A stretch of 64,000 nucleotides of DNA. It comes from Botryllus schlosseri. Its lineage: Eukaryota. Positions within the stretch are counted from its first letter, which is position 1; each line of letters begins with the position of its first letter. The translations under genes were made by a program, and so were the position numbers. Location of the stretch: positions 15,748,001-15,812,000 of the forward strand of contig CM119376.1 in assembly GCA_051294905.1 (NCBI GenBank), written 5' to 3'. The notes under the pieces were generated by a model. The model did no database searches, had not been told where the DNA came from, and saw only the letters and a list, made by a program, of their open reading frames with translations. This document shows positions 1 through 64,000 of the stretch, piece by piece.

Positions 1-96
1 CGGAATGAATAATGAACTGTCAGGTTGATCAAGATCACGCCGAAGTGGATGATACAATCCCAGCCTTATTGATATCGGACCAAGTCCGGGACGGTC

Positions 97-3000
97 ATGA
101 ATCAAGGACATAAACGGCTATCGAGCACGGTGCCAGCTACTCCCTTATCTATCACTTCAAACACATCGGATAACACAATCACATCTTCTGAAATAGGAGT
201 CAACACATTCACATTTCCGGATCCTGACATTTTGAACGTTACCGGTGTGCACGCAAGTAACGAAACCGATCATAATTTGGATTATTCTGATTTCAATTTT
301 GTTGGTAAGTTCTTACGACGGGTGTAGCGCTATCAGCACTAATCAATGGATCAATCGAAGGATAAAATTTTCTAAGCCCCAAGTGAAGCCCTAAATGTTG
401 GGATACACCATAGAGTCGTGATGACATTTTGTCACCGGATATGTTGCATGATATTTCTTTTCAAGCGTGGGTTGCGCCTAAGCCATGAAATCCATTCAGC
501 TCGAATTGTCGCAAGTCCAAAGTTAGCTGAATTTCAAAGGAAACAAGTCGCATTGCGCTTTCGACATGCAGATGGGAAACCGGTATACAATATTATACTC
601 CCTACTAGGGATGGTGTGAACGTGAGGTTCACGTTCGTGTTCTGTGTGTGAACCTCGGAAAATTTGAGGTTCGCGTTCACAACAGAACCTTGGTAGGTTC
701 CGCACTGTGAACCTTTTCATATATTGCAATTTTCACACTTCATTATAACATCTTCGGTTCAAATTTATTGACTTTCAACTGCGGGCCACTCTATGCATGG
801 GGCTGGTAGCATAAACGTTCAACACTAAACGAGCATGCCCTTGACAATCTCAAAAATTTACTTGTATTGTTACAAAAGTCTGCTCGAAATATCCAGCCTT
901 CCGTTTGTACATATTTAGTGTCTCTGTGCTGTGAGCTTGACCCACAATCACAAGACATCAAGAGCGAAATATACACTGTATTTTGTCAGCAAATGATCCT
1001 TATTCAACCAAACAATGAGATTGATATCGTCTTCTGATGTAAAAATGTAGCAGGCGTACGGGGTCAATCTTGACTACATATGTATAGTCCAAATCCGTGC
1101 GACTGGGGTGTTGGCTATACTGCTGTATAACTTGTTAATCGGTAGCAAGTATAGAAACCCATTTTACACTCTGCTCAATATCCATGTGGCAATACTCAGA
1201 CGCTGAATACATTGTCCGATCAGGTCGAAATTGTTGGCAAAGCGACGCAAGATACTGATTTTATGGGATTATTATATCATTTGATTGCCCCAGTTGATAC
1301 ATTTGGCGACGTTTCAAACGTCAATATGTACTTAAGTACTGAGCTATTACGTGGCCCCGAGTCGTCGCTCGGTATCGTGTACCGTAGATTAATATAGGCA
1401 ATCACCTAATTGAAATATGGGGTTTAAATTAGCAATATGACGTCACGTGACGTCATGAAGTTCACGTTCGTGTTCACACAGAACCTTTCAAAAAGGTTCA
1501 CGTTCACACGAACCTGAACCTTTCAGAGGTTCACACCATCCCTACTCCCTACAATGGTTATGATATATGTGATTGCTAACTGCCTCATATGTAGCGTAGC
1601 ATACGATATTGAATTATAAATTTTGAATTCTGAATTATAGTATATGTAGATTAAGGCTGAAAGTGAATCTTCACGCAACGCGGATCCCAATCGCAGCTAT
1701 ACTCTTTTTTTTTATTCAAGACTTCCCATTTCAGATTGGTTCGTTTACACGGCGCTGGCGCTTGGCTGTTTCATCGCGTTTCTCGGATTCTTTGCGAACA
1801 CCATCACTATCATCGCGTACAACAGAAGCAGGAAATTGAGAACCACCTTCAACTTTCTTATCATCAATTTATGCACTGTAGATCTGATCTTTTCCTTACT
1901 GGTAAGTAAATTTCAAACGATCGATATTTCAACTCTATTCAACGAGCGAAAGCTACAAAGATGCTAGCTAAGGGAAATAACCATTTGGAAATTGTGTGCT
2001 AAATTTTCGAGGGATACTCAGCGTTTTAAGTCAGCGAGAAATATCCTACTTGAGATACATGTCATTGGTTGCCTATTTACAAAAACAATATGAACGCAGA
2101 CATGCCTTTGTCATCCAGGTCATCCCTAAAAACCTCATGATCCACACTCGACAAATGATAAGTACGGATGTATTTTATTAAGGTTATACCACCGCATCTG
2201 TTTGTTATGGCTTTACCATCATCCATATTCGGACAAGTAGGTTGCGTTCTACTGAGATATTCTGTCTATGTTTCGATATCTTCGTCCGCAATCAACCTTG
2301 TATGCATCGCAATGAATCGATACGTCGGGATCGTTCATTCCAAACTGTGAGTTGATACTTTCACCACTTGATGCCTCTATGGTTGCATTTTTTTTAAATG
2401 GTGTTTTAAAACACTTTATTTAAAATATGTTTTTGATATAATTATGCTATAATCGTGTAAATACTTCCGAAAAAAAAACATGTAGTATACGGACGATTTG
2501 CACCCGATATAGTCGACGTATACGATTTGGAATGGTTGGAACCCTCGAAATCTTCGTCGGTTCAACACTTACAGCACGTAGATAAATATATATCATTGGT
2601 TGGTAGCCTACGGAACGGGTGTTCTGATGATAATGACCACCGACCGTAAAAAAGCTGCATAACGATGTAGCCCTCGTTAAAGATATTTTCGGTCCGTTTA
2701 TGAGAAGGTCGGAAGCCTTTTTCGTTAAAGGGGTCATATCTACCCTATATTTTGAATTGTCAATGTCAATCAAATGTGACGTCACGATTAAAGATTCATG
2801 ACATCATCGCTATAAAAAACACAGTAAAATCATGTTTTAAACATGAGACGCGTTTTAAACATGCTTGTTTTAAATTGATTTTTGTTTCAAATGCAACCCT
2901 ATTGATGCATCAATTGTATGCTGAATACTTTTTCGAGTATATTTGCGTTAATTACAGCTATCTATACAAATTTTCAACAGATACCGCAAGATGTTTGCAA

Positions 3001-6000
3001 AGGGATACAGGAAATTTTGGATTATAGGAGTATGGCTCATTTCCCCTCTTGTATATCTACCGCTTCCGATCGGTAAGTATAAAACAGAATACAAGTATTG
3101 ATTTCTGTAATGAATGAAAGACTCGGTTGTACTCTAGTTTTCCTGGACGATTTTTCGCTTAAATCACAGGAGTCAAATTTACATGCAATTGCTCGCTGCT
3201 TGAATTTCACAGCCAATATATTTCTTAATTTTTACTCGCGTCGGTTTGTGATGCTTCCGAGTGAATCGCAGAATACTCTCAAAAACACAGTCATATATAT
3301 ATGCAGATGTTTACATCAATGAGGCATTGACGATACAATCACAGGCATCTCAAAGATATACCGATGAAATCAAAGATTATTTATTTTCTTCGTGCCCAGA
3401 CACAATTAAAATTTAAATGATTGGCCTGGTTCAGAGGTTTTCTTTCATCAATATTTCAATACCACGAGGAGACTTTTCTGGCGTGGCAAACGCGCGGACA
3501 AAGAGTGAGACAAAACGCGACAAAGCGAGCGACGGAAGTGAAGCGGGAAGACTCATCAGTCAGGTTACATCCTGACTTTGACAGTTTGCATTGCTTGCGG
3601 CCTCTTGAAATAAGGTTTACATTTCCTTGTCGGCCCATTATATGCGACGGACGGGTGTCAGCGTATAAGTCAGTGTAGAGTTCGCTATAAATAAATAATG
3701 CTGTTACCTAACATGTCATATGGATAATGGATATATATGGAGCCATGGTCCAGCTCTTTTTGTTATACTAATCATTGGCTATGTCATTCATGCTACTATG
3801 CGCGAATAGAGCAATTGCAGCGTCTTACGGGAGCAAATGCAAGGAAAACAATAAGTGGTATAGATTATACCTAATACAATACTTTTATTTCGGGGGAGAT
3901 GAAAATATTCCTCCCAAGATAAAACAATACTTCGGGCATAAATTATCCATGTGGAGGTGACACGAAGGAGTTGGGCCAAAATTGTCGTAATGAATTTAAA
4001 GACACATTTCGAGGGTGTTAGCGAAACATGCTTTCTGTCAAGCTCACGGGCCGCGGTTCAATATACTTTCGGCCCGATCATTATCGTATTACACATGATG
4101 TAGGCCGATATCGCTTCCAATTTTGCCAATGAGGTAATATAATGTACATCCGTAGAACGTACTGATGTTGAGAAAAAATAGTCTCTCTGGTGAAGAAGTA
4201 TAGGTAGGGTTGCATTTGAAACAAAAATCAATTTAAAACAAACATGTTTGAAATATGTTTCTTATTTTTTTAAGCAATGGCGTCACGGATATTAAATTAA
4301 TCATATTAAATTGTGACGTCATAGTGGATTGATAGATGGACATTGACAATTGATAATATAGGGTAAATATAGGCTTCTTTGCCCAAATATCTACGCACTA
4401 TAGCTGTTGAACCGACTATTATTGAGGGATCCAACCATCCCATATCGTATACGTCGGCTATCTCGGGTGGTAATTGTCCGTAGGCTGATACAACATGATT
4501 TTTGGAAAGTATTTACACAATTATGGCATGATTTTACAACTTAATAAAAACAATTTTTTAAAGGCCTTTGTTTTAAATACTGTTTTAAACGAAGTGTTTT
4601 AAACAACTATTTGTTTCGAATGCAACCCTAAGTATAGGCGTGCTTGTGAAGCGTTGTATATCTATAGATAACTAACCTACGCAGGTTAGTTATCGATGGC
4701 GTATCTGTCCGAGCAGAGGTATGGGACGGCATCGTCCCATGCAGACTTAACGCAAAATTCACGATAGCCGTAACTAATTGCTTTATCTTTTGAAATCTGG
4801 CGTCGGTACTAGTGTACGGCACGTGGATTTTGCGTCACGTGTCTTCGCAGTGACGTATTTGACGCCAAAATCTTATCTTCTTGCAGTGAAGTCAATTCGA
4901 AGGACAGCGTCGATAAATCGTTGCGACATGTTTTCGCCTGCAAGCGACCAATACTTGCGTGTCTACCTTGCTGTTCTTATCGGACTCCTGCAAGTCTTAC
5001 CGTTGGTTGTACTGACGGCATTTTATCGGTGAGCCGCGAAAATTTGTTTGATATCAATAATTTTGATATTGTCGACTAAATTGTCGGTTCAAATCTATCT
5101 CACGATCGCATTTTGCATTATCGACCGTTACATGCCGATACTCATTAATCTTTGATATATGATTGGAGTATACTTCCATAGTAAGAAGGGCTCCGAGGAC
5201 CTTATTCGATTGCGCGAAATATTCCCTAACTCCAGGAATTTGTACTTTCTTGTAGGGCGATGATTTTTGACATGTCAAAATAAGTCATAATTTTGTCAAA
5301 ATTGTAGGGTTAGGTCAAAAAATTGTCAAATTTTTTTGCAACCTGCATTTCGTTTTATTGTAGATGTTTGCACTGTCGGTGACCTTATAATTTGACATTC
5401 TACAGCATGGATAAAGAATTACAAAATGATCTCTGGCCCCCAAATCTTCAGCCGATGAGAGCAGATCTTTTGCTGGCTCAACACTTTGATACAAGCTCTA
5501 CTATGAATATCCAGCAATTAAACGTTTATGAACGTTCAAAGTTTGTTGCTCGGACGTGTCATCGGTCCCCACCCGGTGGGTCGGTATAAACACGACCTGG
5601 GGACCTATGAGAAATACGCTCAAAAACTTAAATGTTCCAACTTTTCTTGCTGTGTAATATAATCTAAGCTACAGCAAGCCGAAAAAGGATGTTTGGTCGC
5701 AACCGTCGATAAAATAGAATAAATAAAACCTTAAATGTTGTCATTAAATCACGTTTCCATTTAAGCACAAACTTACAAATTCGCGGGTACATACACATTG
5801 CCCGTAAATCGAGATTTTGACTTCCGAATAGCTCATTGGAGCGATAAAACATCGCAGGTATTTATCAAATACAGCGTCTGAGTGTAGGCGTGTTTCTGTT
5901 GTTGCATGACTAGTTGTCCAACTATTTTGTTTGATTTGGCTATAGAACGTTTACATTCTATAATTTGGCTATGGTATCATTGGCCTGAACTAGGATTACC

Positions 6001-9000
6001 ATATTTTTGAATCGGGAAAGGAGGACACTTGTCAAAATTTTCCAACTTTGGCCCTGTGTTTCACCAGAATTCTAAAAAAAGAGGACAAAATCTCAGAACG
6101 GAGGACATGTAGGCGTCCTCGGAGGACATTTTCAAAAACCGGAAAAAGGAGGAGAAATCCTCCTAAAGGAGGACGTATGGTAACCCTACCTAAACCGTAG
6201 AAATTATGTATTTGAATTGAAAAAATTCCACCCAAGGATGGTACTGAATGAAAAATATGTGCCGTTATATAGCCTGGTGTAAGCCCTACAGTCCGACACT
6301 TCACATTAGAAGTTATTGCTGGTTTGTTCGTGTTGAAGTTTACCAAGAAAAATGGATGCGTTGATCGAAATTTATTTTACACGCCCCAAAACAGAAAACA
6401 TCTGTCAAAGACCCCATTACTCATGAAGATGGAAGCTTTTGCACGCGAAGAAAGATTGTGCCAGCATGCAATTGTAGACAAATTCACGGAGTGCAATCAT
6501 GGGATTATCATGGATCATTTTTCAAGTATTTTCGGTCCCAGTGTCTCATCGCATCTACTCGGATAAATGACCTTTTTTAGTAAATTCACCAGCGATCAGA
6601 GTTAATTGAGTATTTTCCCGTATATATATATATGTCTTCTTTATCGAATCTGTAAATATTGGGGGGGGGGGGCGAAAATTTGTGTCGAGCTTGATATGGG
6701 GGCGATGAGTCGAAAAAGGTTGAGAACCACTGTTCTACAGCTTGTAGGCTTACCGTTGTATAAGTCCCATTGTCAGCTTATTGTGAATCATAAACGGTCA
6801 AATGAAAAAAATAGGTGAGATGGTGGTACGCTCAACTGAAGCAAGGCTGCGTGGGCATTGGTTCTTATATCAAGAAGCACATGATGGAAAATTTTGATGT
6901 AGACAACATTGTCAGAATGTAGCAACACTGTTTGTCACCAGCAGTGTACGCACAACTTCAGTGATGCCAGCCAACAACTGGTGCTTTTGAACGTTCTTTC
7001 TATATATTCTTGGGCAGCTACCTAGTAAGGACAGACACTTTCTACCCGAGAATATAGGAAAGTATCTTTCGTTGTACTGCAACAAATTTTATTCATTTCT
7101 TCCAAAATGCGTGATGTAACTACTGGAATTCTTCATAGGTGCAGATTTCGTTAAAATGAAGTTTTTTCATGTAGAAATTTGCCAGTTTAAAGTCAAAAAA
7201 GTTTTTCAGGCCAAACTACTTCGTGAGGTCATGCAGCTCCAACCAGAAATGGATAAAGTAGTACAATTCTAACATTATGCGCGAAAACACCTCATTTGGT
7301 AACGTGAGGTCGAAATGTTGTCAAAATTAAGTTTATTAAAGTCAAAAATGTCAAAATTTTGATTTTTAAGTTCAAAATCTTCTGTTGTTCAGGTAAAAAA
7401 AAATCGCCTCACTTATAACAGTACCTAGTGGTGATTTACATCTCTATTATTGTGTAGTAATGTTCTTTTCTCAACTTACGATTGTGTATGCGATAACCCC
7501 CGTGATCCTCGTTTCATTTTATTTAGGTCCTATACATAGGTGATATATTTCACAAAACAACGTAGACGAGACACGATAATAGTCAGTATGTATCAAGACT
7601 AAGTCACAAATGTAAATATATAAATTGCATTTCATCTTTTGGGGAATTTGTCTTTTGATGAAACGTAACTATTTGAAGGATTTAAGCCGACTGCTTGGAA
7701 TAGAAACAAGTTTATCCAATACAAGAACAGTGAAGGGATGCCAGGACTTTGGTGTAACCTTTACCGACCCCCACTTGGTAGTGATAATGTGAAAACGACG
7801 TTACCTCCGGAAAGTGAGGTTATGTACCCTTTGTTTTTATTTTAAAGATTGTTCTGCATCTTCAAATCATCGTTGTCAAAATTACATTAATAATAACAAG
7901 ACCTCTATCTCTAATAGAAGTACAGCGACGATCGATACTCTTATACTTTGAGCTCCAATTCTATGTATAATAGGCAGAAATGCATATAGCTGAAAGCTTT
8001 GTGTTCATTAATATTTAATACACGATGCTCTTAAAAACTCGCGGTTTATGGTGCTAACCAACATATTCTCCAAATACAAAGGGGGACCCTAATTTGGGTG
8101 ATTATAGTGTATTATCCAATGTCATACTTAATGGAGGTAGCTCCGATCGTAAGCATTCTGACACGAAAACTGGAGTAGGAGACTCCGCCTGTACTGTTGG
8201 GCAATACCCGCATGCAGACTCAAGAGTTGACGAAGCATCACAACATAAGTGTCGCATTGCAAAAGAATCTGCGTTTTAAGGGCGGGTGGTACCTTTTCTA
8301 ACTACGCGATGTAGGCCTAGGCCAAGCGAGCGCGCAGATTTGTCATAATTCATTTCCAATACCGTATTTGCAATGCATAGTCCTCCGTACCTTTGTGTAT
8401 ACGTAAACCTTACAAATGGCAATGAAGCATAATAGGATCCTATTTTCGAATATCGAAGGATTCGAATCTGTATTCGTTAAAAATAAATTTAAGAAACACA
8501 CACTAATGCACATCAGACGAATGTGATGAATATTTGATGAGCATATTCGAGGTAGGTGCACTAGACCATGATATATATACAGTTCGGAAATTATTTCATG
8601 ATGTCAGCCGCAAGAACCAAACATGCCAGGCGATTTGGAGAGATAACTTAAATATATGGAACAAATATGTTATATATGATATGCATGGAAAGATCCATAA
8701 CCACTCAAATGCATTATTGACTTTTGCGTGTGTACAAAATCCTTTATAATCGCATTATGCATGTCTGTGCAATGTTTACCAACACATATTTTAAGCTTTT
8801 ACTGTTTATATACCCTATTCATATATGCATAATATATAATGGATTTATTACAATGCATATATTGCAATAGAAAGTCACTTCCTAAGGAAGCAGATATGAT
8901 ATTTGGTACCAGTTTTCGAGTAATAGCAATATTCAATCATTTTAAAGTTATTACTTGAAGCGGGGCCTACTATAGTATCGTAGGCCCCGCTTGAAGCAAT

Positions 9001-12000
9001 TAATGTGGTATTACCCGGTTTAAATTGACACGTGAATCGCATGACAATGGATTCGCTCAAACTAGACCAACTTCGCCGTTATGAAATTACAATTCGAAAT
9101 CCCCGGTCATGCGTCTATTATTTGAACTATTTCTGATCTACGCCCAAGTCTGAGTTAGCTAGATACTTAATGGTGTCGTACTGGAGAGATATCTACACCA
9201 TTCGGTGTGTTTCAAGTCATTACATTATGATGAGATTGATTTTATTTTCTCAGTGCCATTTTAGCTAAGGTGAAGAAATGCAGGAAAACGGTGGAGCACC
9301 ATCCATTAACGAATACTCCCACGTGTTACGGGTCCTACTTGGGGAACTCTTGTGCAATGAAGAGCACGAATAGTCCCGAAAACAGCCCGGGACTAGTGAA
9401 GGCCCCTACAACCAGGTTCTCATTCCGACGGGGATCGTCGAAGAGATCCGACGACGAAGTCGCATGCGAAAAAAGTGATGAAATTAATGAGGGCAGAAAG
9501 GCGATAATAATGGCCTATTTGGAAGTACCATCGGCATCAATATCACCAAGGAAAAATCCGGGGGCTTTGTATAAGCGATGTAAGTATGTATAACACAATG
9601 TGATTTCAGTATCCCAACACAATTACGCATATATTCATCTTATGCTCGCATCATATGCAAATCTATCACAAGTCGATTGTTTAATCACTTGTTAAAATCT
9701 CTCTCTGGACAAAGTGACCATGAATGCATGTCCTCGTGAGATGCCAATAGGACAAAGTCGAAAACTAACTTTCTTCATCTGATCTCATTTCCACCGTCTT
9801 ATCGATGCTTATTCAGTCGCTTCCACGAAAAAGTAATTTATTCCTTTTTAAATTGCTTAAAAAGAAGTGTGAACTCATTTCATCCAGTCTGTATTAGACA
9901 CGCTTCGCAGAAATTTGTTATCGACCGAAATGTAATAACGCAAATCAATTCTCGTCACACGTCTTGTCGCGCGGAGCAAAACGCTTGTGCCTTGATGCAG
10001 CATCCTAAGGCGCACGAAAATCGAACCGAGGTGCGATATATTCAATGAAAACGCGATGTTCATATTTCAGCCCCGCCCCAGACTAGAACGATGATTGTGG
10101 GACGAGACAGCGAGGAGAAAAATCAGGTTTTAATATCCGGTACGACATCCTCTCCAAATCTGTTAGACAAATCTGAGGAAGAATCTTACGCCAACAGCAC
10201 CAGGAGCAGATCCACATTACTCTGGTGCAGACAAAGATCGTTTAGTACGGGAGGTATTTATCTCAATTCCTTGATGCAATAGGCCAGGGGTCGGGAACTT
10301 TTTTCGACCGAAGAGCCATATTGACCCAATCTTTCCAATTGTAACCCCTAAAGAGCAATACATGTCAATCAACAGTTACGTCACAATTGAAAATTTGTGA
10401 CGTATTGGTAGCACTAATATATGGGATTGATAGTGTGCACCATATTTGTCTGCCCACATGCGTAGGTGGAGCCAAACATGGTCACTACAGCCGTACACAC
10501 CCACTGCAGGATGTGATACGTCAGTGACGTGGGGTTAGGGGAGGCAAGTGAGGTAGTGCCTCACACGTCGTCAGGGATGAGCGAGGGAAAATTGTGAGAC
10601 CTTCAATGATGATATTTTTATCGATGTTTATGAATGATTAGATTTTAAACATTTCTATTCCCACAATCACGGAATTTTCATATTTATTGTTCGAAAATAA
10701 AGCGCAAAGGGAGAGTTAAGGCACAGTTGAGGCCAGGGCTTTGGAGCCGGAGCCGGAGCCCGGAGCCGGAGCCCCGGAGCCGTGCATTTTCACCGGAGCT
10801 GGAGTCGGAGCCGGAGCTCTTCATAAAATTTAGCCGGAGCCGGAGCTGGAGCCCGTTATTTGAGGAGTAGCTCCGGCTCCGACATATTTCATAAGATGCT
10901 ATTATATATGCAACAACCACATCTGCTGATTTATCATAATTGAACACCAGGCCTGAATTTTAATGCAATGCACACTTGCACAGCAATGGCACGGAGTAAA
11001 TTGCGTTCTAGTGCAACTATGGTGTTGTCGACAATTGACAAGTATTCAGTATGAAGTCACAAGCCGGCACGGTGGCACCTATATGTATTTGTTGCTACAT
11101 CGGATGTTACTGACGGCTGAGGACTCTAGATTACTATGGATAACTAACCTATTAGTAGATTAGTAATCTATATAGACCAGGAATGGCCAACCTTTCTGCT
11201 AAAGGGGCACATGCAATTGACGAATTGACGAGTGCGCGGTTCACTAGCCACGCCAAGCGGGTAAAATTTTCTAAGTTTATAAATAAACTAGGTGAGTATT
11301 GCTGGTCTATTGTATACCACCCGCGAGGCTCAGTTTGCAAGGACACGACTATTCGGCGTCTGGACACATCGATATCGAAGGTCTCCGATAATATGCGACA
11401 CTCATTTTGTGCCTGTACATTTCACCGTCGACGATTTTTATGCGAGCTCAAACGCGAAAAGACTTTCTTCCGTAATTGCGAATAGACTCAATCGGGCAAA
11501 TTAGGCGTTTTTTTTCATTTTCAGTAGGGAGTAGGCTACCAAGCAAGAAATCGTGTGACAATTAAACACGCGAAGCGTGAAGAAAAATTTCGCTACTATT
11601 TTAGATTATTGTAATGTACGACGATTTACTGAAAATGTGACTGGACCCTGGATCTGCCAATGCGTCGGAACTGATATTTTAGTCATCAACATCCCAAGTG
11701 TCGCAGCCAGAATTGTAATTTTTGGTTGGCATTGGAAGTTCACAATCCGAGCAATTCATTTTCCATAATATAATAGGACATTACCTCGCGGGCCACGCAA
11801 AACCCTCTCGCGGGCCACATTTGCGGGCCACCCCTGATATAGATAGCACCATTCTATAATTTCAGAGTCGGAGCCGGAGCTGGAGCCGGAGAAGTGGTTA
11901 TAATGCGGCTCCGGAGCTGGAGCCGGAGCTAATGTATGATAAAAGACAGCTCCGGAGCCGGAGCTGGAGCAGTTTAAATTTACGGCTGCTCCAAAGCCCT

Positions 12001-15000
12001 GGTTGAGGCACAAACGGGCGAAGCCTCACCTGGTATAGTGCAACTCATCGTAAATACCTTAGAATTTATCATCACTGATATTATTCGAATGAAATTTTGG
12101 ACTTCTAAACTATTCGACGTAACATAACATACCTACATTTTAGGGCGGTTCTAGAAAGCTACTTACGTTACCAATCAATAACCTGAATAGCTATGGCGTT
12201 GTTTTTAATTTGAATTTGTAATTGTTAATGTCACTTACAAGGAAGTTATTTATCGGCGTAGATCAGGAAGACAATGTGGATTTGAAAACTGCATTGTCCT
12301 ACAAGCGTCAGCATGTCAATGTATCAATTAGGGTATCGTGCAATCCAACATTTCGAGGCGCACGATGGCGGGCAGATCGAATTCGTCAGTGGTGCTAGTG
12401 GCCGGCGCGACAGCAAATTTGTGGATTTCGAAAAGGGGGTACGAATCCCTAACCCTGGGTACACCACTGTCTCGACCTCTCAAAGGCATGTTTATTCTGC
12501 CACGAGAATAATTATTCCGGCCGTCGTGAAAATTTACTAAAATATTGCTGCAATGTCGATAAAATTAAGTACAAAATTAAAAATTTGTCAAAGAGCCAAG
12601 TATGGCTCACGAGCCATAGGTTCCCGACCACTGCAATAGGGGAATGAATGTGTGTCGAATGGTATCCGCGTTTATGTCGATTGTTCACATCGTCCTTATA
12701 GATACAGTAATAACATATCAATGATATCATCGTCTTCGAACGTTTTTAGTCGACAATCCGTTACCATAATTAAGCTATAGAGTAAGACATTAGATTAGAC
12801 AATGGCAACTAATTCCCATTCCTACGGTTCGAAATATTAATCCATTGTGAATGTACTGCAAAATTCCCTTGCCGCCCAAATGGGATTGATTTTTAAAACA
12901 TGAAAACCAAGATGGCGGTAATAAGCACGTCATAACAATACAAATTGGATTGCATCCCCTTCATTATGCGTCTTGACTCGGATCATGCCGGTTAATTTCA
13001 CCAATTATGAGATTTATGTTGGTATTTTAGACGAAGAAATCGAGCCGGAACGGGGAATGGTCGGCGATAACGAGACTGATTTAAAGCAACAAACCTCCTT
13101 CACTCTAACGACAGGTGGATCAATTCAATCCTTAAACGACGAGTCACCCCAACAAAAGAAACAATCAGCAAACGCGAACGAAAAACGCCGTCCTATATTA
13201 GGAGGCAGGAAATTGCTCAACAGTCGGTCGGCCGACAATGAGCCTCTCATGCACGGGGTGCAGTATGAAGGGACAAATAACACAAGATTAAGCACCGATA
13301 GCCGAACTAAAGTCAACTCATTAACTTCAAACTCATTCCCCTCAAAATTGAACTCCAAATACAGCCTTTCCGGTAAATACCTCAGGATCCCGCACCCGAG
13401 CACAGATTCCATTGACGCGCTCGGACGGAATGAAGTCACCATTGGAGTAAATAGAAGACGCGTTCGGGCATTGACAAGACAAACTCTCGTGAATGAAGAA
13501 GATTTATTTACATGTATTACGGCGATAGATAGTTCGAAAAATGCATTGCCCACACAGAATGAAATTAACCATCACACCTCTCGCGAAGGACAAAGTTCAG
13601 AGGAGGGAAAACGTACGGAAAAAGAAACGCCCCAGGAAAAATCGTTCAATGGCGTTCAATCCACGAAAAAAGTAACGGACAGCCCAAAGATCCGGACTGA
13701 AAGCCACGGTTTGAATCTTTCTCCAAGTTTGAGTTATGTAGCGAGGGCAGAGCATTTCAACAAACCCAACATCGGCAATGATACCTATACCGACGACGAA
13801 CCGCAATCCACTTCGAAAAGGTTCATGTACCGTCGCGGAGGCAGCGACCGAACCGGCGCACGGTGGCTGGGTCGTTTTCGGAAAAGCAAAAATTGGTCGG
13901 TCACAAGTATGATACCTCCGAAGCTCAAGAACCGCAGCAACTCGCAATGCCAACAGAACAATGTCATAAAAATTGTGATTGATCACGCCACAGAGGAAAT
14001 GAGTGAGACCTGGCTGGGCGAGGAATTTGATGAAGCGGGAAGAATAGAAAAAGACGCACCGAGCGATGTAAGTAGAAGTTCGACCGAGTTCGAAAGGAAA
14101 AATTTAAGCATCATACCAGAACAATTAACGAACCCCACCGATAACTCGGTGGATAATAAATCGTCTAGTGAATGTGGAATCTCAAAACGGACTGACGATG
14201 CCAAAGCAAGTTCCGGGCTCTGGCGTTCTATATTGAAGGGAAAATGGAAGCTTTTGATTTCTAAATCCCCGCTCAGAAAAGATACGCCTAGAGACGCAGC
14301 TGGCACGAGCAAAAAAGCCGATATACTCGAGAATTCTCGCAGTACCATTACTGAAAAAGGAGACAATGGTTCAGCGAAAGAAATAGGGAAACATACCAAA
14401 CACCAGCAGCCATGTTTTACCCCCGAATTATGGTCCAACATAGTGGAAGGCACCAGTACGAACAGACCAGTCGTTATGCTGCCGATGCCCAGCATTCCAA
14501 TGAGCCCCTCGCCCAGTGTCACCAAATTCGACCCTCCCGACAGTAAGGCAAAGCAAGGGTTCTCTTTGAATATTCACAACATGGACAGCGGCGCTACCCC
14601 AGAGGAACAATCGGACTGCGACGACTCGGCCCGCACTTCGAGCAACTGCGCGCATCGCGACAGCGATTTGTCGTCCCGCGAAGACGCCGACCTGCTGCGC
14701 AAGCGTCGAGAGATGAACGCCTCGACGCAGTTCCTGCGTGCCAAAAATGTGCCGGGAAAATTCGACGACAACCAATCCATGCTGGACTTGAACAGCGTTG
14801 ACCTCGGGCGCCGATGGTCAATGCAGAGCGACGCGCTCTCCATTTACAGCGAGCGCATTGCCAGGCCGATAGAGAGGTCTCACTCGAACTGCAGTCGCTA
14901 CTCGCAAAAGCGGGCTTCGAGAAGGAGCAACAGCTCCGACAATCAAAGCGGCAGGAGATCTTTCCGCAGACACTGGTCTTCCAAGAAATCGTCCGTCGTT

Positions 15001-15414
15001 TCATCCGCGGGCAGTAGTTTCAGGCGGAAACGGCGCCGCATAGCGGAAAGAAAGCTAGCGTACAGCGGAATATCGATATGCATTGCGTTCGCTTTGTGCA
15101 TGCTGCCGACCTCTGCAGTCGATATAATGCGGAAATTGACGACCGTTCATATTCCACCCGAGATCGAATTCAGTCTGATGGTGCTGTCTTGGGCACACGT
15201 CGTTACAAATCCGTTTTTGTATGGGTTTCTGAATTCCCAGTTTCGTAAAGAGTACAAGCGGATAGGCCGAGATTTCGTGAACTTCGTAACAAGGAAGAAT
15301 CGGAGACGTGGCCTGTTGTCCGGGCGGTCTGCTATAATACAAACGATGCGGGAGCAGATCCAAGATCAGGACTCCGTCAATCAACCTCAGTCAAAAAGAC
15401 CGCGAAAAGAATAG
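97..15414 (+). CDS. Class A (rhodopsin-like) GPCR, GPR84/Tre1/Moody-like, with giant ICL3; 8 exons, ~1221-1233 aa
   Basis: Exons 97-304, 1735-1901, 2183-2346, 2981-3072, 4887(or 4851)-5028, 9254-9579, 10071-10253, 13031-15414. All are GT-AG with matching phases (1,0,2,1,2,1,1). N-terminus has NTS/NVT/NET sequons. TM1-2 FANTITIIAYNRSRKLRTTFNFLIINLCTVDL resembles GPR84 KLRTRFNLLIANLTLADL. TM3 IAMNRYVGIVH (DRY variant), TM4 IIGVWLISP, TM5 LQVLPLVVLTAFY, TM6 FALCMLP, TM7 LSWAHVVTNPFLYGFLNSQFR (NPxxY). Family assignment is from recalled sequence similarity, not a search. Confidence 0.9.
606..1544. mobile_element. Non-autonomous hAT element (TAGGG termini)
   Basis: TIR tagggatggtgtgaac / gttcacaccatcccta; perfect 8-bp TSD ctccctac (598-605, 1545-1552); subterminal gtgaac/gttcac repeats. 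Confidence 0.9.
2378..2901. mobile_element. hAT MITE, TAGGGTTGCATT family, long subtype
   Basis: Ends tatggttgcattt / aaatgcaacccta; homologous to copies at 4205, 22427, 61445 and 63102; flanks ttgatgcctc / ttgatgcatc. Confidence 0.85.
4205..4630. mobile_element. hAT MITE, TAGGGTTGCATT family, short subtype
   Basis: TIR tagggttgcatt / aatgcaacccta; perfect 8-bp TSD agtatagg. Confidence 0.9.
5406..6732. mobile_element. Buster/Charlie-type hAT insertion nested in 5253-7411
   Basis: Right TIR ggttgagaaccactg; perfect TSD ttctacag (5398-5405, 6733-6740). The right end resembles 30310-30383; the left TIR is degenerate. The empty site is visible near 47117. Confidence 0.8.
5991..6188. mobile_element. 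hAT-like MITE with ggaggaca subterminal repeats
   Basis: TIR taggattaccat / atggtaacccta; flanks cctgaac / cctaaac (7 bp, 6/7 match). Confidence 0.75.
8961..8989. mobile_element. 29-bp palindromic micro-insertion (CGGGGCCTAC family)
   Basis: cggggcctactatagtatcgtaggccccg flanked by a perfect 7-bp direct repeat, cttgaag. Confidence 0.75.
10734..12001. mobile_element. Non-autonomous hAT element with GGAGCC subterminal arrays
   Basis: TIR cagggctttggagc / gctccaaagccctg; perfect 8-bp TSD gttgaggc; (ggagcc)n arrays at both ends. Confidence 0.9.
11178..11836. mobile_element. Buster-type hAT MITE nested in 10734-12001
   Basis: Ends caggaatggcc / ggccacccctg; TSD atatagac / atatagat (7/8, central TA). 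Confidence 0.75.
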
Positions 15415-15451
15415 GTGTGAAAGACCGCGAAAAGAATAGGTGTAAAGACCG
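15395..15451 (+). repeat. 25-bp tandem duplication spanning the GPCR stop codon
   Basis: aaagaccgcgaaaagaataggtgt(g) x2 plus a partial third unit. Confidence 0.85.
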
Positions 15452-16017
15452 TGATGTGGTGAATTCATCTTGCAAAATTACTTTGAATTTATCGACCTCG
15501 ATCTCATCGTGTAACATCGAGACTACGATGGGTGTAATTACAGTATGATTTTGTCAGCTACTCATACATCGCTGCGAAATGGATAATGGCTGTTAATTGT
15601 GATCAGCAACCCCAATTTGTATAATCCTTGGCAGATTCAGCTGTAGACGTGATATTTCGACGACTCTTGTTATAAATCATCAGAAGACATTTGTACAACG
15701 TCGCCACAACTCGTGTAGATGCAAGAAAAACCGACCGTTCTTCATAATCCTTCAGTGACCTGATTACTATTTGCCATGTAACATTATTCGGTATTAATTT
15801 ATCAAATAGCATATACTTTTCCACTTGTGAAATTCCCCCTCCGACACACGATGTTATGGCAATAGTACACTGAGACACCGAGGTCGTGACTTACATCTGC
15901 AAGATGATACCACCAATCATATTTAATACGGATATATATTTATTTGGGCGAATTAAAAAAAATCCATAGTCATCACGTTAAATAGTTTCGTTTTCCATCC
16001 CTTATTTTGGTGATGCA

Positions 16018-16023
16018 AATAAA
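16018..16023 (+). terminator. Candidate AATAAA poly(A) signal of the GPCR
   Basis: AATAAA about 600 bp downstream of the stop codon; weak evidence in AT-rich DNA. Confidence 0.3.
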
Positions 16024-16430
16024 ACAGATTGCTATTACATAGCAGCGAATATCTCATACTATTTTGTTCCATGTCAGGCTGATTTATTCCTTACGTTGCA
16101 AAGACGATCATAAAACATATAAAATTTATTCTCTCGGTATTTAGTGTGGTATTTACAAGAGACCGTGGATAGATAGACGTGTGTAATATTACATCGTCAA
16201 CTGGGAATGTAAAATCCATGGTATATTGTTTGCTTAACCACAAGGCCCTGACATCAATTGGTAAGTCCGATCAGAAGGTCATATTAAATATATAGTATCA
16301 AATCTTCAACTGTTTGGTTATTGGTGTGTATTCACACCTGTGTAGACGACCTCAGATTATCGCCACGGCATGAATCAAACTCAACATTCTAATACAACTG
16401 ATGCTTGCACGTTGGGGTGTAGGTAGGTAC

Positions 16431-16461
16431 GCCATGCACATGCCATGCACATGCCATGCAC
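16431..16461. repeat. 11-bp minisatellite
   Basis: gccatgcacat x2.8. Confidence 0.8.
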
Positions 16462-17279
16462 TTAGGCACGCATGATTTATCACCGCGATCTAATTATTAG
16501 TTAGAGTAAGGTTCTGTTTTCGTGTAACCCTACCACCCTATGGGTGTGCACTGTGCAGACATATTCTTTTGGCTGAAAATGTGCGCAGATGCGGCCCACA
16601 ATTTTGTACGCCCATATTTTGCATGTAGTTTCTCCAACTACAATCGATCGAATTCGAAGGTACCATGGCCCCGCACCCGTTATCTATGTTTGCAGAAGAT
16701 ATTTTCCCTTCATAGAAAGAACTCAACCTCGAAAATTTTGGTGACGTTTCGCTGAGCCTGTACATAGCGCCACCAGCCGGATGGCGCAACGACATTCGCT
16801 TGCAATGCTTGGGATATGAGAAATGGCTGGCTGTGATAACAGTCGTGTGCTGTATGGGTCTGGGGGACGGAATGGTGAAGGTAAATTTCACATACTATGG
16901 TGTACTACATTTGTGAATCAAGGTAAAAGGTCCGGGTGACCCCAAACATTGCGTCAACGCGATATTTCATTTTCGAATTTCTAATCACGGGTAGGTAGGG
17001 ACCTAGGGGGTAGTAATGGCCTGTATAGAAATGGCTAGTATAGAGAACTGTCAGTCCGTATTCTGTCGATAAACTGTTGTTATGTGCTTGATCATACTTT
17101 TTATCATACTACTCAGATTATTCACATGTAAGTTTACTAGGAATCAAATCAATACCATCCATCACGTCTCCCTAATACCCATCTGATTGTTCATTATGAA
17201 TCGCAATGTCTTTTTGACACATCCTACACAAATACGATGTACTTAATTGCAGTATCGACACGTGATAATGCTGAAACAG

Positions 17280-20200
17280 CTATAAAAAATATGAAGTAAC
17301 CTGTTCAGCTTCTTTGACCTTTCCCAGCTCGGAAAGCACAATGCCGCTGTTCAAGTAAGCTACGGCGAGCGTCTTCCGAAACCGAATGGCCAAGCGATAC
17401 CTATTGAGAGCTTCGTGATATCGGTTCTGTTCTTGATAGAGCAATCCCCTGAAACAGGGAATGGCGATTACACCCCTTCTTGCAAGACGTAGCACACTGT
17501 TATTCGCGCTCGCCGCCGCGGATAGATACCGATGATGGTGCTGCTTCCACTAGCGCACCCTTACTGGCAGCAAGAATTGGCCTCTACGCCAGATCGTATG
17601 TCAATGCATATAAAGTCTAGCCAGGTAGAACGAAGGTAGTATCAATGCAGACGACCAGAATTTTATGGGCATATATAGTAGCATTTATAGTCAGCAATGG
17701 GAACGATGCTAGTATAGCGGGAACCAGAGCGGGGCTGGATATCCGGCCTGATTTTTTCCAATTTTATCCCGATCCGGATCGAACCCGGATTCATATTATA
17801 TCTGATTTTGCCGGAGTCGGATCGGGGTAGCATTCGTACGTTTCGTATACCGTGAGATTCGTTATTAAGGCTGTTGATTAGAATCACTGCTGTAACTACC
17901 TACCGAACACCAGTAACCAATACAAACCTGTAGGTTTTCCATTGTCATGGTTCTTTTGTTTCAGTATTCAATATACAACCTGAACCCGTACCGTTGCCGT
18001 ATGATCTATTCCAATTGCTTTTGTAGTTTACTAGAAACAGGTACACGTGCATAGGGCTGGGCAAAATCGAGTGCCTGAGTGATTCGATTCTGAATATACT
18101 CTGTCTCGTATGTTGCGACACGGACAATCAAGGTTTCAAGGCTTCATCAGTGGAAAATAGTATCAAAGCTATTTAATCCTCGTTAGTAAAATTACTTTCA
18201 GTTGCGAGGAGCGTATAATTTCAGTACTCGAAAAAACGTATTTTACTACTCGACTCGAATCATTGTGCCCAGCACTACTCATGTATGATTTTGATTATTA
18301 TTGAAGTTTTCCGGATGATATATCGGTCATTTTAAGAATCCGGCCTAGGAGTTGGACCAGAGAATTTGTCGATGCGCCCTGCACTAGTTCATCATTGATG
18401 ATTTATGTCGACAGGTGGCGCTAAAGAGTCTAGTAACCCAAGTGGATGTACGCTCGATCTCTCTAAATCTGAAGTCATGAAGCAATAGATAAATGTAGCC
18501 AAGCGACGGGAAGATACTTAGATCACAAAATTGGCTCTATAACCCATCACTGCCTATCGGATAGTAGCAATTGTATGTATGTCGATCGAAAGCTATAATC
18601 TGCTTTGGTATCGTACCTTTTAATGTTGACTCACATCGATTAATATGCATGCATTGCATATTGTATATTTCTGCAGGAACGAATAGGTCAGTATAGGTCG
18701 GTCTATCTTATGTATTAATGTTTTGCTCCCACGATAAATGTGATTTGTCATAAAAGCAATTTTCTTAGGAGTCTATTTCATCTCTTTCCGTTATTACGAA
18801 CAACTCCAAGTCTGTTTGATTTTCCAGTTATACAGGGGAGGGTTTGTTTCCATTGCAAACATAAAAATCTTCTATTTAGCTTGTAATTTATCTTTGGAGA
18901 AAACCATAATCACGCGCGAGCGACGAAAAGGCTACGCAACGTGCGCGCATGGCTACCCAGCTGCAAAAGACCCAAAACAAGTTTTGAATGGGTCACATCG
19001 GAGAATAAGCGGAATGTTTTCCGGCCGAGGAGCTGAATGTTTACGCCGCTTTACAGTCGGTTGAGTCGATGATTCGACAACTCATGTGGGGCTTTCTGAG
19101 TTAACCCCTTCCTCGCAAATATTTCGGAAACCGCACCTTCAATTGATCTGAGCTGTCCGGCAAGAGTTAAAGTAACTGCGAATTTGGTTAAGGTTAGCTG
19201 ATTCAGTTAAGAATAGGAGATTCCGCAGCTACGTGTTTGACAACATACATTCTGATCAATCTGTGGCACGGACCTGTAACTTAATTTTATCGCTAACGTG
19301 TTCTGTTTTAAGCGACAGCAGCTGATGAATGATAAAATATTCTTCGGCAGTAAAACTGCGAGACAAATGATTCACGAGTGCGCCAAAGAAAAAAACTTAA
19401 TTCACCGTGTTGGTACATGTGTCCAATAATCCGAAACTAACCGATGGATATATATTTATATAGTTATACGGACGCAGGACGCAGCTGCTTCTCAAGGAAC
19501 AAAAATTCATGCTATGTTTTCGCTATTAGAAGGCACGTGGTGGAGAGCTCCGTTAGTCTCTTAAAAATTGAACTAAATGATGAAATTGTTTATTGAGTTT
19601 AGAGCGTGATCCGTTTAAAAATAAACGGCACCCGTTACCGAAAGCGAAACGCGCAGTCACACGCGTTGCACCCCGACCTTATCTACAAATCTGCGCCGAT
19701 GGTAATATATTTGGCTACACAATGCTACAACCATCCTATAATGAACCAATGTGTGGAAACATACTTCTATAAGCGCGAGTGAAGAATCAATTGGAGTCGT
19801 GATATCTTTTGCATAACATTTCAAAACAATAAGGGTGAATCCAATCGGTGACGAAATTGAGTCATATCCTGGATAAAAGCAAAACCGAAAGATAGCATCA
19901 CTGTCTACTTACTCTACTTAATTATATCAGGTGTATGCTGAACGGACGAAAGATTATTCACGTTAAAAGTGGAAGACAAAATTAATTTGAGCCTTGCCGT
20001 ATAGTGGAAATTGATTATGATATTTTAGTGTTTGAAATTAATGTTTGCTATATTCAATAATTATTACGAATTAAACCACGTGAGGGATTTCCAGTGCTCG
20101 TAATTGGTTATATTTCTCAAGTCGCGCCTCCGACGATGTTGTGCATCTGGTGTTTATACTTTATGATCTGTCCCTCGTGATATTCATGGTTGTGTATACA

Positions 20201-23200
20201 AAGGGACAACGCCATAGTGATACCAAATGTTGCGGTATTGATATTAAATATTTCATCAATTTTAATGCCATTGATATGGCTTCCAAAGTCTGCAGGAAGA
20301 TTTTGACAATAGTCCGAAATCAAATTTTTATACAGATGGAACTTACTAAAATGGAAAAATATCGTTAATGATGGAAATTCACCGAGTATACAATGACGGG
20401 TATATAATTATTGTAGTCATTTCGCATTGACCGGATTATATTCATCTCTACATCCTCCCTAACGACATTACCTTGCATAAATGCCTTCGTCGTGTTAAAC
20501 GCTAAGCAAGAATATTCTGAATAGCAGTGTTCACAAAGTCTTCGATCTGATCAGGACCCGGTTTTCTCGATCCAAAACTGGCTATCAGCTATCGAATATG
20601 GGTCATACGGGTTGTTTCGTATGTCAAGCAAAGGTAATTCGAACTGCGTTTCTCTGTCACTGAGGTGTGTTACACGGGGGGTACATCTATACACGTGACA
20701 TATCCGAATTCCAAGTAAACGAAATTTTCTTTAGGAAAAACAGTCGATTACCGTATTCCTTCAATATCAATAGTTAGTATATTTCGTCAGAGTAGGTAAC
20801 ATCAATAACCTATAGCGAGATTGGATTCCGTCCGATATTTACGATTCAATGCGATGATGATCGAATTCTAAAATGTCCCTCGGTATATATGAATAGTTTC
20901 GTTTGCTTTGTATACTAACCATGCGCATTGGATCGAATGGATTTTTAATGTTAGTTATCGCATATATATTGGGCGACGACAACTTCATGACATATTTACT
21001 GCTGTTGAATAAAACAGCAAAGCTTTCCTGTCGCCAAATAAATATACCTGTCCAAAATACCGGGGGTGGGATTAAACAAGTATGTGGGCGGTATAGATAT
21101 TAATGGAGTCATTTCAGCATCTCTACTCCTTGTTAATCATTTGTTGAAAGGCGTAAATCGGCCAGTACTTTGGATTTTTTTCACTCACAGATTGTAATGG
21201 ACGTCGGCCATATTTCCGCGCGCTGCCAGCGCATTGAGATAGCAACCTTCCGCGTCTTTAATCCTACCGGATTCTTTCATCACGTTCCCGAGATTAGACC
21301 AGGATTTAGCGGGCGACGTTGAAATGCCCGACCTGAAAAGGGGATTAATACTGAGTGTGCGCCACTTTGGTGAATTTGCTCGACACGGTTTCCATACTGC
21401 AGTACAAACAAAGGCATGGGGCGCTTTATAATGGATATATTACTAAGCAAAATAATGAAAGCGCGAGACTTGAAAATACATCCTGTATCGGAGGTTTTGG
21501 CTGATTTCAAATTGGGTCTTGGAATTTTATAATATGATTATTATCGGACGACTTCATTCACACAAACTCCCATTCTGCAGCATCGTTTGATTTCACGCGT
21601 CCTTCTCAGATTATTTTCCGCCTCGTTGTCGCACGGCTATCTTTCTCTCTGCACGCTATAAACGTAAAAATTGTGTAATCTACCGATTTTCACCCCGCCG
21701 CAAGATGCAAATAAAGTCATCAGCACCGGTACAATATGTTGCTTTCACATCCGTTCCATGCAATTGGCGCAATAGTAAAAACATGGTGCACGTAAGCATA
21801 GCCCACCGCACTCACCCCTGGCATATATCTCCGTAAGGGTTGGTGTCCTAGAAATAGCCGATAGTCTGATTCACACCTTACGCTAAGGAGGTAATATGGT
21901 GAATACACCTATTCTCCACCCATGCATTTACATTGCGTGGCTTTTATACGCAATCCGCAGTCACAACTAGTCCAGCGATGAGGGAAGACCTGACTCAGGT
22001 CTACAAGGCCTAAGTTATTGTACGCCACTTCATATATAGCTGCTAGTCTTCTACAGTTGGCAGTCAGAATAGTGTATGAGCCTGCTTTACGTATTAATTG
22101 AGCGATTGACAATACAATGGAATGATGATAACTTGCGAACGCACCGGTACAAATGATATTGGTCTTGCCAGTCGAGGTTCCGATGAGTAGTGCGTATCGC
22201 AAGCAGCATCAATGCAATGATTTGCAGCCAGAAGCTGACTCGTGAGATGCTGAAATAAAGATTTATGTGTGGTTATCGAGAAAAGATGTCAGAGGCATGA
22301 TGGCTTTCTTCTGGCCTGTTCTTGAATATTGCGGATTGGAAATATGTTGTAGATGCCTGATCGGTAGATTACTGGATTGATGTCATATTGTATATCAGGG
22401 ATATCTAAATATATCCCTGTTGTAAATAGGGTTGCATTTAAAGCAAAATTCAATTTGAAACAAACATGGTAGAAACAAGGCCCTTGTTTGCAACATTTTT
22501 TTCAAGCCATGGCGTCACGAATATTCACGTGTGACGTCATAGTAGATTGACATTGACAATTGAAAATAGAGGGTAAATATAGCTCTTTTGGCGAAATATT
22601 TGTACTATTGCTGTTAAATCGACTATTTTGAGGGTTCCAACCATCCCATATCGATTTACGTCGGCTGTATCGCGTGGTAATTGTCCGTACGCTCATACAG
22701 CATGTTTTGTGGAAAGTATTTACCCAATTATGGCATAATTTTACAACTTGAAAAAAAAAATGAAAAGGCCCTTGTTTAAAACACTGTTTAAAACATGTTT
22801 CAAAATGAAGTGTTTTAAAACACCGTTTGTTTTAAATGCAATCCTAGTTGTTAATGGATATAATCTATAAAAATTCAACTACAGGTTGCATCTCTGTAAT
22901 TTAAGGTTTGAATCACATCCGGATCCTCTGAATTTTTCGTCACGGATTGACTGATTGACTGAAGATTGATGAATAAATTGAATATGGATGCATTTACAAC
23001 GTCTGGTTTCAAGTGACCCGTTCATCTATACTCGGTACTCTTCACGCAATGATATAATTCTGATTTTACCTTGGGAATTGCCTTTTCCATCTTTTATTAC
23101 TGAGATGATCCACGCAGAATTGCCATCCGTAAATGACCAGTATGCAAAATCCAGCACTCGGCAAATACAAAATGCGCTCGGCGATGATGAAACCAACGTA

Positions 23201-26200
23201 GAAGAACAAGTTCGTGACCGGCAAGAACGGAATCACTGCGAATGCGAAACCCATTATCGCAACATTTACTGCATTGGGACTGAATGTAGTATTTTGTTTG
23301 CGACGGTTCACAGGAAAGGGGCGCTGCCGTGATGTAGCATAAGAGAACGATGCAGGCACGTCATCATCATACGCTTCCTCGCTGCTTTCCGTTGCATAAC
23401 CAGAACTTTGAGTAGACTCCGCTTTTTCGTAATTGGTCTTCGCGTCGCCCTGAACGTGTTCCAACATCAATCGCTGCAGTGTGACATCACTGGAGTGAAT
23501 CTCATTGTCGAGGTCACGAGGGAGAAATTTTTCAACAGTGTGAAAACATACGCCTTCGTCTGCCTGGAAATCGGTCCGCAGCAGGCTTTTGAGATTATTT
23601 GGTGATGTCATCATGTTTATATTGGCGTTGGTGATGTTTTTCTGAGGTGAGTTTTGCTTTCTGCAAAGGTGATAATTTCTTTCGCGCGACATAGTCTGTG
23701 TTGAAGTTTCGAGGATACTGTCTCTATACCGAAGTTTAACCCATAGGGAGTATAATAAAACGGCAAGTAAAACGTAAAAAATAGCTGTATATAAATTCCG
23801 TGAGTCCGTAATGGATTCTATTAATGAGATTCCACCCCAATCGTAGCTGAGTGTCGCCGGAAACAAGACCAGCATCACGTTACAGAAAATCAAATAATGA
23901 AAAGTCAGGCATCTTGTTAGAAGAGATTCGCTCGCGCTGGCTGGGTTGTCGCTGGATGAGAAGGAAGGGGTGGCAGACCCCTGGGAATATAGCACCCACG
24001 GAAGAACACGCAAAGAAATGATAATAAATGTTGACGCGACGAGCCGCCAGATTCTGTTTCTTAGACATCGATGATGGAAGTTCCCCTGAGCAAAAATAAA
24101 TATACAATAAAAATAATTATGTATTAGGCTAATGCCTTATTAACTTTCTCATAATACTCAAAACCACTAGCACTAGGTGAAAATAATCAACTATTATATT
24201 TCTTATGTATTGGTTTAGAAGATTTGATCATACCATTTGCATTAGCTGCTTACGTTCAGTAACTTGGCAAGTACAAAATATAACCTATATTCTATCAAAA
24301 TGCGGAAATCTTACACAGATCTATTTTGGGCAGCACATGGAGCGGCGTCAATGTGACCCATGAGCTTTCTAGTTTGCCCATGTCTGTTCCAAGCCGTCGT
24401 AAAGATTCGACACAGGTATATATGTTGTCTCGAGAAAGATCGATATCAATTTGTGAAGACTCAGTTGAAATATTTTATATCGGTTAAACGTCATTGTAAC
24501 AGCAAGGTATAGGCAGTATTGCTTCCTCAATTAAAGGGTCCCGAAATATATTCAGAGTGATCATAAAAGAAGAACAATGATATAGTTTTATCGACATAAA
24601 CGAATATCGATCGCCAGATCTTAAAATCATATATTCTGCCATGAGATTGAAATATATTCAAATATATATATAGTGCTTCATGTCGGTTCTTCTCGCGCCC
24701 TGGTATCACCAAATATAAGGACCGATAATCGTTTTATTCAAACCTAAATTTACTGGCCACTGGGTATATATCCATGGATGCTAAAATTGTTGCATGAACC
24801 ATTTGTGGGCATGTATTGCTTGTGACGTTAAATTAGATCCGCTTTGGCTTCCTTTCACGGGGATCGTTCACGGGTGGATACGTCCAAAGAAGACACCGAC
24901 GTAATGCTTTAATACAGGAGCATAATGCAAATTCGAAGTAGTCAGTTTTCAAGAACTAATGTGCCTTTGCAAGTGACTGAAATGATCAAATCAAATACCC
25001 AAATAAGAAGTTTCAAGAACGTATTTTGCGATGAGAGGCCGCAGGACATAAAATCGAGGTACATGTGGTTACAATAATTTTACTAATGAAATTGATGCAG
25101 ACCTATACAATTGCATATATAGGTCTGTATCGGACAATCGCAATAATTTACGCGATGACAGAATGGTCGGTTATGACTTACAATGCGTATATGCTGTATG
25201 TCTTTCCTATACTTGTATTCATTTAGTAAGGGGATTGGTTGTGCGCATATTACATTTACTTACCTTGGTAAATAAAACTTTGAAAATAGAAATGATTCCA
25301 AGATTAGACCGCCACCAAATATCATATGCAATACAAAGTGGCAAGGCAGCGAACCCCGTTTCTTTACTGAAACTTGCAAGCAGACCAAAAATAATCGTCA
25401 TCCCTTCCATGGCACAACCTTTCGATACGGAGGACAGACCTCCGCCAGGTTCAGGATTATAATTGTTCGGAACGCAGTCTGACTTCCAAAAGCCATCAGA
25501 ACTAGCCTGACGCTTTTGAGCCCGTGGTGATAAATTAGTCTTTTGGGCTTTTCTTTTGTTTCTCCTGTCCCTACAGTCGTTGCGACGGACAGGGCTGTCG
25601 TTGAGGCTAATTGATGACGTATTGGCGTCCGGTTTATTCAAAGTAATATGTTGCGAGTCGAGATTGTCGCAGTGATATCCGTAACAGAGTAATGCTGGAA
25701 TGAGTACAGAACACGATACGGTAGCAACTCCAAATCAAACAGTCTTGAGATATTACGAATACTCACTAGCAAACACGAATAACGCTGATAAAATGTCCGC
25801 TCTTCCCACTATACCTGCCACCGCTTCAGTGTGTATAGGATGGATCGCGAAATAAATGCCTGTTCAGAAGTTTGAACTGTGGTTAATTACGCGAAATAAG
25901 CGTAAACGCCCACATGCCTTCTGCTATCATCAATGCTAATATGTATATACCCAGCAATATCGTTTCGAAGTAACATGTAAAACAAACTTTCTTATCAAAT
26001 TGTCGAAATTGTCGAGAAGTCGAGTCGTGATCGAGTGGAAAACTAACACGTAACGTGCGATAAGATGATCTTGACTTTATCTCAGGCAAATTCGTTGAAT
26101 CTGGTGATCCTACCTGCGCCCAGGGACAATTCGAAATTCTTCTTGTGCCCACAGAAAATACGCTGCTTTATGAAGGTTACGAATAGCCACGTGGCAATCG

Positions 26201-29200
26201 CATGGAGAATTACATTGAACATATGATATGACCAAGGCTTTAATCCAGAAATAGCGAAGTTCATTCTGTAAAATTTAACGGAAATATGTTATTAGATCCC
26301 CATCACCCGTAAAGACTCATTGCAATTAAGGGAGTGAGTTCAAAGTAAAGACAAATTCGCAACTGATAGTATAAAACAAGCGTTTCAAACTTTTAAAAGC
26401 GGTAAAGGTTCACATTTTCAGTTTCGTAAAGAAACACAGGCCACGGGATTGCTATACCTAGACATGTGTCGTCTAAAAGTTCGCTAATAATCCTCCAGCC
26501 AGAACTTTCAATCCTGTCATCCAAGCCTTGCGTAGCGTGATGGCGTGGCCATGATTAAACAAGATGGAAATCTAATTTCGGTGACGATTTACTACTGTGT
26601 ACAGTTTGCACACGGTGACGTAACATAACATATGACAATGTGACATGTAATTTTGTCGTATATACACATACACATTCCGAAACGCAATACAAATTGCAAC
26701 TCACTCAACCACCATTTCTACACAACTCAATATGATGTTTCTGCGTAAAGTTAGAGCAGCAAGTGCTAATTACCATACTGCACAAGTAAGTAGACAATGT
26801 ACCCAATTAAACATATGAACGAAGTTTAATTACAAAACATACCAGAGCCCCGGGTAAAATTACGCGAAACAATCTGTCACGCTTCGACTACCAGCAACTT
26901 AGGTGATGCCGGGCATTGGGGCCTAATGCTACAATGATAGTTTCATAAGCAATCCATGGTGCTATTGAACTGGTGATAGAAAGAAAGGCTCCCAACCTGA
27001 ATGTGAGTGTAGTAACGGGTCTGAATGACTTGTGGCTTCCAGAATGAGTCATCGGGGTTCCCCAGTAGTCGTTGTGCAAGAGACTCACGATGGGCGTGAT
27101 GGAATGGACATCCAAATTTGTCACGATTGCTCGGCTGTAATCGGAGAAGTTTATTCACTTATTTGTTCGACATCAAAAGGAAGTGGCTCCCATTTGGGTA
27201 GGCCATATTCGCGCAATTTTTTGAATGTTAATTATTAAGCTTACTCACCGCCGTATTGTAAAATTTGGTCAAACTTTATATGAAGCAAAATACTGAGTTT
27301 ATGCTCAAAATTGAAATGCGACTACAAACACCATCGGAAAAATACTGCAGTTAAGGACTACAATTCCACCGACTTATAACGATTCCTAGGTTTAATGGAA
27401 CTTTGCATAGGACAATATCCAGTCCAAGAATGGACCCAATACAATTATGAGTTGTCTGGAATAATAGATCGACAGCAGTCATGAGGACTGTGTACAATGT
27501 ACTTGTACATAGAATCACCGGGAATATCACTGGGAGTTTAATCGAAATGAACGATTTTAATATGACTTCTCAAGTGCACAAAGGACGAAACCATAAGACA
27601 TCAGTGGCAGTCCGGATTGTCCGAGGAGAACTTGAAGTGGCCGGCGACAGATATATACCGGAAATCGAGGACTTCTAGAAAGTCACCGTTCCATGATATA
27701 ACAACTAAAGGGCCCTTAGCTGGAATATTTTGTTATAAGCAGTGTGCCAATGAAAATATCCTTGACTTTGTTTCTATAGTACGGCTCACAGAATCGAACG
27801 CTCAACCATGCGGCATCCACAAAAGATTTGAGATGTATGGCCTGTTCAAATCCTATATTCCTTATCCATTATGTATTGAGAGAGAGGTAAATGACTAAAA
27901 CAACGAACAAAAATAACAACCTCAGAATGTTTACCTAAGATTGTAAGTCCTACTGTTCTACTGGTCAAATACGAATATCATATGGGACTGCAAATTTACA
28001 ATCGTGCGCTGGTCGTGCCGACAAGCATTATTTCTATTTCAGTTTCAAAAACTTTCGTAAGATATGGCTGCATTCTCTTTTTGATATATTCATTGACAAA
28101 TCGGCGGATTGAATAAAAATATCGCCACTGATGTATTTCATTTTATAAGAATTGTTACTCATGAAATAAAGCTGGACCTGAATCAGCATGGAAGTACATT
28201 GCGTATCTGTGACAGGCATAATTATAAGCGCATGTCTTATTTAACAGCTGTCGCACAGTTGTAGTCGTCCAATGTGATTTAAATCGCATATTCTTGGGAA
28301 TTGATTAGTGAGACGTGCCATGATAGTATGAATAAAAATGTTCTTCACCGAATGCTTGGTGACCAAAAATGCAAGTGCATTCGAAACAAAAATATAAGAT
28401 GCGTGGGAATTGCTTGCACTCGCCATGCACTGGTCTCAGAGGAGTTGACAATATTTATTTTAGGCATGTCCATGGGAACTTGGAAAAGTCTTTGGATGAC
28501 AATACATGTATGTACGACTATACGTGTCGAGTTCATTGATTACATAGTAGGTATTATTTCAGCAGCAAGTACGAACGATATATTCTTCTGCCGCAAGCAA
28601 ATTAAGTTATGCGTTTGGTAGCTGCATTTCTTAATCGCTAAGAAAAGTATACTGAATTAATATAGTAAATTACTATTCACACACCTGACATACGTGCTGT
28701 GCCGTTTACGATCCTTGATGGATATCAATTGAGCCTTACAATAATGTGGTAAATTTCGTCTAATACAGCCATTTTCAATGTTCAGCTTGCGCGTCAATCG
28801 CGACTCAAGGTTAAAGTTAATCGGGTTACGGCGATTGTCACAAAATGGCGCGTTCTGTTGGACAAACTAACCACCGCAATTGCGAAGGATGCAATTCCAA
28901 ATTCCTAAAGATACTACTTCGTATAGAAGCTGAAAGAATGTATTTTATCAAATTGAATATTCCTGAAAATTTTGTCGCGCTTTGAGCCTAGAACGACATT
29001 GGGCCGTGTTATAAGTCGGCATCTCAGGAATAATACGAAAGAATATCAGCCTGGCGCAAAATTACTAATGAGTAGGGCAAGTTTTGTTGCAGTTAAATCC
29101 GTGGAAAGATGAACTTATTTTTGAAAAAAGTTGCAAAAGTTGCATTTTGACCACATTTTGCTCGGTTGACTAAGAAAAGGTCAACTTCACAGATTGACTA

Positions 29201-30147
29201 AACAAAAAGTCAATTTTCCAACCCAGCTCCCGAAATACCCGTAGAAGCGTTACTTCGATGCTGAGTTGCGGTGTTTCAGTCGATTTTGGCCGTGTAGTCC
29301 ACCAAAATCGAAAATACTTTCATGAAAAATCGAGAAAGTTGCAAAATGTTGCAAAAAGTTGCACGAAAAAAATGGACAAAAGTAGCAAAAAGTTGCACTA
29401 TAAGATTCCTTCAAACAGCTTAAAACAGCATTCTACATATCTTACGAGTATTTAGGAAGCTGCCGGAAGCTGTAGAAAAAAGTTGCAAAAGTTGCAAAAA
29501 CTTATGCCCTACTAATGAGTAATAACTCGCTATATATATCAACGCCAAAACAGCAATGTGTTGCAATTGTAGACTTTCGTGCGATGGAACGTTTTTCCCG
29601 TAGCCATTTCACGATAATACTATTGTCAGTTCTGGGATTCCAAAATAGGGCCTCATAAAATCCGTTGATACCAGGCCTAGATCACAGATTCAAAAGTTCC
29701 GATATGGTATTTTCGTTGGGCCCTTTAAATGAATAACAAGATTATAGTTTCTGCCAGTAACCACCACATCGGCTAGCGGAAACACAGACCACCTGAATAT
29801 ATGAACATGAACAATGAATATCGATCAAACGACACTGCGGCATGACAACCCTCATCATTTATTAGGGATGGAAAAATTACAACTTGCATAGCCTTACCAC
29901 ATTCAAAGAAATGCCAATGACGACTTGAAATGAAAATTATGATTGACAAGTATAAACTGAAAAGCTAGTATCTAGATCAGTGGTTCCCAACGTGGGCGAT
30001 ATCGCCCCCCAGGGGGCGATTTGGCGATCTAGGGGGGCGAAAATGACGAAGGGGGCGATAGGGGGGCGAAAATGAACAAAGGGGGCGACGGGGGGCGAAA
30101 ATAGCGAAGGGGGCGATAGGGGGGCGATGACGCGTCAAAACGGCTGA

Positions 30148-30178
<31 letters not shown>

Positions 30179-33100
30179 GTCATCCACCTAGCAATTCGGA
30201 GAGAAAAAAACGTTATTTTCAGCTCTGAGCGGAGAAAGATGACCTTTTTTTTTTTTTTTTTTAGTCAACCCGCCGGTGATTACAGTCTGTATGCCCAATT
30301 ATCGGTGCACAAAATTTGGGGGGCGATGATCGGTGTTGACCTTGAAAAGGGGGCGATGGGTCGAAAAAGGTTGGGAACCACTGATCTAGATGGAATGACG
30401 CACGTCATTCATTAAAGAGTAGGCTACTCCACGCTAAGGAGGGGCCCTATTCATGAGGATATTTCGGTTGCACACATCATAATTAGTAACATTGATCACA
30501 ACACAATGCTCAGGCTGGCGCGAGTATTACCGATAATCGTGTAACGTGATAAAAGTAACGAGACGTGGTTCAACGGTGAATGAAAAGTATGATTTTTCAT
30601 TAAATCTATAACTTGTGTCATCAATATTTAATGTAGGGAAGTTGAATTGGTTGAATGGATATCTAACGGTAATAACATCAAGATATAAAAATAATTACAT
30701 GAAACATATACTAATTTGCGGGTCTCAAATTACGATGCGCAAACCTTCGGGTTTGGGCCCAATGTACAAGGCTCTAATTCGCCTCATGCATGTATTTCAC
30801 GTGTGCAACAATACTGTTCGATGTGATGTGCATGTCGTGTGTAAATGAAATTTGCGGGGACATATATTAAGGGCGGAATCGGGGCCCCGGCGGAATGCTA
30901 CAGAATATGTTTTTCTATATCTACGCTTCTAGCATCGATATATCGCAGTTGCACTTGAGGTCTAAAACGGTAATATGCAAGTGTGGTCAGCAATGTTCCC
31001 TCTAAGCTGCGCACGTGCGCAATTTCACAGTGCTGACACGGTCTCTGCGCACAAAACATCCGAAGTGATGACCATTTTTTAGTCGTTACGCACTGTTGTC
31101 CAAGGGACCGCGCAGTGAGTTGGTGAGTGCGCGCAGACTGGTAAAAAATTAGAGGTAACATTTGTGGTCAGTACAGTCCTGCAGACTATAGATAGTCGAG
31201 AATCCGCATAAATATATCCAAAAATTATTTTATAATAATTGAGCCTTCAGGTTACACGATTTTCGGGTCACTGATTTCAGATTTATTTATTTTGTACCTT
31301 AGTATTATTATTACTATTATTGATTGCTCAGAATGAAACAATGTGGCGCTTATCACCTTAACGGTCCGGTGCGCCATGATCAAAATCTAGCTATCATTCA
31401 TCAGCTCCGCTCTTTTTGGGCTTGGTATGGCGCTCACTAAACGTCACAATTTAGATAAAAACAAAACTGTAATTGTTGAGACATAGACAATTACGCACAC
31501 CCGTGAGGAAAAGGAAAATCTTAGTCAACACTACAAACAGTACTACCTTATTTTGTTTGTGAATTAAACGGATTACAGTTCGAGGGTAAACTCATCTCGC
31601 CACGGGAAATTTTCCACAGCAAGTCAATTTATTCCGTATCGCGAAGCCCATGCGCAGTGCAGTCTACACACACATACGAATGGCAATATATATCGGGTTT
31701 ACGACTTCTCGAAATGCATTTTTTGCACCAGAAAAATACGTTCAAGTTTGCATGAAACTAACCGCCGATTACACTGAAGTCAACAGTGAAAGAATTACGA
31801 ATATGCGTCCGAAATAACGTCATAACAGTCATCCTGAAATATGATTGACAGACAATATTCCATCGGTAGACGTATCGTATTTTTAAAAATGAAGGCTCAT
31901 GTAAAGGTAGCCGCGTAGCTGTCAATTATATTTGAACGATCTTTCTTATTCACGTTCTCGCGATGCCATAACGTACGATATTCTTTCGTTCCACCTCCAT
32001 AACAAATAGGTAGGGAGCCTGAGAATTTAACGGGATTAGAAACCCTTGCGTGGACCGATAGAGCAGGGTGTTGGTAAACACCAATATTAAATTGGGTCGC
32101 TGAGATAAATGAGGTGATGAATAATCGTGAGACATACATAAAGGAAGGATTAAGGTCTCGCAAAGTGATGTGATAACGCGAAACCTTCTTTACAATGTTT
32201 GTTCCAGATGGTTCCGTTCCAGATACACAAAGACAAGTAGGGAATTCAAACACTGCAATGCATCACCCAAAGTTATCCCTTTCCCCCGTAATGAGAACGC
32301 CTTGTCAAGCCGTCAATTCGTTACCTGATCTAATTTTGAGTTTATACAAATCATTATTCACAGCCCTCGTACAGAGCCACGATTACCGTGCCATAAGGAA
32401 GAGTACTGCACTGGGCGGGTAATGCATTGCTTGTTACATGTTTAATTGAATTACGCACCTAACGTTGGATTTTGATGTACAAACGCTGTCATTTTTGATG
32501 CGATAACGCCCTGTGATTTGATTTGAGGGAGAGGATGCGCCCGGATCCGAATGACATGATGCGACTGATCGATACTAATCATATATCAAGTATTTGTAAA
32601 GTTATAAGGATCAAAATTTGAACATGGAAACTTCGGGCTCACATTAATTCAATCGCGCCCTGAACAAGATCATTAATAAGAGAATGCTCCAATGTCTTTT
32701 TTGTTTGTTTTGTTTTATGAATACTGCCTGTGAAAACGCTGATGCCTGAATTACACTCAACAAACAAGAACTTACGATTAAACATTTCACATTTTCGAAT
32801 CATTTTTCAACGTTCATACTAAACAAATTCATACGTCTATAATGTATACATAGCTCTATAACATGACTTATTTCGTTTATGTACGTCAGACTAAGGAATA
32901 TAAGGTCGAAGCATGGGTAATTTTAGAAAATTAGACGCATTCAACGGCGCTTTAGACTGTTGTCCGAGTAATTTTCCTCTCCAACGAATAAGCACGAGTA
33001 ATGGTGGTGTGATCAAGGGGGACTTAAAAGAGAAATATGGAAAAATCCGCCTATGATCCAATACGTTACCTAATCCCATTGAAGATACTTCAAAGGACCA

Positions 33101-33772
33101 CATGAGTCGTTATGCCATGCAATGGTTGTGACAGTTTTGTGTTGTCTAGAGAGACGTCTTACCATATAGTCTCAAATACTGCCCAGTCTCAAATACTGCT
33201 TCGTTTGCAAACACTGCAAACGATCATTCGGGGCCTACGATATCGTAGGCCCCGGATCATTATGTTTGAAATGCGTATTTGAGCCTCCACAATTAAATCC
33301 TTATCAAACATTTCCCATCAAAGGACTTTGTTTCAATGATTGAATAGGGAACAGCAAACAATCTGTACGCGATCAAAAGCCGTGACATGTCACTTATTGG
33401 AGATAAGACGTTTTGTATCAAAGTTGTGGAAACTTTGTAACCGAACGCCAGACATTGTTGGAAAAAATCGGAACTATTAATACGCAACCGAAGTGACGAA
33501 TGGGACAATAAAAGAAATCAATAAAACGACGGTTGATTAAACAGAATATTTTGCGCGTTCGAAACCCGCTTATCTTTCTGAATTATACGGAGAGCTTGAC
33601 AGGTATGCTGGGTAATTTTGTGTGAACATTCACTCTTGGGGAAAATTTCTAAAACATTAACGAAAACGTGTTTTTCTTACTTGTCATCGTATACGAAACC
33701 AGCTTCCAGAGTATTGATATAAACCAGAATCGCGAATCCAGCGGAAATCGCAGCTTCTGCGTATGGATGCAT
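17280..33772 (-). CDS. TMTC2: Protein O-mannosyltransferase TMTC2-like (GT-C TM domain, DUF1736, TPRs); 3' end uncertain
   Basis: Exons (minus) 33772-33681, 27134-26997, 26265-26114, 25859-25767, 25694-25264, 24085-23070, 22249-22145, 21332-21189, 17448-17301 (or read-through to stop at 17280). Phases are consistent; 773 codons to 17301. Motifs: NTLEAGFVYDDNRAI, NDYWGTPMTHSGSHKSFRP (THSGSHKS is TMTC2-type), HPIHTEAVAGIVGRAD, SKETG, FSSSDNPA, NLFFYVGFIIAERILYLPS, RNLDW. TPRs: AKSWSNLGNV, NMADVHYNLGLL, AYLNSGIVL. Confidence 0.92.
18052..18277. mobile_element. Degenerate hAT MITE with actcga/tcgagt subterminal motifs
   Basis: Ends tagggctgggca / tgcccagcacta; TSD only 5/8. Related fragments near 57930 and 59417. 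Confidence 0.55.
22396..22419. mobile_element. 24-bp TIR-only mini element (CAGGGAT family)
   Basis: cagggatatctaaatatatccctg with 9-bp perfect arms; flanks ttgtatat / ttgtaaat (7/8). Confidence 0.6.
22427..22846. mobile_element. hAT MITE, TAGGGTTGCATT family, short subtype
   Basis: TIR tagggttgcattta / taaatgcaatccta; TSD gttgtaaa / gttgttaa (7/8). Confidence 0.88.
29073..29511. mobile_element. hAT MITE with aaaagttgc subterminal repeats
   Basis: Ends tagggcaagtttt / aaaacttatgcccta; perfect 8-bp TSD ctaatgag. Confidence 0.88.
29978..30383. mobile_element. Buster/Charlie-type hAT MITE
   Basis: TIR cagtggttcccaac / gttgggaaccactg; perfect TSD atctagat (TCTAGA-type target); gggggcga repeats and poly-T tracts. 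Confidence 0.92.
30991..31163. mobile_element. hAT MITE (CAATGTTCCCTCTAA termini)
   Basis: Ends caatgttccctctaa / ttagaggtaacattt; perfect 8-bp TSD gtggtcag. Confidence 0.85.
33229..33254. mobile_element. 26-bp perfect palindromic micro-insertion (CGGGGCCTAC family)
   Basis: cggggcctacgatatcgtaggccccg flanked by a perfect 7-bp direct repeat, gatcatt. Confidence 0.8.
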
Positions 33773-35004
33773 TCTGCGTTACAGCTTCAAATTCACAAGC
33801 GATAATTCAACTACATATTCGCATTTTCTGAAATGTCAAATTACAGATCTAAATATTGTCAGATTTAACATAATGACATTGCACGGGGTGCGGGTGGAGA
33901 TTAGACGCGTCATTTTCACCATTTTGTCTCGATGCCTACCAGCATTTTTGAGACAGACAAATCAAATAGGCAACTGAGCATTTTCAGTTGATAGCAAACC
34001 ACGGATAGCATACTGTACGGGACGCAAGCGTGAATATGACGCGAATGTAGCAAGTATCAAAACTATAAGTATCATGGTCTGCCACTATTTAGATAATTGT
34101 ATTGTATATGCTATTTCACATTGAGTGTGCAATAGGCATGCCTCTTTCAAAGCGCTTTTTTCGTTCTGCTACAATATTTGTAGCAAATTGTAGGCCAAGG
34201 TGGCATTTTGATTGACTGACGTCGCTACGTCGCTCGACTCCTTTCATTCTTTCCACTGCATTACAACACTTCTTGTCGCATCTTTAATCGAAACAATTTG
34301 AATAAAAATGATGATGATGATGATGTTTTGTCCTCACTTCGTAAATAATCCTGTTTGCATACAATCGAAATTGACGAGCAATAAATCGATAACCAGGTAT
34401 CACAACTTTCGACACAAACACCTATCGTACGCTACAAATACGTAAAACCTGGCCTTTTCGCCTGATCGTATTCCGTGTCAAATTTCCAACCTGCTCTACA
34501 ACCGATTTCGGTCACATTGGCACAACTTTGTCTATGTACTAGATAACGTAATATACTCAATAAATTAGATTTTTGGGGTACAGGTTGATAAGCTTTAGAA
34601 GTTAAGCTGCAAATGTAGTACGATCTTGATTCCCAGGCTATAATTCCGTCTCGGCGCTAAATTTGAGATTACTTTTCTCATGTACCGTAACGTAGCGACA
34701 TATTCACTAATCTACTTTTACGAAATGACTTGTCTTTGGAACGCTACCTACCTACACCATGCGATAGTGCTATTTGTCCAGCTGACTAGACGCCCGCACG
34801 AGATGCCAGTTCGGCATTCGCAATGAAGCGTATGACATCGGGTAAGCCAATGTTTCGTTTTCGATTCGCTATGATTTCGCGCTGGTGTGATCGCTCAGTG
34901 ATCTTGCTCTGAACAGACGGCGTTTTAGCGACTGTAAGCGGACGTACATGTCTATTCTATAGTCACGCTAGAGGTCATATATCGTCATCAAGCATAATAG
35001 AAGT

Positions 35005-35443
35005 GGTGTCCGGTCAATACCGAGAAAACCATTACCGAGAATGCCATTACCGAGAATGGACACCACCGAGAATGGACATTACCGAGAATGGACACCACAG
35101 AGAATGGACATTACCGAGAATGGACACCACCGAGAATGGACATTACCGAGAATGCAATATATGCAATGCAGGCATGTTATGCATATGCACAGGTCGTGTG
35201 AGTGCATCACGGCATTGCCACATTCGGTATCGATGCTCCGGTATAAATTTCTCGACAACGTCAGTCCCAGTAAGCTATATTCTTGACATTGGCCATTCTC
35301 GGTAATGTCCATTCTCGGTGGTGTCTATTCTCGGTAATGACCATTCTCGGTAATGTCAATTCTAGGTAATGTACATTCTCGGTAATGACATTCTCGGTAA
35401 TGTCCATTCTCGGTAATGGTTTTCTCGGTATTGGTATAGAGCC
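35005..35443. mobile_element. Foldback/MULE-like non-autonomous element with 16-bp tandem arrays in both arms
   Basis: GG...CC termini; perfect 9-bp TSD aatagaagt (34996-35004, 35444-35452); left arm (gagaatggacattacc)n, right arm its inverse. Confidence 0.85.
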
Positions 35444-37893
35444 AATAGAAGTTCGGTTCAAATCATTTGAAATTTCATGCTGGTGACGTCATATTTGCTG
35501 ATAGGATTGCTGATATACAATGTTCTATCAAACTCTCTACTAGTTGCTGGCGATTGCTCCTGACGAGTGCCAGCCGAAAATATTCGGTTTCATTTCAATA
35601 TGAATATAATCTTCTATTCAATAAATAGGTCTGTTTACAACAATCGGAAAATGCCAAATAGTGGTAATAAGAGACAGATGAGAGATCTGAATTCACACAA
35701 ATAGATATTCGTTCGATGGAACTTTCTATATGTGAACATGTTCGATGTTGCCGTCTGGAGCGATTATTTGCGTCAAAGTATTCATTACTAAAAATCTAAA
35801 CTTTTGTCAGCAATGTTCAGGATAATACAACAATTTTTCAATTTACTCAGAATTGCCTAGCGGGCCAGATGAAATCGTCTAACGCGCCGGATGCGGCCCG
35901 CGGGTCATATGTTTACCACGCCTGGCCTCTTTGATCAAACGGCCCTCAAGATTACCGTAGCACGAACTGACATATCGATCTAGCCTTACGTCACATGTCA
36001 CCTAATTTTGTCGCTTGTTTTTATATGTTTTCTTCTTTTACTTTTCATTCAGTGTGCATGTGCATGTGCAATTGTGCATCTTTAAATCGACTATAGGCCA
36101 TGTTCGGTGTCTGATTCCAAAGATTATACTCCAAGTCGTTTCGACACTTTCCTATATGTTTTCATTGTATCGTGTTTTTTTTTGAAATGATAAAATTAAT
36201 AATAAACTGATACTGATACTACTAACTGTATTAATCCCAAGATTATAACCCCAATGGCAAGATTTTGGAACAAAATAGTGCTAATTTCAACATGGGTATA
36301 AATGGACAGCGATATATTCCACCGTGTGAATTTTCTCGTGTGATTATATTGGGTGTGTGTCGCTTAGATGTACCGAAGAATTTATTTCGAGGAGGGATAT
36401 TAGCACATTGAAATCTACAACTTATTCTCCGGGGTTCATTATCAGAGACCCAGAGGGACGCAAACATAATTTCACAAATAGGTGTGTGGGTGTCACCGAG
36501 CATATTCTGTAGAGATAAAATATACTATGCTGGGAAGACCCTCGTCGCTCAACCCTTTAGTTGCCCTAGAGCATATATAGCATATATAACACCAATTTCT
36601 TTTTCACGAACGAGCCGTGCGGCACTTTGATTCGTATTGGATTTGTTATTGGGCGGGAATGCCTATACCCAATTTTGACCTAATCTTTAATACGAAGATC
36701 AACCGAATGCCGTCACAGGACTATGTTAGCCCCCAACAATACGTTTATCTCAGAATACCCCATCTGTTATCAACCAAACGAATGGGGGTCCCCTTCCTTC
36801 TTCGATCAATAGCATCACTGCCCAGATAGTATCAACGAGTCACAAAGGTAGTTGGCACTAGCTATATATTGATTTTCGGAATACTCGTGCATATAATATG
36901 GTGCCTGCTCCAATAGTTATGTATTTAGAATACTTTAACTTTTTCTTCGGGAGTTTTCAAACCCAATGAATTAATGTTCACACTTCAGAATTTTCGAAGT
37001 AGTAAATGATATTTCGGCACATTTACCTCACGTTCAAACCACATTTACACCCTGGACTGAAACAGCGCTTCGTCACCCCTCGAACGGGTGAGCAGCCTAA
37101 CTTCTGGGTGACTTTCTCCCAAATGCTCACCCCTTTACGATGGGCATTATCACCATTACTCGAAAGTGCAAGCTTTTTTATGGAAATAGCATTTGTCGTC
37201 TGGTAGCGAAAAGCGAGAATTGCGGACATCAATAGCCGGAAAGACTTAATTTTATGCTGAATAAGTCAGATACCTTTCGTATCGTTTACGACGTCGTCTC
37301 GTGGGGTTATCTTACACCGTTACGCACCCAGTATCGTAATCTAGGCACCTTTTCGACTTCATTTCTCGATCATCTCACCGACCCAGGGACGACCGACACT
37401 GCTCTTATTGTTGACCGTTCCCCATATTAATACAATAAAGTCCTCCGTCGCGCGCTTCATGAAGAAAAGGTGAGTGTTAGCCTGCATGATGTTTGGACGT
37501 GTCTGCGTGAGATATGTGCTCCCTTATCGGTAACAAATCTTTTGACGATGAAATTCGCTGAGTTGTGGTTGTTTTGCAGTATCCATGGCGTACGGTCATC
37601 GACACCAGGCCAATTTTACTTCGTTTTATTCCGTAGCTGTCGATTTGTAGCACGTCCCATTTCTAGGCTTTTAGAAGACACCGCTTGTACGGATGCGATG
37701 CGAAGGATAAGTTGAACGTGGAACTAGATGCCACGAGTACCGGGTAAAAGAAAGTAACGCGAGGATAAATGAATTTCCAATTTTGTCAGGAGTGTATCTT
37801 TGCATCTGCCAGTACCGTTCACGGGCTGTAATCGATTCACGGGCCGCGTGCCACGGTTATGTAGATCAGAAAAATATATAAATCTGAGTATAC

Positions 37894-39129
37894 CAGGGAT
37901 GTCTAGAGAAGGGCCGTAACAGCACTTCGTCAGCCCTCCCCCCCAAAACGTTGGTCTCGGGCCCCCATAGGGTGATAAACCGGACTTCTGGGGGGCTTCG
38001 CCCCCCAGACCCCCCTCAGCCTCTACGCTATTTCCGCTGTTTGTCATCTGGATTAACTGTGAGTAACACTGTCTCATCTAGCCGCGCCGAGCGCGAAATT
38101 TTTTTATAATTAATGATTGAGTCGGTCAATATGATCGAGAATTGCATATATATTGCTGTCAATTTTTATCCTCTCTCTGCTCACGTATTAAGATTTACTG
38201 GTAGAGCGGAGTGAGGTGTGTTTGAAAAGGTAGGACCACTCATCAATAATAATAATTAAACATATCCGGGCGTATACCTTTAGGAAGGAACGAAACAGTG
38301 CTTCGTCAGGCCCCAAAAGAACTTGGGTCTTGGGCTCCCATAGGGTGATAAACCGACTCTCCCCCTCCATCACGTTGTTCGCTTTTACCACGTAATTAGT
38401 TATATTATTCAGTGAGCACGCGCGAAGTGCGAAAATTTTCAATGATTCATTATAAAATCAGTCAATAAGATCGAGAATTGCATATATATTGCTATCAATT
38501 TCTTGTCCTCTCTGCTCGCGTAATCAGATTTACCGGTACAGCTGAGTGAGGTCTCTTGGAAACTGTAAGACCCGTAAATAATAATTAAACATCTTCGGGC
38601 GGGCGGACCCGGTGGTATGACTTCGTTACATGATGTTATTTCGTGACCTCCGCAATATCAAAAAATGTAGAATCGCATAAACGTACTAAACTATAACAGT
38701 CATTTAGGCGCCTATGGACATTGGACAATTAAACTTATATGTATCGGCATAAGCGCAGTACTTTTCGGCCAAGGTTTTCTCGCTGCCGATCGTTCTGGCC
38801 CATCTCTTGGAGTCGCATGTTACATAACCTAAAACTTCATATCTCGGTTTGACGTGGCGCGGTAATGACCAACGTCGGTATGCCCATTTCATAAACCTTG
38901 CGTATTTTTTCTTAGGTGAAGAGTACCCAACAATCAAGATATTTGGCAACCAGAAATCGCGCGGAGCGCGAAAATTTTTTGAAAAAGCTGCATAAATTTT
39001 CAAAAAATACTCTATAATTTTGCTAATTTACGAAATAATTTTGGGCCCCCTTCGAGCTCGGGCACCCCCCAATTGGGGGGTTTGGAGTGCGGCAGTTACG
39101 GTCCTGGTCTAGAGTTCTAGATATCCCTG
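37894..39129. mobile_element. 30-bp CAGGGAT mini element interrupted by a 1.2-kb hAT insertion
   Basis: Removing 37909-39114 restores cagggatgtctagagttctagatatccctg; flanks gagtatac / gcgtacac (6/8). Confidence 0.7.
37909..39106. mobile_element. Buster-type hAT element (CAGGACCGTAAC termini) with an internal ~190-bp duplication
   Basis: Ends aagggccgtaac / gttacggtcctg; perfect TSD gtctagag; internal direct repeat ~38085-38275 vs ~38415-38600; homologous to 62007-62553. Confidence 0.82.
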
Positions 39130-42100
39130 GCGTACACTGTATAAGTGTATATAGTTTGTAATGAACGACCCAGCCCAGAGAAATACTCATTTAAATAATG
39201 AGTTTGTGAATGGTATACGACACAAATTTGCGCGATATTGCTATCGGTTTTCGAGAGTATCAATAATCCTCACCACACGATACCGCTTATGTATTTCGAA
39301 GAAAGAAAATACGTCATGATGATAGCGAATGAAAGACGGATCATCGCTCATAGGTGCAAAAACACTTGTTCGAATATGAGAGTCCCTTCGAAAACCTATT
39401 GTCATCAATCCGTCGGCGGCGCGCACAATGGAATTCCTAATCGCTGTTTGATTTTCAAAAACACAAGTGCATAGTGACCCGTTGATGTTAGTCTTCTCGA
39501 TACAATAATATTTATTTTTAAAGCGCTTTCTTTCCAAACTATTCTCAAATACACATAGTGCTGGATCGTGACTGTAATTGCGAACTGGGCATCGTTAATA
39601 CGAGAATTGTTACGATGACGGAAGGACAGGTTCTTTTGCCGATAGATTAGACTGAGAATAGCGCAAGAGTTGATAATGGGCTGCTATACAACATCTACAT
39701 ATAGAGGCCTACTTTATGACGACTTAATCTGACCTTGTGTAGTGTGCATTGTTCAGGCCTCATTGGTAATGATGACTCATCGCGAAGAACGTATATTTTT
39801 ATACGTGCGAGTGATTCCATGATACCATTCTCACAATATGGTAATTTATTTTTCGGTCGAGTTAACCATATCATCCGTTGCGTTTTCCGGTTATGAATTC
39901 ATATTGTATAGTTTATATAATGCCTCTATAATATTATAATACTATTATCGCGGGCCTTATTGTAAAGTAGGTACCCATTCTGACGCTTCGCCTACAGTGA
40001 ATCTCTGACGCGCCTGGAGAGCATTTTCAAGTACAGTAAGCCTCCACTTATAACAGAAGCCGAACGTATACTTTCGCTTCCGCGGGCACGAAATAGATAG
40101 GACGACAATATCAACGATTATTATCTATACTCTATTGTTTCTGTTGCGTCACCCGCGTTATAAATATATATATATATATATCCAGTATCCACCCGAAAGA
40201 AGGGATCAAAAGTCAGGTGAGGTTTCGTGCCAGGTGTAGATCTCGGTAGTCGACGCTGAACTTTTAATCAAAAAAGCGCGGCGGGAGCGTAGCGCACGTA
40301 CCGGAAGGGATAGATAGCAGTCTTACACCAGAGTATACAATTTTACGTAGCTGAAACATAGCTTCCCGCTCCGCCGGAATTTTAATTGGCGAGTTATTGA
40401 CTTGAACAGTGAATGGTATCATCTGTATTTATATCAATTAATAACCCCTTCATCAATGTTGTTTTTGTTGACAACTTGTTGAACAGCGGCTACCTCGAGG
40501 CCGTATTTCATTTATTTTTACAGCGTAGCGCATCCCAGACATCACCATGCCCATGTGAGATGGATAGAATCACGTCAAGTGCTTCGTTACTTAGTATTTA
40601 CCCACTCATAACTATTCGTGATACACGCGATATGCATCGGTGGAAAGGCGTCGTTTTATAACCGTTTTCTTGCTGACACGGCGTGCCCTCAATTTGATGC
40701 ACTCAGAAGATTCTTGTTGATTAGTTAATCTGAACAGTGTGGTACACTGCGCAGTGCACACTGTAGCGATGTGTTCCCCCATCGCGTAAGAGTATTCGGT
40801 AATCTCGTCGCTCACCGGAGAAGTTTTAGGACCGATACTGTTCGTAAAAGCAAGAGGTAACATGTTTAATTGATGAGGACGATAAGAGCAGCGTGGTCGC
40901 GGCTAATACGAGTTTATTTGTGGGTTGGATTCATCAGTATCAGAAACAGTTTTGTAGAGGTTAGCTATTAGATTATGCTATTTTAGAACGTAATGGCAGA
41001 GATTTATTGAGTCTTGTGGGTATACTCGGAAAGTAGAAAGCACCCGCAACAGTGTACAGAACGAGATACGATCTTGAGGGCAGAGTGGGTGGGATATGCT
41101 AATTGTATGGGCTTGTACGCCGTTTATATTTCAGCTTTAATATCTTATAGTAGGTCTCATGCGAAGGATCGCAGCTCCAAACTTCTGAATATATTACATA
41201 TATACATATTTTCAAGATGTTCCAACTTGTAGAGATCCTGTCGTGAGATGTCTTCGGAGTAGTATATATTGCGGTAACTTGATTATAGGTGCTTTGCAGC
41301 TTGATTTACGGTTATGTGTGATTAGGTACTTTGTTCAACGTTTTGAGACCAATCTGTAAAATGGGGGGAATTTTACACCCACGAACAACACCGGTCGTCA
41401 TTCGCAGTCTTCACCGAAGGATATATCGTTATAGACTTCCGCGCTATCGGGTATCACGTATCATTGTAAATATTTTTATACAGTCGGGAGGAAATAGTGT
41501 CAAGAGGCGGTGTGTAGTCACGCCTATTTCTAGAGTTATAATTGCCTCATGGTTACTCTCACTATCTTATTCAGCAGAGTGGTTTCAAGTTGAAGCACCT
41601 TATTGTGCAATACATTGATGTGAAAATTCGCCATGAATATGAATAGCAACTCGAGACAATTCACGACGATATATTGTCGGAGTCACGCTCTTGAGTAAAT
41701 ATCCCCATTGCCATAGCGTGTGACGAAGCCCGTGTTATGATTTCTTGAGCATTAACGATCGGGTGAGGATACTTCAATAACAATCTCGACCCTTGACAAG
41801 GCCACAATGCTACTTGCTGCCAAGCCAAAAACATTCAAACGGGCATGTCCGCTCGAAAATGGTTTCAATTCAGCCGCAGACATCCGCATAGAAGTGTTTT
41901 CTAGTTGAATGGGTGCGCACTGGGCATTGGAATCGTAGATCTTGAAATAATCTATCAACTTCGAATCGAGGCATTGATAAATTCAATTGCCACTGATGAT
42001 TGAGTGAATTCATAATTTGAAGGCTGAGTTCAGGACGTCTCTCCATGTGTTCAAATACCATGATCAAATTGTGTAATAGGATCTGATTAATGTTTAAGAT

Positions 42101-42790
42101 TCCTGTTGGTGACAGGTCTTACTAACAGCGACTAATGACAGATGGATATTCATTATTATTTCATACTATTCAGCAACATGTGCGAGCAAACAATAGCATA
42201 TGGTTCGTCTTATCATATTGTAATTAAAGACTATTATGAATTTCTCTTAAACCGTTTAAGGATTAGCTTTGATAAGGAAATTAGGTGATGCGTGTGAACG
42301 AATCGAAGCAGTTTAAGATTGGTTGAAAATATGCATTATTTACCAGTAATTACCAGTAAAATTGACCAACCAATCATACGAAAATGCTTCGCCCTAAAAA
42401 TGATAGCATATTTTTATAATATGTGAACACTGAACAGTCAACTATTAATATAATGCTATATTGTTTTGCAGTAGCATTGCTGACATTCCGTTATCACAGA
42501 GGCATATCTGATACATATAGGCCTACCGGATGTAGATGACTAGTTTACTTTTCTATGTTTCATGGATCTTGGACGGAAAGAGAATATATGAATATGTATG
42601 CCTATTGCCTACTATTTCAATATCTATCCATGTACATTGTACAATTGTACATTTGTACAATGGTGAATTGTGTGTATACGTGCAATGGTTTGTTTAACGC
42701 ACTGCCAATAAGATAAATGAATTAGGAATTACCATGCGTCAACTACGTTCAAAGAAAGAAGTGATAGTTAGTCGCTTGAACCAGTTTAAC

Positions 42791-43094
42791 CGATCCAAGT
42801 TAATATTTTCTTAGTGACTAAATCCCGAACAAATGCCGATACTCGGGGTCAATGGACCGCTAGTTTATTATGGTTGAATAAATCTCGAAGAATCTATTGT
42901 GGTCGGGTTAAAAATTCTGAGTCAGCGCCCTATCTAATTCATTGATACGGATGTATTAAATTATCATCCTTGTTGAATTTCGCACAAGTGTAGGTAGGCG
43001 TGCTTAGCATTACAATCAAGACTAGTGGTCCATTGACCCCGAGTATTGGCATTTGTTCGGGATTTAGTCACTGAGAAAATATTAACTTGGATCG
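42791..43094. mobile_element. Long-TIR MITE/foldback element
   Basis: ~74-bp near-perfect inverted arms (42791-42864, 43021-43094) around a 156-bp spacer; no TSD recognised. Confidence 0.75.
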
Positions 43095-43807
43095 AGAGAT
43101 TATGGAGGCATTATCGTATAGCTTGTTGGTAAGTGAGACGATTTGTAGGGGGTTTCTTTTCTTGTTTAGGTAGGCTGTTGTAGAGCTTTTTGGCGCTACA
43201 GAACGTCGGCATAAAATTAAATATTATATTCATATTTAAATACACCTGGAAATTTTCGGCTGACACTCGTTTGGGGTAATCGTCAGCAACTAGTGGAGAA
43301 TTCGAAAGAACACTGTATATCAACAATGGTTTCGGGCTGTTGTATATAATTCAGTGGTGTGCATTGTGCAACCTTTGATGAGCTTGAGCAGAGGAAATTT
43401 GCGCGACCAGGGAAAAAGTTTCAATTGGAATGATGTGCGGCCCGCGGTGTGTGTCTCCAATTTAGTACAGTATGTCACGTTTGAGCTAAGCTCAAGTGAG
43501 CGGAGAGAAAAACCGATATCCATATGATGACTTCGAACATGTATATTATGACTGATCTTGTCGGATAACCTGCATTTTTTGTGCCTTCCCATCAGGTGAT
43601 CACGATTTTCATTTTTAGTCCTATACCGAATTTCGTGGATACGTTACGTCATCAGCGTTATTAATTTCTATAAGAATGCTTGTACCTGCAACTTCTGAAT
43701 GTATATAGAGATGAACCTCGATTTTACGGTAGTCCACTTCTCACTTTTCAATTTATCACCCTCTTTCTTCTCTCCCCTCTTAGTAATGAAAAATACCGAA
43801 TTTTGTA

Positions 43808-44040
43808 GTGACAGATAGCGTAGTGGTATAATGCATAGCTGCAACACCATAGTTGAAGGTTTATCTAGGGCCTACGCCCCTGCTCGTCATTTGATCCCGG
43901 AAAGCGATGTCTTATAAAAGAGTAGAAGTTGGCCATGCTACAAGTCGACAGCTACGGAATCATAATAGAGAACATCAGCGTGGTGTACATGAGCATCGAA
44001 GTCGAAAAACACCAGGAATACCACAAACAACAACAACAAC
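43808..44040 (+). mobile_element. tRNA-derived SINE, internally deleted copy
   Basis: Head gatagcgtagtggtataat..agctgcaacacca is shared with the 57145-57420 copy; B-box region missing; (aac)n tail. Confidence 0.7.
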
Positions 44041-44674
44041 TTAATTCCTCAAGTGTTTGTGTAAAAGATCAACTAGGAATGCGATATCAATGACATAAAA
44101 TATGTCAGGTAGGTCCCCCTGAAGATAGCTTTAAAATGATATGTTACATTCCAAATTTGGTTTTGACAAAATTACGTATGACTGGTTTTCGAAAATATTG
44201 GGTACTAAACCTGATTTTCACCCATGACCCCATACCATTAGGAAAAAGATTTTGAATTCAGCAACAAGAGCTTGTTCTATTCTATCATTAGGCACTATAA
44301 AATAGGTCTCAACCTCAACTACATGGTCACGCTGTTTTATGACCGAGTTTTGAATTGTCTACTACCAACGACTTGAAATAGTTTACTAGTAAAATTTTGC
44401 GGCACTACTCAAAACCCGCTAATCAGATGCAGACTACAAGAACATTACTGTATTTTATGATTTAACTGAGCTTTGGACTTCCTTCACTTCCCTAAAGACC
44501 TAAATCCACAGCTTAACAATGGTGATATATTACAGTATGTAGTGCATGTTAGCCCTAACCCTACCCTATACCCGCATTAGGGTTAATGGTCGATGATAGA
44601 GAAAATTTAGTGACCTTTTTGGAATCGGTCCGGTAAAACTATCCAAAAACAATAAAAAATATCAAGTTAAACAG

Positions 44675-44951
44675 CAGGGTTGTAACCATGCAACCCACGT
44701 TTTGCAAGTATACCGAGTGATATAAAATGGGTCGCATTTATAATATAGTAATTCTCCTCAGTCTTAACAGTTTCTGGCCCTCTTTTCCAAGTATCAGGAC
44801 TGGTACACGAAATACTAATAATGTGGTAACTTTACTCTTCTTCGCAGTTTCAATGAAATGTCTGTCTTGGCCGTCCTATGACTTGATTCGAGTCATGCAC
44901 AATGACAAGTCGAGTAACCAAAAAATCGCGACTCGAGTCATTACAATCCTG
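44675..44951. mobile_element. hAT MITE with gactcgagtc subterminal motifs
   Basis: Ends cagggttgtaa / ttacaatcctg; TSD ttaaacag / ttgaacag (7/8). Confidence 0.75.
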
Positions 44952-45296
44952 TTGAACAGAAATACACCAAAATTTATTGCGTGGTGAATTGATCGTATGA
45001 GCAGTCAGAACAAGCTGGATTTCGAGGCAAAAAGCGTGCTCTGACGTGTGTGATATAGGTTACCTCGTAATCTATAAGAACTCGGCACATTTGTAGATCT
45101 ATTCAGAATATCTGTGATCAGACGTAAAGTATCAATAAACAGATCTTCATGGACTCTTTATTTAACCGCAGATCACTCATAATTCGACTGCGCAATTCAT
45201 ATGAATTTTAAAGTCTGGTACCTGGTCTAACGTGACGGCATTGAGAACACCATCCGTATTGAGGAGTAAAGGCGGCAGCTGTAGAAATTTGACCGA

Positions 45297-48200
45297 ATGA
45301 AATCCCCTACATTCATGCCACGTTCACCCTTACCCGAGCACACGCCCGTCGATTCGACAGGGCACGGCATTTCGGTGGTCCGTCAAACTAGGATGCGCGA
45401 GGGAATATACGCGAAAGCTTCAGCTTACGCGAACAACGCCAACCGCCTCAACGCATCTACGAAGCAATACCGTGGAATCCTACTCCCTAAGCGAGACCCA
45501 ACCGTGTGGGGAGACGCTTCAAACCGGTACGCCCACAGCGGTCAGAATGAACTCAACGGCAATCACTCTTCGACGAACGTGGATGAAGTCGAATACATTC
45601 CTTCACGCAGTTTGGTTTTTCCCCCGGGCCAGGATCTTAACGCCCAGAAAAAGGGAAATACCGATATGCGCACATCCACCCGACAAGCAGCCACGAAGTC
45701 AAAATCAATTAATTTCTCGGATCCGTTGGAAATTGAAGAAGATCTTGAAGACCGTAACCTGGAAAAACATTCATGTGATGCTCCTCAAGCAACTCTCGGT
45801 ATTGGACAGTCGGAGTCGAATCGTTACCAGTCTGATTTATCCTTCAACACAACGCAGCAATTGAGGTCCGGCTTTTTTCGGTCCATCAAAAGGCAGTATT
45901 CTCCTATATTAACTCCGAAGCAAGGACCGATCGTGTCGAGTCAGTGCAGCACAGATTCCGAAATTAATACGTCGTGCTCTATCAGCAGCCAGCCAGACGA
46001 TGATGATCCGGCGATTATTGGCGATGACGAAGAATTGGAGGAATATGCGATGACCAAATTAGCCCGTCACAAACTAAATCAACTTAGGCGCAAAGGTGTG
46101 GAGAATGTCAGCGTTCCCACCGGGTTACAGTGGATTAGACTTGAATTGGTAAGTTAAAAACTTGCCATTGGCTGCGTTCACTCATTATTATTATTATTAT
46201 ATTTAAAAGCAACTTTAGTGACGCATATAGCAACTATGGTCTTTTGCGTCACGACATAACAGTTGCTGATCGAGTCGATATTGCGATAAGTAAATACAGT
46301 CAACTAAACATTTAGTACTGTCTCTTTGTCTTCGCAAGGAATTCCCACAGCAAAGGTAATATATAATCAGTAGTTAATATATTTTCCATGGTGAAGGGTC
46401 CTCTCAAGTCCACTGCGTTCACTTGGTTTGCATTTTATTTTGTCTCTCCTGTAGCAGCCATTGGCTTTTCACTGTTCAATGTTCAGTCAGCTTCGTTGTT
46501 TTTCAGCATGAAATGAGGGAACAAGACAAGTCTCTATTTCTGCAGCTGATAAAGTTGCATTCCGCAATCAAGGATCTGCGTGCCGACATGAGTGGAGACG
46601 AAGATTTTGACTCTTACGACGATTTGCATAGCGCGCAATCACTTTGGTGTAAGTATTGGCGATCAACCACGAACGTCAGTTGCATAAGCGTCGGTGGCCA
46701 GTAACGAAGTACTTCTAGGTTTTCGGAGTACTCAAATAGGATTTGCTTATTTTAAATTGGTTGTATTTTTCGACTACTTCCACTTCTACTTCAGATATTT
46801 TAGGCAAAACGATTATGTAAAATGCGAAGTAGTTTTGAGGTATGCTTGCATTTCTATTATGTGTGAAATATTCTTACCAAGAGAATAAGCAGCACCTGTA
46901 CAGCGATAACCGAATTTATTTTAGAAAATTGCATCAATTTTTAGTGCCATTTATAGCGCGATTTTTTTTTAACGTCAAAATAAATCAAAATTTCGCCAAA
47001 ATTGTAGCGTTAGGTCAAAAAATTGTCAAAATTGTTTACAGAGTAAAAATTTTTCAGCAGCCTGCATTTTGTTTTATTGTAGATGTTTGCACTGTCGGTG
47101 ACCTTATAATGCGACATTTCACAGCTTGTAGCCTGTCTGCTCATTGTGAATCATAAACGGTCAAATGAAACATACAGGTTGACATGCTGGTATGCTCAAC
47201 GTACCGCAATATCCTAACTGAAGCAAGGCTGCGTGGGCATTGGTTCTTATATCAAAAAGCGCATGATGAAAATTTGTGATGTAGACAACATTGAGAGAAC
47301 GAAGCAGCACGGTGTGTCTCCAGCAGTGTCCGCGCAACTTTAGTATTGCCAGCCAACAACTGCTGCTGTTGAACGTTCTTTTTATATATTCTTGGCAAGC
47401 TGCTTAGTAAGGATAGACACTTTATATCCGAGAATGTAGGGAAGTATCTTTCGTTGTACTACACACATTTTAATCATTTCTACGATAATGCGTGATGTAA
47501 CTACTGGAATTCTTCATAGGTCCAGATTTCGTTAAAATTGTGTTTTTTTCATGTAGAAATTTTGCAGTTTTCAAGTCAAAAAAGTTTTTTCATGACAAAC
47601 TAATTCGTAAGGATAGCCAGTTCCAACCAGAAATGAATATAAGTACCGGTAATACAATTCTAACATTATGTGCGAAAACACCACTTCATGTATAAATGAG
47701 GTCAAAATTTTGTCAAAATCAAGTTTTTAAGGTGAAAAAATGTCAAAATTCTGATTTTTGAGGTAAAAAAATCACCCTAGTCATTAATCATTTTGCGTTA
47801 CTCGCAAAGATGCGCCCAATGCAATATCATAGATATTCGCCTCCGATTAACTGCTAAATGTGTACGAACCTCGCCCGAATATGCTTTTTCAAATTTCTTA
47901 CTCGAGTATTCTTGAGACCTTCACTTTCTATTTCCACTTGCAGCAGCTTTGACATGTATTGGAAATCGTTACTAAGGCTTGTACTTCAGAACCAGCGATG
48001 ACTATTTTGACCACATCTGCATGTTATCTTATAAAACTGTAGTTAGCAGTCTGAAAGTATGTAACTTATTATAAGTTGCCTTGAGCTTCTGTATACACAG
48101 TATATTTTCAAACTATATTTGTTTGTATAGGGCCGCGGAGAGGACATAGCTTCAACACCCTTCCGGATTTCTCTTCATCAGACGGGGCTCAGTTATTTAG

Positions 48201-48333
48201 AGGGGGTAAATCCAAGACCCCGCTACGAAGAGGATTCTCCCTAAATTACCCAACAATATCGTCTCCTTCGAAGGGTAGTCCCGAATTACCCCCGAGGGAA
48301 GACACAATTCCATATTCCATCAACGATTCTTAG
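45297..48333 (+). CDS. FAM167: FAM167-family protein (DUF3259-like coiled coil) with long low-complexity N-terminus; 3 exons, 398 aa
   Basis: Exons 45297-46148, 46507-46648, 48131-48333 (phases 0,1). The spliced product GLQWIRLEL|HEMREQDKSLFLQLIKLHSAIKDLR matches the FAM167A core [31 protein letters not shown]. Exon 3 is an in-phase 67-codon frame containing RRGFSL, similar to the FAM167 terminal RRFSL; exon 3 is less certain. Confidence 0.75.
46954..47779. mobile_element. Non-autonomous hAT-like element (uninterrupted copy of the 5253-7411 family), in FAM167 intron 2
   Basis: Ends tagcgcgattttt / aaaaaatcacccta; flanks gccattta / gtcattaa (6/8); collinear with the 5k-7k copy. Confidence 0.8.
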
Positions 48334-48632
48334 CATTCAACACGTTTGGAAATCATTCCGTGAGATGCTGAAGAATTGTGTGCTGGGTGCCCTTACCGAA
48401 AATGTAGATTGTTTCGTATAGAAAGGTCAGGAATAGCAAACGAATCTTGGATACCAGACTTACATCGACATGAGTTACTCTTATCAAGGCCACTTCACTC
48501 GCCATCTGTATCGAGATTTGTGCATATACGGGTGGTGTGGAGTATGAAAAGCCTAATTCATACCCCAGAGCTTTGGTGCGAAACTGTATTCTTTCATCAC
48601 TTACGTTCCGAGCTTCCAACATGTGTGTTTTC

Positions 48633-48636
<4 letters not shown>

Positions 48637-48691
<55 letters not shown>
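48637..48691. repeat. (TG)n microsatellite in the FAM167 3' region
   Basis: About 27 TG units with one CG interruption. Confidence 0.95.
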
Positions 48692-49580
48692 ATCTATGTA
48701 TGCGTGACTTATTTCCTTTATGGATACAGCAGATATAGGTTTATTTATCGTTCGGGACATGCACTGTGACATTATTTCTTGTCTCCATTCAATATTGTCG
48801 TGTCGAGATATCAGTTTTTCATCGCATGGAGACACGAGACGTAGGTCTTTACTCCATGACGCAAAACGTAATATATAAAGTGTTTATACCAATGGCTTTC
48901 GTTACTTGGTTGTATGTGTTTTCCGGTGTATGCATTGTTGTGGGACATAGGATCTGATCATTCAACGTGCATCCAATATCTCTTTCAGTAATTCGTGCAA
49001 TGTGCATAATTGTAATAATAGCATTGTTTATGACTGCCGTGCTATATGCCGGTTAAAACGGTACATTGTTGTGATGCGTCACATTGGTTCAAAAAGGATT
49101 TAGTCTTATGGCGTTACATGCAATATATTTCGCCAAGGTTCTAATCAAGGATTTAGCCAGAAATAAAGCAGTAACTAAGTGCTATGCGACGTGACGATGT
49201 TCGTTATCCAAAGATTGTAATCTATAATTTCGTAAATAATTCTAGGAGATCTGTCGCCTTGTAGCACAGCTTTCCTTTATTTATTTTGAATGTCGGATGA
49301 GTACTGTACGTTGTACGTAGGCTACACCTACGATTGTTCAATGTTCATTGTTCATGCTTATTAAGCTATACGAACAGCATTATACCCTTTCTACCGATTG
49401 CGTCGTAAATACCTAACACATTATATTACCTACTTTAATTTGGACGAGTGTTCGGAGTGAGTCTCACTTCGAACAGCAAGACCTACATTTCACCAATGTA
49501 GTATTACAATGTTATGAGAACCGTTTCTGATTATTGCCGGTCCCGCACTTGATTAATTACTAATCTGGAAGCATCAATAC

Positions 49581-49620
49581 CAGGGATTTCTAAAACTTCT
49601 AGAGGTTCTAGAAATCCCTG
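49581..49620. mobile_element. 40-bp TIR-only mini element (CAGGGAT family)
   Basis: cagggatttctaaaacttctagaggttctagaaatccctg; arms match 15/16; flanks atcaatac / atcaatat (7/8). Confidence 0.75.
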
Positions 49621-50320
49621 ATCAATATTATCCTGACGATTGGCGTATTATATTTATTGTTTAAGCCAGCAAATCAATGAATAAATTCGCATAAAACCTG
49701 ACTGTCATCGTTTTCGAAGTTGTACAGAATGATTCATGAAGTAAAGTCATAGCCTATAATACCTCTGCTGTCGAGCGTGACTTGATTGGATGCGAGACAT
49801 TGTAGCATGATCGCCTGTATTCCAAGGTATTCCATGGTTATAGAAGTCGCATGCCCGCGATCTCACGGTGCTACGGAACTTGATATAAGAAGAGGCCCAA
49901 GCTTATAGGACTTCGTTACCACTTCTCTTTATTGCCATTGTCAGATTTCATGTGTAATGTGCGGAAATTGTTAGGACCACCTACTGTCCCCTAGCGGTTG
50001 GAGGGTGTTCTCTATTGGTTACATGTTGAATAATGTCAGCGCGTTTACACTATTCATCCTATGAACCTGGGTGCTGCTCCCCCGTGAAAAGCACTCGTGT
50101 ATAATTGTCGATGTATCAACAAAAATAACGAATCGTAATCTACAACAATAATAATGGCACGGAAATGATTATGACAATGGGTGCGAATATCCAAATGTTT
50201 TTAAGGTCGGACACATCATCATTCCGTCCATTAAATGCACAGTTTGACTCGTCGTCCGAGTTAAGCCAAAATACGTAAATACTCATTCTCCTAAACCATA
50301 TTTCTCGCATGTGTCTACGA

Positions 50321-50945
50321 CGGTGGCTCTTAACCTGGGTTCCATGGAACACCAGAGCTTTCCTGAGACAATCTCAGAGGTTCCGATTAAAGGCAAAAGA
50401 CACATTCTACACATAAGACATTTTAGGTTGCTGGTTATTATAAAACCCGCCAGCAGTTTAATTGTGGTTGCTGGAGTGGTACGTCGTGTGCACTGTCTTA
50501 CGAAGAAAAGGTTGAGGTTCGAATTCCAAACCCTGTCCTTCTGAAATGTCAATTACATCTCCAATACATCTAAGCTCAAATCAAGCTGTTGCGTTTCGAC
50601 CGAACACTACGATGACACTTTCAAGGTGAAGCCTCGCATTTCTTAACTGGTCTCTGAAAGGGAACAGCATGCAGAAGTCACATCGATTTGAAATAAATAT
50701 TCAATATAATATTTTCGTTTCGTGTGAAAATTTATGTTTTAATGGTAATGTTCTTTTTACACTCCGTTAATGGACAGTACATTTTGTGCAACAGTAATCT
50801 ACAGTAATATATCATATGTGTATGGTTAGATGTGTTTTGTGGTAGATTTTGGTTTTTATGACTCAGCCAAAAATTTGCGGTTCGGCAAAGGCTAGCAGAT
50901 TAGCGTAAGTGTTCCGCGGCTTTGTAAAAGGTTCAAAAAACACTG
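50321..50945. mobile_element. Old Buster-type hAT MITE
   Basis: Ends cggtggctcttaacc / ggttcaaaaaacactg; flanks gtctacga / atctaaga (6/8). Confidence 0.55.
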
Positions 50946-53334
50946 ATCTAAGACGAAAGATCAGGGAAGAAGGAATATTTCGCATCACCATCATTGCCCA
51001 ATGCCCATACATTGGGTCAAGCACAGGGCTGCGGATTCTGAGTCAAGTTTTTCACGCAGGCGGACAGTCATAATTTCTTTTTGCGAGCACAATTTGTTTC
51101 ATCAAAATAATAGGTTGAATTACTTGACAAGAATAATAACTAAAAATGTAATAAACGTATAATAGCCTGGGTAGCTGTACATGTGCATATTTTAGAGTCG
51201 GATTTATGTGAAGAAGATAGTAGGCAGGCGCGGGAGTCGTTATATTGAAATATCTGGAGTCGGTAAAGTGACCGACTTTTGGTTATGCATCCGACTTATT
51301 GGAGCAGGGACTTGATTTTACTGCTTCACTGGATCTAGGACTACTCTCCCATTGTAAGAAAGTCATAGCATTCGGGATTTATTCCAGGGTTTACAATCTA
51401 CACGAACTATTTGCAGCTTTTTACTGCATTGACCAGTCGATCGAATCCAACTTCCGTGAACTGGTTCAACTTTCAACATATCGTGATGGTTACTTGTTAT
51501 GCATGACAAGATCGGCAATTGATTCGTCGATATGTGACCGTCGCATGGGCACTGCACTGTAAATTATGATGTGCGGTCACAAATTACGGTTGAAAGCGCG
51601 AAACCGTGTTTGGAAGCATAATTAGAAACCGTTTCCTATTGAGAGCGCAATGCCCATTTATGGTCTGCTGCAGTCGCGTACCGGTGTACTTGTACGTGCA
51701 TGATGCACATAAGTTTGTGGAAACCTGATTCGATGTTCAAATGACATCATACGCCTATCATAACTACCTAGGCCTACCATAAATCTGTTCGATACAAGGA
51801 ATTAAATACTATTTCGAAATTGAGTTTGAGATATTTTACAATGCCGTATCACAAAAGAGAAAGTCAGATTGACGCTGGTATGGCTAACGCAAGATGACGC
51901 TGCGTAGTAGCGTTTCAACAACATGAACTGGTATCGAGGAAAATTTACTCTCAGAGAAAATATCCTATACAATGTATATTCTATAATATGCTGTAGCGTC
52001 ATAAATACCCCCCCCCCCCCCCATCTCGAATAAATCTGCGAGAGGAAATTTATTTACATCTGAAGATATGGAAATAATACAAAAAGTAACAACAGGAGAC
52101 GAACCTACATTTCTCGTCAAAAAATACCGTAAATGACTAACACTAACATGACTCATATTGACGGGGTGTCCAATCAGTCAGAGCCAAAGAGCCACATTTT
52201 ACTGTGTGGCCGCGAAGATCCGCATCACAAACAAATTGACAGTGTACACATGAAAACGTCACCTCACCCAACCCAATATATTTAGACCTCCTTTATTAGA
52301 TTTATTAAAAGTGTCACTGTGTGCGTAGCCAACATAAAAAGTTGAGCTCGGTTAGCAGTTGTAGATTTTTAGGGACAAAATAGATTTCTACGTGATCGGA
52401 AGGTCAAATATTCCTTATTGCGTTAAGAACACCAGGTGACGGTACAATGATCTGGTCTTAGATTTGAGGGGTATGGAAGCTTGTCTTCGCAAAAATTATC
52501 TCTTCCGTTATGTGATTTCCCCTTGTGACATTCCGATGCCATTTTGGGTTCGAATAACATGCATAATTGACAATACGTGGGCCGGAACTCGATGCTGTCC
52601 AATGTTCATGGTTGCAAGCATGGTTGTATTAATTACCCACTGTACGCCGAATAGGAGTAGGCTATAGCCTAATAAGACGAACCTAATTGGCTCGCGAGTG
52701 TGATCTCGATCTGTTGTAAATCATTTCCCTCTAGTAAAGGAGCTGGCAGCAAGCCCTAATGTTATGTGTTAGTGTTGTCGTTGATACGTTTATCTGCCAC
52801 GCAGTTAATTATGACTTGTCTGTTTATTAGCGCAGAATGCCCTACACTGCATCAACGCAAACCGGCTTGTGGGATTTTCGGGAAAGAATGCGCTTTGTCA
52901 ATTGACTACACGTATGAATACCCGGCGTTTGAGAAGCTATTGGTAGCGAACGTACGTGAACTTCGACAGAACCGCGGGTTGGCCAGACCTGTTGTAGACT
53001 CTAGTCTAGAATCTAGCTAGACTAATAAAAGTGCATTGTGACATGTCTTGGAAATTTAATTTCCGATTCATTGTAGGATTTCGACCTCGCGACAAAACGG
53101 TGTGAAATTGCGCGCTATTTCTGTAAGACAACGTAATAAAACCATATAAAATACTCGTAGAAAATATGTAGTCGCGTGCCCACATAAAGCGGCGCCTACG
53201 GATTACAATTTTTCAAATAAAAAATGTCTGGCAATACACACACACGACGGCTTGAGACCAGAGCCTAGCTAATGTGAGCAGCTCACAATAAGAACAACAA
53301 CGACAGGTGACTACGTGTTGTAAATTATTTATGG

Positions 53335-56300
53335 TTATTCCCGATCGCGCGGCGCCGGCGCTCTGAGAATTATCTCGTTTCGCGAGTTCACCTGCCTGGA
53401 TACCGCATCTAATTTCGATGACGTACGAGAATCAAAATAGCGGCAGCCCGCGTTGCGACGGCCGTCGGGGACGGTCGGTGTACAAGCGTAAGACTGGTAA
53501 GTCTGTGACGACGGATTTCGCCGGTGTAGCGATGAGTCAGAATTGAATCGGCATATTTTCTTCGCAATACACCTCCTGTCGCCGTGGTAACTCTTCCGCC
53601 GCCCAGCGAAACATTCGCCAGTACGAAAGTTTTTGTCGACAGCGATTGCGTTTGAGGAAATGAAGAATTCTTTTCTGGAGTCGGTGGGGCGGCGTCCTTC
53701 TTCGTCACTTTTGTAATTCGATTCTGAAGACCCGCCCTTCTCCTCCGTCGTTGTGGTAGCAGCAGTAAAGTCGCTGTAACAGTGTAACACGCATGTGTAG
53801 GTTTATAAATTTGGGCGTATGCACACTGCACAGTGCACATTCTGATCGAATACATTTTGTAGTTGATTCAACTTGTTGCTGTGTCTCTCCGCACTCCCGC
53901 GTATATGTGAGGTGAGTGTACGAAAAAAAACGCTTCATTTCTGGATATCTCGCTAATAGTTCTGGGTTGCAGATGCCTTTATATATGAAATGCACTGTTT
54001 AATAAATTTTCTTTTGGAGTGTGCAACTGTGCACAAATGTAAATGAGACTAGGCGGAGCTAGGACGGACGAAAGACTCATACGTCTCCTAAATATTCTCG
54101 ACTGTAGGACATTGTTGCGTCATAATACTCATTATGTATCAACGGATTTGTGGCGATTCGGCATTATTAAAATTTGGTCCGCCACTAATTTTCATCCTGG
54201 CTACGCATATGCCAATGCGCCTCGGATGAACGCTGCCGGTGGCGATGGCAGGATATAGGAACACAATCGTTCGCTATAATTCGTATAGGTATATATATCT
54301 ACAAGTCGAACCAGGCAAATTGCGGCGACTTGAATGAAAATCCAATTTGGAGCTTTATTCTACCGCTATATGTGGGTCAAAGGGGAGCTCGCGTTATCGA
54401 TCACTTATTGTCGTACTCGATTTCTAAATGAAATGATTTCAGCTCACGCAGTGGCATTGTAAAGCCTGTCTGTCGATTTGAAGCCAGGCGTGAGATTTTC
54501 CTTGCTCTTGCGCAATCAGAAACAATATTTACGCCAAGAACAAAGGGCTTACTTGCTGAAAGAATAATCCAGACGAGTCTGCCCGATGTCATTAGAACAT
54601 AAATCATTCATATATACGGCATCCTTGGCGGCCGAATGCAATCCTGTATTCGACAACTTTACGGGTGTGATCTTTTTGACCTGGTTATTTCCTGGATTTC
54701 GTTGTGTTTGCGCCGAGATAGGATCGTCGCAGGCCTCACATGGGAACGCATAACGTAGTCTCTGCATATCACGCCAATGCCACAGACAGATATTATTTTT
54801 CAAGCACTCATTACTTGACTTCCCGCAGCCCAAGGACTTGTCATTTGGATGTTGCGGATTAGTTGCCGGTGGCGATCGTGATAGCTGTCTTTTGTCGGGT
54901 ACGATACTTGGCTTCGCATTCTCTCCGATCGCTTCGAATTTACTGCAAGGTTAAAAGCATTTTTCAAAATTTTAATGACGATTGACATGGGTGAAAATGG
55001 AGACTATAGTCACAGTGAGTATTTTTCCCTTTGAAGCGCATTCGTAGGAACTCCGAGATAGCACAGTGCCTCGCGGGAAGATGTTATGAAAAAGCTATGT
55101 TCGAGAAGCAGATTATATTAAGAAAGGTGCGGCCACCGGAAAGTAATATTTTGATGTCCATGCGGACAACGTAACGGGAGGACATTAGTACACAAAATAA
55201 AGTAGCTGCACTTTAGTCGAAATGCAATATATGCGTGAAAACAGCAGAAAAATACTACAAATGATCAAATAATATATTTGCCGTGGCTAAGATAACATAA
55301 ACGCAGTGTGAAGTATCTCATGAGTTAAGTGAAGATTGAAAAACGAGTCCACAACTCCAATATGGCGTCAGCTTGTGACCTAAGCTATAATACTCCAGCC
55401 GCAGTCTGATTCTGCCTATATTGTTGGCGGTCAAAGCAGAGGTCGCGCATACCCTGGAATTATTGTGGGTGTGCGCCATGCCCACAATTTCGTCATATGC
55501 AAAACCTTGTTGTGCGACTTGAAAAGAGATATGATATGGTTTTTGTACGATGTACATCACTAAGTAGTAATCACTTAATCGATTTCGACGCGCGGGAGCC
55601 GAGAAACACCACCAGCCCACCACGATCGATGAAACGAGAAAATATATGTTCTATTGTTTGCGACCAGACGCCGCTAACCGCATTCCCGCGTTCGCAATAA
55701 TTTGTCAGCGATTTTCGCTAAGTCTTTTTAATCGGAGCGCGAAATTGGACCATGTGTTACTGTATAAATACCTGGGCACTGGAATTCATTGTTGCGCATA
55801 ATCATTACCCGAATACGACTTTGCAAACGTTAATCAGGAAATACAGCAATCTAGCCTAGACCCCGATGTAACCAGCAATCAATTGCCCTAATGCAGGGGT
55901 GGGCAAACTACGGCCCGCGGGCCGCATGCGGCCCGCCACGCCGTTCTGTGCGGCCCGCGAGAGTCTAAAAAAACTTTTTTAAATTTTGATAAAATGCGTA
56001 CTAAAAATTGAATTAATGCAGGGACTTGATTAACTTTTTCTTAGTATATTTCACCTTGATAATTCTAAGACAGGGGTTTTCAAACTGGTGGGCGCGCCCC
56101 CCTGGGGGGCGTGAAAGCATCTGAAGCGGGGCGCGAAGCTGAGCTCAACTGAAAAAATTTTTCGCGCTCCGCGCGATTTTCATCCGTTTCATAGTTGTTG
56201 CTATGTATTAAGTCTGAATTGCATATTTCAAAATCTCTCATCCACAGTCGTAACCTTCCATGCCTTCAAACTACCCGTTAGGTTTGCTAGCATCCTGGGT

Positions 56301-59300
56301 GCGTTTTGTGATATGACGATAAGGGGGCGCGAAATCTTTCACCATCATAAGGGGGCGGGACGTGTTTTAAAAAATTTGAGAACCACTGATCCAAGGTAAA
56401 TACTTAATATCACAGCGGGATAGCTGCAACGAGATTGAGATAATTTGGATCACCAGTGGGATTTCAGATTGGCCACTTCATTTTCATTTTTAATTATTTC
56501 AGTGATGTGCTTATAAAAAACGATTCGGACGTGTCTTAGGTAGATTCGTTGTCTGTATGCGTAGAATGGGGGTATTTATATTTTATCTGCACATAGTACA
56601 AGCGTGTTTGAAGCTAACATGGTTATGATGCTGTCAGCATTGTGTGTCCTGGAACTGAGCCAAAAGTGGAATTACTAAATCTATGAACAGATCGCTCCTC
56701 ACAGATTTATATTTCAATCCTGTTCTAAGAATCGGGCCAACCGACTTTCATCTGTATAGTTTTGACAATGGTTATTGAGGTCCGCCAGCCTATGAAATCT
56801 CGCCACTGTATGTTTCAGACGCGTGTTAGATATCATCAAAGCAATATTTGGCTTGCTTTAAATAGCACATATATTGTCTCCATGTCCTCACTATATAATC
56901 AAATATCAATATTGCGTTTTGGTTTATAATCCCAATTTTATATAGTGCGGCCCGCGAATGAATTCAAATTTTGAATGCGGCCCGCGAGCTCAAAAGTTTG
57001 CCCACCCCTGCCCTAATGCGAGCAACTATGAAGTCACAACCTATTGTATTAGTATACGAGACGAATTACTGTTTCTATGCACGCTATCAATGGTTTTCCG
57101 CTTGATACATATACGAATTGTCACACATTACTTGTCAGTGCGTAGTTGTTGTTATTTGGTGTATCCATGGTGTTTGTCGACTACTATGGTCAGTTACAGC
57201 AGGCCAATTTACTTCATTTTTATTCTGTGGCTGCCGACTTGTAGCACGGCCCACGTCTAGGCATTTATAAAACACCGCTTCCGCGAATGAGATGGCGACG
57301 AGGAGCCCAGACAAACCTCCAACACTTAGATAAGAATACGAGGGTCGACCTCGGTCGGACTCGAAACCGTAGCCCATTGGTGTTGCAGCTGTGGATTATA
57401 CCACTACGCTATCTCGCCACTCAGTGCACACTGCACATTAACTCGGTACTCAAGCGGCGTGATAATTAGTGACTGAACAGCTGCGTTGGAATACGAACAT
57501 ACAGCATTACTTGTCGAACAATATTGATGCAACACCAGATTCGCGGTTGCACAAATTTGGAATTTTTTTCGATCGATTTGAACGTGAACCTTCTATATTC
57601 CATTAAATTTGATTGCCCTCGGCCCTTTTCACTAATAGTTATCTCGGGTTCTATGATGACTTATCGTAGGCCACGGCTACATTATCACCGTAGGAACCTT
57701 GAACCTGCATTAGTATAGTATCACAGCATCAAAACATAGCACAGAGGTGCGCAGTGCGCACGTATCAGGAGAAGCTAAATTTCCATTGAGATCAGCCCGC
57801 AGCATTGTCACAAAGTGCAATGGCATATGTGCGGCCTAAATATACTAAAATTAGATTAATTGTGATGATGACTGGCATAATTGCAATGTGGTTGCAAAAA
57901 GAAACATATTATTTGAACTTTCCGCACCGTTCATACGAGTAATACTCGAATTTTCGAATCGACTCCGAATCGAATCAACCAGGTATGCCCTAATAACGAG
58001 CGCACCACAGCAATTTTAAACCAATGAGTATTTGGTAAGAAGCGGATTCCTGTGGACAAGGTCGCGACATGCTGTCAATCGTTCTAGTTGCCGTTGCCCA
58101 TGAATAATCGCACCATTTCCTTACTATATTTGACTTCATGCCGCGATATCAATGTGTGCAGTGCAGGTATTAAAACATCACATCAGTACGATATACATTG
58201 CCATATCATGCGGATAAGACCAATGCCATGTAATAAAATGTGTTATTTTGGTGCGATTCTGAGAGGTTGTGATGTCAAAGGACTGTAACCGCACTGAATG
58301 AAAATTTTCTCGCAGATCCGACACAAGCAGTTGCTTCAGTCGTAGTGACAGTGTGGATGAACGTGATACGTCTGTACCGAATACTTCAAAAGGATTTGTG
58401 GAAGAATTGAAGATTTACATCAGTATTCATAATAATGTCGAGTCCGACCACCATCAGGGGGGTCAAGATAACGAAGACAAATTATAAAGTATCTCGAAGC
58501 ATAAAACAAACTACTGGGATCACAAAGCAATAAAAAGGAATAATGACAAAATAACTAAGTGCAGCAACTCACCGAGTCTCCTCTTCGCAACCCGTCACCA
58601 CAATTGCTGGAGTTGCTGATGGAGATGATGACTGACAGGGCCTTTCGTGCGTAGGAAGTACGCTTGATTTCATTTCGCTAGGCACCGTTCGAATAACGCT
58701 ATCTACGTCCGTACTGGAATTACTGTCTTCGACGAAATGTTTTCCCGAATTTGGTAATGTGACGTATTCGGATGTAGGGAACGATGACGACGAGATGCAC
58801 GACTCGCTTGACGTAGCGAAACTAGCGGTGTGTTCTAAAATGGCGGAAGTTTCACGCTTCGACCACGGTGATGGTGCGATTAATTTTGCCTGCGATTCTT
58901 CGAGGTGGCGCTGTATGTTATCTCCAAACTTTCCCATATCTCTGTAGTCCTTTGACCTTCAGTATACATCAGAAGATAAGCAACGTTTGAGTTTATCATT
59001 TATTTATTATCCATTTATTGAGTTAAAACTGCGCTTCGTCGCGGAATACACACCATTTGAACGGGGTTAGCCTGCTGACCAACGGCATGAATGATAGCTC
59101 GTATGCGCATTTTTTTCACCACTAATATTGGACTCGGACGAACTTTTATTACTGACATTTTTTAATGAGCGTTGTATAATATCCCAATATATTCGTGGGA
59201 AAGAGGGATAATGTAGTATCTTTTATTAAGCTGCTGCCAATGTTAATTACGTGTGCGCGCGTGACCAATCTATAGGTCTACGCCGTGAAATACGACTAAC

Positions 59301-61113
59301 CTATAGACTCAGTTGCTCCGCGATAAGGTCACTGTGATATATAATATGCGTCGGAATCACCATGGCCAATTGCATGGCGAACTTATACGTTACATGTGTC
59401 ATGCTGTGTCTGTGGCTAGAGCTGAGCACAGCAATTCAAGTACTCAAATACGAATCGAGTATTACTTGTAAGGACTCCGAGTCGTGAGGTGAGAGTTGGT
59501 ATTTTCGAATATGGAAATGCCCTTTGTGACTACGAATTATTTTATCAACGAGAATTATAGTTTCGATACTAGCCTACGCTACGCATGATCATTGATCAAT
59601 TGTTCGTGTTCATTGAAACGATATTTATGTTCATTGTTCAGTGGTGATCGACCAGGAGCATTCTCACAGCGCACTATGCCACGTAGTTATTAATAAGAAA
59701 ACTACGGAATCATTTGTGATTAAATTTTTATTGAGCAACTATATAGCTATCGAATGTTTATAACTGTGACTCTTGGTCGCATAACTTATGAGACGCAGTC
59801 AAGTCATTCTTATTGTGACAGCACAATGAGAGAATCAAATCAGTCGATTATGCTCGGCTTGCGTCGCTATAGCTCTAATTGACTTACCTCCTGCCGAGTC
59901 TTGACAAATCATTCATGCTCTGCGACTCCTGAAAACGTCTGAATTCGTTGAATTTCTCGTCTGGCGACAGACTCATCATTCCTTCGTATCCACTATCAAG
60001 AGAATGATTCCTCGGTCGGTACTGCGCATTCGGATCCAGCAACGATTTAAGGATCGGCTGATTGTATACTGACGCCAGCGAGTCTATCCCTTTGTTGCTG
60101 CAAGTCGTGGTAACATGTGTTCCACCAGACGTGTCGGAATTACACTCCACCGTATATTCAGTATTCGTTTTCGATCCCTGGCTGTTTACGTGAACACTGT
60201 TGTTGTTTCCGTTCTTATTATCAAACGCGGCGCCAACTGGGATCACATCATGATGCTCATCGGCGTCCCCAGCACCATCAAATCTTATTATATTTGAAAA
60301 TATACTGGTACATACTGGACAGGACCTTTGGCATATTACGCAGTGCTTGCTGGTAAACCCGACTTTAGCATCTGTCGAAAGTAAATTTTGTTTGTATCGA
60401 GTGGCGAAGTCTTTTTCGAAGTTTTGCAGGTCGTCGTGAGACATGGTTCGTGTCTTTCTATGCAATGTGAATTCCCCACCAGCGGGAATGGAACATTTAC
60501 TCATCGGAAGTATCCTTCCGACTTTTGTAGTCTGGTTTAAGTGATTCGTTTGATTCTTTCTCTGCATCTCCCCGCAGACGGTGAAAAATTCACCGTCGCC
60601 ATGCTGCGACGTTCTCGAGTTGCCGACGATCGATGATCGCGACTTTTCCTCGCGAGGAAGTACCAAGCTTCTCTGGTTCCACCGAGACAACTTGGCTTGC
60701 TTGAACCAGTCGAGGTCGGTGATCTTTCTGGGAGTGTTTTGCTAAACGTAAGATATCGAAAACATCACTCATATCGATGCTATTAACAAAATATCGTACC
60801 GTGGTCCTTACATCTCCGTTCGTATTCGGTAGGAACACGCCGTCCTTGTCGGGGTTATGGCGCATACGGTTACGTTCACCTTCTTCAGCATCCCCGGCGC
60901 ATCCGGAGGTTCCAACATTCGACGTAGTATCGCTCTCGTCTACAGTGGACGGTTCGTCAGCAGAAGCGGTGACCATAACCCGCACGACTATCAGGTTCAC
61001 AAACGCGCCGATGACGGTCAGCCCGGTAATGATGTAAGCCATGCTGAACCCCACATAGCTGGGATGGTCCTGAAGGCTTCCGTTTTTCAGTAGTGGAACG
61101 AAATCTCCGAAGC
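53335..61113 (-). CDS. KCNK3/9: Two-pore-domain K+ channel, TASK (KCNK3/9/15)-like, 3' partial (P2, TM4 and long C-tail); 5' exons lie beyond the window
   Basis: Exons (minus) 61113-60800, 60741-59888, 58941(or 58956)-58573, 54942-54553, 53773-53335; phases 1|0|2|2|2. [47 protein letters not shown] aligns with TASK-1 [47 protein letters not shown]. The acceptor splits the first Gly of GFG. Confidence 0.88.
55894..57010. mobile_element. Buster-type hAT non-autonomous element in a KCNK intron
   Basis: TIR caggggtgggcaaact / agtttgcccacccctg; perfect TSD ccctaatg; gcggcccgcg subterminal repeats. Confidence 0.92.
56071..56388. mobile_element. Buster-type MITE nested in 55894-57010
   Basis: Ends caggggttttcaaa / tttgagaaccactg; flanks ttctaaga / atccaagg (5/8). 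Confidence 0.65.
57145..57420 (-). mobile_element. tRNA-derived SINE, full-length copy
   Basis: Minus strand: A-box tagcgtagtgg, B-box gtttcgagtcc, non-tRNA body and (aac)n tail; homologous to 43808-44040. Confidence 0.75.
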
Positions 61114-62006
61114 CTGAAAATGAGAGTGGAAAGGTATCAAGGGTTGTTCCACTCCTAACGTTTTGTTCCGTTCCTGATACTTCAATGTCGTTAATAAATG
61201 AAATAAACCTGGATATTACTGAAACTACGAATATGATCACATGATATTGTTTATATTTGACCGGGCCACATCATGAACAGATGAATACCGCAGTCCCATT
61301 CGTTATCAATGTTGACATGAAATATCTGCTCAAAGCATAGTTACATCAGTGGGAATTAATGAAACCGTCTAAGTGTTTCACCACTTTACTGCTCGACAAG
61401 ATAAAATATGTTTGCCGAATTATACCTATCTATAGAGTTATGACTAAGGTTGCATTTAAAGCAAACGGTGTTTAAAACACTTTGTTTGAAACATGTCTTA
61501 AACAGTGTTTTAAAAAAGGCCATTTTAAAGAAATTGTTATTTTTTACAAAAGTTGTATAATTATGCCATATTTCCGTAAATGGTTTCGTAACAACATGCA
61601 GTATGAGCCTGCGGACGATTTGAATCCGATATATAGTCGACGTATATGATATGAATTGGTTGGAACCCTCGCAATCGTCGTCAGTTTAACAATTATAACA
61701 CATAGATGTATAGGTCATTGGTACGGAATAAGTGTTGTGATGATGATGACGGCCGATCGTTAAAATGGTGCATTACGATGTAATCCTGGTTCAAGATATT
61801 TCGGTCCGTTTAAGCATAGTGTGCTAGAATGGCGTAGTGTAGAGCAGTGGTTCTCAACCGCCGGTCCATCAGGTATATTGCAATTCTATACCTTAATTTC
61901 AAGATGCAATGTTGAAAGCGACAAGTGCAGAAGAGACACGAGCTGACTCATCGCTAAACAGCGCAGTTTGCGCGATCATTATCGTTTTCTGTACATTCAT
62001 TTTGTG

Positions 62007-62553
62007 CAGGACCGTGACTGGGGCACCCCAAACCGCACAATTGGAGAGGGGCGAGCTTGAAAAGGGCCAAAAATTATTTTGCAAATGAACATAAATCATA
62101 GCGTAATGTTTTCAAACTTTTTCCAACATATTTCAATTTCTTTTCGCGCTTTGCGCGATTTAGTGTCACTAAATGTCATGCTTACAGGTGCCCTTTTCCG
62201 AGAAATACGCATTATTTATATAAATAGGCATTTCGGCGTCAGCCATTACCGAGCCACGACGTACCAACACAAGTTCAGGCTAACTTGGAACTCCGAAAGT
62301 TGTGCCAAAATTCGGCAGCGAGAATACCGATTCAGTCATGAATGATCGAAAACTCTCTGCTTACACTGAGTAGAATGAATGTGCTCACAAGTACAGGTGA
62401 AAACATCCATTCAACAGTAGGATCTGGGGGCGAAGCCCCCGGAAGTTTGGCTTATCCACTGTGGGGACCCAGGACCGGCGTTTTTTGGAGTGAGCCGGGG
62501 CCTACGATATATCGTAGGCCGCGGGTGAGCTGATGAAGTAATTTTCGGCCCGG
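62007..62553. mobile_element. CAGGACCG-family hAT MITE nested in 61845-63066
   Basis: Both ends are homologous, in reverse orientation, to the ends of 37909-39106; TSD not clear. Confidence 0.65.
62496..62523. mobile_element. 28-bp palindromic micro-insertion (CGGGGCCTAC family)
   Basis: cggggcctacgatatatcgtaggccgcg; flanks agtgagc / ggtgagc (6/7); absent from the homologous site near 37930-37945. Confidence 0.75.
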
Positions 62554-63101
62554 GTGTACGCATGGTCGGTATAGCTGCTGTAAAGGTGTTGTCTTGCGGC
62601 ACGCATTGTATTCGTAGTTGCCAGAGGAGCCTGCGTCTGGTGGCAGTGGGCAATGAGCAAGGTAGCACGACAAGGTGCTTGGTTCCACCCCGAAACGCTT
62701 TTTCTCTCGATATCGCCGAAGAGAATAATATTATTAGTGTTGGCGTGGTCGGTTAAACGTTAAACCCACGGCTTTCGGTGCGAAAGACTGTAAACGACTC
62801 TCGGCCGTAGCACATTTATCTGGACAAGGCAATTTTACCTCGACTCAGCAGACTCACTATCATAAAATCACATGGACGCCATCATGAAGATAATTAATTA
62901 CGATCTTCAGAACCCTCTAAATGTCCCACTCTAGCACCATATAATTGCAAAAAACGGTTGCATACTTTACATTTTGGCTTCATTTCAATTCTGAAAGTTC
63001 ACCGGTCCGCCAGACATTTTTTGAAATTTTACCGGTCCGCAAGGTGAAAAAGGTTGAGAACCACTGGTGTAGAGTGTCATGAGATTTGCTTGTGCCCACA
63101 C

Positions 63102-63525
63102 TAGGGTTGCATTTAAAACAAAAATCAATTTAAAACAAACATGTTTAAAACAAGGCCCTAATTTAAAACATGTTTTTATTGTTGTTTTTTATAAGCCATG
63201 ACGTCATCAATATTCAATTGTGATGTCATAGTGGATTGACATTGACAATTGAAAATATAGGGTAAATATAGCTCCTCTGATGAGACAGCTCTACTAACAA
63301 TGTTGAACCGACTATTTTGCGGGCTCCATAACCATCCCATATCGATATACGTCGGCTATATCGGGTGGTAATTGTCCGTAGGCTCATACAACATGTTTTT
63401 TGGAAAGTATTTACACAATCATGGGATAATTTTACAACTTATAAAAAGGTCTTTTTTTAAAACACTGTTTAAAACATGTTTTAAACAAAGTGTTTTAAAA
63501 CGCCGTTTGTTTTAAATGCAACCCA
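63102..63525. mobile_element. TAGGGTTGCATT-family MITE (short subtype) inserted inside a same-family element
   Basis: Ends tagggttgcattta / taaatgcaaccca; perfect 8-bp TSD gcccacac. Confidence 0.88.
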
Positions 63526-64000
63526 GCCCACACCATTGTAGGACATTATGGTTCAAGACGTGGGTCGTGGGAAGCCTTTTTCGTCAAGGAGCCGTATTTA
63601 CGCTATATTTTCAATTGACAATGTCAATCCACCGCCATGGCTATAAAATAAAACATATAAAACATGTTTGCTTCAAGTTGATTTTTGTTTTAATTGCAAC
63701 CCTATAGTTATGTCAGGTTTTAAAAAGTGTCGTGATATAAATTGGGAAGTAAAGGCGGTTGTCACTCTGCATAGTAGATATCTAATTATCCACTCATGAT
63801 GTTAACATTTTGCTTATATCAGATTGTTAGCTTACAGCAGTGAAGAGGACAGGATATTTGTGGGATGACTTATGTTAACAAAAATTTATTATAGACCAAA
63901 GACTCGCCTTGGTCCTTTGTTATTGACATCGCCACATTTTTTCATAGTATCGAATGTGAGCACTGAGCAGTCAGCCTTATTACTTTCATGTTTTTCCTGC

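What the first reader, a model, noticed from the sequence alone, without database searches (positions are those of the whole stretch)
5028..15054. GPR84-like GPCR with an ~840-residue third intracellular loop
Seen: between TM5 (...TAFYR) and TM6 (KLAYSG...) the spliced frame has about 109+61+675 = ~845 open codons over three exons, with no hydrophobic segment. It is rich in S/R/K and ends in an RRxS/RS cluster (RRWSM, KRASRRSNSS, RRSFRR, SFRRKRRR). Established: vertebrate class A ICL3s are usually tens to ~250 aa. Inference: about 70% of this ~1220-aa receptor is one disordered loop that could be a phosphorylation, arrestin or 14-3-3 scaffold, or be proteolytically released.
Basis: partly seen in the sequence, partly recalled or inferred. 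Interest (0 to 1): 0.7.

Follow-up and report, generated by a model that had tools for sequence, protein, structure and literature searches.

The report
Sea-squirt GPCR with giant intracellular loop
This is a real, transcribed sea-squirt (ascidian) receptor gene of the rhodopsin-like GPCR class whose loop between membrane helices 5 and 6 is about 843 residues long, roughly 3.5 times the longest human loop of this kind, and relatives in three ascidian orders have an equally oversized loop.

Summary
An 8-exon gene on the + strand (97..15414, all introns GT-AG) encodes a 1221-aa class A GPCR. TM5 ends at 5028 and TM6 starts near 15055. The 843 residues between them (69% of the protein) contain no hydrophobic segment.

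- **Transcripts:** an RNA-derived contig joins 9579/10071 and 10253/13031 exactly as proposed. Contigs tile exon 8 with no internal splice.
- **Untested junction:** Canonical splice sites and protein continuity in orthologues support it.
- **Orthologues:** the same architecture occurs in Styela clava (loop ~1000 aa), Ciona intestinalis (~680), Clavelina lepadiformis (~740) and a further genomic contig. Both predicted Ciona isoforms keep the loop.
- **Loop properties:** it looks disordered (AlphaFold2 mean pLDDT 38, composition). It carries about ten conserved short islands and three predicted helices, and its polymorphisms suggest purifying selection (pN/pS ~0.24).
- **Distribution:** the exon-8 loop profile matched only three proteins, one from Styela clava and two unnamed. 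The gene is single-copy in this genome.

The "GPR84-like" label is weak. GPR84 is the best solved-structure hit only for the Styela protein; Ciona and family profiles give flat lists.

Arrestin, kinase or 14-3-3 docking is inferred, not shown.

This scan listed the same stretch before (s1-300938).

The parts
97..304 (+). Exon 1: start codon and extracellular N-terminus with three N-x-S/T sites
   Evidence: Model. N-glycosylation motifs at residues 22, 47 and 55. The start aligns with the start of the Styela clava protein.
1735..1901 (+). Exon 2: TM1 and TM2 (NLCTVD, Asp 2.50)
   Evidence: Partial Pfam 7tm_1 match of 20.4 bits. Hydropathy peaks. Colinear with orthologues.
2183..2346 (+). Exon 3: TM3 with an NRY motif in place of DRY
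   Evidence: Pfam 7tm_1 34.6 bits, above the 30.5 cut-off. NRY at residue 170.
2981..3072 (+). Exon 4: ICL2 end and TM4
   Evidence: Model, hydropathy, tblastn colinearity in L003.
4887..5028 (+). Exon 5: ECL2 cysteine and TM5, ending ...TAFY(R)
   Evidence: GT donor at 5029.
9254..9579 (+). Exon 6: first 109 loop codons. Contains the conserved TM5 extension AILAKVKKCRKTVEHH (9255-9302) and the island IMAYLEVPSASIS (9507-9545).
   Evidence: RNA contig X1 record 1 covers 9253-9579 and splices to 10071. Islands.
10071..10253 (+). Exon 7: 61 loop codons. Contains islands TSSPN (10145-10159) and FSTGDEE, which spans the junction to 13038.
   Evidence: Both flanking joints are in one RNA contig. 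Conservation.
13031..15051 (+). Exon 8, loop part: about 673 codons of hydrophilic, probably disordered sequence
   Evidence: Contigs of X1 and X2 tile it without any joint. AF2 pLDDT is below 50 for most of it. It lies on the disordered side of the Uversky plot. It aligns with P0001, P0003 and P0002.
13813..13911 (+). Conserved basic block SKRFMYRRGGSD...FRKSKNWSVTSM, including predicted helix 1 (residues 701-716, 13849-13896, charge +6)
   Evidence: Alignment. Helix. Hydrophobic moment 0.49, above the loop's 95th percentile of 0.46.
13966..13989 (+). Island IKIVIDHA, conserved in all ascidian orthologues
   Evidence: Mean conservation 0.8. I312, I314 and V315 of exon 8 are invariant.
14200..14262 (+). 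Predicted helix 2 (residues 818-838, ...GLWRSILKGKWKLLIS, charge +5)
   Evidence: A similar W/L/K pattern is seen in the orthologues.
14677..14736 (+). Predicted helix 3 (residues 977-996, REDADLLRKRREMNASTQFL), the most confident element inside the loop
   Evidence: Its 10-residue block has mean pLDDT ~69. It overlaps a sub-threshold Pfam VGCC_beta4Aa_N match.
14812..14844 (+). Island RWSMQSDALSI. The preceding R makes it RRWS, a basophilic-kinase (PKA-type) consensus.
   Evidence: R594, S596, S603 and S606 of exon 8 are invariant.
15022..15051 (+). Basic juxtamembrane stretch RRKRRRIAER leading into TM6
   Evidence: Conservation 0.74. Invariant R, A, E columns.
15052..15414 (+). Exon 8, receptor part: TM6 (CMLP), TM7 (NPFLY), helix 8, a 63-residue tail and the stop codon
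   Evidence: Pfam 7tm_1 positions 189-260. Helices in the AF2 model. Motifs and tail composition.

Best explanation
This is a single-copy, transcribed orphan class A (rhodopsin-like) GPCR gene of an ascidian, and the family is conserved across ascidian orders. Its helices TM5 and TM6 are joined by an 843-residue, mostly disordered third intracellular loop encoded by exons 6-8. What is shown: the exon structure, the splicing of exons 6-7-8, an intact 7TM core, conservation of the giant loop in three ascidian orders, and constraint on the loop's coding sequence. What is inferred: the 7TM bundle works as an ordinary ligand-gated switch. The conserved TM5 and TM6 extensions at the two loop ends form the G-protein interface. 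The long loop, rather than the short and phosphosite-poor C-tail, is the regulatory and docking platform. On this reading, the loop's conserved short motifs (RRWS, RQRSFS-TGDEE, SISPRK, a P-x-x-P stretch) and three short helices, two of them basic, are sites for kinases and for arrestin-type or other adaptors. The loop may also gate access to the G-protein pocket, as shown for much shorter ICL3s.
For: Gene model with 7 GT-AG introns and a 1221-aa open frame. RNA contig with joints 9579/10071 and 10253/13031, and exon 8 tiled without joints. Class A hallmarks: Pfam 7tm_1 on exons 2, 3 and 8 and 113 bits on the Styela orthologue; D2.50, NRY, CxxP and NPxxY present. Orthologues with loops of about 1002, 683, 685 and 741 aa, plus colinear exons in genomic contig L003. 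The Ciona isoforms X1 and X2 differ by 20 aa, which maps to an ECL2 insert, and both keep the loop. Loop identity to Styela is 35.6% against 44.9% for the core. Invariant loop columns across 7 sequences. Of 22 listed exon polymorphisms, 12 are synonymous and 10 are not, against a site ratio of 558:1974; pN/pS is ~0.24 and binomial p is 9e-4. Disorder: AF2 mean pLDDT 38, with 658 of 793 residues below 50, and 89% of 60-residue windows on the disordered side of the Uversky plot. The C-tail has 7 S/T and no phosphocode, while the loop has 184 S/T. Receptors with long ICL3s and poor tails recruit arrestin through ICL3 (PMC13105114), and ICL3 autoregulates G-protein access (PMC10033409).
Against: No experiment or tool result here shows phosphorylation, arrestin binding or any partner. 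Phosphocode motifs are not enriched over shuffles (30 observed against 27.6 +/- 6.0). No strict 14-3-3 motif is present. The AF2 alignment had only 7 rows and scored even TM6-7 at only pLDDT 56-70, so low confidence is weak proof of disorder. Junction 5028/9254 was not observed in reads. Two bulk RNA-seq runs sampled at ~6% gave almost no reads on the exons, so expression level, tissue and isoform ratios are unknown. The polymorphism sample is small and consists only of the best-supported differences that the tool listed.
Confidence: 0.6

Rival explanations
1. The long-loop mRNA is a minor or unproductive form, and the working receptor comes from an isoform that skips exons 6-7 or splices inside exon 8 to give a normal-sized loop.
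For: Assembled contigs drop rare variants and the raw RNA runs gave no usable depth, so alternative joints cannot be excluded. Ciona has two annotated isoforms.
Against: No internal joint in exon 8 appears in either contig run. The two Ciona isoforms differ in ECL2, not in the loop. The loop's coding sequence shows an excess of synonymous changes and has conserved islands across three ascidian orders, which is not expected for sequence that is normally spliced out.
Confidence: 0.1
2. The loop contains a folded, functional domain, such as a binding or enzymatic module, rather than being a disordered scaffold.
For: The conserved blocks include hydrophobic residues (IKIVIDHA, PVVMLPMPSIP). About 11% of 60-residue windows fall on the folded side of the Uversky plot. 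The shallow alignment limits AF2.
Against: No Pfam domain passes its cut-off. The exon-8 loop profile found only three proteins, one from Styela clava and two unnamed, among 1.84 billion representatives. AF2 predicts only three isolated helices and no tertiary packing, with pTM 0.21. The alignments are rich in indels between the islands.
Confidence: 0.07
3. It is a functionally split receptor. The loop is cleaved, or the halves are translated separately, so that TM1-5 and TM6-7 associate non-covalently or a loop fragment is released to signal.
For: From my own knowledge, not tested here: muscarinic and adrenergic receptors split in ICL3 can reassemble. Basic clusters (RRKRRR in the loop, KRPRK in the C-tail) resemble nuclear-localisation or dibasic sites.
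Against: The basic cluster next to TM6 is conserved and in the usual position of a G-protein-coupling and positive-inside element. No evidence for cleavage or for separate transcripts was found. One RNA contig links exons 6, 7 and 8.
Confidence: 0.04

Closest known systems
Class A GPCRs with a long ICL3 and a poor C-tail (muscarinic M1-M5, alpha2-adrenergic, D2, H1/H3)
   Same: Both have a rhodopsin-like 7TM core. In both, ICL3 is the largest intracellular element and carries nearly all the S/T residues, while the C-tail is short and lacks phospho-clusters. In those receptors ICL3 recruits arrestin (PMC13105114) and gates G-protein selectivity (PMC10033409).
   Different: The loop here is 843 aa (683-1002 in orthologues), against a stated range of 10-240 aa for class A GPCRs (PMC10033409). 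The exon-8 loop profile matched only three proteins, one from Styela clava and two unnamed. The 7TM core is not specifically aminergic. The ligand is unknown.
GPR84 / Drosophila Tre1 family
   Same: GPR84 is the best solved-structure hit for the Styela orthologue, E 1.9e-19 with both receptor halves matched. TM3 carries NRY as Tre1 does (PMC5584160, PMC3848830). Ciona was reported to have 3 TRE1/GPR84-type receptors (PMC2396169).
   Different: GPR84 is not among the 60 hits listed for the Ciona orthologue or for the TM6-7 profile. For the TM1-5 profile it scores about 8 bits below CCK-A, galanin and beta2 receptors. The GPR84 chains in the PDB are about 400 aa. No phylogeny could be built here.
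NCBI/UniProt predicted proteins LOC120336151 (Styela clava), LOC108951010 (Ciona intestinalis), LOC143473057 (Clavelina lepadiformis)
   Same: They are orthologues with the same TM1-5, giant loop, TM6-7 layout and the same conserved islands.
   Different: All are annotated only as 'uncharacterized protein'. Five full-text searches of the paper library turned up no paper describing them or their loop.

Membership tests
Class A (rhodopsin-like) GPCR, Pfam PF00001 7tm_1 | Profile match over the seven helices | tested here: met
   Window exon 3 scores 34.6 bits (cut-off 30.5). Exons 2 and 8 give partial matches to profile positions 2-35 and 189-260. The Styela orthologue scores 113 bits in two stretches.
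Class A (rhodopsin-like) GPCR, Pfam PF00001 7tm_1 | Microswitch residues: D2.50, (D/E/N)RY, P5.50, CWxP, NPxxY, TM3-ECL2 cysteines | tested here: met
   NLCTVD, NRY, CMLP (W6.48 replaced by M) and NPFLY are found. A cysteine lies before TM3 (GQVGC) and another in ECL2 (NRCDMF).
GPR84/Tre1 family | Closest similarity, or phylogenetic clustering, with GPR84/Tre1 rather than other class A groups | tested here: inconclusive
   GPR84 is the top hit only for the Styela sequence. It is not top for Ciona or for the family profiles. A search for normal-length relatives returned nothing.
GPR84/Tre1 family | NRY variant of the DRY motif, as in Tre1 | tested here: met
   NRY is present in the window protein and in all four full-length orthologues. 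The motif is described for Tre1 in PMC5584160. It is not unique to that family.
Long-ICL3 / tail-poor receptors that use ICL3 for arrestin recruitment | ICL3 holds the phospho-acceptor clusters and the C-tail lacks them | tested here: met
   The loop has 184 S/T and 30 phosphocode matches. The 63-residue tail has 7 S/T and no phosphocode.
Long-ICL3 / tail-poor receptors that use ICL3 for arrestin recruitment | Agonist-dependent loop phosphorylation and arrestin binding | not testable with these tools
   This needs cell assays.

The most novel reading that the evidence does not exclude
The giant loop is an ascidian-specific signalling hub, not just a long tether. Its conserved helices (two of them basic) and its kinase-type motifs would recruit partners such as calmodulin-type or SH3/adaptor proteins. 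The receptor would then act largely as a membrane-anchored scaffold whose conformation at TM5/TM6 controls the exposure of these motifs. That would make it a natural test case for how ICL3 length and content set GPCR output.
Probability: 0.15. Interest if true: 0.7.

Novelty: new variant of a known kind. Interest (0 to 1): 0.45.

Why it matters
ICL3 is now seen as an autoregulatory gate for G-protein selectivity and, in tail-poor receptors, as the arrestin docking site. All studied examples are no longer than about 240 residues. A conserved, constrained loop of 680-1000 residues in an experimentally tractable chordate is a natural extreme for testing those ideas. Ciona has the orthologue LOC108951010, which gives a concrete and currently uncharacterised gene to study. 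The result also warns annotators that a GPCR's TM1-5 and TM6-7 parts can be separated by more than 2.5 kb of coding sequence and 10 kb of genome.

Tried and rejected
- **GPR84 membership.** Single-sequence and profile searches of solved structures give no consistent nearest family, so I do not file the receptor as a GPR84 orthologue.
- **Normal-length relatives.** A word-based search with the TM1-5 piece returned nothing at E<=1e-8. The feature search of the ESM Atlas gave only generic 7tm_1 clusters.
- **VGCC_beta4Aa_N.** This Pfam match in the loop scores 16.3 and 19.7 bits against a cut-off of 25.1. It was not reported for Styela, so I treat it as a chance resemblance of a short acidic/basic helix.
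- **Motif checks.** Strict 14-3-3 mode I/II motifs: none. Phosphocode enrichment: none beyond what composition predicts.
- **Origin of the loop.** A profile search of 1.84 billion representatives found only P0001, P0002 and P0003. A search of the window's own genome found only the gene itself. The profile also missed the Ciona and Clavelina loops, so its reach is short.
- **dN/dS against the closest relative.** The DNA of the P0001 contig was not available. Listed polymorphisms were used instead.
- **Raw RNA-seq runs X23 and X24.** They gave essentially no reads on the exons, so there is no junction count or expression estimate.
- **Repeats in intron 7.** The repeat finder found none, although many divergent RNA contigs pile up there.
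- **Earlier findings.** A word search of the scan's earlier findings returned nothing.
Full report
**Observation.**
I added four upstream exons by eye and by frame. The resulting model has 8 exons: 97-304, 1735-1901, 2183-2346, 2981-3072, 4887-5028, 9254-9579, 10071-10253 and 13031-15414. It runs from an ATG to a stop and encodes 1221 aa. The stretch between ...TAFYR and AER-KLAYSG is residues 259-1101, or 843 aa, which is 69% of the protein. Its highest 19-residue Kyte-Doolittle mean is 0.69, against 1.4-2.5 for the TM helices. It is rich in S (14.7%), R (8.9%) and K (7.4%) and has a net charge of +32. A 674-codon open frame has a chance probability of about 9e-15.

**Transcripts.**
No run is on record as RNA for this stretch, but the contigs validate themselves.

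- In run X1, one 1027-letter contig lies on 9253-9579, 10071-10251 and 13029-13529. This gives joints 9579/10071 (GT..AG) and 10253/13031 (GT..AG after the 2-base shift the tool notes).
- Depth is zero in the unique intron parts 9640-10039 and about 1 or less in 12640-13039.
- X1 and X2 contigs together cover 13029-15239 except about 9 bases, with no joint inside exon 8.
- A 1244-letter X1 contig starts at 14563 and runs off the end of the laid stretch. If colinear, it would take the mRNA to about 15806.
- The X1 contig begins matching at 9253 with 18 earlier letters that do not lie on this stretch. That is what a splice from exon 5 would give, since exon 5 ends in G as does the intron. I could not see those letters.
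- One X2 contig runs unspliced through 9240-9661, which suggests pre-mRNA or DNA.
- Two bulk RNA-seq runs read at about 6% gave almost nothing on the exons, so expression in those samples is low.

Junction 5028/9254 therefore rests on splice signals and on protein continuity in orthologues.

**Relatives.**
Exon 8 finds a 760-aa ORF from an unnamed assembly (P0001, 49% identity over 97% of the query). It also finds Styela clava LOC120336151 (P0002, 1379 aa), which has 7tm_1 at residues 87-268 and TM6 at about 1255. A profile of the exon-8 loop against 1.84 billion representative proteins finds only P0001, P0002 and a third ORF, P0003.

The genomic contig carrying P0003 (L003) holds colinear matches to exons 2, 3, 4, 5 and 6-7 and to the giant last exon within 13 kb. 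A search with the Styela TM1-5 region plus the proximal loop finds Ciona intestinalis LOC108951010 (1030 and 1050 aa) and Clavelina lepadiformis LOC143473057 (1086 aa). Loop lengths are about 1002, 683, 685 and 741 aa.

The two Ciona isoforms differ by 20 aa, which maps to an insert in ECL2, not in the loop. The gene is single-copy in this 495.5-Mb assembly. By NCBI names, the named relatives belong to three different ascidian orders; that ordinal assignment is from my own knowledge. The window's organism is therefore an ascidian. It is closest to the unnamed P0001 source and closer to Styela than to Ciona.

**Constraint.**
Against Styela the loop is 35.6% identical and the core 44.9%. Against Ciona the figures are 23.7% and 36.5%. 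Conservation is concentrated in short islands separated by indel-rich linkers:

- AILAKVKKCRKTVEHH, the TM5 extension
- IMAYLEVPSASIS(PRKNP)
- TSSPN
- (RQRS)FSTGDEE, across the exon 7/8 junction
- the basic block SKRF.YRRG.SD...FRKSKNWSVTS
- IKIVIDHA
- PVVMLPMPS
- ...LL..R.EMN.S.QFLR
- DLGRRWS.QSDA.SIYS
- SKKSS
- RRKRRR.AER before TM6

Of the 22 exon polymorphisms that the reads tool listed, 12 are synonymous and 10 are not, while the loop offers 558 synonymous and 1974 non-synonymous sites. This gives pN/pS of about 0.24 and a binomial p of 9e-4. The sample is small and pre-filtered by the tool.

**Structure.**
AlphaFold2 on exon 8 with a 7-row alignment gives mean pLDDT 38 and pTM 0.21, with 658 of 793 residues below 50. 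Inside the loop it predicts only three isolated helices:

- residues 701-716, RTGARWLGRFRKSKNW, charge +6
- residues 818-838, containing GLWRSILKGKWKLLIS, charge +5
- residues 977-996, REDADLLRKRREMNASTQFL, block mean pLDDT about 69

After these come TM6, TM7 and helix 8. The alignment is shallow: even TM6-7 reach only pLDDT 56-70. Composition agrees with disorder. Mean hydropathy is 0.387 against a boundary of 0.427, 89% of 60-residue windows fall on the disordered side, and 57% of residues are disorder-promoting.

**Family.**
The core is class A: 7tm_1 matches, D2.50, NRY, CMLP, NPFLY and the two conserved cysteines. The GPR84 label is not robust. GPR84 leads only for the Styela sequence (72 bits against 62.5 for H1). 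For Ciona the leaders are beta2, MT1 and OX2 receptors, and GPR84 is not among the 60 hits listed. A TM1-5 profile gives CCK-A, galanin-1 and beta2 receptors at 66-69 bits and GPR84 at about 60. A TM6-7 profile gives somatostatin, orexin and melatonin receptors. The NRY motif is shared with Drosophila Tre1 (PMC5584160, PMC3848830). A Ciona survey counted three TRE1/GPR84-type receptors (PMC2396169), but I could not link this gene to them. I call it an orphan class A receptor, possibly of the Tre1/GPR84 group.

**Mechanism.**
What is shown is an intact receptor core with conserved TM5 and TM6 cytoplasmic extensions, a 63-residue tail with 7 S/T and no arrestin phosphocode, and a loop with 184 S/T. 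By analogy with M2-type receptors that recruit arrestin through ICL3 (PMC13105114), and with ICL3 autoregulation of G-protein access (PMC10033409, which gives 10-240 aa as the class A ICL3 range), I infer that the loop is the phospho-regulated docking and gating element. Candidate sites are RRWS and RRGS (PKA-type), RQRSFS followed by an acidic run, SISPRK (a CDK-type S-P-x-K site, seen in the window, Styela and L003 sequences but not in Ciona), a P-x-x-P stretch and the three short helices. None of this is tested. Phosphocodes are not enriched over shuffles and no strict 14-3-3 site exists.

**Novelty.**
The orthologues are in public databases only as uncharacterised predictions. Five full-text searches found no paper on them. 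Long ICL3s are a known theme. This is an extreme version, conserved across ascidian orders, with no detected relative outside them.

**Earlier findings in this scan.**
The same stretch was listed before (s1-300938).

Noticed in passing
window 17280-17495 (-) and 23066-24013 (-): A TMTC-type O-mannosyltransferase gene lies on the opposite strand just downstream. A TMTC_DUF1736 domain (E 3.9e-25) is at 23066-24013 and a TPR exon at 17280-17495.
   Followed up: partly
window 10254-12640 (intron 7): Hundreds of RNA-run contigs at 90-95% likeness pile up here, with summed depth up to about 2650 at 11640-11839 and many loose ends. This indicates dispersed repeats or transposon fragments that are transcribed elsewhere in the genome. 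The repeat finder saw no internal repeat.
   Followed up: partly
window 9240-9661: A contig of run X2 runs unspliced from before the exon 6 acceptor through the donor at 9579 into the intron, with about 5% differences from the window. It is either pre-mRNA or DNA of a divergent haplotype.
   Followed up: no
window 14641-14745 (exon 8 residues 537-571): A sub-threshold Pfam match to the N-terminal domain of calcium-channel beta4a (VGCC_beta4Aa_N) appears in both the window protein and P0001. It overlaps the best-predicted loop helix. It is probably a compositional resemblance.
   Followed up: partly
P0005/P0008 (Ciona intestinalis LOC108951010): The two annotated Ciona isoforms differ by a ~20-residue insert in extracellular loop 2, just before TM5. 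This could alter ligand access.
   Followed up: no
window 15117-15128 (TM6): The toggle-switch tryptophan of the CWxP motif is replaced by methionine here (CMLP). The orthologues carry leucine at that position (CILP or CVLP).
   Followed up: no

Follow-up and report, generated by a model that had tools for sequence, protein, structure and literature searches.

Short palindromes scattered over the 64-kb window (by which we mean the whole stretch of Botryllus schlosseri DNA analysed here, 64,000 nucleotides long) are probably scars left in place by the excision of a P-like (P superfamily) family of cut-and-paste transposons, a reading to which we assign a probability of about 0.7. The palindromes have a common anatomy, are flanked by 7-bp duplications, are insertions, vary in the sequence at which their two halves meet, and have further copies elsewhere in the genome. 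At that same confidence, their interpretation shifts from a mobile micro-element to an excision scar, which would extend a known kind of repair product to a family and a host lineage in which it is new.

Anatomy of the palindromes

Three palindromes of 26–29 bp share the outer arms CGGGGCCTACGAT. Read directly from the sequence, they lie at 8961-8989, 33229-33254 and 62496-62523, exactly where an earlier note on this DNA had placed them, and its observation that each copy has a 7-bp direct repeat of its own was also borne out, the two repeats agreeing at 7/7 positions in the first copy (c1), 7/7 in the second (c2) and 6/7 in the third (c3). Their contexts are unrelated, as had been claimed: the flanks of different copies bear no likeness to one another. 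The three copies, together with a probable fourth, are laid out as follows (TSD, target-site duplication):

8954..8996: putative scar c1; TSD CTTGAAG at 8954-8960, 29-bp remnant at 8961-8989 (CGGGGCCTAC TATAGTATC GTAGGCCCCG), TSD CTTGAAG at 8990-8996
33222..33261: putative scar c2; GATCATT, 26-bp perfect palindrome at 33229-33254 (13+13; CGGGGCCTACGAT ATCGTAGGCCCCG), GATCATT
62489..62530: putative scar c3; AGTGAGC, 28-bp remnant at 62496-62523 (14+14; CGGGGCCTACGATA TATCGTAGGCCGCG), GGTGAGC
57638..57682: probable decayed fourth scar; 31-bp remnant at 57645-57675 (CGGGTTCTATGAT GACTT ATCGTAGGCCACG)

The copies had been described as perfect palindromes of 26-29 bp; the lengths stand, but only c2 is perfect, c1 being imperfect at its centre and c3 carrying a single arm mismatch (CCGCG in place of CCCCG). 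The centre of c1, previously given as GAT(AT)ATC, is in fact TATAGTATC, so that c1 is an imperfect palindrome, and its remnant resolves into a 13-nt tip with one G>T change, the bases AGT, and a second 13-nt tip. Together, the three young copies have accumulated only two substitutions in ~80 arm positions, and the zero substitutions in c2 suggest that it is the youngest. The pattern GGCCTAC-N(0-20)-GTAGGCC has 3 matches in the window, as against 0.00 expected from 100 dinucleotide shuffles.

When the window was searched for the tip with mismatches tolerated, a copy beyond the three of the earlier note came to light at 57645-57675. Its right arm matches the 14-nt tip at 13/14 positions and the abutting inverted left arm at 10/14; by hand calculation, ~0.02 14-mers with at most one mismatch are expected per window, and the abutting inverted 10/14 match has p ~0.002. 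The flanks, GTTATCT and GCTACAT, are identical at 4/7 positions, with T/C transitions making up 2 of the 3 differences, and in a folding check the 31-bp remnant no longer formed a hairpin. We regard it, from these matches, as a probable decayed fourth copy.

All four copies share one layout, a tip, a centre and a tip: 13+0+13 in c2, 13+2+13 in c3 (AT), 13+3+13 in c1 (AGT) and 13+5+13 in the fourth (GACTT). Length variation is thus confined to the centre, the outer 13 nt being the same throughout. Arm lengths are about 13-16 nt and never exceed 17 nt, and the remnants total 26, 28, 29 and 31 bp, all below 34 bp. The tips end in GAT / ATC, which permits ATAT-type pairing, and the TSD sequences of the four copies show no shared target consensus. 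When the DNA is single-stranded, the palindromes of 26-29 bp can fold into stable hairpins; as scars, they are probably without function.

Insertion status of the palindromes

Site 3 provides an internal empty-site control, which the earlier note had pointed out and which proved to be real. Copy c3 sits, again as that note had it, inside a MITE, here an old hAT-type non-autonomous element (61845-63066), and a minus-strand paralogue of this old host repeat, near 37,900-38,010, lacks the palindrome and has the flanking 7-mer once:

37933-37939: empty-site paralogue of site 3; a single GGAGGGC, versus AGTGAGC + 28 bp + GGTGAGC at site 3

Similarity between site 3 and its paralogue resumes on both sides of this point (on the left ...GACC..CGTTTT..., on the right TGA[C/T]GAAGT...CGGCCC) in an alignment made with a long-gap penalty; MAFFT misplaced the gap. 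The palindromes are insertions with target-site duplications.

Copies in other samples and at further loci

Logan contigs of four public runs (X1, X7, X8 and X11) were compared with positions 31800-34700 of the window. Contigs from two of the samples (record 3 of X1 and record 22 of X8) span the site-2 palindrome free of gaps; recovery of this copy from independent runs shows that it did not arise in assembly. The contigs of X7 and X11 break at site 2. Among the contigs of the four runs, all of modest length and many of them ending at the palindrome, we found neither an empty allele nor a long-insertion allele of this site. In X7, three separate contigs (records 15-17) match the palindrome alone and then run into unlike sequence, while in X1 the summed depth rises from ~12 to ~60 over the site-2 palindrome, where 13 records fit both strands. 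The palindrome-only contigs and the rise in depth together imply at least a dozen further loci in the genome with the same core. The exact 26-bp form recurs at further loci, a recurrence that does not separate a scar from a mobile unit, because a microhomology join would recur too.

One X1 contig matches the window only to the right, starting at 33237; the 144 bases before that point are unlike it and end in ...GGTTCAATCG, after which the contig reads ACGATATCGTAGGCCCCG. These 144 bases may be the end of a long parent element. If the tip were CGGGGCCTACGATATCG, pairing of two 17-nt tails across the 8-nt palindrome CGATATCG would yield exactly 26 bp (17+17-8).

Other features of these contigs deserve mention in their own right. 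Record 16 of X7, which lies outside the window, has a copy of the 26-bp palindrome with a 10-bp inverted repeat (ACCTACAACT ... AGTTGTAGGT) ~21-22 nt out on each side and with immediate 7-bp flanks that agree at 4-5/7 positions; here a scar may lie inside a further small element with inverted repeats. Near 33681, ~430 bp downstream of c2, the contigs of X7, X8 and X11 diverge leftward into the same 255+ nt of other sequence, and in all three runs contig depth is several times higher on the right, a pattern suggestive of the edge of a repeat or of a structural variant. Part of the locus is present in a marine metagenome run, and a search by way of the small frames that overlap the scars found no contigs of other individuals on record.

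Search for a parent element and a transposase

Inverted pairs of the 14-nt tip were sought with at most 4 mismatches and a TSD agreement of at least 5/7, and a general scan for terminal inverted repeats (TIRs) with TSDs was run in addition. Beyond the palindromes themselves and one 3.8-kb pair of tips, which stands alone and looks like chance, the 64-kb window holds no longer element with the termini of the palindromes. That the general scan works on the sequence of this window is shown by its recovery of six non-autonomous elements of hAT type, each with a perfect 8-bp TSD.

Neither Pfam, applied to the 38 longest open frames, nor a regular expression for the THAP zinc finger revealed a transposase in the window. 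The only Pfam domains in those frames are those of a GPCR and of TMTC, and two long frames without a Pfam match resemble disordered protein in an Atlas search. Among named homologues of the large GPCR frame, the closest is that of the ascidian Styela clava, and the named homologues near the head of the match list for the TMTC exon are from fishes. The palindrome had 0 matches in JGI metagenomes, IMG/VR viral contigs and GTDB genomes, and a literature search for the string CGGGGCCTAC returned unrelated primers only.

hAT-type and other elements in the window

The hallmarks of hAT elements are an 8-bp TSD and CAG/TAG (YARNG) termini. The window is rich in hAT derivatives; the termini of the six elements recovered by the scan are TAGGG, CAGGG or CAGTGG, and a family with CAGGGAT[A/T]TCTAAA termini has left remnants made only of tips alongside a longer relative in one and the same window:

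606-1544: non-autonomous hAT-type element, perfect 8-bp TSD
4205-4630: non-autonomous hAT-type element, perfect 8-bp TSD
10734-12001: non-autonomous hAT-type element, perfect 8-bp TSD
29978-30383: non-autonomous hAT-type element, perfect 8-bp TSD
55894-57010: non-autonomous hAT-type element, perfect 8-bp TSD
61845-63066: non-autonomous hAT-type element, perfect 8-bp TSD; holds putative scar c3
22396-22419: TIR-only hAT-type remnant, 24 bp; 8-bp TSD with one mismatch, CAGGGAT[A/T]TCTAAA termini
49581-49620: TIR-only hAT-type remnant, 40 bp; 8-bp TSD with one mismatch, CAGGGAT[A/T]TCTAAA termini
37894-39129: longer relative with the same CAGGGAT[A/T]TCTAAA termini, 1.24 kb; flanks GAGTATAC / GCGTACAC, agreeing at 6/8
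63249-63614: 366-bp element; termini T(T)GAAAATATAG, with a direct repeat of 7 or 9 bp (TTGACAA / ATTGACAAT)

The two TIR-only remnants were probably made by abortive gap repair or by a route of the foldback-erosion type. The element at 63249-63614 could be Mutator-like if its direct repeat is the one of 9 bp. A palindrome of another kind lies at 1437-1456, where a perfect 20-bp sequence, ATGACGTCACGTGACGTCAT, combines a CACGTG E-box with two CRE-like TGACGTCA sites that overlap it. This sequence is a possible promoter element, situated ~200 bp upstream of a frame that matches 7tm_1 (1650-1964).

Discussion

How might such palindromes arise? A long parent transposon would once have stood at each site, and on inserting there it would have created a 7-bp duplication of the target. 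When it was excised, a transposase of the P type would cut the 3' end of the transposon exactly at its boundary and the other strand deep within the TIR, with a stagger of ~17 nt, so that each flank would retain one copy of the TSD and a 3' single-stranded tail made of the TIR tip (CGGGGCCTACGATA...). The two tails would be identical and non-complementary; they would end in ...GATA(T) and could pair solely by way of a short internal palindrome (ATAT, GATATC). The ends would then be joined, either as they stand or after trimming or the addition of some filler bases, in the order TSD, tip, variable centre, tip, TSD: pairing in the ATAT/GATATC register would account for the remnant of 26 bp, a 2-nt register or blunt joining for that of 28 bp, and the addition of one to five filler bases for those of 29 and 31 bp. 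The product would be a near-palindrome of 26-31 bp, always shorter than 17+17 = 34 bp.

The steps proposed here have a precedent in Drosophila. The hallmark of the P transposase is a 17-nt stagger, one strand being cut 17 nt inside each TIR (PMC7776569), and such a cut leaves identical, non-complementary 3' tails on the donor flanks; end joining at these 17-nt 3' tails after P excision is credited to Beall and Rio 1997, as cited in PMC7776569. The P excision junctions sequenced by Chan, Yu and McVey in 2010 have an 8-bp TSD at either end and, inside it, no more than 17 nt of TIR on each side of a centre of microhomology or inserted bases, their rows reading acccagac-CATGATGAAATAACAT-(inserted bases)-ATGTTATTTCATCATG-acccagac (PMC2895639). 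The palindromes resemble these footprints closely: (i) both copies of a TSD, in the 7-8-bp range, are retained; (ii) what lies between is solely the outermost 17 nt or less of each TIR, the two tips being joined at microhomology or through a few extra bases; (iii) the junction varies between independent events, of which the window offers only four. They differ from them as well: the TSD is 8 bp in Drosophila and 7 bp here; the terminal sequence is unrelated (CGGGGCCTACGATA here versus CATGATGAAATAACATA in P); the Drosophila footprints come from a laboratory cross, whereas the palindromes described here have become part of the germline genome of a wild marine chordate, in which they are fixed; and neither a parent nor its transposase was found here, within the 64-kb window. 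A 7-bp TSD is typical of Galileo and 1360, which both belong to the P superfamily (PMC4168063), and is thus a feature that the palindromes have in common with both, although Galileo copies range in length from hundreds of bp to several kb, have long TIRs and have a reported target consensus of GTANTAC, and the palindromes show no such consensus. P/THAP9-type genes have been reported in the urochordate Ciona (PMC7776569).

Transposon origin, in the form of two abutting TIR tips between P-like 7-bp TSDs, was already part of the earlier note and is retained here; what we do not retain is its proposal that the palindromes were mobilised in trans or were hairpin oligonucleotides inserted into the genome. 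Its suggestion of a hATw-like source also fails: c1-c3 have a 7-bp TSD and termini that start with CGGGG, unlike hAT, and on TSD length and termini we rejected a hAT assignment. We likewise rejected a reading of the palindromes as circle junctions, which would abut outward-facing ends (...GTAGGCCCCG then CGGGGCCTAC...); the ends here face inward.

Several other explanations have to be set against the excision scar. That the palindromes did not come from transposons at all, being chance palindromes, assembly or adapter artefacts, or a protein-binding motif spread in some other way, is scarcely credible, given the 0 matches expected by chance, the 7-bp flank repeats that match at 7/7, 7/7 and 6/7 positions, the presence of the site-2 copy in independent runs and the different flanks of the different copies. 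A more serious contender holds that the 26-31-bp palindrome is itself a non-autonomous unit of two TIR tips, moved in trans by a transposase with a 7-bp stagger; in a stronger wording, these would be the smallest eukaryotic transposons known, two abutting 13-nt tips served in trans by a P-like transposase. Its TIRs and 7-bp TSDs, the empty paralogue that shows its insertion status, the several copies per 64 kb in a window with no long relative, and the same 26-bp core at further loci all agree with it. We nevertheless consider it improbable in either wording. The four copies have four centres and nearly unchanged arms; the cleavage sites would be separated by 26 bp of stiff duplex and oriented away from one another, and a single transpososome could presumably not synapse them; and a known repair product already accounts for every feature. 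P elements, moreover, require internal transposase-binding sites beyond the TIR, which in Drosophila take up more than 100 bp per end. The palindromes share with MITEs their TIRs and TSD, their lack of coding sequence and their occurrence in several copies, but at 26-31 bp they are well below MITE sizes, and whereas descent from a master copy would give one sequence throughout, interior included, they have no internal sequence and their centres differ in all four copies, as those of repair junctions do.

Another route to a remnant in situ would dispense with direct joining of the cut ends: either gap repair was abortive, synthesis from the sister copy stalling after the tips and joining following, or a foldback was eroded stepwise, through central deletion of an unstable Galileo-like palindrome. 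Neither form requires a superfamily that cuts with a long stagger. We hold both forms of this route to be unlikely. Most of the recovered Drosophila P repair products arose by incomplete synthesis followed by end joining (PMC2895639), and the window itself contains TIR-only hAT-type remnants (22396-22419 and 49581-49620) with a 1.2-kb relative at 37894-39129. Like the palindromes, these remnants are two abutting TIR tips between target duplications; unlike them, they have an 8-bp TSD, CAGGGAT... termini and a longer relative in the window, and a P-type stagger would not explain them. Excision of hAT elements is not known to leave TIR tips; if it leaves none, a route independent of a long stagger must also operate here. 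Such a route, however, predicts a broad range of lengths, including derivatives of 50 to several hundred bp, whereas all four copies of the palindrome measure 26-31 bp and longer derivatives are absent from the window.

In favour of the excision-scar reading, the same tips around four different centres point to independent end joining at four former insertion sites, a pattern that would not be expected of copies of a master element, and the absence of longer or internally deleted relatives from the window fits direct joining of cut ends better than gradual deletion. Several points count against it. Neither a parent element nor a transposase was found in the window, and the metagenome, viral and prokaryotic collections searched contain no palindrome of this kind; the exact 26-bp form recurs at further loci, as that of a mobile unit would; the four runs compared show no empty or filled alternative allele at site 2; the observed arms (13-15 nt) are shorter than 17 nt; and four scars with no parent in 64 kb call for efficient excision or an extinct family, which is plausible for a non-replicative element, each move of which leaves a single scar.

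Ordinarily, past excisions cannot be seen in a genome, as most superfamilies leave just a few bases behind. If the palindromes are scars, such remnants would constitute a fossil record of transposon excisions: their counts would measure the movement of a cut-and-paste family, to be compared with the copies that are left, and the maximum arm length would report the cleavage stagger of the transposase without biochemistry. In annotation, such palindromes should then not be labelled as MITE families. The kind of repair product is already known, and it is the family and the host lineage that would be new: outside insects, nature would have kept a record both of excision and of the long-stagger cut of P type, in which the long-stagger cut of the fruit-fly P element would be conserved in a chordate relative.
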